DNA of 44,092 nucleotides, taken from a virus. Its lineage: Duplodnaviria; Caudoviricetes. Below the pieces are notes generated by a model, which was not told the DNA's origin, did no database searches, and worked only from the letters and a program-made list of their open reading frames with translations. Of the stretch, positions 1-44,092 are shown in pieces. The translations under genes were made by a program, and so were the position numbers. Positions within the stretch are counted from its first letter, which is position 1; each line of letters starts with the position of its first letter. The stretch covers positions 1 to 44,092 of the IMG/VR virus record IMGVR_UViG_3300032288_004906; one strand, given 5' to 3'.

Positions 1-510
1 AAGAACGCCGCCATCCGGAGCCTGAAGGAGAACGTGCCCTACACGATGTGGGCGAAAGACCCGGCAACCGGGCTGAGACTGACCCCCGGCGACGTCTGCG
101 ACTACGAGTTCATCAAGAAGGACATCCTCCAATTCTGCAAGGAGCGGACGGTCAGGCATATCGCCGCCGACCCCCACAACAGCCACTACCTCGTGCAACA
201 ACTTCAGGCCGAGGGGCTCGATGTGAGAGGATTCTCACAGTCTTTTTCGGCGATGAACGCGCCGACGAAGAATTTGGACACCACGATCGCGCAGGCCCGC
301 CTGCGGACCGGGGACAATCCAATCCTGAACTGGATGGCTGGGAATGCGGTAACGAGAGAAAACGCCGAGGGCTACATCAAGATTGCGAAGCCCAGCCCCA
401 TGTCCCCTCAGAGAGTCGACGGAATCGTGGCACTGATCATGGCCCTCGCACTGGCAAACGACGCCGAGAACTCTCCAGCCGCCGCTGAACCGGAGATCAT
501 CGTCCTATGA
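1..510 (+). CDS. terL: Terminase large subunit, C-terminal nuclease domain (5' truncated)
   Basis: Frame open from base 1; motifs IAADPHNS, GFSQSFSAMNAPTK, NPILNWMAGN and RVDGIVALIMA are typical of terminase C-termini; directly upstream of the portal. Confidence 0.92.
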   Translation, partial: KNAAIRSLKENVPYTMWAKDPATGLRLTPGDVCDYEFIKKDILQFCKERTVRHIAADPHNSHYLVQQLQAEGLDVRGFSQSFSAMNAPTKNLDTTIAQARLRTGDNPILNWMAGNAVTRENAEGYIKIAKPSPMSPQRVDGIVALIMALALANDAENSPAAAEPEIIVL

Positions 511-3500
511 GCGCCGAGGAGAGGGTCATGTCGGACATTGTCTGGACACCAGAACGCGGCCTCACCGAGACTCCGGAAGTTCGGGGGATCTCGTGGAACA
601 ACTTCCTCCTCTCCGACGAGTCATACGCGGGCCGGTGGCGGACGAGTGCCGAGGTCCGGATCACGCCTGACACGGCCCTCCAGAGCACGGTCTTCCTCGC
701 ATGCTGCCGCATCCTCGCCGAGACGGTCGCCACGCTCCCGATCCATATCTACCGACGCCTCCCCGACGGCGGCAAGGAGATCGCGAGCGACATCCCGCTC
801 TACAAGGTGCTGTCGTTCGCTCCGAACTCGTGGCAGACGAAGTACGAGTTCTTCGAGCAACTCGTGATGACGCTGTGCTGCTGGGGGAACTCGTACACGC
901 AGATCAACTCTGGCCGGTACGGCAGCGTCAGCGAACTGATCAACCTGCACCCGAGTCGGATGGACGTCGAGCGTCTGGAGAACGGGCGTCTCCGCTACTC
1001 GTACACGAACCCCGAGACCGGTCGTCTGGAGCGGTACACGCAAGACCAGATCATGCACGTCCGCTGGACGCCGGAGCCGGATGGCATCAAGGGTATGGTG
1101 CCCGTCGAGGTCGCTCGCGAGGCGATTGCACTGGCGCGGGCGTGCGAGATCCACGCGGCGAAGTTCTGGGCCAACAGTGCGAGGCCCGGGATCGTCCTCC
1201 AGACGGACGGCTCTCTGTCGGCAGAGGCGGCAGAGCGACTCCGCGACAATTGGGAGAGATTGCATCGCGGCGTCGACAAGGCGTACAAGACCGCGATCCT
1301 CACCAACGGACTGAAAGCCGAGAGCATCGGCTTCACGGCGGAGCAGTCGCAGTTCGAGTCCACGAGACGCTTCCAGTCCGAGGAGATCGCACGCGTCTTC
1401 CGGCTGCCCATGTCGCTCATTCAGGGGCAGCAGTCTGGCAACCTTGAGACGTCCGGCCGCGAGTTTGTGACCTACACGCTCATGCCGTGGCTCAAGAGGA
1501 TCGAGTCGAGCATCAGCCGCTCGCTGATCTACAACGACGACGTCTTCTTCGCCGAGTTCGACGCCCGTGCCCTGATGCGTGGCGACAGCAACAGCCGCGC
1601 CTCGTACTACTCGACGATGACGGGCCTCGGAATTTTTTCGATTAATGACTGCCGCAGGCTGGAGAACATGCCCCCGCTTGAGCATGGTGACAAGCACTTC
1701 GTCGCCATGAACATGCAGACGCTCGAAGATGCGGTGAAGCCGAAGCCGGATCCGACGGCGGCAATGATGGGCGGGCCCCCTGCCCCAGCCCAAGGCGGCG
1801 TCCCGAGTCTGCCCGAGGTTAAGAAGGGCGAGGCTCCCCGCGAGGCCGAGAAGGGTCAGGTCAGCGAGAAGAAGCCCGAGGCCCTGAAGGAGGGCGACCT
1901 CGTCACGTGGGGCGAAGGAAAGGTCGGCGAAGTGCAGCACGTGATGACGAGCGGCACTCTCGACCTGAAGAGCGGCGAGAAGGTTGAGGTCGAGCCGGGG
2001 GCTCCTGTGGCCCTTGTTCACGACGCGAGCGGAGCCGAGCACGCTGTCGCGGTGGCGAAACTCAAGAAAGAAAGCCGCGCCTTCTGCCCGACCGGAGACG
2101 GCGGAGGCGTCGACAACTCGTGCGGGTCCAAGGAGTCTGCCCCGGAGCGAGATAGGAGAATCCGAGATGAAGTGAAGTCTCTGCCGGAATCGATCAGCGC
2201 GATAAGTGCGAAAGAACTTGGGCTCGCGAACTACTCCCAATTCGTTTCGATCGGAGACTCGAAGAACTCTGACAACCTCCAGATCAAAAGCGACGATGAA
2301 CTGCGTGATGCACTCAAGGGAATGACTGGGCCGAAGGGAAGTCAGGTTCCGCAGTCCGAACTGGTTGGCGCCCATCGAGACCTAAAAGACGGACACCCCG
2401 TTGACCTTCGCATCGACATCAATGCGTTCGACAACTTTGGGACGTATGCCGTAACGGTTCACGAACACGCTGGCGGGAAGGGAGTTGGAAAGCCGATTGG
2501 ATTCGACTCGATCGTGCGGCTTGCTGGCGATGTTCGCTTCTCGTCCGACGAGAAGGTTGCAACCCAGATCGCGATGGGCAAGGGCAAGACACCGATTGCT
2601 ACAGTCAAAGGAAAGTTTGAAGCAAACCGCGACGTCCCCGGCGACATCGACTCATGGATTCCTGTTGGCTTTAATCCGAAGAAGGCTGCGTACTTCTACG
2701 ACAAGCGAACCGGACAGGAGGTCACCGGCGGGGTCGACGCCGTCAGTGTCGGGAACTCTGTCTTCGTCCGCGTCGCCACGTATGGAAAGCGGAAGGCTCA
2801 GAAGCACTATCGCAACGCCTCCTTCTGGGGCCTCGAATCGCGAGCCGACGACTGCGGCAGAGCGGACGGCGGGAAGTTCGGCCCGAAGAACACATGCGCC
2901 GCCGACGATGGCGGGGCGACCGGTGATTCCAAGCCGCCAGAAAAACTGACGCCCGACAGCATTCCGAAGGTGTCCTTCTCGAAAACGGACGATGCCGAGA
3001 CTTTTTTGGCTGCCAGAAACGAGTCGACCAGACCCGAAAACTTCTCCGACATTGATCCCGAGAGGCTGGCGAGAGCGGACAAGTTTATGTCCGAGGACGG
3101 CAAGGCCGGGTGTCTTGTCGACGAAGACGGAGACTTGGGGAACGTCTTCAACAACGGCGGCACAAAAGGCGCTGGAATGGCCGCAGTCTTGACCGCCATC
3201 GAGAGTGGCGCCCAGACACTTGATTGCTACGACGGTTTCCTCCCGGCGAGGTATGCACAGGTCGGGTTCGTCGCGACGGCGAAAATCAAGTGGAACGACG
3301 AGTACGCGCCGCCGAACTGGGACTATACTACGAGAGGCAGACCTGACGTCATCATCATGTCGTATCAGGGAGGCCCGCGAGAAACGATCCGCCAGAGGGT
3401 TGGGTCGTTCTCGATGTACGAGCCACTTCCGGACGACAGGTATGCCGATGACTTCGACGCAGCAAAAAGAACTGCAAGACTTTCGAGCCACCCTCAGCAG

Positions 3501-4016
3501 CGATCTGCTGACGTACTTCGACAAGATGATCGAGAGGGAGGGGGAGGAAGCGGTGTACTCGAAACTCGGTCACCTGAAGGCTCAGGCCGAGTACATCGAG
3601 AGCCTGTAGGCGAACTGATCGCCGAGACGCTCTCGCAGTCCGGCTCTCTTCCGAAGATCGAGGTCCGCGACATCGGCAAGGCGATTGCCTTCTACTCGTC
3701 CGAGGGCGACACGATCTACGTGTCTCCTGACGCCGACCGGCTCGACGACAATGGATGGGTGTCCCAGCCGAACCCGGTGCTGCACGAACTTGCTCACCGG
3801 CACCATCTCCTCGCAGACGCCATCTCGTACCTCGCGCCAAGATCGTTCACGGCCGAGGAGAGGAGCCTCATCGAGTCCGGCGTGTCCCGGTATGCCGCGA
3901 CCAACTCGAAGGAGTTCGTGGCTGAGGTATTGTCTGGATACTGGGCGGGCCGCGAGTTCGCTCCCGAGATCGTGGCCCTTGTTGCTTCCGTGACCAACGG
4001 GAAGGTGACGCTGTGA
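507..4016 (+). CDS. HK97-family portal protein with a ~750-aa C-terminal extension (Pro-rich linker, Tudor/SH3-like domain, unknown domain, GNAT-like domain, HExxH zincin)
   Basis: First ~410 aa carry portal motifs (VFLACCRILAETVATLP, WGNSY, LHPSRM, EEIARVFRLP, SINDCRRLENMPP); extension has two Cys tags (2070, 2835) and HELAH...YAATNSKEFVAE (from 3783). Confidence 0.93.
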   Translation: MSAEERVMSDIVWTPERGLTETPEVRGISWNNFLLSDESYAGRWRTSAEVRITPDTALQSTVFLACCRILAETVATLPIHIYRRLPDGGKEIASDIPLYKVLSFAPNSWQTKYEFFEQLVMTLCCWGNSYTQINSGRYGSVSELINLHPSRMDVERLENGRLRYSYTNPETGRLERYTQDQIMHVRWTPEPDGIKGMVPVEVAREAIALARACEIHAAKFWANSARPGIVLQTDGSLSAEAAERLRDNWERLHRGVDKAYKTAILTNGLKAESIGFTAEQSQFESTRRFQSEEIARVFRLPMSLIQGQQSGNLETSGREFVTYTLMPWLKRIESSISRSLIYNDDVFFAEFDARALMRGDSNSRASYYSTMTGLGIFSINDCRRLENMPPLEHGDKHFVAMNMQTLEDAVKPKPDPTAAMMGGPPAPAQGGVPSLPEVKKGEAPREAEKGQVSEKKPEALKEGDLVTWGEGKVGEVQHVMTSGTLDLKSGEKVEVEPGAPVALVHDASGAEHAVAVAKLKKESRAFCPTGDGGGVDNSCGSKESAPERDRRIRDEVKSLPESISAISAKELGLANYSQFVSIGDSKNSDNLQIKSDDELRDALKGMTGPKGSQVPQSELVGAHRDLKDGHPVDLRIDINAFDNFGTYAVTVHEHAGGKGVGKPIGFDSIVRLAGDVRFSSDEKVATQIAMGKGKTPIATVKGKFEANRDVPGDIDSWIPVGFNPKKAAYFYDKRTGQEVTGGVDAVSVGNSVFVRVATYGKRKAQKHYRNASFWGLESRADDCGRADGGKFGPKNTCAADDGGATGDSKPPEKLTPDSIPKVSFSKTDDAETFLAARNESTRPENFSDIDPERLARADKFMSEDGKAGCLVDEDGDLGNVFNNGGTKGAGMAAVLTAIESGAQTLDCYDGFLPARYAQVGFVATAKIKWNDEYAPPNWDYTTRGRPDVIIMSYQGGPRETIRQRVGSFSMYEPLPDDRYADDFDAAKRTARLSSHPQQRSADVLRQDDREGGGGSGVLETRSPEGSGRVHREPVGELIAETLSQSGSLPKIEVRDIGKAIAFYSSEGDTIYVSPDADRLDDNGWVSQPNPVLHELAHRHHLLADAISYLAPRSFTAEERSLIESGVSRYAATNSKEFVAEVLSGYWAGREFAPEIVALVASVTNGKVTL
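3448..3609 (+). CDS. Candidate overprinted 53-aa helical protein in the +1 frame of the portal gene
   Basis: MTSTQQKELQDFRATLSSDLLTYFDKMIEREGEEAVYSKLGHLKAQAEYIESL reads as an amphipathic helical protein while the portal frame here is linker-like; alternative ATG at 3442. Confidence 0.55.
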   Translation: MTSTQQKELQDFRATLSSDLLTYFDKMIEREGEEAVYSKLGHLKAQAEYIESL

Positions 4017-7000
4017 TTTTCCGAGAGGAAGACTTCTCTGAGGAGGAGTTCCGGAGCGTCGCCCTGCTCGTCGAGCGAAGGGCCGGAGACAACTGCGGTC
4101 GCGACGAGGATGGCAAGTTCGCTCCGAAGAACGATTGCCAAGAGGGCGACGGTGGGACAGCGCAGAAGGCTCCCAAGCAGAAGAAGTCCAAGGAAGATGC
4201 TCCAACCGTCTCCCGGCCACCAGCCGGAGAGCGTGTTTCTTCACTCACCACGCGTTCTCTTTTCGATGGCTCTGAAAAACTTGAACTGCCAAAGGAGCGC
4301 GGCGCCGTCAAGGAAGAGACAATTGCCAGAGCGTTGACGCAGAGGGCAATCACCGCCCACGGCGGCACCCCGATCGACGTCGACAAGCCGATGGACGAGA
4401 CGGACGTCGATGTTCTCTCGGATGCGCTCGCCGACGACATTCAAGGGGCGTACGAGAGGTCTGGCCGACACGCGGGCTGGTACTCGCAGGACGTCGGCGA
4501 CGCGATGGATATTGCGTCACGCCTCCCGGGCAACGAGCAGATTGCGAACGACCCGATTCATAAGTTCGTTTTTGGTTTCGGGATGGGAATCCTGTCTGCG
4601 CAAAACGGCGTCGAGGACAACGCCACTTTCGCGGACGGCTTCTACAGAAACTGGCGAGAGACAGGGAGCCTTGTCGTTCCAGACGAATACAGACACGTCT
4701 TGGGTCGCGGCATCGACACGAGCCACTTCCGCACGATGCAGGAACTCGTCGACCGCAATGGGTGGGATGAGGTCATTCGGTACTTCTCCTCATCGGACAC
4801 GGTGAACGGTATCGCAGCGGACGGCAAAGTGATGCTCCCCGGGTTCGGTGGATTCAAGGTTGCGAAGGAGAGGGTCGACACGGTCGTGCCTCGTTTCGCA
4901 ATTTTTGGCCCGAAGATCGGCCCCTTCACGCACGCCATCGTCAACGGTGACTACGACCACCTTGTCATGGACAGGTGGACGATGCGGCAGGCTGGCGCAC
5001 TGACAGGGACTCTGCTGAAGGAGACTGACCCAGACAAGGTCCGTGGTCACGCCGAGAGATTGCTATCGGCGTCTTCTGGAAACAGGTCCGGCAACTCTCT
5101 TTGGTACGGGCTCCCGAAGGCAGAAGTCGTGTCCAGCCTCAAGCGAACTCTGAAGTCTGGCCGCTTTGACGAACAAGATGTCGGGTGGGAGTTCGTGAGA
5201 CGCGTTCAGTCTGCGTACGCGAATAGCGTAAATTCAGAGACAGGCGGCGGCTTCGGAGACAAGACAGAACTCAACCTCGCTGCGAACAACGCATTCAAGA
5301 GTAAGGTCGAGATGCAGTTGGCTCCCGGAAACGGGACTGTCGCAAACAACGTGCGGCAGGTGTTCGCGGAGGCGACCAGAAAAACTGGCGCGAACAATGT
5401 TCTGGAAGTTCAGGCTCTCGGATGGGTCGACACCCAGAACCTGTGGCAGACGCTTGGCTATCGCCTCAAGAAAGACCCGAACGAAAATACGTTCTCGTCG
5501 GCGTTTGCCGCTCTTCGCGACGGGAGACGAGAGCGGATCACAAGTCTCAAGGAAGAAGCAGAGAAGAAGAGACGCGGGAGGGAGGAGCGTGCTGCTGTTC
5601 CGCCCCCGCCATCCTCTGCGGACACCACACCGATCGACGTATTCGGAGGTGAGTACCAGTCGCTCTTCGACGAGGCAGTTGCGTCACGCGAGTATCAGGA
5701 GTACCTCGTCAGCGAGATTACCGCTCAAATCCGTCGGTCGCAAAACAAGGAGTCCCGCTCCGCCGACTGCGGCAGAGACGAGAGCGGCAAGTTCGGAGAC
5801 AACAACAAGTGCCAGAAGGACGGCACCGGCGTTGCCGACGACCCGATCCGCTCAGGCGGCGACGGCAACAAGGACTGGACTCGCGACGAACTCGCGAGCA
5901 GCCCGCCGTTCAGCGGCGCCGACCGACTCTCGTCACTGACGGTCGCCGCAGGCAATCAGGTCGCCAACAGACTCGAAGGCCTCGGCGTCGGCATGGACGA
6001 GGCGGCGAAGATCGTCGGCTCCGCGAAGGAAGGCGACTCGGTCTACGTACGACCTGCGGTCGAGTTCGCCGCCGACGGCGAGGACGGCGTCCTCGTGCGG
6101 ACCCGGCGGGACGTTGCTGGCGTGAAGGACGGGATGGAGTCGAATTCCGTCCTGATGAGCGTCGGCCCGCCGGGGAAGCCGGACCTTGTCCTGAAGCACC
6201 ACCTGATGAGCGTCGCGGACGCGGTCAAGAGTGACCCGGCCAAGAGACACGCCGCCGCCAGAGAGTTCTTCCGGGTCATGGCGGACAGCGTCTCCGAGGC
6301 GAGGAAGTCCGGCGTCACGAAGGTCGTGTTCAACGCCGCAGGCCGCGCCTCGCAGCCGGACGGCTTTCGCGGGTACACCATCTGGCCCCGGATGGGGTTT
6401 GACGCACCGATCCCCTACAACCTGAAGCAGAAACTGCCGGAAAGCCTCTCGCACGCGAAGACGCTGCTCGACCTGCACTCGACCCGAGAGGGCACGAACT
6501 GGTGGCGAGACAACGGCACCGACGTCGACGTCGTCCTCGACCTCGCCGACCGCAGCAGTCCGCAGAACAAGGCCTTCGACGCGTTCGTGCGGAAACTCCT
6601 CCGCGAGAGTCGCGAGTTGCCTCTCGGATCCGGTGACGAGTGGCTCTCACCCGAAGACCTTCTCAAGTTGGACGAACTCTGGGACGAGATCGACGATCAG
6701 GGCCTGTTCGACGACTACGACGGCGAGTCTCAGGATTTCTCGATTCTCGAAAGTGGAAAGAAGGAGTCACGCTCGTCCGAGTGCGGCCAAGACAACAAGG
6801 GCCGATTCTCGAAGGGCAACGACTGTGCGTCCGAGGGCGGCGCACCTCCGGCGTCCGCGTTCGGACCGCCGACAGACTTCACCGAGAGCGACCACGAGTA
6901 CAAGAAGGATGAACTCCAGAAGCGGCCTCCGTTCAAAGGCGCCGAGAAACTCGAATCTCTGGGGATGCCTGACGAGAAGCAGATGCGGGAGAACCTTACC

Positions 7001-9787
7001 CGCGAGGGGCTGTCGCTCGACGACGCCGTGACGCTGCTCTCCCCAGCCCGCGATGGCGGGCACATGGTCATCACCGTCGAGAACCCGGACGAGCAACTGT
7101 TCGTGCCGCCTCCGCCCGGGACGCCGAGGCCGTTCGTGACGTCGATCGCGGCGAAGGAGATCGACGGCGGTTGGATCAGCAGCGTCACGTCCATGGCGAG
7201 GGACAGCGAAGGCCTCATCCTGAACTACGAGGGATTTCTGGCCGACGACTCTGTGCAGGCGAGTTCGACCGTGACGGCCGCTCGCGAGATGATGTCGAGC
7301 GTCCTCAAGAGTCTCGATGCCGCCGAGTCGATGGGCGTGGCGAAGGTCGTGCTCAACGCCGCTGGTGACGCGAAGAGCACGGCGTTCAAGGGATACCGCA
7401 TCTGGCCGAAGTTCGGCTTCGACGGCGTTATCCCGAAGACCGAGAAGTTCATGCCGCTCTACATCCGGCTCAGGAACCAAGACCTGTCGCCGCGTGCTCA
7501 GGAGGAGAAGAAGCAGGGGCGGCTGACGATTCAGGCTCTCTACGAGACAAAGTTCGGGCAGCAAATGTGGGAGCGGCACGGCGGCGAACTGGCGATGTCG
7601 CTCCGCCCGGGATCGGACACACCCGGATGGCAGCGGTTCAAGAAGATGCAGTCCCGGATCGGTCGTCTGGCCGAGGACCGCAGCCTGACTCTGACGGACG
7701 ACGTCTTCAGCGAGGAGACGCTCGCGTACCTCGACGAGGTGTGGGCGGCAATCCGTGGCGAAGTGGAGCAACGCGCGGCAGACTGCGGGCGAGACGAAAG
7801 CGGCCGGTTCGGATCCGGAAACAAGTGCGCTTCTGCGTCCGGCGAAACGCAGGACGGCAAGTGGGAGATCGAGCCCAATAAGGACGGGACGACATTTCGG
7901 ATCGACGCCGAACCAGCGACGCACGTTGTTCGCCTGAAGGGCGACGACGGCAAGGTCAAGGCGTTCGTGCTGGGGACAGTCGTTGACGACTCATCGCCGC
8001 CGAAGTTCTACGTCGATTACTCTCATGTTGTCGAGAAAGAGCGAGGCAAGGGCGTCTACACGGGACTCCTCAAGTCACTCAGCGATCAGTTCACGGTCGT
8101 CTCAGACTCGCCGCCGAATCTGGCCCTTGAAGCAGAGAAGGCGTACAAGAGACTCGGCGCAGAGAAGGATCCCTACAGTGGCGGCTACATCCTTCACAAA
8201 AAGCCCACCGGCGACTCCCGGGCCTTCTGCGCAACCGGCGAAGGCGGAGGCGTCGACAATTCGTGCGGAGCCGAACCAGCCGCGACACAGCAGCCACCAG
8301 ACACACCGGCATTTAAATCGTGGTTCGGAGAGAGCAAGGTAGTCGACGGTGACGGGAAGCCGCTTGTCGTCTATCACGGAACAGCAAAGCCGTTCACCAC
8401 GTTCGATAAAAAGTTCTCCGCTCAGGGGCTGTTCTGGTTCTCAAGCGACAAAGACAAGATCCTGAGGGGTGAGTCTGGAGCCGTCTCTGGAAAGTCGTTG
8501 ATTCCAGTATTCCTGTCTGCGAAGAAACTTGCCGGGTGGGACGAGTACGACAAATACACGCTCGGTCAGTTGCGAGATCAGGGATACGACGGCATCAAAC
8601 TGGATGATGACTACGTTGTGTTCGAGCCGTCGCAGATCAAGTCTGCCGTAAAGAACAGCGGCGGATACAACCCCAAAAGCAAGAGCATTCACCGCGCCTT
8701 CTGCCCAACCGGCGACGGCGGCGGCATCGACAACTCGTGCGGCGCCAATCCGAAGATGGCCGCAGACAAGGACAGCGTCGGCAGCGGCTCGACGAAGTGG
8801 GGCGGAAAGACTGAGCCGTGGGGCCGTTCGGGCGAGACTGAAATCTGGACACCAGACAAGCCGCTCTTCCCCGGGGCGGAGAATCTTCCCAGCATCAAGA
8901 TCGAGCGACCCAGTGACATCCGCAGTCGTCTTGAGGACAGTCTCAAGGTCACCATCTCGGACGCCGTCTTGGCGTCCGGCGCCGTGATCGCGACTCCAGA
9001 CTCCGCGAAGATCACGCAGCCACGGCTGATCATCACGCCGGACATGGCGAGCGACGGCGTTACAGTGGCGTGGACATGCACAGGCGTCGCCACTGGGAAA
9101 GGATTCAGCAAGGAAGAGGCCGAGTTCGCCGACCCGAAGGGGTCCGTCGTCCGGGCTGCCGAGGCATCGCGGTCGCTCCGGCGGACGGCGAGCGGAACTG
9201 TCCTTCACATGGACGGCTTCTTCATTCACCCGGACTTTCGTGGCAAGGGCATCGCTCTGGAGGCCGTGTCTCGCTCCGTGTCTTCGCCAGTCGTGAGACT
9301 TGAGATGTCTGCGGAGCGGTACGATGCCAGCCATCCCAACCGGCACATGACTGGATACAGGGTGTGGCCCCGCTACGGCTACGACGCGAGGATCAGCGAC
9401 GTGGCCGCTGCCATCCGTGGAGAGATCCCGGCAGAGTTTGCGAAGGCCAAGACTCTTCTCGACATCTACGCAACGCCGGGGGGGCCAGAGTGGTGGGCCG
9501 AGAACGGGAAGTCGATCGGGCTCACGTTCGACATGCGACCACGCAGCAGGAGCCGCGAAATTCTGCTACAATTGCAGGACAAATCGCGATCCAAGCGAAG
9601 GAGCCTTCCCGTGAGCAAGCCAACGGACCGACTCGGTTCCGACTCCGACTACGACGACTCGATCGACGAGGTGTGGGCCGAGATCCAGCAGAAGGGTCTT
9701 TCTGGTCAGTCCCCATCTCAGGAAGACTGGGACCAGTGGGCGAAGGAAGCCAAGGATGGCGATTCCGGAAAAGTACAGCCACATTGA
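4013..9787 (+). CDS. Giant polyvalent head-associated protein (1924 aa): HhH glycosylase-like domain, three paralogous GNAT-like domains, one classical GNAT, ADP-ribosyltransferase-like domain
   Basis: Six Cys tags split it into six domains; motifs GWY...GPKIGPF...MDRW; GYxxWPxxG[FY]D three times; ERGKGVY; FKSWFGESKVVDGDGKPLVVYHGT...GYDGI...VFEPSQIKS; lies between portal and protease. Confidence 0.85.
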   Translation: MIFREEDFSEEEFRSVALLVERRAGDNCGRDEDGKFAPKNDCQEGDGGTAQKAPKQKKSKEDAPTVSRPPAGERVSSLTTRSLFDGSEKLELPKERGAVKEETIARALTQRAITAHGGTPIDVDKPMDETDVDVLSDALADDIQGAYERSGRHAGWYSQDVGDAMDIASRLPGNEQIANDPIHKFVFGFGMGILSAQNGVEDNATFADGFYRNWRETGSLVVPDEYRHVLGRGIDTSHFRTMQELVDRNGWDEVIRYFSSSDTVNGIAADGKVMLPGFGGFKVAKERVDTVVPRFAIFGPKIGPFTHAIVNGDYDHLVMDRWTMRQAGALTGTLLKETDPDKVRGHAERLLSASSGNRSGNSLWYGLPKAEVVSSLKRTLKSGRFDEQDVGWEFVRRVQSAYANSVNSETGGGFGDKTELNLAANNAFKSKVEMQLAPGNGTVANNVRQVFAEATRKTGANNVLEVQALGWVDTQNLWQTLGYRLKKDPNENTFSSAFAALRDGRRERITSLKEEAEKKRRGREERAAVPPPPSSADTTPIDVFGGEYQSLFDEAVASREYQEYLVSEITAQIRRSQNKESRSADCGRDESGKFGDNNKCQKDGTGVADDPIRSGGDGNKDWTRDELASSPPFSGADRLSSLTVAAGNQVANRLEGLGVGMDEAAKIVGSAKEGDSVYVRPAVEFAADGEDGVLVRTRRDVAGVKDGMESNSVLMSVGPPGKPDLVLKHHLMSVADAVKSDPAKRHAAAREFFRVMADSVSEARKSGVTKVVFNAAGRASQPDGFRGYTIWPRMGFDAPIPYNLKQKLPESLSHAKTLLDLHSTREGTNWWRDNGTDVDVVLDLADRSSPQNKAFDAFVRKLLRESRELPLGSGDEWLSPEDLLKLDELWDEIDDQGLFDDYDGESQDFSILESGKKESRSSECGQDNKGRFSKGNDCASEGGAPPASAFGPPTDFTESDHEYKKDELQKRPPFKGAEKLESLGMPDEKQMRENLTREGLSLDDAVTLLSPARDGGHMVITVENPDEQLFVPPPPGTPRPFVTSIAAKEIDGGWISSVTSMARDSEGLILNYEGFLADDSVQASSTVTAAREMMSSVLKSLDAAESMGVAKVVLNAAGDAKSTAFKGYRIWPKFGFDGVIPKTEKFMPLYIRLRNQDLSPRAQEEKKQGRLTIQALYETKFGQQMWERHGGELAMSLRPGSDTPGWQRFKKMQSRIGRLAEDRSLTLTDDVFSEETLAYLDEVWAAIRGEVEQRAADCGRDESGRFGSGNKCASASGETQDGKWEIEPNKDGTTFRIDAEPATHVVRLKGDDGKVKAFVLGTVVDDSSPPKFYVDYSHVVEKERGKGVYTGLLKSLSDQFTVVSDSPPNLALEAEKAYKRLGAEKDPYSGGYILHKKPTGDSRAFCATGEGGGVDNSCGAEPAATQQPPDTPAFKSWFGESKVVDGDGKPLVVYHGTAKPFTTFDKKFSAQGLFWFSSDKDKILRGESGAVSGKSLIPVFLSAKKLAGWDEYDKYTLGQLRDQGYDGIKLDDDYVVFEPSQIKSAVKNSGGYNPKSKSIHRAFCPTGDGGGIDNSCGANPKMAADKDSVGSGSTKWGGKTEPWGRSGETEIWTPDKPLFPGAENLPSIKIERPSDIRSRLEDSLKVTISDAVLASGAVIATPDSAKITQPRLIITPDMASDGVTVAWTCTGVATGKGFSKEEAEFADPKGSVVRAAEASRSLRRTASGTVLHMDGFFIHPDFRGKGIALEAVSRSVSSPVVRLEMSAERYDASHPNRHMTGYRVWPRYGYDARISDVAAAIRGEIPAEFAKAKTLLDIYATPGGPEWWAENGKSIGLTFDMRPRSRSREILLQLQDKSRSKRRSLPVSKPTDRLGSDSDYDDSIDEVWAEIQQKGLSGQSPSQEDWDQWAKEAKDGDSGKVQPH

Positions 9788-12371
9788 TTTCACGCCGCCG
9801 TCGGGCGTCCGCCGCGAGGCCGAGTACGGCCTGAAACTCCGTCGTGAGTACGGTCGCGGCGGTACAGCCGTCGGCATCGCCCGCGCACGCGACCTGTCGA
9901 ACGGCAAGGAGTTGTCTCCGTCGACGCTCCGCCGGATGAAGGCGTACTTCGATCGCCATCAGTCAGACCAGCAGGGCGACGGATTCAATCGCGGCGACAA
10001 GGGCTGGCCGTCGAACGGGTACATCGCCGCCAAACTCTGGGGCGGCTTCCAGAGTGGCTACTCGTGGGCGAAGAAGGTCGTCGAACAGATGAACGCCGCC
10101 GACGAGGAGAGTCGCAGCCTCCGACCCAAGGGATCGACGTTCGGCATCGAGCCGCGTGTCGTCGTTGTGCATGGGCCTCCGGGCAGCGGCAAGGCCGACT
10201 ACGTGCGAGAGCACAAGGGCGAGAACGATGTCGTGTTCGAGTTCGACTCGATCATGAGGGCCCTCTCTGGCGGGCCGAAGAACGACAACCTGATCTCTTA
10301 TTGTCTGGATATTCGGAACCTTATTCTGGAAAAGTCGCTCCGCAAGCCGAAGGTCGACTGCACGTGGGTCATCGCGACGCGAGTGGACGACGATTTCCGG
10401 AGGGCTCTCGGAGACGTGCCGGTGCGGTACGTCGAAATGGAGGCCTCGAAAGACGAGTGCCTTCGTCGTGTCTCGGAAGACCCTTCAAGACAGGACGTCT
10501 TGGATGAGACGAAGGACGTGATCGAGCGGTATTTCAGCGAAAGGAGTTCGCCCGTGGCCTCGAACGTCGAACGTCGGTATCTCGGTGCGTTCTCCTCCGT
10601 CGAGCGGGCCGACCCGCAACTACTCGGCGTCGAGCGTCGGGCTGACCCGGAGACCGGCAAGACGCGGACGTACATCGTCGGGTATGCCGCCAAATTCCAG
10701 ACGGACAGTTTGCTGCTGGGAGATTTCGTCGAGCGGATCGCACCGTCGGCGTTCGAGATCGTCGAGAAGCGAGAGGACTTCGACGGCAAGCCTCTGGAGA
10801 CCCGGTGCCTGTTCAACCACAGTCCGGACCATCTCCTCGGCCGCTTCCCGAACACACTGCGAATGTGGGTCGACGAGGTCGGACTTCGGTACGAATGCCT
10901 GCTGCCAGAGTCGCGTCAAGATTTGGCTGAACTCATCGAAAGAGGCGATTTGCGTGGCTCAAGTTTCAGTTTCGTGGTCGCCGATGGCGGGGAGCGATGG
11001 TCGACCGAGAACGGCCAGTCGATCAGGACCGTGACCCGCATCAAGTCTTTGCTGGATGTTTCCCCAGTCACTTACCCGGCGTACGGCGACGCCACGGTCG
11101 CTGTTGCCAAGCGGTCCTACGAACACTTCATCGCCGAGAAGAAGCAGAAGGTCGAGACGCGTTCGTTCGTGAAGGATAAGGCTGCCTCGATCCGTGCCGA
11201 GACCGAGAAGTTCCTCGCGGAGCGGCGGGCATTCTGCCCGACTGGCGACGGCGGCGGAGTCGACAACTCGTGCGGCGCTGGTGGAGGTAGCGGTCAGGGC
11301 TCCGACGAAAAAGCGGTCTTGCAAAAAAAGGCTGTCACCTCGTCCGGTTCCGCGACCACGGGAGCCGTACTCGGCGCGACTGTCGGGTTGGTCGGAGGCC
11401 TCCCGGGGGTGCTTGTCGGGACAGCGACAGGCGCGATTCTCGGCGCAATCATTGACGCGTTCAAAACTTCCAAGCAGAAAGCCAAGAGCGAGTCTTTAAG
11501 GAAATCCATCGGCGTGTCGGACAAGCAACTTCAAGGCGTTGCCGACTCTCTCATGGGTGGAGAGAAGGTTGACGTGTCGGTGGCAGACGAGAACACGCTG
11601 ATGCTCTCTTCAGAGTCATCAGACTGGTACGCGTGGCTGTCGCCTTCGAGTCAGTTTGGCAGCAAAGAGCCGGGCGCTTCTCTGCATGTCGTCCCACCCG
11701 GCGCGGACGTTGACGTGCCGTCCATGGAAAAGGCGGCGAATGTCATGGGGGCGAAGTTCGTCTCCGTGGAGGCGTGGAGCGACGGGGACGCCAAAATGCT
11801 TGAGTCCAAGGGCTACAAGAGAATTGATGAATCGCCCGGTGGTTTCTCCATAAGCAAGGGCATCTACGAGAAGAAACTCGGAAAGTCCAAGAGGTCGGCC
11901 GAAGTCGCGAAAGAAATTCGCACCTTCCTCTCCGAGAGACGCTCCGGCGACTGCGGCCGGGACGACAGTGGCCGGTTCGGCTCCGGCAACGAATGCCAGC
12001 AGGACGGCGGCAAGTACATGGAGATGCCGAAGGGCGACAAGTCGAAGGCCCAGAAGTTCATCGACGACGCCCGTGAAGGACAACTCCGACGCGGCGGCAA
12101 GGACGGAGGCAAGTCGGACGACGGCGGCGGCGTCCAGACGTGGAGCAAGGGCGACGACTTCCCATGGACCCCAAAGCGTGTCGGCACCGACGAGGGCTAC
12201 ATCCAAGGGACGCATCCGGACGGCAGCACGACGGAGAAGTATCCGTTCAAAGGCGGGAATACCGATGAGGCGTTCCGGCTGATGCGTGAGGAGATCAAGA
12301 AGTTCGGCCGGAAGCGGTCGTCCGAGGTCGTCATCGAGACCCTCCGTTTCCTTCGCGAGAGGGCACGATGA
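9756..12371 (+). CDS. HK97-type prohead protease embedded in an 871-aa multidomain protein (N-terminal helical domain, P-loop kinase-like domain, protease, glycine-zipper domain, small C-terminal domain)
   Basis: Protease motifs IVGYAAKF, FVERIAPSAF, LFNHSPDHLLGR, GSSFSF, LDVSPVTYPAY (~10670-11085); P-loop GPPGSGK at 10173; Cys tags at 11220 and 11934. Confidence 0.9.
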   Translation: MAIPEKYSHIDFTPPSGVRREAEYGLKLRREYGRGGTAVGIARARDLSNGKELSPSTLRRMKAYFDRHQSDQQGDGFNRGDKGWPSNGYIAAKLWGGFQSGYSWAKKVVEQMNAADEESRSLRPKGSTFGIEPRVVVVHGPPGSGKADYVREHKGENDVVFEFDSIMRALSGGPKNDNLISYCLDIRNLILEKSLRKPKVDCTWVIATRVDDDFRRALGDVPVRYVEMEASKDECLRRVSEDPSRQDVLDETKDVIERYFSERSSPVASNVERRYLGAFSSVERADPQLLGVERRADPETGKTRTYIVGYAAKFQTDSLLLGDFVERIAPSAFEIVEKREDFDGKPLETRCLFNHSPDHLLGRFPNTLRMWVDEVGLRYECLLPESRQDLAELIERGDLRGSSFSFVVADGGERWSTENGQSIRTVTRIKSLLDVSPVTYPAYGDATVAVAKRSYEHFIAEKKQKVETRSFVKDKAASIRAETEKFLAERRAFCPTGDGGGVDNSCGAGGGSGQGSDEKAVLQKKAVTSSGSATTGAVLGATVGLVGGLPGVLVGTATGAILGAIIDAFKTSKQKAKSESLRKSIGVSDKQLQGVADSLMGGEKVDVSVADENTLMLSSESSDWYAWLSPSSQFGSKEPGASLHVVPPGADVDVPSMEKAANVMGAKFVSVEAWSDGDAKMLESKGYKRIDESPGGFSISKGIYEKKLGKSKRSAEVAKEIRTFLSERRSGDCGRDDSGRFGSGNECQQDGGKYMEMPKGDKSKAQKFIDDAREGQLRRGGKDGGKSDDGGGVQTWSKGDDFPWTPKRVGTDEGYIQGTHPDGSTTEKYPFKGGNTDEAFRLMREEIKKFGRKRSSEVVIETLRFLRERAR

Positions 12372-13096
12372 CAATCTCGCTGTCCACGCAGTGCAGGATC
12401 GCGAGCATCTACGCGTTCGCTGAATCCCGCAACTGCGGCACGGGATCGGGCGGTTTCCAGAAGGGAAATACGTGTGCGTCAGGCCTCATCGCGGACGCCA
12501 CCAAGGGCGCCGTGAAGGGCGCCGCCAGCGGGGCTACGATTGCAGCCGGGGCGCTGTCTCCGACGCCGCAGCACATCGCTGCCGGTGCTGGCGTCGGCGC
12601 TGCCGTCGGACTCGTGAAAGGTATCCGCGACAACCGGCTCCGGCCGACGCGGGTGCTCAAGAAGATTGAGTCGATCGGCTCGTCTGAGGAGAAGGTCGCG
12701 GCCTTGGTCGAGAAACTCGGCGGCACCCCGAAGTCGTCGGCCGACGTCACCGGAAAGAAACTTGTCCTGACCATCCGGGACAAGGAAGGCAAGAAGTCCT
12801 TCCACGTCGAGATGGATGAAGATGAGATCGTCGTCTATCCACGCAAGGCCACGGGGCAACTCAGCGGCTCCGAGATCGAGCGGGTCAAGGAGATTGCCTC
12901 CGAGGCCGCTGGCAAGACGGTCGCTGTCGTCGTGAAGGAAAACTCGAAGGCCTACTCAGCAAAACTCGTGAAGAGTGGTTTCAAGGTCGCCGCAAACGCC
13001 GCAGGCGAACTGATCGCGTCGACGGTTGTTCCTCCAGTGGCGGACACCGTCGTCGGAGACCTCATCTATGCGGCGAAAAAAGCCAGAGGACGGTAA
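12368..13096 (+). CDS. Cys-tagged glycine-zipper protein, putative head cargo
   Basis: ESR|NCGTGSGGFQKGNTC tag at 12422, then GxxxG-rich hydrophobic segments; resembles the glycine-zipper domain in the protease. Confidence 0.7.
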   Translation: MTISLSTQCRIASIYAFAESRNCGTGSGGFQKGNTCASGLIADATKGAVKGAASGATIAAGALSPTPQHIAAGAGVGAAVGLVKGIRDNRLRPTRVLKKIESIGSSEEKVAALVEKLGGTPKSSADVTGKKLVLTIRDKEGKKSFHVEMDEDEIVVYPRKATGQLSGSEIERVKEIASEAAGKTVAVVVKENSKAYSAKLVKSGFKVAANAAGELIASTVVPPVADTVVGDLIYAAKKARGR

Positions 13097-13291
13097 ATGT
13101 CTCTGTGTTCTGGGTGCAACTGCACGAAGCCCGGATGCCGTGGGCGGATGACGACTCGTTCGAGTCGCGCCAGCGGCGAGTATCAGATCCGCTATCTCAA
13201 GTGCCATCAGTGTGGGACGACGGCGAGGTCAGTGGTCACTGCGAGCAACGCTCGCTCGATCGTTCTCCGTCGAGCGACCACTCAGCCGTAG
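13097..13291 (+). CDS. Small zinc-finger protein, Ogr/Delta-like (possible late regulator)
   Basis: Cys clusters CSGCNCTKPGC and RYLKCHQCG flanking TRSSR, similar in layout to Ogr/Delta zinc fingers. Confidence 0.55.
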   Translation: MSLCSGCNCTKPGCRGRMTTRSSRASGEYQIRYLKCHQCGTTARSVVTASNARSIVLRRATTQP

Positions 13292-13310
13292 TGTTGTGTC
13301 GCACAACACT
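13290..13310. promoter_or_regulatory. Perfect inverted repeat AGTGTTGTG-tcg-CACAACACT upstream of the capsid gene
   Basis: 9-bp arms, 3-nt spacer, ~95 nt before the capsid ATG; function inferred. Confidence 0.5.
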
Positions 13311-13403
13311 GCCCTTCTTCTGGGCTGAGTCCGATTCCCTCTAGTTTGAACCTGTCGCCCGCTTGCGGCGGCTGTTCACAAACCACGCAGGGAAGCAGAA
13401 CTC

Positions 13404-14888
13404 ATGGAAGCCTCCGCCAAGATCAAGTCTCTCCTCGACGAACTGGCTGCCGTCCTCGCCGAGATGGGCGCCCTTCAGGATGAGATGCCCGCAGAGCGGG
13501 AGATGCCCGTCGCCGAGGAGATGAGCGACGAGGAGAAGGAGGAGAAGGGTTACAAGCCCGAAGAGTCCGAGGTCGAGGACACCGAGGCGATGCCGGGTGT
13601 CGACGAGGAGGACGAGGAGAAGGAGCGGAAACTCCGCTGCCTCTGCGAGCGGGCCGAGAAACTCCGCGACAAGATCAAGTTCTACGAGGGCGTGGCGGCG
13701 AAGGAACTCGAACTCCGCACCGTTCTCGACAAGGCCACTCCGGCTTCGGAAGTGGCGTCCATTCGTCCCGCCACCAAGGAGGCCCGTTCCGTGTCGATCT
13801 ACCACAACCTGCCGGGTGCTGGTCGCCTGAAGAATTTCCGTGGCGCGAACGCCGAAGAGCGTGCTTACCGTGCCGGTCAGTATTTCCGTGCCACGCTGCT
13901 CGGCGACAAGAACGCCGCTCGGTGGTGTGCTGACCACGGCGTCGAGAGCCGTGCCCAGAACGAGGGCGTCAACTCGCAGGGCGGAATTTTCGTGCAGGAC
14001 GAAGTCCTGAACGAGATCATCGTCTTGGTCGAGGAATACGGTGCGTTCCCGAAGAACGCCCGCAACGTCCAGATGAAGTCTGACACCCTCATCGTCCCCC
14101 GCCGGACCGGTGGCCTGAAGGCTTACTTCGTCGGCGAGAACACCAGCGTCACGGACAGTGATGCGTCGTGGGATCGCGTGCAACTCGTCGCCAAGAAGGT
14201 GGCGGTCGCCAACCGGATGTCGAGCGAGATTCTGGAGGACAGCGTCCTGAATCTGGCCGACTACATCACGGGCGAGGTGGCTCGCTCGCTGGCCGAGTTG
14301 ATCGACACCGTGGGCTTCGTGGGCACGGGCTCCGGGGACCACGGCGGCATCATCGGTGCTTGCACGAAGATCGTCGACGGCAACCACAACGCGTCGGTCG
14401 TGACGGCTGCCGCCGGTAACACCGGTGCCCAGACGCTCGACGTCGACGACCTGATCGCCGCCGCCGGACGGCTCCCGCTGTTCGCTCGGGCGAATGCTCG
14501 CTGGTTCTGCTCGCCCGCCGTCTTCGCGGCCAGCGTGCAGCGGCTCGGCCTCGTGAACAACGTCGGCCTCGCCGGTGGGAACACGGCTGCGAACCTCGCG
14601 GCCGGTGCCGAACTGCGGCTGCTTGGCTACCCCGTGGAGTTCGTCCACGTGATGCCCAGCACCGTCGGTGCCGACCCGGGCAAGGTGCTGTTCCTCTTCG
14701 GCGACCTGTCGATGGGCTCGATGTACGCGACTCGTCGCGGCCTCACCCTGAAGACCTCGACGGACCGCTACGCGGAACTTGACCAGACCCTGATCGTCGC
14801 CACCAGCCGCTTCGACTGCGTCACGCACGACTGCGGCGACAACTCGAAGGCTGGTCCGATCGTGGCCCTCAAGACCGCTGCTTCTTGA
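13404..14888 (+). CDS. Major capsid protein, HK97 fold, with N-terminal delta (scaffold) domain
   Basis: Acidic coiled-coil N-terminus, then VESR|AQNEGVNSQGGIFV, SSEILEDS, FVGTGSG, LLGYPV, FGDLS. Confidence 0.95.
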   Translation: MEASAKIKSLLDELAAVLAEMGALQDEMPAEREMPVAEEMSDEEKEEKGYKPEESEVEDTEAMPGVDEEDEEKERKLRCLCERAEKLRDKIKFYEGVAAKELELRTVLDKATPASEVASIRPATKEARSVSIYHNLPGAGRLKNFRGANAEERAYRAGQYFRATLLGDKNAARWCADHGVESRAQNEGVNSQGGIFVQDEVLNEIIVLVEEYGAFPKNARNVQMKSDTLIVPRRTGGLKAYFVGENTSVTDSDASWDRVQLVAKKVAVANRMSSEILEDSVLNLADYITGEVARSLAELIDTVGFVGTGSGDHGGIIGACTKIVDGNHNASVVTAAAGNTGAQTLDVDDLIAAAGRLPLFARANARWFCSPAVFAASVQRLGLVNNVGLAGGNTAANLAAGAELRLLGYPVEFVHVMPSTVGADPGKVLFLFGDLSMGSMYATRRGLTLKTSTDRYAELDQTLIVATSRFDCVTHDCGDNSKAGPIVALKTAAS

Positions 14889-14933
14889 TAAGTACGGACA
14901 CTCACACCCACCCCTGACTGGAGAAGACTGAAG

Positions 14934-15350
14934 ATGGCTAATCATCTCGAAGGCACGAAGACCGTTGCGAAGGTGGCGAGCGTCACGACCGACGGCGGCA
15001 CGTTCACCCACGAGATCGACACCTACGGTGCCGATTACGTGTCGGTCGACGTCGTCTACTCGACGTTCACCGCGACCTCGTCCGCCTACGCCACCCTCAA
15101 GGTGCAGCACAGCGACACGAGCGGCAGCGGCCAGACGGACGTGCTGACGACGACTGCGGTGGCTGGTCTCACGACCGGCAACCACGTCGCCCGGTTTAAC
15201 GTCGACATGCGTGGCAAGAAGCGTTACCTGACGGTCGTTGGCTCTCCCGCCAAGCCCGCCACGGTCTGCTCGGTCGCCCGTCTCTCGAAGATGGAAGACG
15301 AGCCGTACAACGCGGCCACCGCTGGCGTGAGCAACTACGTTTCCGGCTGA
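14934..15350 (+). CDS. Putative head decoration / minor capsid protein
   Basis: 138-aa Thr/Val-rich beta protein right after the capsid gene, with LKVQHSD and KRYL motifs. Confidence 0.55.
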   Translation: MANHLEGTKTVAKVASVTTDGGTFTHEIDTYGADYVSVDVVYSTFTATSSAYATLKVQHSDTSGSGQTDVLTTTAVAGLTTGNHVARFNVDMRGKKRYLTVVGSPAKPATVCSVARLSKMEDEPYNAATAGVSNYVSG

Positions 15351-15418
15351 GTCACGGAAGACTCGTCTGGGCATGGACGCCCAAGCCATTTCACAACCGG
15401 AGGGCTTGGAGTCGATGA

Positions 15419-16180
15419 ATGAGAGTTCTGGTCGGGAACGTCGAGCATGACGTCAAGATCGCGGCTGCGATGAGCATGCCGCGACTTGCGTTTACTGACA
15501 ATTTCTTCTGCACGCTGTCAGCGTTTACGCATCACGGCATCCACGTCACCAAGGGCACGGGCGCCTTCTGGGACCAGACGATGACGCGGATCCTCACCGA
15601 ACTCTGCAAGGAGGAGGATGGGAACCAGTTCATCGTCACGGCCGACTACGACAGCGTCTACGAGCCCGACTGCCTGACGAGGCTCGTGGCGGCGATGCTG
15701 ATCAGCGGCGTCGACGCGTTGGCTCCGCTCCAGATGAAGCGTGACGACAAGATGCTGATGTTCACGCCCGCTGGCCTCGGCGGGAAGGGCGCTCAGGAGG
15801 TCACGCTCCCGAATGAGTGGTGGGAGGAGCCAGCCCAGCCCGTGGACACGATGCACTTCGGCCTGACCATCCTTCGCGCATCTGCCCTTCGCCGGATGCC
15901 GAAGCCGTGGTTCCTTGGGATCCCCAGCGAGGACGGCGACTGGGGCGAGTTCCGAAAAGACCCGGACATCTATTTCTGGCACAAGTGGCGAGAGTGCGGG
16001 AACACGATGGCCGTCTGCCCTCAGGTGGCGATCGGCCATGCGGAACTCGTCATCACGTGGCCCGACCAGCGGCTGAAGGCCATCCATCAGTACCCGACGC
16101 ACTACTGGAATGCCGGAGGCAAGCGTCCTCCGGAGGCGTGGGGTTCAGAGAATCACGCAGAGAGGTCTCGCAAATGTTGA
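15419..16180 (+). CDS. GT-A fold (family 2-like) glycosyltransferase
   Basis: DxD motif (TADYD), HFGLTIL...PKPWF, DPDIYFW, VAIGH. Confidence 0.7.
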   Translation: MRVLVGNVEHDVKIAAAMSMPRLAFTDNFFCTLSAFTHHGIHVTKGTGAFWDQTMTRILTELCKEEDGNQFIVTADYDSVYEPDCLTRLVAAMLISGVDALAPLQMKRDDKMLMFTPAGLGGKGAQEVTLPNEWWEEPAQPVDTMHFGLTILRASALRRMPKPWFLGIPSEDGDWGEFRKDPDIYFWHKWRECGNTMAVCPQVAIGHAELVITWPDQRLKAIHQYPTHYWNAGGKRPPEAWGSENHAERSRKC

Positions 16181-16389
16181 AGGTCAGATTGCTGAAGGAC
16201 TGGAACTGGAAGAAGGCTGGAGACGTCGTCGACGTCTTCGAGCCGACGGGCAGGAACTGGATTTTGAACGGGATCGCCGAGTCTGTCAGCGAGTCCCGCA
16301 CTGTTGATGTCGAGCGTGCAGCGGAACCACCGGACGGGGTCGAGCGTGCTGTCGTCTCCGAGAAAAGAAGGATGGCGAAGAGACCGTGA
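16174..16389 (+). CDS. Small head-associated hypothetical protein
   Basis: MLKVRLLKDW...AGDVVDV...WILNGIAE; overlaps neighbouring genes at both ends. Confidence 0.65.
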   Translation: MLKVRLLKDWNWKKAGDVVDVFEPTGRNWILNGIAESVSESRTVDVERAAEPPDGVERAVVSEKRRMAKRP

Positions 16390-17012
16390 ATTACTACGAA
16401 GTCGTCAGTCGCGGGAACATGAAGTACCGGTCGATCCGACGGATCACTGATCCGGTCGTCGAGCCGGTGACTGTGGCCGAGGCCAAGGCCCACCTGAGGG
16501 TCGACGTCGACTTCACGGACGACGACCTGTACATCCAGAGCCTGATCTCTGCGGCCCGGATGCACGTCGAGACCGTGAGCGACCGGACGCTGATCCGGTC
16601 TCAGTGGCAGATCAAGTTCGACGTCTTCCCGTCGTGGGACATCGAACTGCCGCATCCGCCGATCATGCCGGACGCCGTCAGCGTGTCGTACGTGCCGTCG
16701 GACGCGGCGTCACAGCCAGTCCCGTTCACGAACTTCCGCACCGACAGAGACTCGACCCCTGCCGTGATCCGGCCCCAGTGGAACGGATCGTGGCCGTCGG
16801 CAAGAGGAGCCGAGAACGACGTGACGGTGACGTACTGGTCTGGCTACGGCGACAGCGGTCAGAGCGTTCCGGCACCGGCCCGTCACTGCATTCTGCTGCT
16901 CGTCGGGCACTGGTACTCGACCCGAGAGGCCGTCGTGCTGGGCGGCATGAACCCGGTCCCGATGGCCGTCGACATCCTGATGGGCTCGATCAACTGGGGG
17001 CAGTACCGGTGA
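16386..17012 (+). CDS. Head-tail connector (gp6-like)
   Basis: EPVTVAEAKAHLRVD...DDDLYIQSLISAAR...ILLLVGHWYSTRE. Confidence 0.9.
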   Translation: MNYYEVVSRGNMKYRSIRRITDPVVEPVTVAEAKAHLRVDVDFTDDDLYIQSLISAARMHVETVSDRTLIRSQWQIKFDVFPSWDIELPHPPIMPDAVSVSYVPSDAASQPVPFTNFRTDRDSTPAVIRPQWNGSWPSARGAENDVTVTYWSGYGDSGQSVPAPARHCILLLVGHWYSTREAVVLGGMNPVPMAVDILMGSINWGQYR

Positions 17013-17341
17013 TCCGCTCGGGAGACCTGCGAGAGTCGGTGCGGATCGAGTCTCCGACGGAGACCTCGAACGACTTTGGTGAGGCGACCATCACATGGTC
17101 TGAGTTCGCGAACCGCAGGGCGGCGATTCGCGGCATGAGGACAGACGAACTGATCGACGCTCAGGGGCCATACACCGTGGCGACCCACGAGGTCGAGTTC
17201 CGCTACCTCCCCGGCCTGAAGGCCGACATGCGACTCGTGTGGACGAGCCGCTCACCGGCGAGAGTCTTGGACATCATCTCGATCACTGAGCAAAACAACC
17301 GCGAGTCGCAGCGGCTCATCTGCAAGGAACAGGTCTCGTGA
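17009..17341 (+). CDS. Head closure / head-tail adaptor (SPP1 gp16-like)
   Basis: GTG overlaps the connector stop; GDLRESVRIE...FGE...W...THEVEFRY...MRL. Confidence 0.8.
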   Translation: MIRSGDLRESVRIESPTETSNDFGEATITWSEFANRRAAIRGMRTDELIDAQGPYTVATHEVEFRYLPGLKADMRLVWTSRSPARVLDIISITEQNNRESQRLICKEQVS

Positions 17342-17730
17342 CGATTGAACTCGAAGGTCTGGACGACGTTCTGGACGCCATTCGGCGAATACCGACCACG
17401 CTGGGCACTCGCGTCGTCTTCGAGGACGTCTCTCAGATTTTTGCCGACCGCCTCCGGGCCGCGACGCCGCCGGGGTACAGCGGGAGACTCGGAAAGTCAG
17501 TCCTCTGGGAGGCTGATGAGGACGGCGGTCTCGTCGGGTTCGAGGAGGGCGTCGAGACGGCTGGGAATCCTCGTCTGGAGAGCGTCCTTCGGCCGCAGAC
17601 TCGCGGCAGGAGCGTCCTGCGGTGGGTGTCCGTGGACGAGTTGGAGACCCTGACCGAGGAGGCATTCGACGCCTACGCCAAGGAAGGCGTCCTCTACATG
17701 GAAAGGGCTCTGGCCGATGGCATTTCCTGA
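17338..17730 (+). CDS. Tail completion / neck protein (HK97 gp10-like)
   Basis: Position; IELEGLDDV...TP...SGRLGKSV...EEG. Confidence 0.6.
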   Translation: MTIELEGLDDVLDAIRRIPTTLGTRVVFEDVSQIFADRLRAATPPGYSGRLGKSVLWEADEDGGLVGFEEGVETAGNPRLESVLRPQTRGRSVLRWVSVDELETLTEEAFDAYAKEGVLYMERALADGIS

Positions 17731-18112
17731 AAAGTGGCTCCGGTCACGACTCGACTCTGCCACGACCGCTGGCATCTACCCGGTGCTGGCCGTCCAGAAC
17801 GCGTCCTACCCTCTGGTCGTCTACCGCCGGACAGGTACACGACGCGACCGTGGTCTCACTGGCAACTTCGGAGTCCCGGTCGCCACGTTCTCGGTCTCGG
17901 TCGTGGCCGAGACATACACGCAGGTCAAGGAGATCGCCGACGCGATTCGGCTGGCGTGCGACAACTTTACGGGAGACGCCTTGGGGGTGAGGATCATACA
18001 GACGGTTCTTGCCTCCGAGTCCGACAACATGGAACGACCGCCGGAAGGACAGGCGAAGCCGCTGTACAGGGTTGATCAGGTTTACGAGGTTCGTTTCCAA
18101 GAATCCGTCTAG
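17717..18112 (+). CDS. Tail terminator protein
   Basis: IYPVLA...YPLVVYRR...AETYTQVKEIADAIR; lies before the tail tube gene. Confidence 0.75.
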   Translation: MAFPEKWLRSRLDSATTAGIYPVLAVQNASYPLVVYRRTGTRRDRGLTGNFGVPVATFSVSVVAETYTQVKEIADAIRLACDNFTGDALGVRIIQTVLASESDNMERPPEGQAKPLYRVDQVYEVRFQESV

Positions 18113-18133
18113 CGTCCAAGGAGGGACGAAAAC

Positions 18134-18505
18134 ATGGCATACGAGTCGTCTCAGGGCATTAAGTTCTCTTTCGCCGGTGTCACGTACACGGCGTCGCAGA
18201 TTTCGCTCTCGAAGAGCGTGAGTGAGATCGACGTCACGTCGCTTGAGTCAAAGCACGGCTCCTACCGGTCGTACCGTCCGGCTTCGATCCTTGAGGGCGA
18301 CGAACTCAGCATGGAGTTCATCGGTCTCACCATCCCGATGCAGACCGCCACGGGTGCGATTGCGTGGACGATCGACGGCAGCGGCTCGAACGCGGCCTTC
18401 ACGACCGGCATCCCGACCGCCGCCCTCTGCACGAGCGCGAGCGTGACGGCGCAGGTCGGCGAACTGATCCGGGGCAACGCGACCTTCCGCCTGTCCCAGA
18501 ACTGA
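18134..18505 (+). CDS. Putative major tail tube protein
   Basis: Position, strong RBS (AAGGAGG), EIDVTSL motif, C-terminal AQVGELIRGNATFRLS. Confidence 0.7.
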   Translation: MAYESSQGIKFSFAGVTYTASQISLSKSVSEIDVTSLESKHGSYRSYRPASILEGDELSMEFIGLTIPMQTATGAIAWTIDGSGSNAAFTTGIPTAALCTSASVTAQVGELIRGNATFRLSQN

Positions 18506-18525
18506 TTGTCTGGATACTCTGACGG

Positions 18526-18933
18526 ATGATCACTCCGCACGGAGCCGTATGCACGTGGGGGACGACGAGGCTGAACATTCAGTCTCTTCGCTTCTCGGCA
18601 TCGGCTCCTGCGGAGATCGACATCACGGGGATGCAGGCGATTGTCGACACAGACCCGAACTACAGCAATCGCAAGATCGTTCGCAGGCAGGTCGACTACG
18701 GCGTCCGCGACCTCGGCGAGGTGACCGTAGAGTTCATCGCAAACACGTCTGTTTTGGGTCTCGATCGGTTCATCGGCACTCGCCGCCAACTGATTTTCAC
18801 GTCGACGGCCGGTGGCGGCGCCGGATACCTCACCGTCACGTCTCCGTTTGCCTTCCTGACGGCGGCTTCGCTTCAGGCTCAGGTCGGAGACCTCGTGAGG
18901 GGGAACTTAACTTTCAAGTTGTCTGATCAGTAG
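18526..18933 (+). CDS. Second tail-tube-like paralogue
   Basis: Shares EIDITG and AQVGDLVRGNLTFKLS with the preceding gene. Confidence 0.6.
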   Translation: MITPHGAVCTWGTTRLNIQSLRFSASAPAEIDITGMQAIVDTDPNYSNRKIVRRQVDYGVRDLGEVTVEFIANTSVLGLDRFIGTRRQLIFTSTAGGGAGYLTVTSPFAFLTAASLQAQVGDLVRGNLTFKLSDQ

Positions 18934-18981
18934 TCTGGTTGTACGGATACGGTTTCTTTTCCCAGTTGATGAGGTAGGCCA

Positions 18982-19329
18982 ATGGCAATGCTTTCCAAGT
19001 CGGCAATTCTCTCTGCCGACGACAAGAAGATCATCACCGTCGACGTCCCCGAGTGGGGCGGCAGCGTGGGGATCCGAGTAATGAGCGGCACGGAGCGTGA
19101 CCGCTTCGAGTCGGAGTTCGTCGGCGGCAACAAGTCCGTCGACATGGTGCGGGCGAAACTCGTCGCCAAGTGCCTGTGCGACGAGGACGGCGACCGTCTC
19201 TTCACAGAGCAGGAAATCCCCGCTCTGGGCGAGAAGTCGGCCGCTGTGCTCGACAAACTCTTCACGGCCTGCATGAAGCACAACCGCTTCACGAAGGACG
19301 ACGTCGAGGAACTGGCGGGAAACTCCTAA
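18982..19329 (+). CDS. Tail assembly chaperone (G-like)
   Basis: VDVPEWGGSVGIRVMSGTERDRFE; upstream of tape measure; slippery site just before the stop. Confidence 0.85.
   Translation: MAMLSKSAILSADDKKIITVDVPEWGGSVGIRVMSGTERDRFESEFVGGNKSVDMVRAKLVAKCLCDEDGDRLFTEQEIPALGEKSAAVLDKLFTACMKHNRFTKDDVEELAGNS
19317..19323 (+). other. Programmed -1 frameshift slippery site G-GGA-AAC
   Basis: X XXY YYZ heptamer in phase with the chaperone; the -1 frame is open to 19628. Confidence 0.8.
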
Positions 19330-19628
19330 ACCGCCCACGCAGGCTGTTTGAGTTTCGGCTCGCTCTTGCGCTCGGGCGGTCCCACCGGGAACTGCTTGAG
19401 ACGGTGGACGCTCGCGAACTCGCAGAGTGGGAGGCATTCTGGAAAATAGAACCTTGGGGAGACGAGTGGCGCCAAACCGCTCGCCTCGCCACGGCTCTAT
19501 GCACGGCATGGGGCGCAAAGCGGCTCGAAGAAGAGATGCTGATGCCCTCCCACCGGAAGCCTGTCCAGACGCAAGAGCAGATGCTGGCGGAGTTGATGAA
19601 ACTCTCTCGGCACGCCGGAGGCCAGTAA
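19317..19628 (+). CDS. Frameshifted extension of the tail chaperone (GT-like)
   Basis: LFEFRLALALG...ELAEWEAFWKIEPWG; ends 3 nt before the tape measure ATG. Confidence 0.75.
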   Translation, partial: GKLLNRPRRLFEFRLALALGRSHRELLETVDARELAEWEAFWKIEPWGDEWRQTARLATALCTAWGAKRLEEEMLMPSHRKPVQTQEQMLAELMKLSRHAGGQ

Positions 19629-19631
19629 CCG

Positions 19632-22600
19632 ATGGCGACTATCGGCCGCATCTCCGTTGCATTTGGCGTCGACCTTGGCGAACTGAACAAGGGCATCGAC
19701 AAGGCGATTGACCGCTTCGACGAGATCACGAAATCGGTTGAGTCGCTGTCGGACACTCTGGACGACCTCTCTGGCAAGGTGATCGAAATAGCGGTCCGCG
19801 CCGACACTTCGGCTGCGGAGCGAGCGCTCAAGTCCGTCGCCGACGTCGACGATCTGGCGACCGAGATCAAAGTGACCGCTGCTGTCGACACTTCCGATGT
19901 CACAGACGCCAGAAAGAAGGTGCGTCAGGAGTCCAAGGAGATCGAGTCAGCGTCTCCGAAGGTCAAGGTTCGCGTTGACTCCAATTTCCTGTCCGGCTTC
20001 TACAAGTCTCTAGCGTCGCAGGTGAAGGAGGCGTCCGAGGGCGTTGTTGAGTTCGGGGAGGAGGCCGGATCGGCATTCAAGTCGGTCGGCTCCGCAGCCA
20101 ATGCCATCGGTGACGTTGTCGACGGTACAGCCACGTCTATCGACGGGCTTGTCACGGCTGCTGGCAGAGCCAATGTCGCGTACGGGAAGTACCGCGAGGT
20201 CGTTGACGCTGCCGTCGGTGCGACGAGCGGATTCATCGTCGCCGCCGGTGGTCTTCGCAGCATTGTGCTGGCAACAGGCGGAAGCATGGCGGCAGCCGCC
20301 AAGGTCGGCGGTGCCTTGGCTGGCACTCTCGCAGCCGGTGCAGCCGGTGCAGTGACGTATGCAGCGGTGATGGGCGTCGCAAGAGTCGCAACCGCCGGAC
20401 TAAGCGAGGAGGCGCGTGGATATGCAAACGCGGCGGCATCGGTTGTCGCCGCGACGGCCGCTGCAACTGTGTCGGCCGTCTCGCTTGGGGCTGTGTCTAA
20501 GACAGTTGCCTCCGCCATCTGGAGTTCCAGTTCCGCATCGGAAGCACTTTCCAAGACGTTGTCGGCATTGGGTGGTGCCGCAGCGTCCGCAGGACGCTCA
20601 CTGGTGCAGAACTTCGCATCCGTGGCTGCCGCATTTGCTGCCGTCAACGTGGCGTCTGGGAAGTTCTCGGAGGCCATGCAGCGAATTGGGGCCGAGGCCG
20701 AGTCGACCCGCAACATGTCAGAGCGGTTCGGCACGTCTGTCGAGCAGATGCAGGTGCTCGGGTTTGCGGCTGACGCGGCTGGCGTCTCCATGGGGCAACT
20801 CGCCAAGGCACAGCAGGCGTTCTACACGAGCGTCGGAAAGATCAAGATAGGACAGTTGAACACCGAGACGACGAAGGAGGCGAAACTCGCCTTCGACAAA
20901 CTCGGCATCAGCCTCGAAGACATCCGGAACAAGAGTCCTCAGGAAATCTTCGCGATCGTCGGTGATGAACTGAACAAGGTGACTGACGCATCCGAGAGGA
21001 CCGCCATCGCCTTCGACTTGTTCGGAAAGCAGGGAGGCAACATCCTCCCGGCCCTGCGGGGCCTCAAGGATGCGTCCGCTGACGCCGCGAGGCTCGGGAC
21101 GGTGATGAGCAAGTCGAACTTCCGAATGTTCGAGGGCGTCGATCAGTCGTTCGACAGGCTCAAAGAGGCATCCAAGAACCTCTCGTCGACGATGCTCGTG
21201 GCGTTCGCTCCGCTTCAGACCGGCTTCAACAATCTCATGGCCGAGATCAAGGGCGGGCTCGCTGCTGCATTGGAACCCATGCGAAGCCTGTTCGCAGCCG
21301 CCACCGTGCCTTTGCAGGTGATGCTGGAGGTTGTCGGAAGGCTGATCAATATCTTCCTGCGGCTCGTCGGTGTCGTCGCAAAGTTTGCAACAGCGGCATC
21401 CAATGCCCCCGCCATCGCGGTCGCGTGGTCGGCTCTTGGTGACGTCGTCAAGGCCGTTCTCGTTCCGTTTGAGGAGGTGGTTTCCGTTCTGGAAAAGATC
21501 GCCTCTGTGTTCATGGACGCCGTCACCCCAGCGGTCGACGGGGCGACGTCGGTGTTCGACAAACTGGTCTTCGCCGTCAAGACGTTCGCCGCCACGGTTG
21601 TCACGGCCGGTGTCGCGTCTGCTGTCATGCAGTCTTTCGGGATGCAGGCTGGCGTCGCGTTCTCGACGTTTGCCAAGGGGTTGTTGTCAGTGGATTTTGC
21701 AGCATGGGGCAAGACCGTGCTGTCAACACTACGTCTGATTACTGTCGGAGTCGCCCAGACGGCAATCACGGCGGTCAAGAACTTCACGCTGATGGGGATC
21801 TCGGCCATCGCGAACTTCGTGACCCCGGCCGTCACGGGGGTAGCGACGTTCATTGCCAGCATTACCGGCGCATCGGCCGCATCGCTGATCGCAGCGACCG
21901 GAATGGCAGCGGCATGGGCGATTGCATCGCTCGGGCTGACGCTCCTCATCTCTGGAGCCATCGCCGTCTACCAGAACTTCGATGAGTTGGCTGACTACTT
22001 CGCCAACTTTGGCGAGAACGTCAAGAAACTGTTCACGTTTGAGGGCGCCGCCGACGCCGCGAAGGCTGTTGCTGGCGCGATCTGGAACGCATTCAAGTCT
22101 ATCCTCGGCGGCATCGGTGGATTCATCGGGGCCATCATCGCGAAGATCACAGGCGCCTTTCAGTCTATCGAGCCACCTCCAGCCATCGACGCCGCCAAGG
22201 CAAGCGCGGAAGAGATCGTCAAACAGCGGCAGCGGACCGCACAGGCGAAGTTTGATCAGACGCGAACCGTTCAGGTGCAGTTCGACGCCATGGGGCTCGG
22301 CGCCGCTGCTCCGGAGCCAGTCAAGCCTCCGACGGAAGACTACGACGCGATGGCGCAGTCCATCAAGGACGGCCGCTCGCAGTTAGCAGCGTTGTCGTTT
22401 GAGGCGGCGAGATTCGGCGACAAGGGGAAGACGGCAGCACTGGAGGCGCAGAAGAATTTCAACAAACTGCTCGACAGCCTGTCGAAGGGCGAGATCAGTC
22501 CACAGAAATTCGAGGAGTCTGCGAAGAAGATTCAGAAGAGCCTCCGCGAGAACATCGCGATCGAGGACGTGATCTCTCCAGAGGAAGTCCAGCAGTTTCT

Positions 22601-24674
22601 CTCCACGCTGCAAGATGCGTCGAAGCAGGCTGCGAAGGCGGTCCGAGACATCTCGGCAGGGACCGTCGTGGAGGGCAAGTTCTTCCCGACGTCGGACTCC
22701 ATCAAGCGACAGGCTGACGAGTTCAAGGCTGAGTACGACGCGAGGCTGCGTGAGATCGCCCGCATGGCGAGTGAGGGCGCGTTCGGCGAGGGCGATCAGG
22801 GCAAGCAGAACATGCTTGCCGCGCAAGAGGACGCCGCTAGGCAGTTCCAGCGAAACATGGACACCGTCAGCAGGGACATGTCCTTCGCCGACAACATCCG
22901 TAAAGAATTGGAGACGGCGTTCCTGTCTCCGGTCGAGCAGTTCCAGAAGGAACTCGACAAGATTCGCAGCAACAAGAGTCTGCAAGGTCCGGAGAGAACT
23001 CTGGCGGAGCAGAATCTCCGGCGTCAGGCCCGAGAGAATCTCGTCGGCAAGAGCGCATCCCAGCAGTTCCAAGATCGACAGCGAGACCTGAATCAGGGCT
23101 CCCAGCAGGGGCTGATCTCGCCCGAGGAACTGTCCGTCGAGTTGCAGAAGAACGCGAACACGCTCGCTCAGGCACTCGGCATTCCGGTCAAGCCGTCGTC
23201 GGAACTGGACATCGCCCTTGCCAACTTGCAGACGGCCGTCGAGGACGGCTCGATCTCTATGCAGGCGTTTGTCGACGGCACGAAGGCTGCGAGAGATAAG
23301 TTCCTCGCGTCGCTCGGGATCAGCAAGAGGCCGGAAGACACGGATCGCGAGCGGCTCCGTGGGCTTCAGGAGAACGCTGGCAGGCTGTCGCAGGACGAGT
23401 TGGCCCGTGGCAGGCGGGAACTCGAAGCGAGCATTATCGGCGAATCGTCCGCAGACAGGTTTGCAGCCCAGCGTCAGCGGATTGAGTCCGGCATTCAGTC
23501 CGGGGCTGTCAGTCGGGGGCGAGGCGAGGCAGCCCTTCGTTCGCTCGACGTCGAGCAAAAACAGGCGGCTGGGCTCAAGCCGTCCGCCGTGCAGTTGCTC
23601 GCCGTCAGCGTTGACAAGGTCAATGATGCGTTTGGAGTCTCTGGGAGAACGCTTTCTCAGATACAGGCCACACTGTCGCCTGAGCAGTTCGAGTCGTATC
23701 AAGAGGCCGTGTCAGACGCGAGGGACTCGTTCTTGCAGTCCATCGGAATCGCCACCGACCCGATGTCCGAGTTCTCGGATCTGATGGACGATATGAACGA
23801 GGCCTTGCAGCAAGGCATCATTACTCAGGAAGAGTTCGCGAAGGGTGCGGCTGACCAGAGAAAGAAGTTGGCCGACTCGCTGGGGATTCGCGAAGACCCG
23901 TCGATCAAGTTGACGAAGGACATTCAGGAACTGGAAAAACTTCGCAAGGAAACTCGCGACAAGATCGACCCGCTCACAGGAAGGCCGGTCATCGACCCGG
24001 CTACCGGCAAGCCAGTGCAAGAGCGGGTCTTTACAGATGCCCAGATTGATCGGGCCATTCAGGACAAGCGAGACGCGGCTCTCCCGGGAACGGTTGACAG
24101 GACTGTCCGAAACTTTGTTGACGATTCACAGACGCTCGACAGGGCTCAGTTTGGTCGCACCCAGCGTGAGATGGCCGCTGAGGCCAACAGAATCCGATCT
24201 GGTCAACTTGATTTTGGCGACCTTAAAAGGATGGGAGAACTCATGCTTCAGGGGCTCAACCCGAAGCAGGTACAGGCTCAACTTGTCCGCGAAGTAGGCA
24301 TGAGCAAGTCGCAGAAAGAAATTGGGGACATTGTCAGAAACGCTCGCTCAGAAGGTCGCCAACTCACCGGCGAAGAGCGTCAAAAGATCGCGACTCTCCG
24401 CCAGCAAGACTCCGAGTTCGCAGAGCGTCGACTTTCTCTTCAGGCAGACCTTCAGGATCAATTGAAGGCCGAGTTCGGCCCGGACCGCCGCGTGACGCAG
24501 GGGTCAGACATTCGCAGCAAGGAAGGCGTCGACACATTCTTCAGGCTCGTGCAGGGGCAGGACAACCCGTCACTCAAGGCCCAACTGGAATCCGCGAGGA
24601 CGCTGCGGAACATCTATCAGGCGCTCTCTGAGCCTGAGTCCGCCCCAGTCGTGGCCCAACTCGCAGCGAGGTAG
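19632..24674 (+). CDS. Tail tape measure protein (1680 aa)
   Basis: Long Ala/Gly-rich helical protein after the chaperones; MATIGRISV start, AFDLFGKQG motif. Confidence 0.92.
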   Translation: MATIGRISVAFGVDLGELNKGIDKAIDRFDEITKSVESLSDTLDDLSGKVIEIAVRADTSAAERALKSVADVDDLATEIKVTAAVDTSDVTDARKKVRQESKEIESASPKVKVRVDSNFLSGFYKSLASQVKEASEGVVEFGEEAGSAFKSVGSAANAIGDVVDGTATSIDGLVTAAGRANVAYGKYREVVDAAVGATSGFIVAAGGLRSIVLATGGSMAAAAKVGGALAGTLAAGAAGAVTYAAVMGVARVATAGLSEEARGYANAAASVVAATAAATVSAVSLGAVSKTVASAIWSSSSASEALSKTLSALGGAAASAGRSLVQNFASVAAAFAAVNVASGKFSEAMQRIGAEAESTRNMSERFGTSVEQMQVLGFAADAAGVSMGQLAKAQQAFYTSVGKIKIGQLNTETTKEAKLAFDKLGISLEDIRNKSPQEIFAIVGDELNKVTDASERTAIAFDLFGKQGGNILPALRGLKDASADAARLGTVMSKSNFRMFEGVDQSFDRLKEASKNLSSTMLVAFAPLQTGFNNLMAEIKGGLAAALEPMRSLFAAATVPLQVMLEVVGRLINIFLRLVGVVAKFATAASNAPAIAVAWSALGDVVKAVLVPFEEVVSVLEKIASVFMDAVTPAVDGATSVFDKLVFAVKTFAATVVTAGVASAVMQSFGMQAGVAFSTFAKGLLSVDFAAWGKTVLSTLRLITVGVAQTAITAVKNFTLMGISAIANFVTPAVTGVATFIASITGASAASLIAATGMAAAWAIASLGLTLLISGAIAVYQNFDELADYFANFGENVKKLFTFEGAADAAKAVAGAIWNAFKSILGGIGGFIGAIIAKITGAFQSIEPPPAIDAAKASAEEIVKQRQRTAQAKFDQTRTVQVQFDAMGLGAAAPEPVKPPTEDYDAMAQSIKDGRSQLAALSFEAARFGDKGKTAALEAQKNFNKLLDSLSKGEISPQKFEESAKKIQKSLRENIAIEDVISPEEVQQFLSTLQDASKQAAKAVRDISAGTVVEGKFFPTSDSIKRQADEFKAEYDARLREIARMASEGAFGEGDQGKQNMLAAQEDAARQFQRNMDTVSRDMSFADNIRKELETAFLSPVEQFQKELDKIRSNKSLQGPERTLAEQNLRRQARENLVGKSASQQFQDRQRDLNQGSQQGLISPEELSVELQKNANTLAQALGIPVKPSSELDIALANLQTAVEDGSISMQAFVDGTKAARDKFLASLGISKRPEDTDRERLRGLQENAGRLSQDELARGRRELEASIIGESSADRFAAQRQRIESGIQSGAVSRGRGEAALRSLDVEQKQAAGLKPSAVQLLAVSVDKVNDAFGVSGRTLSQIQATLSPEQFESYQEAVSDARDSFLQSIGIATDPMSEFSDLMDDMNEALQQGIITQEEFAKGAADQRKKLADSLGIREDPSIKLTKDIQELEKLRKETRDKIDPLTGRPVIDPATGKPVQERVFTDAQIDRAIQDKRDAALPGTVDRTVRNFVDDSQTLDRAQFGRTQREMAAEANRIRSGQLDFGDLKRMGELMLQGLNPKQVQAQLVREVGMSKSQKEIGDIVRNARSEGRQLTGEERQKIATLRQQDSEFAERRLSLQADLQDQLKAEFGPDRRVTQGSDIRSKEGVDTFFRLVQGQDNPSLKAQLESARTLRNIYQALSEPESAPVVAQLAAR

Positions 24675-24676
24675 TC

Positions 24677-25546
24677 ATGGCAATCGTCGACTGGAGAGAG
24701 ATGTATCGCGGTCGGGGCCGTCAGGCGCAGTTCGGCGACGTGCCGGTCTACACGCGGATCTTCCTTGTCCGCGTCGACGACATGAACACGCCTCTGCAAG
24801 ACATCTCTGCGGCTCCAAATATCGCGTGGCTGGCTCCGCACCCGGAAAATCCGAATGCACTCCTGATCGACTCGTCCGTCCAGCAGGACGGCGAGAGCCC
24901 GTTCCACTACAAACTGACGTTCACGTACAAGAGCGGCGAGGACATTTTTGCGTCTCCGTTCGATCGCCCTGACCAGTTCTCGTTCTCTGGATCTCTGGCG
25001 TCGGCACCTGCGTTCTGGCACTACTCCGGCAGCGACAACGTGACGAAGCAGATCATCGTCAACTCTGCTGGAGACCCGATCGGCGGTCTCGACCGCGACG
25101 AGGGTGAGTTCATGGTGACAATCACCGGGAACCGCCCAGAGCCTTTCCCGTTTGTATTGGCACAGCAGTACGTCGGCGCTATCAACTCCGATACGTGGAG
25201 TGGAGGCGCTCCGAAGACGTGGAAGTGCATGAGCATTACAGGAAATCGCAAAATCGAAGAAGTCGCTGGCACAAAGTACGTATACTGGGAGGTGAACACG
25301 AGCCTCGCCTTTCGCGGGACGACGTGGGACTTGCAGACGTGGGACGTCGGGTTCAACGAACTTGTCGGAGGACAGCGGAGAAAGATCAAGGACTCGAACA
25401 ATGAGCCTGTCAGCGAGCCCGCTGCTCTGAACCCGAACGGAACCGCCAAGACTCCAGGGACGCCTCCCAACATCAAGGTGTTCCGCATCTACCCGATGCT
25501 TCCTTTCAACGGCGCCTTTCCAGTTATCCCGGGAACAACTCCGTGA
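24677..25546 (+). CDS. Putative tail tip / distal tail protein
   Basis: Directly follows tape measure; beta-rich 289 aa. Confidence 0.55.
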   Translation: MAIVDWREMYRGRGRQAQFGDVPVYTRIFLVRVDDMNTPLQDISAAPNIAWLAPHPENPNALLIDSSVQQDGESPFHYKLTFTYKSGEDIFASPFDRPDQFSFSGSLASAPAFWHYSGSDNVTKQIIVNSAGDPIGGLDRDEGEFMVTITGNRPEPFPFVLAQQYVGAINSDTWSGGAPKTWKCMSITGNRKIEEVAGTKYVYWEVNTSLAFRGTTWDLQTWDVGFNELVGGQRRKIKDSNNEPVSEPAALNPNGTAKTPGTPPNIKVFRIYPMLPFNGAFPVIPGTTP

Positions 25547-25911
25547 GTTTCGGGCCGACGCCAAACAGTCGCGGTGCCGGGAACTCGGGCGAGCAACTCG
25601 TCCAGTTTCGCCTCTCCGACGCGCAGCGGATCAGCAACGCTGTGACTTGGGTTGAAAGCCACCGCAGGGACAGGAAGCCGAGTTGGCTCCCAAGGGCGGC
25701 AGGGTCGAGTGTCGCCGCGACGGACAACGGCATCTACCTCGGCACGTTCACCGGACCATGGGCAAAAGGCGGGACTAAGAACGTGTACGTCGGCACAGCC
25801 TCGTATTCGGTCGTGAACCACTTTGCCACCGTCGACCTGTCTGGCAAGTGCGCGTTTGCGAGGATTGTGAACGGAGGCTCGTACATTCTCATCGCTGCGG
25901 AGTGCCAGTAG
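25543..25911 (+). CDS. Hypothetical tail-region protein
   Basis: Coupled GTGA start; ends LIAAECQ. Confidence 0.55.
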   Translation: MSFGPTPNSRGAGNSGEQLVQFRLSDAQRISNAVTWVESHRRDRKPSWLPRAAGSSVAATDNGIYLGTFTGPWAKGGTKNVYVGTASYSVVNHFATVDLSGKCAFARIVNGGSYILIAAECQ

Positions 25912-28900
25912 TGGAGCCGCTGAGTCTCGTCGTATGGGCCGTCTTCCTGTATTCACTGAGCATGTTTCCGCTGGGAATCATGCTCGGCTCTACATGCTGC
26001 CACTGTGACAATCGTGTCGAGTGCTTTTCACCGACACACAGATGCTTCCGCACACTGAGGACGTACCCGGACGGAAGGAAGACGGCGTCCAGCACGGTCG
26101 ACTACGTGCATTTCGGGCACTCGTATCTGAACGGACTCTCGTACAGCACTCCTTCAGTCAGTTACGGCACGTCAGCCAATCCGCGCTTGCCATACTCGGC
26201 TGGAGTGTTTTCCTCTCACGAGTCTTTTCAGTTCCAGTATTCCTTCAGGGTCCGGTACGCCCACCAACTGAGCCGAGATGAGTCTGCGACAATCACGCCC
26301 GCACTCGCCGTTCGTGGGAACGCCCACCTCGTCAGCGGCCAGTGTACAATCGGCCCGATCATCACCGCTCCCGTTTCGCTCGCGAAGAGCCCGTCGATCG
26401 TCATGCACGGGTGGGACTTCCCGCTGCTGGACTATACGTCTGAGATTTGGCTTGACTACGTATCAACAACTGGCGGTGCGAGATTTTACCAGAGCAACCT
26501 GCGAGAATGGAAAAAGTACGCTGCATGGTCAAGGCACGCTGTCGTGTCGCACGCTGTCGTGGGATTGGAACTTATTGGGGACGGCGTCGCGGCTGCGGCT
26601 ACGGCAGAGCAAATTAGATCGCTCTTGCAGATTCAGGTGGACGCCGACGGGTCGTACGCTTATTCGGCCACGATACCGGCCGGGATGTTTGACTACACGG
26701 CAGGCTACGGGGCGGTGAAGTGGACCGTTCGCGTAAGCCATGGGACCGCCTTCCATGATGAGATCGTTGGGGCTGACGTATGGAGTCTCGCCGCCCCAGA
26801 CCCCTCTGCCCCTGCGCCGCCCCTCCTGACGTCTGGCGTTCATATCCAGCCTCCTTCAGCAAGCAACGAGGCTCCACCGACGAGTTACTTTGACGAAGTC
26901 ACGGGGACGCTCCATGTCTGGCCCGCCACGCGATCCGACGTCGAGGTCGAACACGGACCGTTCACTTTTGCAGGATCACAGTCGCAGTTGGTTGTGGTGC
27001 AATCAATCACGGCGACGTCGTACACGGTCTCTCCAAACCCCATGGGGTGGACTACGAACAGCAGCGGAAAGATTATCAACCCGTCGTCGACGGTGGCGGT
27101 TGTGACAGAGATTCAGGGTTCCGTGACTTTTCCGCAGGGCGCGTACTTCCACAGGCCGATTGCGAACCTGTTCGACATGACCCCGTGCTACACGCGGGAT
27201 ACCTCGGCGGTCGCCGCGTACATGGCCGGAGAAGCAGGCCTCGTGTACTCGGTAGTCCAGTACGGGGAGCAGCGAGATGAGGAGTACAGACTCGACGCAG
27301 ACAATCCGCTGTGCGGTCTCCCGCTGACGCACCTCCCAGCCTCGCTGCTGCCAGAGTCCGTGACGGTCACGAGGACCGACGGCGAGCCTCTCTATGAAAC
27401 AGTGTGCGACGACTGCCCGTCGACGGTTTCCATGAAGCGTACGAACAACGAGGTGTATTTCTACCCGGCGGCCGACATCCACAATACTGGTAGCGGCCGG
27501 AACCGCACGTATGCAGGCGGGAATACGTGGTATTACTACTACGGCTACTTGGGCGACCACGCCGCGACGCCGTTCGCCATCTCGCTGGCTGAGGTTGTCG
27601 GTCACACGGACGCGGTTGCTTATCTAGACTCGTTCTACGCTGATACCGTCGATGTCTCGCTCTGGCTTTCGACGGCAGACACTTCCGTCGCCGTGACGGC
27701 CGAAATCGGCGGCGAAGACTTCCCGGAAGGCTTCGACACCCCTCTAGTCAAACACGTCACGGAGCACGAGGCGACGCCAAGGACGATCGCCGTTCACGGG
27801 CATAAGGGAGTGTACCCGCACTCCAGTTACAAGGTTGAAGTCGAAATCTCGGACGTCGAAGTCGTGACGGCGTGGGAGGACACGTCCTACGCACAGGACT
27901 ACGACGTCAACCGGTACTGGGTTGTGAACGGCAGGGTAACAACGGAGCCATCGCCGGGATGGCCTTCGTACGACCAACTTGACTACATCACTGGCTCCTA
28001 CCCAAACCAGCCGCAGTTCGATCTCCCGAACGACAAGAAGGACGAGATCATCGACGCCATCAAGGCTCTCGATCCTTTCGTCGACGAAGCGTTCCTCAGC
28101 GACAGCGGCCAGTACAACTTCTACTCCCCGTCCCAGACCATCGCGATCTCGTGGCGGTACGACGGTGCCGATGGCGGTCAAACGCTCTACCGGCGACTAA
28201 AGTGCGACGGTACTTTTCTGACGGAGCCGTCCATCGGACGCACCCCCGGCCTCACCCTCTCCGAACCGCCGCCGCAGCCGTCCGGGGGCGGGCACATCTA
28301 CAGGTTCTCGTCGGCGTGGGGCTCGACGCAGTATTACCTTTGGACTACCGGGCATCCGAACCATATCAATTTGATCGACAACATCCCCGATCCGCCGGAA
28401 GAGATTCCGGCGGAGAGCCGATCGTTCCCGTACATCAACTACTCGGGCGCGTACGGAAGCACTTTTGTGCTTCCGACGCTCGTCGTCCCCCTACCGCCAA
28501 ACGACGAAGACACGTACGAGATTGCGTTCTACCAGTGCCTCAGCACGCTCACGAGCGACAGCGATCCTCCGAAGGAGCCGTACACGCTCCAGTGGATCAA
28601 CTGGAACCCTCCGCAGCCGACCGTCAACGGTCAGGTGACTGTTCCCGGGTCGCCATTGCAGTCGCAGGGGATCTACCTACTCAAGATCACGCTGTCCGTG
28701 GCGGTCACGAAGGGCGATCCTCCGGCGGATTCATGCGGCATTTCCGTGGCGGTCGGCAAGCCGGAGACATCTGTCGACGAGCCGCTTTCTAAAGAGGACG
28801 TGACGTTCACGTTCAGCACAGACTGCACGCTGCCATCGACGTTTCGCGGCCACGTCTGGCCTCACGCAGGCGTCCCGCATTCCTACTACTGGAACTACTA

Positions 28901-30737
28901 TTGGAACCAGTGGGGCACGTTCCTGACTGGCAAGCAAGACGGCCACGTTCTCCACCTGACCAACAATGACCCGGACGGAACTGTCGATGATCCAGCCGAT
29001 CAGGCCACCGGAAGGACGCCTTACTACACGCACCCATTCTCCCCCGTGAACGTCGGCGAGACTCTCTACCCGTACGCCGACTCAACGTCGTTTCGTCCGG
29101 CCATTCGCGAGGGTGAGTGGCAGGGGCACATTTACGTGCAGGGCGAGCAGCACGACGACCTGACGTACGCCTACCAGTTCACGTCTATGCCTTACGTCGA
29201 TCGCTGCGAGACAAACAAGGCGAACTGGAAAAACATGCTCGGGCGTTCGACGCTTCGCCAGTGGATTGAGGCCCCTTATGGAGACGACACTCTTGCCGGG
29301 ACGAGGAGCGTCCAGTCCCGCGACGCCGAGTTCACAGTTGTCGGGTACTTTGCGCCAGAAGAAAAAGTCCGCATTGGGTACATTTCTCACAAGCAGTATG
29401 GCGTCCCGTCTTCCTACGCAGGAACGGAAACGTACCCAGAGTCTGGCTGGTACTCAGCGTCCCGGTACGCGCAGACGTTTTTCTACTACTACATCGACGA
29501 CACAAATCGTCTCTTCCCTCCCGGGATGATGGCTGTGGCTGGTGAGGCCACGTGCGACGCCGACGGAAAGTTTACGTACACATTCAGCAGCACCTCCGTC
29601 AGCGGCGACCTGAGCCTGTATTTCCAGCCAGTGAATCCGCAGACCGGCCGAGGCCTGCTTGAGTACGTCCGATCTAAGGCGTCTCTGGACGACTGCAAGG
29701 AGCGGTGGGACGGCATCGCGAGTGTCTACGTCGTGCGGTCTATTCCGCAGCCAGTCCTGTCGCCAATCGCATCTTGGTATGGCGGCAGCCCGCCGCTGTC
29801 GGAGCACGCGGTCTCGGGCGGATACGTCGTGCGGCCTTCCGCCGCAGTCAATCTCGAACTCAGTAGTGTGGTCAAAGAGTCGTCGGTTGCCACTGGCTTT
29901 CGACTCATCAACGCCGCGACGGGGCAAGTTTTTTTAGATCACGGGCCGGGGTATTTCGGCGACGGGGCGTTCGCGACGGGTATCGTATCGCCAGCCCAGA
30001 TGCAGGTCGTTTTTTCGGGCAAGGCAAAACACGGGGATGTCATTCAGATAGCCGCGATTGTGTTTGATGACCTCGGCAACGAATCTCCCCCCGCGACCCT
30101 GAGCGGCCTGATCCGGCTTGACGGCGTGGCCCCAGCCGTCACCGGCCTCGCGGTGAACGGCATCCCTGCGGATGGCACGGTGATTCTCAATGATGTCAGC
30201 ACTCAGTCTCCGGTCGTGGTGTCCGGATTCACTGAGCCGGGGTGCAAAGTCTCGATCGGAACGTCGGCTGAGACTGCCGGGGACACTGTGACCTCGGCAG
30301 GCACGGTTACTGTCTCGTCTGTGACTGGCGACGGGGCTTTTGCTCTTAGCACGCAAGTGTTCTCTTCGCTTTCGCTCGGAGACGCGATGGGGCGAACGCT
30401 CTTTGTGACCGATGTTGCGAAGAACTTCACTCAGCGATCGGTCTCCGTGTGGAACCGGCTTCCTGTTGTCGTGTCAGCGACCATCTCCGGCGGGTCTCTC
30501 GAATGCAAGTTGAATTATGTTCAAAAGAATGCAACGGCGTCATTCACGTTCTTGCGGAGCGACGGCGCGTCATCTCCTGTGCTCACGCCCGCCATCGAAG
30601 GAGAGACTGGAGAGGTGATAGCAACATTCGTTGACACTGGTTTTTCGGTAGACTTTACATACGGCGTTCAGATCAGCGTCGTGCTTCCAAACGGGCAGTC
30701 CGTCTTCTCGGAGCAACGCAATGTGGTGCCAGCCTGA
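25911..30737 (+). CDS. Large tail/receptor-binding-type protein with C-terminal Ig-like repeats (~1608 aa)
   Basis: Probable GTG start at 25911; hydrophobic N-terminus then CCHC; Tyr/Thr/Ser-rich; DDLGNES, DGVAP, VSGFTEPG, TDVAKN resemble Big-domain motifs. Confidence 0.6.
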   Translation: MEPLSLVVWAVFLYSLSMFPLGIMLGSTCCHCDNRVECFSPTHRCFRTLRTYPDGRKTASSTVDYVHFGHSYLNGLSYSTPSVSYGTSANPRLPYSAGVFSSHESFQFQYSFRVRYAHQLSRDESATITPALAVRGNAHLVSGQCTIGPIITAPVSLAKSPSIVMHGWDFPLLDYTSEIWLDYVSTTGGARFYQSNLREWKKYAAWSRHAVVSHAVVGLELIGDGVAAAATAEQIRSLLQIQVDADGSYAYSATIPAGMFDYTAGYGAVKWTVRVSHGTAFHDEIVGADVWSLAAPDPSAPAPPLLTSGVHIQPPSASNEAPPTSYFDEVTGTLHVWPATRSDVEVEHGPFTFAGSQSQLVVVQSITATSYTVSPNPMGWTTNSSGKIINPSSTVAVVTEIQGSVTFPQGAYFHRPIANLFDMTPCYTRDTSAVAAYMAGEAGLVYSVVQYGEQRDEEYRLDADNPLCGLPLTHLPASLLPESVTVTRTDGEPLYETVCDDCPSTVSMKRTNNEVYFYPAADIHNTGSGRNRTYAGGNTWYYYYGYLGDHAATPFAISLAEVVGHTDAVAYLDSFYADTVDVSLWLSTADTSVAVTAEIGGEDFPEGFDTPLVKHVTEHEATPRTIAVHGHKGVYPHSSYKVEVEISDVEVVTAWEDTSYAQDYDVNRYWVVNGRVTTEPSPGWPSYDQLDYITGSYPNQPQFDLPNDKKDEIIDAIKALDPFVDEAFLSDSGQYNFYSPSQTIAISWRYDGADGGQTLYRRLKCDGTFLTEPSIGRTPGLTLSEPPPQPSGGGHIYRFSSAWGSTQYYLWTTGHPNHINLIDNIPDPPEEIPAESRSFPYINYSGAYGSTFVLPTLVVPLPPNDEDTYEIAFYQCLSTLTSDSDPPKEPYTLQWINWNPPQPTVNGQVTVPGSPLQSQGIYLLKITLSVAVTKGDPPADSCGISVAVGKPETSVDEPLSKEDVTFTFSTDCTLPSTFRGHVWPHAGVPHSYYWNYYWNQWGTFLTGKQDGHVLHLTNNDPDGTVDDPADQATGRTPYYTHPFSPVNVGETLYPYADSTSFRPAIREGEWQGHIYVQGEQHDDLTYAYQFTSMPYVDRCETNKANWKNMLGRSTLRQWIEAPYGDDTLAGTRSVQSRDAEFTVVGYFAPEEKVRIGYISHKQYGVPSSYAGTETYPESGWYSASRYAQTFFYYYIDDTNRLFPPGMMAVAGEATCDADGKFTYTFSSTSVSGDLSLYFQPVNPQTGRGLLEYVRSKASLDDCKERWDGIASVYVVRSIPQPVLSPIASWYGGSPPLSEHAVSGGYVVRPSAAVNLELSSVVKESSVATGFRLINAATGQVFLDHGPGYFGDGAFATGIVSPAQMQVVFSGKAKHGDVIQIAAIVFDDLGNESPPATLSGLIRLDGVAPAVTGLAVNGIPADGTVILNDVSTQSPVVVSGFTEPGCKVSIGTSAETAGDTVTSAGTVTVSSVTGDGAFALSTQVFSSLSLGDAMGRTLFVTDVAKNFTQRSVSVWNRLPVVVSATISGGSLECKLNYVQKNATASFTFLRSDGASSPVLTPAIEGETGEVIATFVDTGFSVDFTYGVQISVVLPNGQSVFSEQRNVVPA

Positions 30738-31146
30738 CGGCGAGGATGGGCCGTGCCAGAGGTGCGGGCGAAGGGTCACGCCGAAAGGCAGCCGCCAGAG
30801 GTGCGTGACCGAGGCAGACCGTGCCAAGACGATCCACAAGATGATGCACGGCCACCGCATCAAGGTTCCGTCTCCACGCATCGGGGACAAGGTCGGCGCC
30901 GCCCTTGCCGCCGTCGGGATCACCGAAGATCGGGTGAAGAAACTCTTCCGGGTCAAGGACTGTGGGTGCTCTGATAGGAAGAAGTCGCTGAATGACGTCT
31001 CCGAGGAACTGGCGTTCCGGACCGAGGTCGTCCTCAATCGGGCCCTCGACTTCTTCCTCGGAGACATGGTGAGCGAGGAGGCGGAGCGGATGGCTCGCAA
31101 ACTCACCGAGAGACTCGACCGACGACAGGAGTCACGCCAGCCATGA
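30721..31146 (+). CDS. Cys-rich hypothetical protein
   Basis: CxxC and KDCGCSDRKKSLN; overlaps neighbours. Confidence 0.6.
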   Translation: MWCQPDGEDGPCQRCGRRVTPKGSRQRCVTEADRAKTIHKMMHGHRIKVPSPRIGDKVGAALAAVGITEDRVKKLFRVKDCGCSDRKKSLNDVSEELAFRTEVVLNRALDFFLGDMVSEEAERMARKLTERLDRRQESRQP

Positions 31147-31418
31147 CCGAGGATCATCACTTCCGAGTCAACGGTGGAGAGCGGTGGCTCTGGCGGTACT
31201 CTTCGCTCAAGGGAAACGCGGTAGGTTGGACAGAATGGAACAAGAAAAAAGTTCTCATTCACAACAAACTGAAGAAGAGTAGAACAAGGCTGGAGACCGA
31301 GTTGCACGAGGGGCTGCACATGACCCTCGGCCAGACCATCAGCGAGGAAGCCGTCACGTCGTCGGCGCACGACCTTGCCAAGATTTTGTGGGCCCTTGGA
31401 TACAGGATTCAGGAGTGA
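31143..31418 (+). CDS. Small HExxH metallopeptidase-like protein
   Basis: LETELHEGLH...SEEAV. Confidence 0.6.
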   Translation: MTEDHHFRVNGGERWLWRYSSLKGNAVGWTEWNKKKVLIHNKLKKSRTRLETELHEGLHMTLGQTISEEAVTSSAHDLAKILWALGYRIQE

Positions 31419-31666
31419 AGAAAAAGGATTTTGCTTCGCTGGTCGACATGCACATCGAGTTCCGGTCGACCGGGTACAGGTCATGGTTTGATTCGCTCGA
31501 CGAGGACGCCAAGTCGCAGTTGTCGGCGATCAAGGACCGTTTCCGCAGCGGTGGCTACGGAGACGCGAGCAAGGCGGCTGTCGCGAGGGCGGTAGCATCA
31601 GCGGCGAAGGAACAAGGATGGAAAACCGCAGGCATACAGGCGGTGATCGCATGGCTCGGAAAATAG
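31415..31666 (+). CDS. Hypothetical protein
   Basis: Probable GTGA-coupled start; helical 83 aa. Confidence 0.55.
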   Translation: MKKKDFASLVDMHIEFRSTGYRSWFDSLDEDAKSQLSAIKDRFRSGGYGDASKAAVARAVASAAKEQGWKTAGIQAVIAWLGK

Positions 31667-32796
31667 CGGACGCGGTCGACGGATTCCTGTCCGTCGAGTC
31701 GCAGGTTGAGATCGCGAGACTCAAGTCTCAGGTGGCGTCACTGCGGTCGCAGTACAAATCGGCCATCGCGGCCGTGTCTGCCGAACGGGACAGGGCCGAC
31801 TCTCTGGCGTCGCTGGCTGGCATCAAGCCACGGCGGTCGACGAGGGCGTCATCCCGGAAATCGCCCAGTGACGCAACGGCGATCGTTCTCCTCTCAGACT
31901 GGCACGTCGAGGAGCGAGTGCCCAGCGAGTCCGTCATGGGGAAGAACTTCTTCACGCTCGACGTAGCGGACAGGCGGATCGCCGAACTGTCGGACCGCAT
32001 GGAGACGCTCATCACGCACGAGCGTCATCTTGCCAAGATCGACCGGATCGTGATCGCCGCGATTGGGGACTTCATCTCGAACATGATCCATGAGGATCAG
32101 GCCGAGATGGCTCAACTTCCGCCACTGGCGGCGACGCGGTGGGCTGGCGAGAGGCTCCGTGGAATCATCGACCGTGCCGCCGGTCTCGCCGACGAGGTGA
32201 TCGTGGTGACCGCCGTCGGCAATCACGGGAGGACGACCCCCAAGCAGCGGATGGGGGCAACAGAGCAGGAGATGTCGTACGAGCAGAACCTGTACGAGAT
32301 GATGGCCGCGTACGAGCCGAACGACAACGTCACGTGGCAGATCGGTCGCGGCTACCTGAATGTCGTCGATCTTGATGGGTTTAAAGTCGCCTTCCATCAC
32401 GGGCACGCGATCAGCGGCAACATCCACATCGGCGCGACGAAGGCCATCGCCCAGTGGCAGCGATCCAACCCAGTCGATTTCCACTGCTTCGGCCACCACC
32501 ACCAGTTCTCGTACTGCCGTGGAAAATACATGTCCAACGGCAGCCTGATCGGCTATAACGCGTACGCCCTGCGATGCCGTTGCGAATACGAGCCCCCGTG
32601 TCAATCGCTCGCGGTGGTCTGCCACCGACGCAACGAGGTGACGAGGGCGATCCCAATCTTTTGCGACCGAGACCTACAGGAGAAGGACCGATGCCAGCGG
32701 AAGGCTTCATCACGAACATCGAAGCGACGAACCAGTCCATCCGGGAGATCGTCGAGGCGAGAAACAAAAAGCGGTACTGTTGTACGGATACGGTGA
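31651..32796 (+). CDS. Calcineurin-like metallophosphoesterase
   Basis: LSDWH, IGDF, GNHGR, HHGH, GHHH motifs; probable ATG at 31651. Confidence 0.88.
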   Translation: MARKIADAVDGFLSVESQVEIARLKSQVASLRSQYKSAIAAVSAERDRADSLASLAGIKPRRSTRASSRKSPSDATAIVLLSDWHVEERVPSESVMGKNFFTLDVADRRIAELSDRMETLITHERHLAKIDRIVIAAIGDFISNMIHEDQAEMAQLPPLAATRWAGERLRGIIDRAAGLADEVIVVTAVGNHGRTTPKQRMGATEQEMSYEQNLYEMMAAYEPNDNVTWQIGRGYLNVVDLDGFKVAFHHGHAISGNIHIGATKAIAQWQRSNPVDFHCFGHHHQFSYCRGKYMSNGSLIGYNAYALRCRCEYEPPCQSLAVVCHRRNEVTRAIPIFCDRDLQEKDRCQRKASSRTSKRRTSPSGRSSRRETKSGTVVRIR

Positions 32797-33212
32797 CTCT
32801 GGAGAACTCGGCGAACCAGACGGTCACGTCCTTCCCTGACGAACTCGACGGCGACGGCGACGACGACTACCTGAACATCGACACGGCGAACCCGCTGCCC
32901 GGTGCGTTCGCCGTGGGTGGGTCGCCGGAGTTTCTGCAAATCCTCGACGAGATCCGTGCCCTGCACATCGCGAAGAGCAAGGACTACGGCGTCGACGAAG
33001 ACCCACTCGCCAACATCCGTGCCGGGGCCGACCTGATTGGCATCGACGACTGGAAGGCCTGCCTCATCAGGATCGCTGACAAGGTCACGAGGCTGAGGAC
33101 GTTCTGCCACAAGGGCTACGTCCAGTTCGACGGAATCGACGACACACTGAAAGACCTCGCAGCCTATTCCGTGTTAGCCCTAGTTTTCTATCGTGCAAAA
33201 CACCAACCTTGA
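32691..33212 (+). CDS. Nucleotide-modification-associated (DUF1599/Nmad1-like) protein
   Basis: KSKDYG...PLANIR...RIADKVTRL...DTLKDLAAYSVL; ATG at 32691 after AGGAGAAGGA. Confidence 0.7.
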   Translation: MPAEGFITNIEATNQSIREIVEARNKKRYCCTDTVTLENSANQTVTSFPDELDGDGDDDYLNIDTANPLPGAFAVGGSPEFLQILDEIRALHIAKSKDYGVDEDPLANIRAGADLIGIDDWKACLIRIADKVTRLRTFCHKGYVQFDGIDDTLKDLAAYSVLALVFYRAKHQP

Positions 33213-33681
33213 GAGGCTCCGCCTCGCGTACCTGTTTGCACGGCAGCGGTCCGACGACCCGGACACCCAGAACGGTGCCGTGCTCGTGTCCGCCGACGGT
33301 CACATGGCCTACGGTGCGAACCGGCTCCCGTCCGGCGTGTGCAGGCGAGACGACAGGCTCGTGAGGCCAACAAAGTACGTGTTCCTCGAACACGCCGAGA
33401 GAGACGCAATCTTCTCGGCAGCGGCCACCGGCGTCCGAACACGCGGGGCCACCCTCTACTGCCCGTGGTTCGCATGCCCGGACTGTGCGAGGGCGATCAT
33501 TCAGGCTGGCGTGGCCGAGGTCGTCGGCCACGAGAGGCCGTTCTCGCTGACACCAGACAGGTGGATTGATTCGATCGAAATCGCCCGCATGATGCTCGAC
33601 GAGGCGGGGGTGCTTCAGACCATAATCGGAGGAGACGTCGGCGTCTCGATCCGGTTCGACGGACGCGACGTCGTCATGTAG
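33193..33681 (+). CDS. dCMP deaminase
   Basis: SDDPDTQNGAV, HAERDAI, CPDCARAIIQAG. Confidence 0.9.
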   Translation: MQNTNLERLRLAYLFARQRSDDPDTQNGAVLVSADGHMAYGANRLPSGVCRRDDRLVRPTKYVFLEHAERDAIFSAAATGVRTRGATLYCPWFACPDCARAIIQAGVAEVVGHERPFSLTPDRWIDSIEIARMMLDEAGVLQTIIGGDVGVSIRFDGRDVVM

Positions 33682-33717
33682 CACACCTGCGGGGCGGGAG
33701 CGGCTCGCCGACCTCGC

Positions 33718-34617
33718 CTACCCCGGCGAGTCGCCCCCCGCAGGCTTGTGCAGAGGGGGCAGAACGTGCGACGGCGGCGTCCCCAGTTCCGTATACCGGG
33801 GATCGAGGTATGCCCTCGTGATCTTGGGGCTGCTGTGATCGAGCAGTTGGGTTGGATTGCCACCGGCGGCAGCGTAAAAACTCGCGGCGCAGCGTCTCAG
33901 TTGGTGGAATTTCGCCCGCCGTCCCCCGGGCAGCCCAGCCGCCTCGACGATGTCTCCAAACTTGCTCCAGAGGTACGTCCAGTTTCGGTCCCAGCGAAAA
34001 ATCTTGTCGTCCGGTGAATGCCCACGGCAGAGGTAGTTGACGAGGTCGCAGGTGTCGCTCGTCAGCGTGTACATCCGGTCTCGCTTCCCGCCTTTGCGGT
34101 GCTCCGCCCTCACGAGGAGCCGAGGGCTCTGCCAGTCGCCGACGGTCGTCCCCATGATGGCGGAGATCCTCTCAGCCGACTCGTAGAGCGTTGAGATCAA
34201 CGCCCGCCAAAAAATCCCTGCCGGTGCGTCCCCGATGATCCCCGGCGTCGCCCCCGCGACCGAGATCAGGTGCCTGAGTTGGTCGGCGCTCCAGACACTG
34301 GGGATTCGCTCAGGAAGCCGAGAGGCGGGGGGGACGCACGGGCGGCTGTCGACGATGCGTCTGTCGCTGGCGAACCGCCAGAGGCTGACGATCTGGTTCC
34401 TCTCCCGCTCTGCCGTGTATGGCGAGCGGACACTCGCCCGTGCAGAGAGGAATCGGGCCAGTTGCAGGTCGTCCAAGTCTCGCTCGACCTCGGCAGGACG
34501 GCCGAGGAACTTGTCGTACGACCGCAAGGTGCAGCGGTACAGGCGAGTCGTGTTCGGCGACTTGCCACGGAGCCGAAGGGGGCTGAAGTAGTCCTCGAAG
34601 AGTTCGCTGAGTTTCAT
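33718..34617 (-). CDS. Tyrosine recombinase / integrase
   Basis: Catalytic set R (SAERIS), K (RKGG), HxxR (HQLR), H (LDHSS), Y (TRAY). Confidence 0.9.
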   Translation of the reverse strand: MKLSELFEDYFSPLRLRGKSPNTTRLYRCTLRSYDKFLGRPAEVERDLDDLQLARFLSARASVRSPYTAERERNQIVSLWRFASDRRIVDSRPCVPPASRLPERIPSVWSADQLRHLISVAGATPGIIGDAPAGIFWRALISTLYESAERISAIMGTTVGDWQSPRLLVRAEHRKGGKRDRMYTLTSDTCDLVNYLCRGHSPDDKIFRWDRNWTYLWSKFGDIVEAAGLPGGRRAKFHQLRRCAASFYAAAGGNPTQLLDHSSPKITRAYLDPRYTELGTPPSHVLPPLHKPAGGDSPG

Positions 34618-34742
34618 CTAAGTGCATCTCCAGTGCTGTAGGGGGAGTATGCACATCCGTGTGAGGTAGTCGTCCTGAGTCAGGGGGGTAATCAAATTTT
34701 TTTCTTCTCGCCACACCTCGCGGTGGCCGCACAATCCATACC

Positions 34743-34783
34743 TGCGTAACGCCCGCCAGTTTTACGAGGTCGGGCGTTACGCA
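34743..34783. terminator. 13-bp perfect inverted repeat (hairpin) between the 34791 gene and the integrase
   Basis: TGCGTAACGCCCG / CGGGCGTTACGCA; no clear U-tract, so terminator function is uncertain. Confidence 0.4.
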
Positions 34784-34790
34784 CGGTTGG

Positions 34791-35087
34791 TCAACGAGAC
34801 TTGCTTGGCGACCGTCTCCTGCCCTTGTGGTCGCCCTTCACGATTGTCCTGATGTCCTCTCCGAGGGCCATCGCTGAAAACTCAACGTCGCGGCGGTCAC
34901 GAATCCCGGTGGCCTCGCAGTAAATGTGATACGGCAAGACCTCGTGAACGATCGTGCGGACAGCGGGGTCGCTGATGCGGCCGATTCTCCGCACGATGAG
35001 CGACGTGATCCGCTCGATGTCCTTGTTGATGTCACCGGTCAGCGGCTCAGGCTGCACGGATTTGACGTCATCCCAAAACGGTTTCAT
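34791..35087 (-). CDS. Hypothetical protein
   Basis: ATG at 35087 preceded by AGGAGGAAGAG; MKPFWDDVKSV... Confidence 0.65.
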   Translation of the reverse strand: MKPFWDDVKSVQPEPLTGDINKDIERITSLIVRRIGRISDPAVRTIVHEVLPYHIYCEATGIRDRRDVEFSAMALGEDIRTIVKGDHKGRRRSPSKSR

Positions 35088-35178
35088 CTGACTCTTCCTC
35101 CTGTAGTGACTGCGCCGGTCCGGCAATCGTTCCGGCTGCCCACAAGAATGGCACCCCCGCCATTCGACTGTCAAACGT

Positions 35179-35211
35179 AAAACCAGCCGCCCCTGTCCGG
35201 CGGCTGGTTTT
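35179..35211. terminator. Bidirectional terminator-like hairpin in the divergent intergenic region
   Basis: AAAACCAGCCGCC-7nt-GGCGGCTGGTTTT. Confidence 0.6.
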
Positions 35212-35244
35212 TAGGATCGAAGTACGGACAGTAGGAGCGGGAAA

Positions 35245-35721
35245 ATGGCGTACTACAGGCCCATTTCGGTGAACGAGGCGGCTGATGTTGCTGGGTTGTC
35301 GGTGTCGTCGATTCTGAAGCGGATTCGGACCGGACAGGCTGTGTGCGTGAGCCTCAGCAACAAGGGCTGGATGCTGTGCCGAGAGCAAATGGCTGGACAG
35401 CCGTACTCGGACGCGGCGTTCCTCCGGCTCTGCCGCCGGTACGTGTCCGTGCCCGAGGCGTGCCGGATCGTAAAGAAGACGGACGCCAGCGTGATCCGAG
35501 ACTTGAAAAGCGGAAAACTCTCCGGGTTTAGGCTCAACGAGAAGGCGTGGGCCGTCGACCGCGCCTCAGCAGAGAGGGACATCGCCGAGTATCTCGCCTC
35601 CGGCGGCGAGGGGCGGCTGGGCAGGAAGCGAAACCTGCACGCGGAACACCACCCGACGCGGCTGAAACGTAGACGAGCCGTTGACCGCAAGAAAAAGCGA
35701 ACTACAATTGCAACGAGGTAA
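35245..35721 (+). CDS. Tandem HTH (excisionase/MerR-like) DNA-binding protein
   Basis: Two repeats: ISVNEAADVAGLSVSSILKRIRTG and VSVPEACRIVKKTDASVIRDLKSGKL. Confidence 0.8.
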   Translation: MAYYRPISVNEAADVAGLSVSSILKRIRTGQAVCVSLSNKGWMLCREQMAGQPYSDAAFLRLCRRYVSVPEACRIVKKTDASVIRDLKSGKLSGFRLNEKAWAVDRASAERDIAEYLASGGEGRLGRKRNLHAEHHPTRLKRRRAVDRKKKRTTIATR

Positions 35722-35726
35722 CGATT

Positions 35727-35933
35727 GTGGAAATCCTGACGACCGTCGAAGCGTCGATCCTGTACGAGACGTCCCCCTCCTCGATCTCCCGCGCCGCCCG
35801 CAAGGCTGGCGTGGGGGTCAGGAGGGCGGACGGTCGCCTCGTCGGCATTAGTCGCAACGACCTCAAGAAGATCGAGAAACTGCTGCGGTACAAGGCCGGA
35901 AACCCGAACTGGAGCAAGAAGGGTCATGCATAA
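35727..35933 (+). CDS. Small HTH-like protein
   Basis: LTTVEASILYETSPSSISRAAR. Confidence 0.6.
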   Translation: MEILTTVEASILYETSPSSISRAARKAGVGVRRADGRLVGISRNDLKKIEKLLRYKAGNPNWSKKGHA

Positions 35934-36786
35934 GGTCTTCTACTCGCCGCAGTATTGCGCCGCCTCGTACGCGTTCGACACGACCCGCAAGGCGTCGTGG
36001 ATCGCCGAGAGCCTCGCCACGAGCCCCGTCGACGGCGTCGTCGTCTGCGAGCCGCAGCCGGTGTCGGTCGAGACGGTCGCCGAGACCCACAGCCGTGAGT
36101 ACGTCGACGCCATCGCCACCGGCTCGCCGTGGAGTCTGGCGTCCTCGCAGGGGTTCCGGTGGTGCGAGGGCCTGCTGCCGTCCGTCCTGTCGAGCACGGG
36201 AGGCGTAGTCGAGGCCGTCCGGGCGGCACTGTCCGACGGGATCGCCGGGTCGCTGTCGAGCGGCATGCACCACGCCCGCCGCGAGGCTGGTCTGGGGTTC
36301 TGCACGTTCAACGGTCTGGTCATCGCCGCCAAAGTGTCCGGCTGCCGGAACGTCCTCATCCTCGACGCGGACGCCCATGGCGGCGGCGGCACCCAGTCTC
36401 TTATTTCCGGAGATGTACGGATACGACAACTCGACCTCGTGGTCGACCCGTTCGACGTCCACGGCGAGTCGATCGTGATCGAGAAGCGGGAGGACTACCT
36501 GCCTGCACTCGTGTGCTCGCTCGATCTGGTCAAGACTCCTGACCTCGTCATCTACAACGCCGGGATGGACGTCTTCGAGCAGGACTGCGGATTCCTGACC
36601 GTCCAAGACATCGCCGCCCGGGAGTCGTTCGTCTTCCAGTGGTGCCACGAGCGTGGCGTCCCGATCGCATACGTGATGGCGGGCGGGTACACGGGCCAAA
36701 CGACCCGCGAGAGGCTCGTGGCCCTGCACCGCTGCACGATCAGGGCAGCGTCTCATTACTCGAACCTCAGGAGGGCGGCAGCATGA
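35926..36786 (+). CDS. Histone deacetylase-family (Zn-dependent) hydrolase
   Basis: GMHHA, GFCTFN, ILDADAHGGGGT, YNAGMD, AGGY. Confidence 0.9.
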   Translation: MHKVFYSPQYCAASYAFDTTRKASWIAESLATSPVDGVVVCEPQPVSVETVAETHSREYVDAIATGSPWSLASSQGFRWCEGLLPSVLSSTGGVVEAVRAALSDGIAGSLSSGMHHARREAGLGFCTFNGLVIAAKVSGCRNVLILDADAHGGGGTQSLISGDVRIRQLDLVVDPFDVHGESIVIEKREDYLPALVCSLDLVKTPDLVIYNAGMDVFEQDCGFLTVQDIAARESFVFQWCHERGVPIAYVMAGGYTGQTTRERLVALHRCTIRAASHYSNLRRAAA

Positions 36787-37187
36787 ACGCAATTCGCGTG
36801 ATTCATCCGTACTGGTGGGAAGGTTCGCTCGTGTTCGACGACGAAGACGTCGGACTCCGAAGGGAGCCGTTCGTGGCCGGGGCGGACGTCGTTCTGGGCC
36901 TGCTGGCGTCGAAGGTCGACGGCTGCACGTCCGGGTTCTGCCTGCGGTTCTCGGACCAGCCTTTCCCCGGCTACCAGTCCGTGATGGAGTGGGTGCGTCC
37001 CGAGTTCGACGGCAACTGGTACTCGTGCGAGGTCGACGGCGTGAAGTTCGACGGCTGGCTGTGCCCTGCCCTCGGCAAGTATTTCGACTCGGCCCCTGCC
37101 CGCATCTATCTGGAAATCTCCCGCAGCAAGAAGTCGATCGCGGACATCTGGGGGATCACGCGAGGCGAGAGGGACAACTACTCGTGA
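36783..37187 (+). CDS. Conserved hypothetical protein (DUF6717-like)
   Basis: VFDDEDVGLRREPFVAGAD...GNWY...GWLCPALGKYF. Confidence 0.7.
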   Translation: MNAIRVIHPYWWEGSLVFDDEDVGLRREPFVAGADVVLGLLASKVDGCTSGFCLRFSDQPFPGYQSVMEWVRPEFDGNWYSCEVDGVKFDGWLCPALGKYFDSAPARIYLEISRSKKSIADIWGITRGERDNYS

Positions 37188-37387
37188 GCAAGCCACGCAA
37201 GTTCGAGTCGAAGGAGATTCAGGCGAGGGGCGAGTGCCTCGTCGCCGACGGTGTCCGCGTCGTCGACATGAGACTGGATGTCTACGACGACGCGGCGTCG
37301 GTCCGGGAACTCACGCGGTTCGCGGACTGGATCAACAGGGCAACGCAATGGATGGCGGAAGGCAATGAGATGGATCCCGCTCTCTGA
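37184..37387 (+). CDS. Hypothetical protein
   Basis: GTGA-coupled start at 37184. Confidence 0.5.
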   Translation: MSKPRKFESKEIQARGECLVADGVRVVDMRLDVYDDAASVRELTRFADWINRATQWMAEGNEMDPAL

Positions 37388-37556
37388 ACGAGAGCCCCCT
37401 GAGTCTCGCGTGCTGGTCGCACGCAAGATGCCGAACGGGAACGAGTACATCGACGTGATGGTATGGATACCTGAGCCCGGGAGCGGCCTCCCGCCGCTGC
37501 CCAGCAAACTGCACGTCACGCACTGGATGCCGTTGCCGGAGTACCCAAACACATGA
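37365..37556 (+). CDS. DUF551-like protein
   Basis: WIPLSEREP...VTHWMPLPEYP. Confidence 0.75.
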   Translation: MRWIPLSEREPPESRVLVARKMPNGNEYIDVMVWIPEPGSGLPPLPSKLHVTHWMPLPEYPNT

Positions 37557-37927
37557 AAGACATCCTGCAAGTTCTGCGAGACCTCCTAAAGCACCGCACG
37601 GAAGACATCGGCTGCTATGAGTTCGTCCTTGAGTCGTGGATCGAGTCTGCCGCCAACGAGATCGAGCGGCTGCGGAAGGTCGACCACGAGTTCCAGAAAA
37701 AACTGATGGACGGCGTGACGGACGTGTTCACCGGGAGACGGTGGATTCCGGTCAGCGAGCGGCTGCCACAAAGAGAGGGCGACTATGTCCTTGTCAGCAA
37801 CGGCGAGACCGTCGGGCTTGCGCACTATTCGCCCGCAATGGGTGGCATGTGGCGCCACGCAATTGGTAGGGATGGGTGGGAGATTACCCACTGGATGCCA
37901 CTGCCCGAGCCGCCGGAGGTGACGTGA
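37553..37927 (+). CDS. DUF551-like protein with N-terminal EIERLR helix
   Basis: AANEIERLR...WIPVSERLP...ITHWMPLPEPP. Confidence 0.8.
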   Translation: MKDILQVLRDLLKHRTEDIGCYEFVLESWIESAANEIERLRKVDHEFQKKLMDGVTDVFTGRRWIPVSERLPQREGDYVLVSNGETVGLAHYSPAMGGMWRHAIGRDGWEITHWMPLPEPPEVT

Positions 37928-38109
37928 TGCAAAAATTCTTCGCGTGGTCAGCCGTGATCGCCATCAAGACGTGCATCGTCTACGTCGCGATCGTCTACGG
38001 ACTCGGCATTCAGCCGCGATCGTGGCTGGTAATCTGCGCGGCGTGGCTGGCGAGTGCGACGCTAGCGGAGATGTTTCTGATGATGCGGGATGAGGAGAAG
38101 CGGCGATGA
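37927..38109 (+). CDS. Small two-TM membrane protein
   Basis: Two hydrophobic segments; overlapping start and stop. Confidence 0.5.
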   Translation: MQKFFAWSAVIAIKTCIVYVAIVYGLGIQPRSWLVICAAWLASATLAEMFLMMRDEEKRR

Positions 38110-38243
38110 CGTTCGATCTTGGTTTCCTCACGCTGCATCTCACGCTCACGGGCCAGAGCGACCCGTGGTACGGGCCGTTTGTTGTCGGGATTCCGCTTGG
38201 TCTGCTTGGCGTGTTTGTCTACTACTCGTTTTTTGACAGGTGA
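38106..38243 (+). CDS. Small membrane peptide (45 aa; not in ORF track)
   Basis: MTFDLGFLTL...FVVGIPLGLLGVFVYYSFFDR; ATGA overlap and GAGGAG upstream. Confidence 0.5.
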   Translation: MTFDLGFLTLHLTLTGQSDPWYGPFVVGIPLGLLGVFVYYSFFDR

Positions 38244-38247
38244 CGCG

Positions 38248-38868
38248 ATGGGTCTTACGCTAGACGACATTCGCAAGCAACGGGCCATGCTTGAGCGTTG
38301 CGATGAAATTCGCGAGGCGAAGCAGCAGCAGTCTGAGCGGCAGCGGCTACGCGACCACTTCGCCGCTGCGGCTTTGGCTGGGCTGTTGGCTGCGCCGACT
38401 GACAAGGATCGCTCAATGGACTACTGGGCGCGGCTGGCCTACGAGGCCGCCGACGCCATGCTCCGCGAGCGTGCCAGATCATATGAGCAAATCGACGAAA
38501 ATCGTGGAGTTTTCAATACGAATCTAGACGCCACGCCGGTGGCGAGAGCCCAATTGTCCAGCGGCGATCATGCGTCGTCTGGAGGCGGCAGCGACCGGAA
38601 CGATAAACCGGCACCGCGACCCGCTGTGGGCACCGGCGACATTCCAGATTCCAGAACGCGAGACATCGTCACGCGGCTGCGAAAATGGTGCCACGCCGTG
38701 GACGCCGAGTCTGCGCAAGACTTGATGGACGAGGCGGCGACAGAGATTGAGCGTCTGCGGATCAGGAGTCACGAACGCGAGGCCATCGCAGCAGCGGCAG
38801 AGTCGGTGAAATTCGATGACGATAGCAACTGGACGACGCTGCACGAATTGCTGGAGCGGACGAAGTGA
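38248..38868 (+). CDS. Modular hypothetical protein
   Basis: LRDHFAAAALAG...AYEAADAML; DIVTRLR; EIERLR; ends LLERTK. Confidence 0.7.
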   Translation: MGLTLDDIRKQRAMLERCDEIREAKQQQSERQRLRDHFAAAALAGLLAAPTDKDRSMDYWARLAYEAADAMLRERARSYEQIDENRGVFNTNLDATPVARAQLSSGDHASSGGGSDRNDKPAPRPAVGTGDIPDSRTRDIVTRLRKWCHAVDAESAQDLMDEAATEIERLRIRSHEREAIAAAAESVKFDDDSNWTTLHELLERTK

Positions 38869-38869
38869 A

Positions 38870-39064
38870 ATGAGCGACTACCAGATGACATGGGAACTGT
38901 CGCATGAGATCAAGCGACTGAAACAGGAGTGCGCCAGCCTGCGACTCACAAAATCAGAGCGATTTGTCTTGCAGGAGGTGCGAGACATCTACGCCGACGA
39001 GGACGATGTGAAGTGCAACGAGATAGCGGCGGTCATCGACGGGCTGCTGGAGCGGACGAAGTGA
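38870..39064 (+). CDS. Hypothetical protein (LLERTK family)
   Basis: EIKRLK...LRLTKSER...LLERTK. Confidence 0.6.
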   Translation: MSDYQMTWELSHEIKRLKQECASLRLTKSERFVLQEVRDIYADEDDVKCNEIAAVIDGLLERTK

Positions 39065-39213
39065 TGTTATCCGAAGCCGAGATTGACGCTCTGGAATATG
39101 TCGTGGAGGAAGGCCGCATCGCCTGCATGGAGGACTACGGCATCCTGCGGTCGCTGCTTTGCAGGGTGCGGCCGGAGTGGAAGACGGTGAAAAGCGAAGA
39201 AAGCGAGCGATGA
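39064..39213 (+). CDS. Hypothetical protein
   Basis: MLSEAEIDALE...ILRSLL; coupled start. Confidence 0.5.
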   Translation: MLSEAEIDALEYVVEEGRIACMEDYGILRSLLCRVRPEWKTVKSEESER

Positions 39214-39431
39214 AAGCGTTTCTGTTCGGTGCATATGTCGGGCTGACGGCGATGTGCGGCTATCTGCTGCACCGCATCTCGGTCGTTTCGCACCGCGTGG
39301 ATATGGTCATCATGGTGCAGCAAGGCACGAGCCATCAGTTGCGCGATCAGACAGAGTCGCTTATTCAGCATGAAACGCGACTCGACCAGTTGTGGGAGAA
39401 GGTGACCGGCGAGCCGCTGTTCAAAAAGTGA
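39210..39431 (+). CDS. Small protein with N-terminal TM segment
   Basis: MKAFLFGAYVGLTAMCGYLL; ATGA overlap. Confidence 0.5.
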   Translation: MKAFLFGAYVGLTAMCGYLLHRISVVSHRVDMVIMVQQGTSHQLRDQTESLIQHETRLDQLWEKVTGEPLFKK

Positions 39432-39520
39432 CCGTAGACTCGCTTGCCATGCGCAGGACGAGATCGCCCGTCGCAGGCAGGCCACGCTGCGGCGGGTGTA
39501 ATTCAAAGGAGGAATAAGTC

Positions 39521-39745
39521 ATGGACATCGTTGACCAGCTTCGTTCGCTGCCAGAGCCGCAGTGCAGGCCATGCAAGGCTGCGGCCGACGAGATAGAGCG
39601 GCTGCGAAATCAAGCCGAAAGCATGCGAGCGGTCATTTCCGCCGACCACCACCGGGCAGCGCCTGTCAGCGACCGCGAGATCAGGGAGTCCCACAGGCGG
39701 CTGATGGCGATGGGCGGCGTGCCGGGCAGGATATGGGAGGAATAG
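39521..39745 (+). CDS. Hypothetical protein (DIVxxLR / EIERLR family)
   Basis: Strong RBS AAGGAGG; MDIVDQLR...AADEIERLR. Confidence 0.65.
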   Translation: MDIVDQLRSLPEPQCRPCKAAADEIERLRNQAESMRAVISADHHRAAPVSDREIRESHRRLMAMGGVPGRIWEE

Positions 39746-39748
39746 TCG

Positions 39749-39943
39749 ATGTGGATTTCAGTAAGCGAAGACTTGCCAGATAAAAACACGGACGTTCTTG
39801 TTACTGACGGGAAGCGCTGTGACGTTGCTTCGTTTGTGGAGGGCTATATAGACGAGGTGCCACTACAGGAATGGGACGGAACGCCCATTGTGCCGACACA
39901 CTGGATGCGGCTGCCAAAGCCGCCAAAAGGAAAAGGAAAATGA
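39749..39943 (+). CDS. DUF551-like protein
   Basis: WISVSEDLP...PTHWMRLPKPP. Confidence 0.75.
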   Translation: MWISVSEDLPDKNTDVLVTDGKRCDVASFVEGYIDEVPLQEWDGTPIVPTHWMRLPKPPKGKGK

Positions 39944-40458
39944 AGCGAAACATTGGGGCCGAACTGGCCGCTCGCATGACGCATGTGAACGAGATGCTCG
40001 CCAACGGCGAAAGCGTTGAGGCTATCAACCGGGCCGACGTTGATAGCCCGCAGCCTTTCATCGCCGCATACGCGGTGTACCTCAACGGCGTCTACGACTC
40101 TTCATACGGCCCTGACGCGATTGACGAGGCGATGGAGATCGCCGCCGACTGCAACGGCGAGGTTATTCCGCTGTACCGTACACCGCAGACGCACGCTACA
40201 CCGAGCGAGGGTAGCGTGCAGAGTGAGGGCACAGTCGGCCCTGCTCCCGCCGAATGCTCACGCTCAGAGCGTGGGTCTGCTAGGCCCAGCGCCGACAGCG
40301 TAGGCGGGGCGGGGCCGACCAGTATGGCCGACATCGTCTACGAGTCTGCTGAGAATCTTCGCGCCGTGCGGGAGACGTTCGACCAGTGGTCGCGGGCGAC
40401 CGCCAGCGTGCTGTATCGGGCGGCAAGGCACATTGAGATTCTGGAGGACGCGACGTGA
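39940..40458 (+). CDS. Modular hypothetical protein
   Basis: ATGA-coupled start; AYAV...VIPLYRTPQ. Confidence 0.6.
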   Translation: MKRNIGAELAARMTHVNEMLANGESVEAINRADVDSPQPFIAAYAVYLNGVYDSSYGPDAIDEAMEIAADCNGEVIPLYRTPQTHATPSEGSVQSEGTVGPAPAECSRSERGSARPSADSVGGAGPTSMADIVYESAENLRAVRETFDQWSRATASVLYRAARHIEILEDAT

Positions 40459-40670
40459 GGGTGAAGTTGGAAGAATGGAAGCCGCCTCCGAAAACGAAAA
40501 TCCAGAGTTGGTTTGCATTCTGGCCTGTGACAATAGGTCTTGAGTGTCGGTGGCTGGAGATGGTGGCGGTTGAACGAGAGAGGTGGGAGTGGATTTCTGA
40601 TGGCACCAACACCACCTACTACTGGTATCGAAACGTGAGATTCCTAGACCCAGAGAGGGAGGTGGCGTGA
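40455..40670 (+). CDS. Trp-rich hypothetical protein
   Basis: WFAFWPVTIG...RWLE. Confidence 0.55.
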   Translation: MRVKLEEWKPPPKTKIQSWFAFWPVTIGLECRWLEMVAVERERWEWISDGTNTTYYWYRNVRFLDPEREVA

Positions 40671-41002
40671 TGGCATCTGACGACATTGTTATTCGTCTCC
40701 GCGAGCAAAGCGACGACGACAGTAGCCCTGAGACGCTGTGCTTGTACGCGGCAGACGAGATTGAGCGTCTGCGGTCACGGTGGATTCCTGTGGCAGAACG
40801 GCTGCCGGAAGAGGGCGTCATGGTTTTGGGATACGACAAGCAAGACGGCGTAACGCTGACGATCAACGCTGGAGTGTCAAAAAGCGGCCACAGGATTTGG
40901 TTTGGATGCAGCCCAGACGCCGGGGAGTACGAGGACGCAAAACGATACAGCGACCCGACGCATTGGATGCCGTTACCAGAACCGCCAGAGGTGCGACGAT
41001 GA
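40667..41002 (+). CDS. DUF551-like protein with DIVxRLR/EIERLR N-terminus
   Basis: DIVIRLR...AADEIERLR...WIPVAERLP...PTHWMPLPEPP. Confidence 0.8.
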   Translation: MMASDDIVIRLREQSDDDSSPETLCLYAADEIERLRSRWIPVAERLPEEGVMVLGYDKQDGVTLTINAGVSKSGHRIWFGCSPDAGEYEDAKRYSDPTHWMPLPEPPEVRR

Positions 41003-41418
41003 CTGACAACAGAAACCCCGCCGCATGGCTCGCCGTCGCCGCCGATGGCAGCGAAAACTCTGCCGTTTACGCGCTCAAGGAGCAGGCAGACGCAGCCGCC
41101 AGAGCGTGGGGGTGGATGATCGTCCCGCTTTATCCGTTTCCTGCACTGTGGCCGGAGGACGAGATCGCCATTGAAGCGGCGTGGGAGCGAACTGGCCTTG
41201 AGCCCACATGGCCCGCTGACGAGCCGCAGACAGGCGTCCGGTGCGCGAATGCGATGGCGGACGAGATTACTAGGCTGAGGCTCACAATTGCTGAGCATGA
41301 GGCGTTGAGGCATCTTTGCCACCACGCCAAGTGGTGCGACCAATGCGATGATTTAGATGCCGCAGAGGCATCGACAGTTGAAGGGTTTTTGAGGAGGCTG
41401 AGCGAACGCCATGAATGA
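40999..41418 (+). CDS. Modular hypothetical protein
   Basis: PAAWLAV...IVPLY...ADEITRLRLT. Confidence 0.6.
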   Translation: MTDNRNPAAWLAVAADGSENSAVYALKEQADAAARAWGWMIVPLYPFPALWPEDEIAIEAAWERTGLEPTWPADEPQTGVRCANAMADEITRLRLTIAEHEALRHLCHHAKWCDQCDDLDAAEASTVEGFLRRLSERHE

Positions 41419-41539
41419 CTCGCCGCCGCTGATATACGGCTGGACTTTAATTGCTGTTGTGCTTGGGCCAGTAGCGATTCTTGCGTTGGTTGCTTTTTTT
41501 GTAGAACGAAAAAACGCGCAGCGCATGCGGCGTGGCTAG
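41411..41539 (+). CDS. Small single-TM peptide (42 aa; not in ORF track)
   Basis: MNDSPPLIYGWTLIAVVLGPVAILALVAFFVERK. Confidence 0.45.
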   Translation: MNDSPPLIYGWTLIAVVLGPVAILALVAFFVERKNAQRMRRG

Positions 41540-41794
41540 CTGACCGATGAGGAACGGGAGGCTTTGATTGCAGCGATTCGCCTGCTTGAGCATTCGACTC
41601 TCGGCAGTGCAGATAGGACGCGGATTGGGCTTCTGTCGATTTACAGATCGTTGATGGAGTCCAATGGGCGTGCTCGCAGTCGGCCGCAGCCCACGCTCAC
41701 CGCTGAGGAGCGGGAGGCGATTGAGCGGGCCTCTCGGAACGGATGGGCATGTGACGGCGTAACGCTGCGGATGCTGCTGGAGCGGCTGGGCTAA
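41540..41794 (+). CDS. Hypothetical protein or remnant (LTxEEREA family); start uncertain (first start codon is TTG at 41564)
   Basis: LTDEEREAL...LTAEEREAI...LRMLLERLG. Confidence 0.45.
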   Translation: MTDEEREALIAAIRLLEHSTLGSADRTRIGLLSIYRSLMESNGRARSRPQPTLTAEEREAIERASRNGWACDGVTLRMLLERLG

Positions 41795-41814
41795 GAAAAC
41801 CGGAGAACGCCGAC

Positions 41815-42150
41815 ATGAGAATCATCGGGCTTGAACGGTTCCTTGCCATGCCAGAGGGCACCGTGTTTGCGAAGTACCGGCCGCAACTGTTTGGCGAGTT
41901 GTGCATCAAGGGAGAGTCGATACACGGTGCGAACGACTTCACGTTTTGGCCTCTGTGGGACATTGAGGCCGGAAACTCCGATGAGCACTACGAGCAACTC
42001 GCCGCCGCAGAGACGCAGGAAGCAGACATCCCGATCGACCTGCGGTGCGAGCAGCGGGACGGGTTCTTTGAGGCGGGCCAGTTGTTCGCGGTGTTTAGTA
42101 AGGACGAGGTGCGGCTCATTGCGGGATCGATGCTGGAGAGACTGAAATGA
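41815..42150 (+). CDS. Conserved phage hypothetical protein
   Basis: FLAMPEGTVFAKY...RDGFFE...FAVF. Confidence 0.65.
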   Translation: MRIIGLERFLAMPEGTVFAKYRPQLFGELCIKGESIHGANDFTFWPLWDIEAGNSDEHYEQLAAAETQEADIPIDLRCEQRDGFFEAGQLFAVFSKDEVRLIAGSMLERLK

Positions 42151-42395
42151 ACGACATCGTAGACCGACTCCGCACTGGAGCAGAGACTCGCCGCGTCTTG
42201 CGGGACGCAATCAATCCGCAGATGTACACACCTCACATTGATCTCATGGACGAGGCGGCAAACGAGATCGAACGGCTCCGGCTCACCGCAGCCGAGCGGG
42301 AGTCAATTGACGTCGCCGTTGAATACGTCGGATCGGCGTACGCGGTGGAGCGGCATGCGGAAGTGCTGCGCGATTTGCTGGAGCGGACGAAATGA
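42147..42395 (+). CDS. Hypothetical protein (DIVxRLR / EIERLR / LLERTK family)
   Basis: Contains all the shared array motifs. Confidence 0.65.
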
Positions 42396-43414
42396 AACGA
42401 GCCCTCATCACCGGCATCACAGGACAGGACGGCTCCTACCTCGCCGAGTTCTTGCTCGCGAAAGGCTACGAGGTTCACGGCGTCGTCCGCCGGTCGAGCA
42501 ACTTCGGGACGTCTCGGATCGACCACCTCTACGACCGACTGAGGCTCCACTACGGCGACGTCTGCGACGGCACGTCGATGTCTCGTGTCGTCAGGAGCGT
42601 CGCCCCGGACGAGGTCTACAACCTCGCCGCCCAGTCTCACGTGAAGGTGTCCTTCGATCAGCCCGTCTACACGGCGGACGCCTCTGGGGTCGGCACCCTG
42701 CGAATGCTGGAGGCCGTCAGGGACGGTCAGGAGTCGTGCGGCAAGCAGATCCGGTTCTATCAGGCGTCGAGTTCGGAGATGTACGGCAAGGTCGTCGAGA
42801 CGCCGCAGACCGAGTCCACGCCGTTCTACCCACGGTCGCCCTACGGCTGCGCCAAGGTCTACAGCCACTGGATCACGGTGAACTACCGCGAGAGTTACGG
42901 ATTGCACGCCTCGTGCGGCATTCTCTTTAACCACGAAAGCCCACGACGTGGAGAGACGTTCGTCACCCGGAAGATCACCCGCGCCGCGACGCGGATCAAA
43001 CTCGGGCTCCAGAGCAAACTCCACCTCGGCAACCTGTCGGCCAAGCGGGACTGGGGATTCGCTGGCGACTACGTCGAGGCCATGTGGCTGATGCTCCAGC
43101 AAGACTCACCGGACGACTACGTCATCGCCACCGGCGAGACGCACACCGTTCAAGAATTTTGCCTCAAGGTTTTTGACCGCCTCGACCTGAACGCGGACGA
43201 CCACGTCGTCGTCGATCCTCGCTACTACCGCCCTGCCGAGGTCGATCTGCTGCTTGGATCCGCCGCCAAGGCCAAGTCTCGTCTGGGGTGGTCTCCACGG
43301 ACATCGTTCGACGGTCTGGTCGACATGATGGTCACGTCCGACCTGCTGCTGGCAGGGCGTGAAAAGATCATTGACGTGTCGGGTAGTACGGATATGCTGA
43401 CTCCCCGTCAGTAG
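42392..43414 (+). CDS. gmd: GDP-mannose 4,6-dehydratase
   Basis: [61 protein letters not shown]. Confidence 0.97.
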
Positions 43415-43475
43415 CGAAGGACACGGTTACTTCACTGCAAATGAAAGAAACACCGTGTCCGCCTGTTCTCTGGCG
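43406..43475 (+). ncRNA. Putative Y-RNA-like structured RNA, unit 1
   Basis: Closing stem CGTCAG/CTGGCG, internal loop TAGCGAA/GCCTGTTCT, 9-bp stem GGACACGGT/ACCGTGTCC; upstream of the TROVE gene. Confidence 0.6.
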
Positions 43476-43483
43476 TTCAAATT

Positions 43484-43550
43484 CCGGCGTAGTGAAGGCT
43501 GCGGGTACTTCTTAGGGAGAGTTTGACCGCACGCCGCCTGTTCTCGCCGG
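43484..43550 (+). ncRNA. Putative Y-RNA-like structured RNA, unit 2
   Basis: Closing stem CCGGCG/CGCCGG, loop TAGTGAA/GCCTGTTCT, stem GGCTGCGG/CCGCAcGCC; same loops as unit 1 with different stems. Confidence 0.6.
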
Positions 43551-43574
43551 TTCTTTTCACGAAGGGAGTCGTCA

Positions 43575-44092
43575 ATGCGGGTCAACATCAGCCAGCGTCC
43601 GACCGTCACCACGCACGAGGGGGCCCCGGCACGAAGGCTCACCGTCGAGCAGCAACTCCGCCGCTCCGTGATGTCGTGCCTTCTCTGGGAGGACACGTTC
43701 TACGAGGACGGCACGTCGATCGCCGAACGCATCGCCTCTCTCTGCGAGGCCGTCAAGCCAGAGACGATCGCGGCTCTAGCGGTCGAGGCCCGCTCGCAGC
43801 ACCACCTGAGGCACGTTCCACTGCTGCTTCTCAAGGCTCTCGTGGGCTACGGATCCGGCAAGATGGTCGCCGACGCCAGCGAGGCGACGATCCAGAGGGC
43901 TGACGAACTGGCGGAGTTCCTCGCGATCTACTGGAAGGACGGACGGAAGCCGCTGTCGAACCCGATGAAAAAGGGCCTCGCCCGTGCCTTCCGGAAGTTC
44001 TCGCCGTACCAACTGTCCAAATACAACCGCGACGGTGCCGTGAAACTCAGGGACGTCCTCTTCCTCTGCCACGCCAAGCCGAAGGACGCCGA
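43575..44092 (+). CDS. TROVE-domain (Ro60/Rsr-like) RNA-binding protein, 3' truncated (not in ORF track)
   Basis: Manual translation: MRVNISQRPTVTTHEGAPA...LRRSVMSCLLWEDTFYEDG...LAVEAR...LRHVP...IQRADELAEFLA...KKGLARAF...YQLSKYNR...KLRDVLFLCHAKP; GGGAG RBS. Confidence 0.88.
   Translation, partial: MRVNISQRPTVTTHEGAPARRLTVEQQLRRSVMSCLLWEDTFYEDGTSIAERIASLCEAVKPETIAALAVEARSQHHLRHVPLLLLKALVGYGSGKMVADASEATIQRADELAEFLAIYWKDGRKPLSNPMKKGLARAFRKFSPYQLSKYNRDGAVKLRDVLFLCHAKPKDA

Follow-up and report, generated by a model that had tools for sequence, protein, structure and literature searches.

A predicted protease site and a two-cysteine tag mark module junctions in the head polyproteins of a tailed phage

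We found that four consecutive head genes of an uncultured tailed phage (Duplodnaviria; Caudoviricetes) repeat a single layout eleven times, in which a predicted cutting site is followed by a short two-cysteine tag, a flexible linker and a domain. The window, by which we mean the whole stretch of DNA analysed, is the 44,092-nucleotide IMG/VR record IMGVR_UViG_3300032288_004906. On balance we think it probable that the phage's own prohead protease would cut these tag-led modules inside the procapsid, and that the freed modules would be kept in the head and ejected with the DNA. To our knowledge, protein cargo loading and ejection by siphophage-type heads are poorly understood outside T4 and the giant phages. 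In the literature searched we found no description of this tag-plus-cleavage architecture, and searching by motif string returned irrelevant papers only.

By pattern match, all 11 tags of the window fall within the portal, a 1924-aa open reading frame (ORF), the HK97-type (S78) protease and a 242-aa ORF, in the numbers and at the places that a first-pass annotation of this DNA had reported: four of type A (C.TG.GGG.DNSC, starting at nt 2085, 8228, 8702 and 11235), six of type B (CG....G.F...N.C, starting at nt 2853, 4094, 5768, 6782, 7784 and 11952) and one hybrid (nt 12434). The general form C.{9,13}N.C occurs 11 times in five head proteins (4,700 aa) against 0.03 expected, a count equalled in 0 of 300 shuffles. 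The 24 other ORFs of the window (7,658 aa) gave 0 matches, in agreement with the earlier remark that tail and accessory proteins are tag-free. Furthermore, the strict A and B patterns found no tag in six frames of the window outside the four head genes, and a loose C-x9-14-N-x-C pattern added 8 matches, every one off the genes' frames. Four window tags had no match among Pfam and PHROG profiles, and whole tagged proteins gave no match for the tag in NCBIfam, both being weak tests with so short a query.

All features described here lie on the plus strand, and a slash marks a predicted cut. The portal gene (507..4016) encodes a profile-supported HK97-type core (aa 63-387) and three add-on modules: P1, led by a type-A tag at aa 527 (2085..2123; ESR/AF after nt 2078); P2 (phrog_2563), led by a type-B tag at aa 783 (2853..2897; ESR/A after nt 2843); and an untagged zincin with HELAH at aa 1093. 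The 1924-aa polyprotein (4013..9787) has a 23-aa leader and then six tag-led modules. Its type-B tags stand at aa 28 (4094..4138; ERR/A after nt 4081), aa 586 (5768..5812; ESR/S after nt 5758), aa 924 (6782..6826; ESR/S after nt 6772) and aa 1258 (7784..7828; EQR/A after nt 7774), and its type-A tags at aa 1406 (8228..8266; DSR/AF after nt 8221) and aa 1564 (8702..8740; IHR/AF after nt 8695, the weakest site). Module B1 is predicted to be helical and HhH-glycosylase-like, B2, B3 and B6 are mutual paralogues and GNAT-like, B4 is a GNAT (whole-protein GNAT match, E 9e-6) and B5 is ART-PolyVal (E 1.3e-18). The prohead protease (9756..12371) has an untagged N-domain and an AAA domain before its S78 core (aa 301-458), which holds LFNH at 352 and GSSFSF at 401; we take these to be the catalytic His and Ser motifs, and they are present in 35/35 cores. 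Two tag-led modules follow the core, the first with a Gly zipper, at a type-A tag (aa 494, 11235..11273; ERR/AF after nt 11228) and a type-B tag (aa 733, 11952..11996; ERR/S after nt 11942). The 242-aa ORF (12368..13096) consists of a 21-aa leader ending in ESR, the hybrid tag at aa 23 (12434..12475; ESR/N after nt 12430), a Gly zipper and a small domain. The tag-free HK97 major capsid protein (13404..14888) has a predicted scaffold boundary, ESR/A, after nt 13952; its gene lies beyond the range covered by the first-pass annotation yet is part of the system. Profile searches confirmed the portal, S78 protease and HK97 capsid identities.

These domain matches and the six tag-led modules of the 1924-aa ORF bear out the view of the head polyproteins as modular. 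Of the claim that a tag starts each domain, one half stands, in that every tag opens a module; some add-on modules, however, are untagged, and the idea that all cargo is tagged fails. In homologues the protease N-terminal domain was tagged in 0/30, the AAA domain in 0/15 and the portal C-terminal zincin in 0/12, so the tag is not required by every add-on. In the B1 family, GPK-G...D-W--R is invariant in 14 sequences, presumably a helix-hairpin-helix motif with Lys and a downstream Asp (HhH-GPD glycosylase superfamily); the B1 structure model is helical, and in its neighbour cluster of the Atlas 20% of members carry DUF7178 (at 0.96). Three cargo alignments, B1 among them, found nothing significant when searched against PDB sequences, B1 had no match among shorter proteins, and P1 had no usable match in the Atlas. 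The tags stand outside folded domains, a point on which the modular reading could have failed. In two structure models the domains fold without them, and pLDDT is low over the tags (residues 1-49 and 1-32). We do not take the low pLDDT as a sign of tag disorder, because the remaining alignment rows had no tag.

An Arg residue that the first reading had overlooked stands 1-4 residues before 11/11 tags, and in 9/11 it forms E-x-R, the two sites without Glu at P3 being DSR and IHR. E.R[AS] occurs 19 times in the window's head proteins against 4.0±1.9 in shuffled sequences, and 2 times in its other genes against 6.2. The scaffold boundary of the capsid carries the same motif as the tag sites, and [ED]-x-R/[AV] is kept there in 31/32 capsid proteins, by pattern only and with the cut itself predicted. 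From these motifs, the head protease would likely cleave the proteins into tag-led modules. The earlier suggestion that the prohead protease frees the modules is thereby backed by a protease-matched predicted site before every tag.

We found that the tag profile matches 1,458 protein clusters. Among IMG/VR relatives, tags occur only between the terminase and capsid genes, and across 32 groups we counted 184 there, none in the 47,793 aa encoded downstream and none in the 9,091 aa encoded upstream; in the class with DUF6260 capsids (15 groups) the counts were 49 against 0 downstream and 0 upstream. The position counts across relatives agree with the proposed restriction to the head module. MuF, portal or S78 domains were found in 21/36 sampled tag carriers, and a tail family in 0/36. 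The residue three before the first cysteine (Cys-3) followed the protease, being R in 91/91 with S78, N in 77/77 with DUF2213, and K in 16/18, K in 3/3, E in 6/6 and F or Y in 2/2 with other proteases, counts behind which stand related loci rather than independent lineages, some DUF2213 and Mu-like matches below curated cut-offs, and E- and K2-class 'proteases' that belong to no Pfam family. The same preference was seen in proteins without tags. In R-class tag-free capsid proteins E.R[ASG] occurred 99 times against 20.4±4.8 and the N motif was not enriched (84 against 100); DUF2213 proteases showed the reverse (N motif 256 against 102±9.5; E.R[ASG] 15 against 18), and neither motif was enriched in downstream proteins. 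Within 145 multi-tag proteins, Cys-3 was uniform in 137 (shuffles 54.6±3.6), while positions -4, -5 and -6 were uniform in only 6, 14 and 5.

The relatives also show that one cargo family can be led by tag A or tag B, and the domains that occur in tagged relatives include ART, Acb1-like, RelA/SpoT, Nudix and topoisomerase IB. In tblastn searches of cultured phages, too insensitive with such short tags to show absence, tag A gave only two chance matches in primase genes, and tag B, an HPR-type tag and one Cys-free tag were unmatched. A scan of GTDB genomes for tag A returned 12 stretches at 11 loci, several on short bin contigs or unconvincing, so a host cannot be assigned from it.

In addition, Cys-free tags with the type-B core RDxxG[KR][FW] take the same position as the cysteine tags (53 rows, most with no detectable protease), which weakens the proposal that a disulfide or metal site is needed. 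One of the two Cys-free tag loci with DUF2213 (L521) is without the expected Asn. Some small basic proteins encoded after the portal gene in cultured actinophages also start naturally with the Cys-free core: Damien gp10, where a Gly zipper follows it, and three genes of Nocardia phage P3.1 open with RDxxGR[FW], found by weak matches (E 2-8). Patience gp18, a virion-proven homologue of Damien gp10, has a different N-terminal motif; mass spectrometry identified Patience post-portal proteins as virion proteins (PMC4324244, Table 1). Such proteins of cluster H/U mycobacteriophages and P3.1 are among the closest known counterparts, but they are single small proteins and ours are polyproteins. The tag is probably a Gly-turn hairpin, stapled by the cysteine pair and existing also without cysteines. 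A DNA-binding role common to the tags is hard to square with type A, in which basic residues are absent.

In the mechanism we propose, the precursors would enter the procapsid either as fusions to the portal or protease or by means of an amphipathic helix that precedes the first cut. The S78 protease would then, with high probability, cut after E-x-R, just as it would at the scaffold boundary of the capsid protein, leaving pieces of 16-61 kDa. The tag at each freed N-terminus may serve delivery as a handle by which the module is kept in the head while DNA is packaged, or is threaded out by way of portal and tail, a step we regard as evenly balanced. Judging from their domain types, the ART, GNAT-like, glycosylase-like and Gly-zipper modules would act on the host early in infection.

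Known systems offer precedents for parts of this mechanism. As far as the cited text goes, the T4 internal proteins IPI-III and Alt carry a capsid targeting sequence (CTS) and are processed by gp21 in the prohead, and Alt, an ADP-ribosyltransferase, enters the host by ejection (PMC9026906); SPN3US gp245 belongs to the giant-phage equivalents (PMC10052503). The likeness is that cargo of the head bears a short motif linked to a cutting site of the prohead protease, the cut being predicted here. The CTS, however, is a removed N-terminal leader of 10 residues and gp21 cuts after Glu, whereas our tag is on the retained side of a predicted Arg junction for a Peptidase_S78/TIGR01543 enzyme, and here, not in T4, the tag recurs within polyproteins and is joined to portal and protease. 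By its sequence features the system is one that works like T4 CTS/gp21 cargo yet is not a member, and the CTS role could fall to a leader or helix, specific to each class, that precedes the cut.

In HK97 and D3, according to the sections cited, the gene order is portal-protease-capsid, the N-terminal scaffold (delta domain) is removed at a basic residue, K103/S104, and a prohead holds ~60-90 copies of the protease (gp4, of the S78 type) (PMC10275583, PMC12749128). The window likewise encodes a portal, an S78 protease with catalytic-type motifs and a capsid protein with an N-terminal scaffold domain; those sections describe portal and protease without cargo modules or tags, whereas here they reach 1169 aa and 871 aa. 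The HK97 cleavage (PMC10275583) and T4 gp21 processing with ejection (PMC9026906), as there described, are precedents that favour the proposed mechanism. Polyvalent proteins, in the passages cited, combine several domains, among them ART-PolyVal, GNAT and zincin types, are associated with the head and occur as fusions with MuF, portal or a capsid-processing peptidase (Iyer et al. 2017, PMC5512222; 2022, PMC9503650); they are predicted to be packaged and injected, and release by embedded peptidases has been proposed (same sources). Our proteins fit their range of 2-15 disparate domains (ART-PolyVal, GNAT, HELAH zincin; six modules in the 1924-aa ORF) and either have their genes in the terminase-portal head module or are joined to head proteins. 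Those passages (PMC5512222, PMC9503650) describe no junction motif, retained tag or junction-protease matching; here the motif and the matching are seen, and retention of the tag is predicted.

Granting the cuts, the tag might serve earlier, as a packaging signal that binds scaffold or capsid interior before cleavage, which is the role first assigned to it; we consider this unlikely. Although the 1924-aa and 242-aa ORFs, with no portal, protease or MuF core, need a targeting element and are both tagged near the N-terminus, and although the Cys-free core occupies natural N-termini of small post-portal genes, tags are also kept on modules that, being fused to portal or protease, have no need of a signal. 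Tag A, moreover, co-occurs with at least four portal families, unrelated capsid types and differing scaffolds, and the targeting part in T4 is, in the text cited, the leader that is removed (PMC9026906). A better candidate stands upstream of the cut, where class-specific leaders and helices are found: an amphipathic helix ending in FLAERR after the protease core (11163..11228), a candidate encapsidation signal. In relatives, short proteases without tags end in helices of this type, which recur before the second tag of our protease and at its C-end (ETLRFLRERAR, 12327..12368). Packaging is left to other elements in our reading, probably covalent fusion and the upstream helix, and that the retained tag acts after cleavage, in retention or ejection, seems to us an even call.

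It is less likely still that the tag is a mere prime-side cleavage aid, or an insulator by which the junction stays unfolded and open to the protease, with no later role. Its constant spacing to the site (Cys-3 in type A), the hydrophobic P2' residue (F in most) and the Gly/Ser-rich linker after it would suit such a function, but one tag serves proteases of several families and specificities, sites in capsid and protease cores are tag-free, and the Cys-free core exists at natural N-termini. Least probable of all is that nothing is cut, the polyproteins staying full-length and site plus tag being a copied linker whose upstream residue reflects ancestry and which perhaps aids module shuffling: synonymous identity between tags does exceed the codon-usage expectation (63/93 against 43.4; 96/137 against 76.6) and some polyvalent virion proteins, such as N4 vRNAP, are packaged uncut in the cited account (PMC5512222), but capsid and protease proteins without tags are enriched for the same site class by class, position -3 is constant within a protein while -4 to -6 are free, both tag-A subtypes cross protease classes (R, K, N, L, F and Y), and the longest exact DNA run between tags is just 8-17 nt.

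The first-pass annotation had also suggested that type-A DNA lets cargo be swapped by recombination. A dedicated recombination site is unsupported, as type-A synonymous identity is only modestly over expectation, type B is similar and the exact runs are short. Contigs of the probable source run cover the region without differing letters, a close relative is present in a second run across the cores of portal, protease and capsid, and no module-swap joint at tags was seen in the contigs of the two; no RNA run was listed with the region.

Taken together, a single junction that can be read from sequence shows where the modules of polyvalent proteins meet, yields cutting rules that can be tested for several prohead-protease families (Asn in the case of DUF2213), and lets site plus tag enumerate candidate early effectors. 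An ejection role of the retained N-terminal tag is now testable in plasmid-expressed procapsids and in cultured actinophages with the Cys-free form. We put forward more tentatively, and as something short of an even prospect, that the N-terminal hairpin tag of ~15 residues, with or without the cysteine staple, is a portable delivery code across unrelated tailed phages, unmasked by the prohead protease of the phage in question and selecting the pieces that are held and ejected. If this is true, site plus tag would predict, for thousands of phages, the anti-defence arsenal that they inject, and sequence alone would predict where prohead proteases not yet characterised cut, DUF2213 (after Asn) among them.

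The head gene block (507-14888) of this linear 44-kb virus record (completeness 45% by CheckV) encodes an HK97-type portal protein of 1169 aa, a 1924-aa ORF, an S78 prohead protease of 871 aa, a 242-aa ORF and an HK97 capsid protein. We found the 11 two-cysteine tags where the first-pass annotation had placed them: four of type A (C.TG.GGG.DNSC), six of type B (CG....G.F...N.C) and one hybrid. The pattern C.{9,13}N.C matches 11 times in the five head proteins (4,700 aa; 0.03 expected) and nowhere in 24 other ORFs of the window (7,658 aa). Three DNA-pattern scans of IMG/VR yielded 361 loci including the window; with shorter loci excluded, the 234 loci of at least 2.5 kb fell by common 60-mers into 89 groups, which are akin and not independent samples. 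The proposed restriction to the head module held in these relatives: in the 32 groups that share the capsid type of the window all 184 tags lie between the terminase and capsid genes, with none in the capsid protein and everything downstream of it (47,793 aa) and none in 9,091 aa upstream. For the 15 groups whose capsid is DUF6260 the corresponding counts are 49, 0 and 0. A type A profile (46 tags) gave 1,458 matches (E<=0.001) among 1.84 billion protein representatives; the 36 carriers scanned among the best 150 contained MuF (19), portal (1), S78 (1), ART only (4), HNH (1) or no family (10). Heads that have Mu-type, lambda-type or Phage_portal_3 portals contain tag A as well. The tag-led module system is real and widespread.

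An Arg lies 1-4 residues upstream of each of the 11 tags (E-x-R in 9, D-S-R in 1, I-H-R in 1). The capsid protein has no tag, yet carries ESR/AQNEG (slash, predicted cut) at aa 181-184, directly before its Pfam capsid domain, and ERR/A and ETR/S flank the protease core on its two sides. E.R[AS] occurs 19 times in head proteins versus 4.0+-1.9 in shuffles, and twice in other window proteins versus 6.2 expected. Two S78 motifs, which we take to be catalytic, are kept in 35/35 related cores. Arg specificity of the S78 protease is plausible, given that the HK97 scaffold is removed at K103/S104 (PMC10275583, in part). We strongly infer that head polyproteins would be cut at these predicted sites, in keeping with the suggested release by the prohead protease.

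Across the IMG/VR groups, the residue three before the first Cys of tag A (Cys-3) tracks the protease of the same group. It is R in 91/91 tags with the window-type S78 (27 groups), N in 77/77 with DUF2213 (23 groups), K in 16 and R in 2 with a divergent S78 (4 groups), and F and Y with Mu-like_Pro (1 group), part of the DUF2213 and Mu-like matches scoring below Pfam cut-offs. With two unnamed presumed proteases, assigned by position only, it is K in 3/3 and E in 6/6 tags (2 groups each); for 47 tags in 20 groups the fetched DNA held no protease gene. Three sequence-based controls argue against mere ancestry as the cause of this match. In untagged R-class capsid proteins E.R[ASG] occurs 99 times versus 20.4+-4.8 (Asn motif, 84 versus 100), while in DUF2213 protease/scaffold proteins, some of them tagged, the Asn motif occurs 256 times versus 102+-9.5 (E.R[ASG], 15 versus 18); downstream proteins are enriched in neither. 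Cys-3 is uniform in 137 of 145 multi-tag proteins (those with at least 2 tags in the 150 best profile-match representatives) against 54.6+-3.6 in 500 shuffles (maximum 66), and positions -4, -5 and -6 in just 6, 14 and 5. Finally, R, K, N, L, F and Y are each found with both tag-A subtypes. By eye, the class residue also appears at capsid/scaffold boundaries (e.g. EQK/AL, ILN/G, IQE/S). Four related loci (L266, L304, L311, L037) have further junction tags past the class-specific site, N/ANPxG[CI]NQ[YF] and F/EWDESKHPR...GGQF.

BLAST sorts the 435 complete tag-led segments, of median length 261 aa, into 150 families, 116 with a single member. One family may be led by either tag A or tag B, and in some relatives modules of the window's 1924-aa ORF are attached to the portal instead. 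The hydrophobic fraction in the 25 residues past the tag is 0.15 versus 0.27. In AlphaFold models of two modules the fold begins at about residues 50 and 38 and does not include the tag, which the other alignment rows lack. Of the six modules of the 1924-aa ORF (B1-B6), B5 matches ART-PolyVal (E 1.3e-18), and B4 and B6 weakly match GNAT (E 0.005 and 0.011); B2, B3 and B6 are mutually paralogous, the GNAT-like paralogues (5813-6781, 6827-7783, 8741-9784) sharing an invariant G-Y-x-x-W-P-x-x-G-F-D and a C-terminal acidic helix with Trp. B1 has an invariant GPK-G...D-W--R motif, possibly of HhH-glycosylase type; in its neighbour cluster in the Atlas, 20% of the members have DUF7178. A Gly zipper follows tag A of the protease and another follows the hybrid tag, and the portal ends in a zincin motif. 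Tagging does not extend to all cargo, as had been supposed: the protease N-domain (0/30), AAA domain (0/15) and zincin (0/12) are never tagged. Tagged relatives (L248:8636-13081; L021:3797-4633 and 4830-9809; L312:6529-9867) contain Acb1-like, RelA/SpoT, topoisomerase IB and histidine-phosphatase domains.

The predicted cut would leave the tag on the retained piece, and retention or ejection is the likeliest of the roles considered, with about an even chance of being correct. Its initially proposed role as a packaging element is unlikely, since fusion to portal or protease, together with a candidate helix ending F-L-x-x-R, seems to cover packaging. This helix is the C-terminus of short tag-less proteases and is found again ahead of protease tags as well as at the new C-end, and stand-alone ORFs have similar leaders (RYASLLAFAQSR); Duda et al. 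in 2013 reportedly identified the HK97 protease tail as its encapsidation signal. That the tag aids cleavage is more doubtful still.

The Cys pair, first read as a disulfide or metal site, is not obligatory, as Cys-free tags ([YF]DPxQPRDxxG[KR][FW]) with the type-B core hold the same junction position. In this set (53 rows, most without a detectable protease), R precedes the tag in 4/4 loci with an S78 match and N in 1/2 with a DUF2213 match. One Cys-free tag gave 14 weak matches in a phage database, all to genes that come after the portal gene in cluster H mycobacteriophages and in Nocardia phage P3.1; there the natural protein starts with the motif. Gp10 of the cultured Mycobacterium phage Damien (L657:5995-6768) and three P3.1 genes (L658:5249-5479, 5481-5819, 5992-6702) follow the portal and have an N-terminal RDxxGR[FW] core. 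Because the motif opens natural actinophage proteins, these sequences fit a tag that would work at a free N-terminus, after cleavage. Damien gp10 is very basic, and its sequence seems unlike its annotation, 'capsid maturation protease'. In phage Patience, gp11, 13, 14, 15, 17 and 18 (L659:1696-5471), which are virion proteins (PMC4324244 Table 1), share an N-terminal xxRxAALKKAQxAS, after which most have a hydrophobic stretch rich in Gly; this motif is possibly a second tag type.

Recombination at tag DNA, suggested as a route to cargo swapping, finds little support: synonymous identity is 63/93 versus 43.4 expected (type A) and 96/137 versus 76.6 (type B), with longest exact runs of 8-17 nt, and the similarity fits descent by copying. 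Elsewhere in the window, a 253-aa ORF downstream of the capsid decoration gene (15419-16180) is conserved in 22 groups, has no Pfam match and contains what we take to be a glycosyltransferase-like motif. A 1629-aa ORF past the tail genes (25848-30737), negative for Pfam, PHROG and tag, holds at aa 856 the sole E[SRQKT]R[AS] match in 24 non-head ORFs checked. The region 31618-43414 encodes a metallophosphoesterase, DUF1599, a tyrosine integrase (minus strand), a histone-deacetylase-family protein and GDP-mannose 4,6-dehydratase, and short direct-repeat families (30-40 nt; D3, D6, D8, D9, D13) are common to small right-arm genes (37518-42402).

As described in the parts of PMC9026906 and PMC10052503 compared, the T4 CTS/gp21 cargo system works alike, but its conserved element is the removed leader, whereas the window's tag would be retained, and gp21 cuts after Glu, not after Arg as predicted for the window's protease. 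The window's proteins qualify as phage polyvalent proteins as set out in portions of PMC5512222 and PMC9503650. The authors of those papers suggest that embedded peptidases bring about release; the main-text passages compared contain no junction tag. The tags match no Pfam or PHROG family, and a full-text search, mostly of papers outside subscription, found no description of the system, which is apparently undescribed so far. It would represent a variant of protease-processed head cargo.

Follow-up and report, generated by a model that had tools for sequence, protein, structure and literature searches.

Cleavage of head proteins at short motifs has been described for several phages, and the statements below hold as far as the accessible passages of the cited papers go. 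The HK97 capsid protein is cut at K103/S104 (PMC10275583), and the scaffold domain of T5 pb11 is removed (PMC5292684). One motif serves capsid, portal and internal proteins alike in two other systems, namely L/I-x-E for T4 gp21 (PMC9026906) and A-x-E for SPN3US gp245 (PMC10052503). Additionally, Iyer et al. 2017 described phage-type polyvalent proteins, with a likely release by peptidases (PMC5512222), and a phi24B preprint reported a polyvalent protein in virions, with no site code of the kind considered here in its accessible passages (10.64898/2026.04.10.717836).

The locus of this study lies in a window of 44,092 nucleotides (the whole stretch of DNA analysed; a linear virus record with a completeness estimate of 45%), in which Cys-Gly tags follow Arg-containing sites in the portal, cargo, protease and 242-aa ORFs. 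Judging from sequence, we put the probability at roughly 0.8 that the S78 prohead protease of this virus matures the capsid and also splits the polyvalent cargo proteins into tag-led modules.

As in HK97 and T5 maturation, the portal, protease and capsid belong to the same families and follow the same gene order, with a basic-residue cut (here predicted) at the homologous position; unlike in those phages, the portal and protease are parts of long polyproteins with tag-led passengers, and two further ORFs carry sites. With T4 gp21 and SPN3US gp245, a single short motif serves capsid, portal and later-ejected internal proteins, and the motif of the window would do likewise. However, gp21 cuts after Glu, whereas the protease of the window is of the S78 family with a conserved P1 Arg. 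The targeting peptide of T4 (IPI-III, Alt) precedes the cut and is removed, whereas the tag of the window stands on the C-terminal side of the site and, for the most part, within ORFs; a possible parallel lies in the short leaders that the two unfused ORFs carry, as candidate targeting peptides. Cuts in SPN3US yield N-terminal propeptides, whereas in the window one chain has such sites between as many as six modules. The polyvalent proteins of PMC5512222 resemble the present ones in the ART-PolyVal, GNAT-like and metallopeptidase-like modules of head-region ORFs, in the portal fusions and in the proposed domain release by peptidases, but the accessible passages propose embedded metallopeptidases or C-terminal assemblin-like domains for this role and hold no cleavage motif or linker tag. 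Several unrelated effector-type domains, the mark of a polyvalent protein, were found in one chain between the portal and capsid genes of the window.

Within the open literature (subscription journals being mostly outside the coverage), neither the tag nor a switching site code was found to be described. The accessible passages of the RcGTA structure paper (PMC7296036) contain none on capsid cleavage, and those of the ArV2 paper (PMC4205034) contain nothing on a site code or tag. The principle is already known from T4 and SPN3US; for a portable tag whose code switches, no published account was found.

Head region and predicted capsid maturation site

Within the window, the terminase end is followed by the portal ORF, the 1924-aa ORF, the prohead-protease ORF, the 242-aa ORF and the capsid gene (Table 1), with head-tail connector, tail-completion and tail-chaperone genes 3' of the capsid gene. 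The features of an HK97-type head module are present, including an HK97-fold capsid protein with an N-terminal helical scaffold, an upstream S78 protease and a basic junction residue. A search of 50,697 annotated phage records with the capsid protein gave only 4 weak matches (Streptococcus phage); the same records held no match to the tags, and neither tag was found in any cultured phage. No family for the Cys-Gly tags was found in Pfam, NCBIfam or PHROG, and a tag scan of the genome collection returned 5 loci: two were short MAG contigs, two were contigs of phage-like character within MAGs, and the fifth was a chance match. For one module, the ESM Atlas returned only unnamed clusters (at most 0.86). 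No RNA data set was listed as a holder of the sequence, which says nothing about expression. Elsewhere in the window, the phage carries a histone-deacetylase-family gene (PF00850, 35926-36786) and a GDP-mannose 4,6-dehydratase gene (PF16363, 42392-43414).

Table 1. Head-region features of the window; positions in nucleotides, with arrows marking the P1-P1' junction
Feature	Position	Strand	Basis
HK97 portal polyprotein, 1169 aa	507..4016	+	PF04860, TIGR01537; portal domain residues 63-387
EVR↓G, candidate leader-removal site before portal domain	576..587	+	Arg in 14/15 homologous stretches
ESR↓A + CPTG-type tag, portal ORF	2070..2123	+	sequence
ESR↓A + CGR-type tag, portal ORF	2835..2897	+	sequence
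Polyvalent cargo polyprotein, 1924 aa, six tag-led modules	4013..9787	+	PF18760, PF00583
ERR↓A + CGR-type tag, cargo ORF	4073..4138	+	sequence
ESR↓S + CGR-type tag, cargo ORF	5750..5812	+	sequence
ESR↓S + CGR-type tag, cargo ORF	6764..6826	+	sequence
EQR↓A + CGR-type tag, cargo ORF	7766..7828	+	sequence
DSR↓A + CPTG-type tag before ART-PolyVal module, cargo ORF	8213..8266	+	sequence
IHR↓A + CPTG-type tag, cargo ORF	8687..8740	+	sequence
Prohead-protease polyprotein, 871 aa	9756..12371	+	PF04586, TIGR01543, PF13671
Untagged ESR↓S between first two domains of protease ORF	10107..10118	+	Arg 31/41
ERR↓A directly before protease domain, candidate self-release site	10632..10643	+	Arg in 49/49 homologous stretches
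AKR↓S after protease domain	11106-11117	+	sequence
ERR↓A + CPTG-type tag, protease ORF	11220..11273	+	sequence
ERR↓S + CGR-type tag, protease ORF	11934..11996	+	sequence
Single-module protein, 242 aa	12368..13096	+	21-residue leader, tag, glycine-zipper-like stretch
ESR↓N, 242-aa ORF	12422-12433	+	sequence
CGTG-type tag, 242-aa ORF	12431-12472	+	sequence
Capsid ORF	13404-14888	+	494 aa; PF05065 at residues 193-473, TIGR01554
Capsid delta (scaffold) domain, residues 1-183	13404..13952	+	model: long helices, low-confidence linkers
Further motif copies in delta domain	EAR↓S 13779, EER↓A 13854	+	sequence
Predicted capsid maturation site E181-S-R183↓A184	13944..13955	+	alignment to mature-chain starts
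Predicted mature HK97-fold capsid protein, 311 aa	13953..14888	+	PF05065; Foldseek

The preliminary description of this DNA had placed VESR↓AQNEG at capsid residues 180-188 and predicted a mature protein of 311 aa; the string was found in the capsid ORF at that place, and residues 184-494 do amount to 311 aa. The R183↓A184 junction corresponds to EGK↓A in an alignment with the RcGTA capsid protein and, in a profile search, to HLK↓A of DT57C (K159↓A160), EVR↓A of Mycofy1 and ETR↓A of cf-PICI; the aligned Lys/Arg-Ala junctions lie at or near the mature-chain starts of the RcGTA, T5-like and Mycofy1 capsids. Counted from the aligned Ala, 298 (RcGTA), 299 (DT57C), 294 (Mycofy1) and 295 (cf-PICI) residues are left, and the longest modelled chains among those listed have 297, 296, 293 and 285 residues, respectively, a modelled chain length in a structure not being proof of a cut. 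The T5 mature chain, which has 299 residues in its deposited and modelled form, from a precursor of 458, fits a start at residue 160.

In the AlphaFold model of the capsid protein (mean pLDDT 72.6), the part that precedes the site contains long helices and disordered linkers, and the best Foldseek match of the model is the RcGTA capsid 6tb9 (E 5e-15). Of 123 contig groups, in a set biased by the two queries used, 72 have Arg and 50 have Lys in the aligned capsid column, the 1 remaining row being misaligned. From these alignments, R183↓A184 is very probably the capsid maturation site; by itself, this site is ordinary HK97 biology.

Polyproteins, site motif and tags

In the portal ORF, the portal domain precedes two tag-led modules, and the C-terminus is formed by an HExxH metallopeptidase-like module (about 3579-4013) with weak Peptidase_M90 and M91 matches. 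The cargo polyprotein comprises one unassigned module, three paralogous modules (BLASTP E 7e-20 to 3e-5; one with a GNAT match), a further GNAT-like module and an ART-PolyVal module; the PF18760 match was above the cut-off, and the PF00583 match was obtained for the whole ORF. Each paralogous module is followed by an acidic stretch with a similar Asp-Glu-Val/Leu-Trp helix (6614-6772, 7682-7774 and 9608-9784), and two of the three, with E-x-R on both sides, could be excised spacers or inhibitors.

The protease ORF consists of an N-terminal domain, a P-loop domain, the S78 protease (10656-11129) and two tag-led modules. The His355 and Ser403 motifs, which we take to be catalytic, are intact in the window; both occur in 118 of 119 protease homologues, and E-x-R-[AST] likewise stands directly before the protease domain in 118/119. 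The 242-aa protein has homologues in all 20 of the tag-rich relatives checked. Short amphipathic stretches precede sites in the protease and 242-aa ORFs (11118-11228, 11895-11942, 12318-12368 and 12368-12430), end in Phe-Leu-x-Glu-Arg-Arg or Phe-Ala-Glu-Ser-Arg and recur in relatives; they are candidate loading leaders. Two tag-led modules (11283-11885 and 12473-13093) start with glycine-zipper-like stretches (weak PF13436 matches), and these starts are possibly membrane-inserting.

The 11 tag-linked sites of the preliminary description, which had been read as E-x-R↓A/S, are all present (the P3 codon of each opens its row in Table 1). Arg is found in 11/11 and E-x-R in 9/11, but DSR↓A and IHR↓A lack the P3 Glu and one P1' residue is Asn. 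E-x-R ends 1-4 residues upstream of 9/11 tags versus 3.0% of random positions, and Arg lies 1-4 residues upstream of 11/11 tags versus 24%. A test of E-x-R-[AS] at domain boundaries against shuffled proteins had been suggested as a check; counted by ORF, the motif was enriched, with 19 copies in five head ORFs versus 4.2 expected (none of 1000 shuffles reached 19) and 1 copy in 16 other ORFs versus 4.5 expected. Three control patterns (E-x-K-[AS], D-x-R-[AS], R-x-E-[AS]) showed no enrichment in these head ORFs, with 1, 3 and 6 copies versus about 4. Although mature capsid domains were expected to be poor in the motif, they showed no depletion (7 observed versus 5.7 expected); therefore, the motif alone does not predict a cut, and accessibility has to be assumed, such that folding must protect most other copies.

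Four untagged sites claimed at domain ends are likewise present at 10107, 5582, 7673 and 11154, but they are unevenly conserved: counted only where the alignment register was clear, Arg occurs in 31/41 homologous stretches at 10107, in 18/22 at 7673 (with mixed P1') and in 38/97 at 11154, and the site at 5582 has only 2 homologues. Two better-conserved sites were absent from that description, namely EVR↓G before the portal domain and ERR↓A before the protease domain. Three tag types (CPTG, CGR and CGTG) occur in the window, and tag copies have diverged at synonymous sites (23/75 and 41/137 shared codons).

The motif before the tags could instead be only a docking signal for the protease or a scaffold, with the cargo loaded whole and the capsid site real. 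Targeting and processing are separable in T4, where a capsid-targeting sequence with Asp at position 10 still allows loading but no longer cutting (PMC9026906), and the N4 virion RNA polymerase is packaged uncut (PMC5512222), both as given in the accessible passages. However, the present proteins retain the P1 residue and a small P1' at almost all internal module boundaries, even where fusion to portal or protease would already load them, and we consider pure docking quite improbable.

Tag-linked residue and head junction across lineages

Among the 119 protease-ORF homologues, Arg lies 1-4 residues upstream in 153/153 distinct tag contexts (background 23.6%) and E-x-R in 132/153 (background 4.8%), these contexts being partly homologous to one another and not independent. 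P1' in the 153 contexts is Gly (66), Asp (46), Ala (28), Asn (7), Ser (5) or Glu (1). One specificity, E-x-R↓A/S, had been claimed for both capsid and cargo; its unity is favored by junctions that switch together across phages, but P1' is broader than Ala or Ser, and the rule appears closer to E-x-R followed by a small or acidic residue. Payload modules vary between relatives and are shuffled, and the site-tag unit persists.

The same tags were found in phages with other head modules by scans for the tag alone and for tags without a preceding Arg, and the junction classes matching the tag-preceding residue are Arg, Lys, Asn, Glu, Tyr/Phe and Leu. The Arg/Lys comparison considered 57 contig groups in which an HK97 capsid gene occurs together with one or more tags, with a total of 238 tags. 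Capsid-Arg groups carry 190 tags with Arg, 1 with Lys, 5 with both and 14 with neither nearby; capsid-Lys groups carry 24 with Lys, 2 with Arg and 2 with both. By group, 53 of the 57 agree, 3 tie and 1 disagrees, the exception being capsid-Arg group L277 with a Lys-class tag; without the 5 groups selected for Lys tags, 48/52 agree. Lys appears in three separate parts of the capsid tree (56 rows, one short row being left out), and a phylogenetically independent Arg/Lys test was underpowered (3 changes, 2 independent pairs on supported branches, sign test p 0.5). The delta domains also differ, as 27 of Arg type hold 58 copies of E-x-R-[ASG] versus 12.7 expected and 21 of Lys type hold 2 versus 4.1 expected. 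No tag was seen in the fetched DNA of 66/123 groups with such a capsid gene. Lys tags also occur with XkdF-type proteases, and one Lys-type phage encodes MuF, an intein-like stretch and a domain of type IB topoisomerase in a single polyprotein (L099:4830-9809).

Each further class is one lineage, read partly by eye. The Asn class was read from 28 groups whose capsid is DUF6260-like, and a DUF2213-like protease occurs in most of these as well; 79/79 tags follow Asn, and the capsid junction at the fold start is N↓A or N↓D in 18/18 groups where it was located (10/28 were not located). In these phages, where an encapsulin-like DUF6260 capsid is combined with a DUF2213-like protease (L484:6912-10939, 28 groups), a single genome carries up to 11 tags. 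In the Glu class, tags follow LLE or IRE and the capsid has IQE↓S or LQE↓A (PF25209-type phages); another Glu phage, L252, has 2 Glu tags and 1 Asn tag. In the Tyr/Phe class, tags follow xxY or xxF and the capsid has RAY↓A or RTY↓A (Mu-type portal phages). A Mu-type protease was sought in five tag-bearing records and in contig G006 and was found in none; reading G006 itself yielded a protease candidate with no family match. In the Leu class, 6/6 tags follow L-x-L, and the putative protease-scaffold protein of that phage group contains L-x-L↓S/A. Tags of a lambda-portal group mostly follow E-x-L/F, with a similar string, found by eye, before the putative protease domain.

Within the non-Arg scans, the P1 residue is the same in 401 of 424 tag pairs from one genome, whereas shuffles gave a mean of 288 and a maximum of 340 (55 multi-tag groups of 154). 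Cysteine-free tags (HLPGxHDQ, YDPSQARDESGKW) were observed in L105, L115, L116, L145, L279, L306, L312 and L483; these also follow their own phage's junction residue, and the tag family is therefore wider than the three types of the window. Overall, the tag-linked residue agrees with the head junction in every class examined, and this is the chief ground for assigning the cut to the maturation protease.

This agreement bears on two other explanations. The polyproteins could be cut by the embedded zincin-like metallopeptidase at the C-terminus of the portal ORF or by a host trypsin-like protease, as an HExxH module is present there and such processing of polyvalent proteins was proposed by Iyer et al. 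2017, in the accessible passages (PMC5512222). However, the tag-linked residue tracks the head module across the Arg, Lys, Asn, Glu, Tyr/Phe and Leu classes, and a homologue of the HExxH module was seen in only 4/20 tag-rich relatives, the loci being partial; cutting by these enzymes is thus highly improbable in our estimate. Alternatively, the upstream residues could be passengers of a duplicated tag-plus-flank cassette and the capsid match a sign of shared ancestry, consistent with the shuffling of modules among relatives and the few independent switches on the tree. Against this, the residue within one genome is common to three tag types, to untagged boundaries and to the capsid junction, while flanks and synonymous positions differ, and the delta domain, which is outside any cassette, shows a parallel switch in motif content. 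We hold such passenger status to be very unlikely as well, and retain cleavage by the prohead protease as the preferred reading.

Proposed processing and delivery of the cargo

The prohead protease would act on flexible linkers, recognising Glu-x-Arg with a small or acidic residue at P1', and by the same rule would remove the capsid scaffold at R183↓A184 and cut four head-region multidomain proteins into tag-led modules. The C-terminal part of the portal and the protease lie inside the prohead. Payloads fused behind them would enter the prohead together with them, and the two unfused ORFs would have to be addressed in another way, probably through their short leaders or through the tag. During maturation, the protease would free itself, trim the portal leader, degrade the delta domain and release the modules. 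The GNAT-like, ADP-ribosyltransferase-like, metallopeptidase-like and other modules would then stay inside and be delivered with the DNA, possibly acting as early host-modifying or counter-defence proteins.

The tag would stay on the cargo because it lies after the cut. Its partner would more likely be something invariant than the capsid shell, since the tag is conserved across differing capsid, portal and protease families; candidates are the packaged DNA, other tags (via its two cysteines) or a host factor. A role of the tag in retention or ejection is the weakest step of this proposal and is conceivable rather than probable. The protease itself would not need the tag, as the tag lies after the cut, is absent at the capsid site and was unseen in those 66/123 groups. 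The Gly, Asp, Gly and aromatic spacing of the CGR-type tag (5759-5812) was also observed in residues 1-12 of some predicted mature capsid N-arms (e.g., L304), a likeness that may be coincidence. More tentatively, and on balance doubtfully, the site and tag together might form a portable cut-and-deliver cassette of phages with unrelated heads, in which the phage's own protease releases any protein placed behind the unit and the Cys-Gly tag, exposed by the cut, both keeps this cargo in the head and routes it into the cell along with the DNA. If this were true, the residue before the tag would read out the specificity of head proteases that are as yet uncharacterised (e.g., Asn for DUF2213, Lys for the XkdF-type).

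The link to the tags would provide a sequence-readable prediction of how polyvalent proteins are cut and by which protease. It would also extend T4-style cargo processing to HK97-type heads and, for several head-protease families that are still unstudied, yield specificities open to testing. Should the tag serve as a signal for retention or delivery, it would offer a general handle on phage injection of counter-defence proteins.
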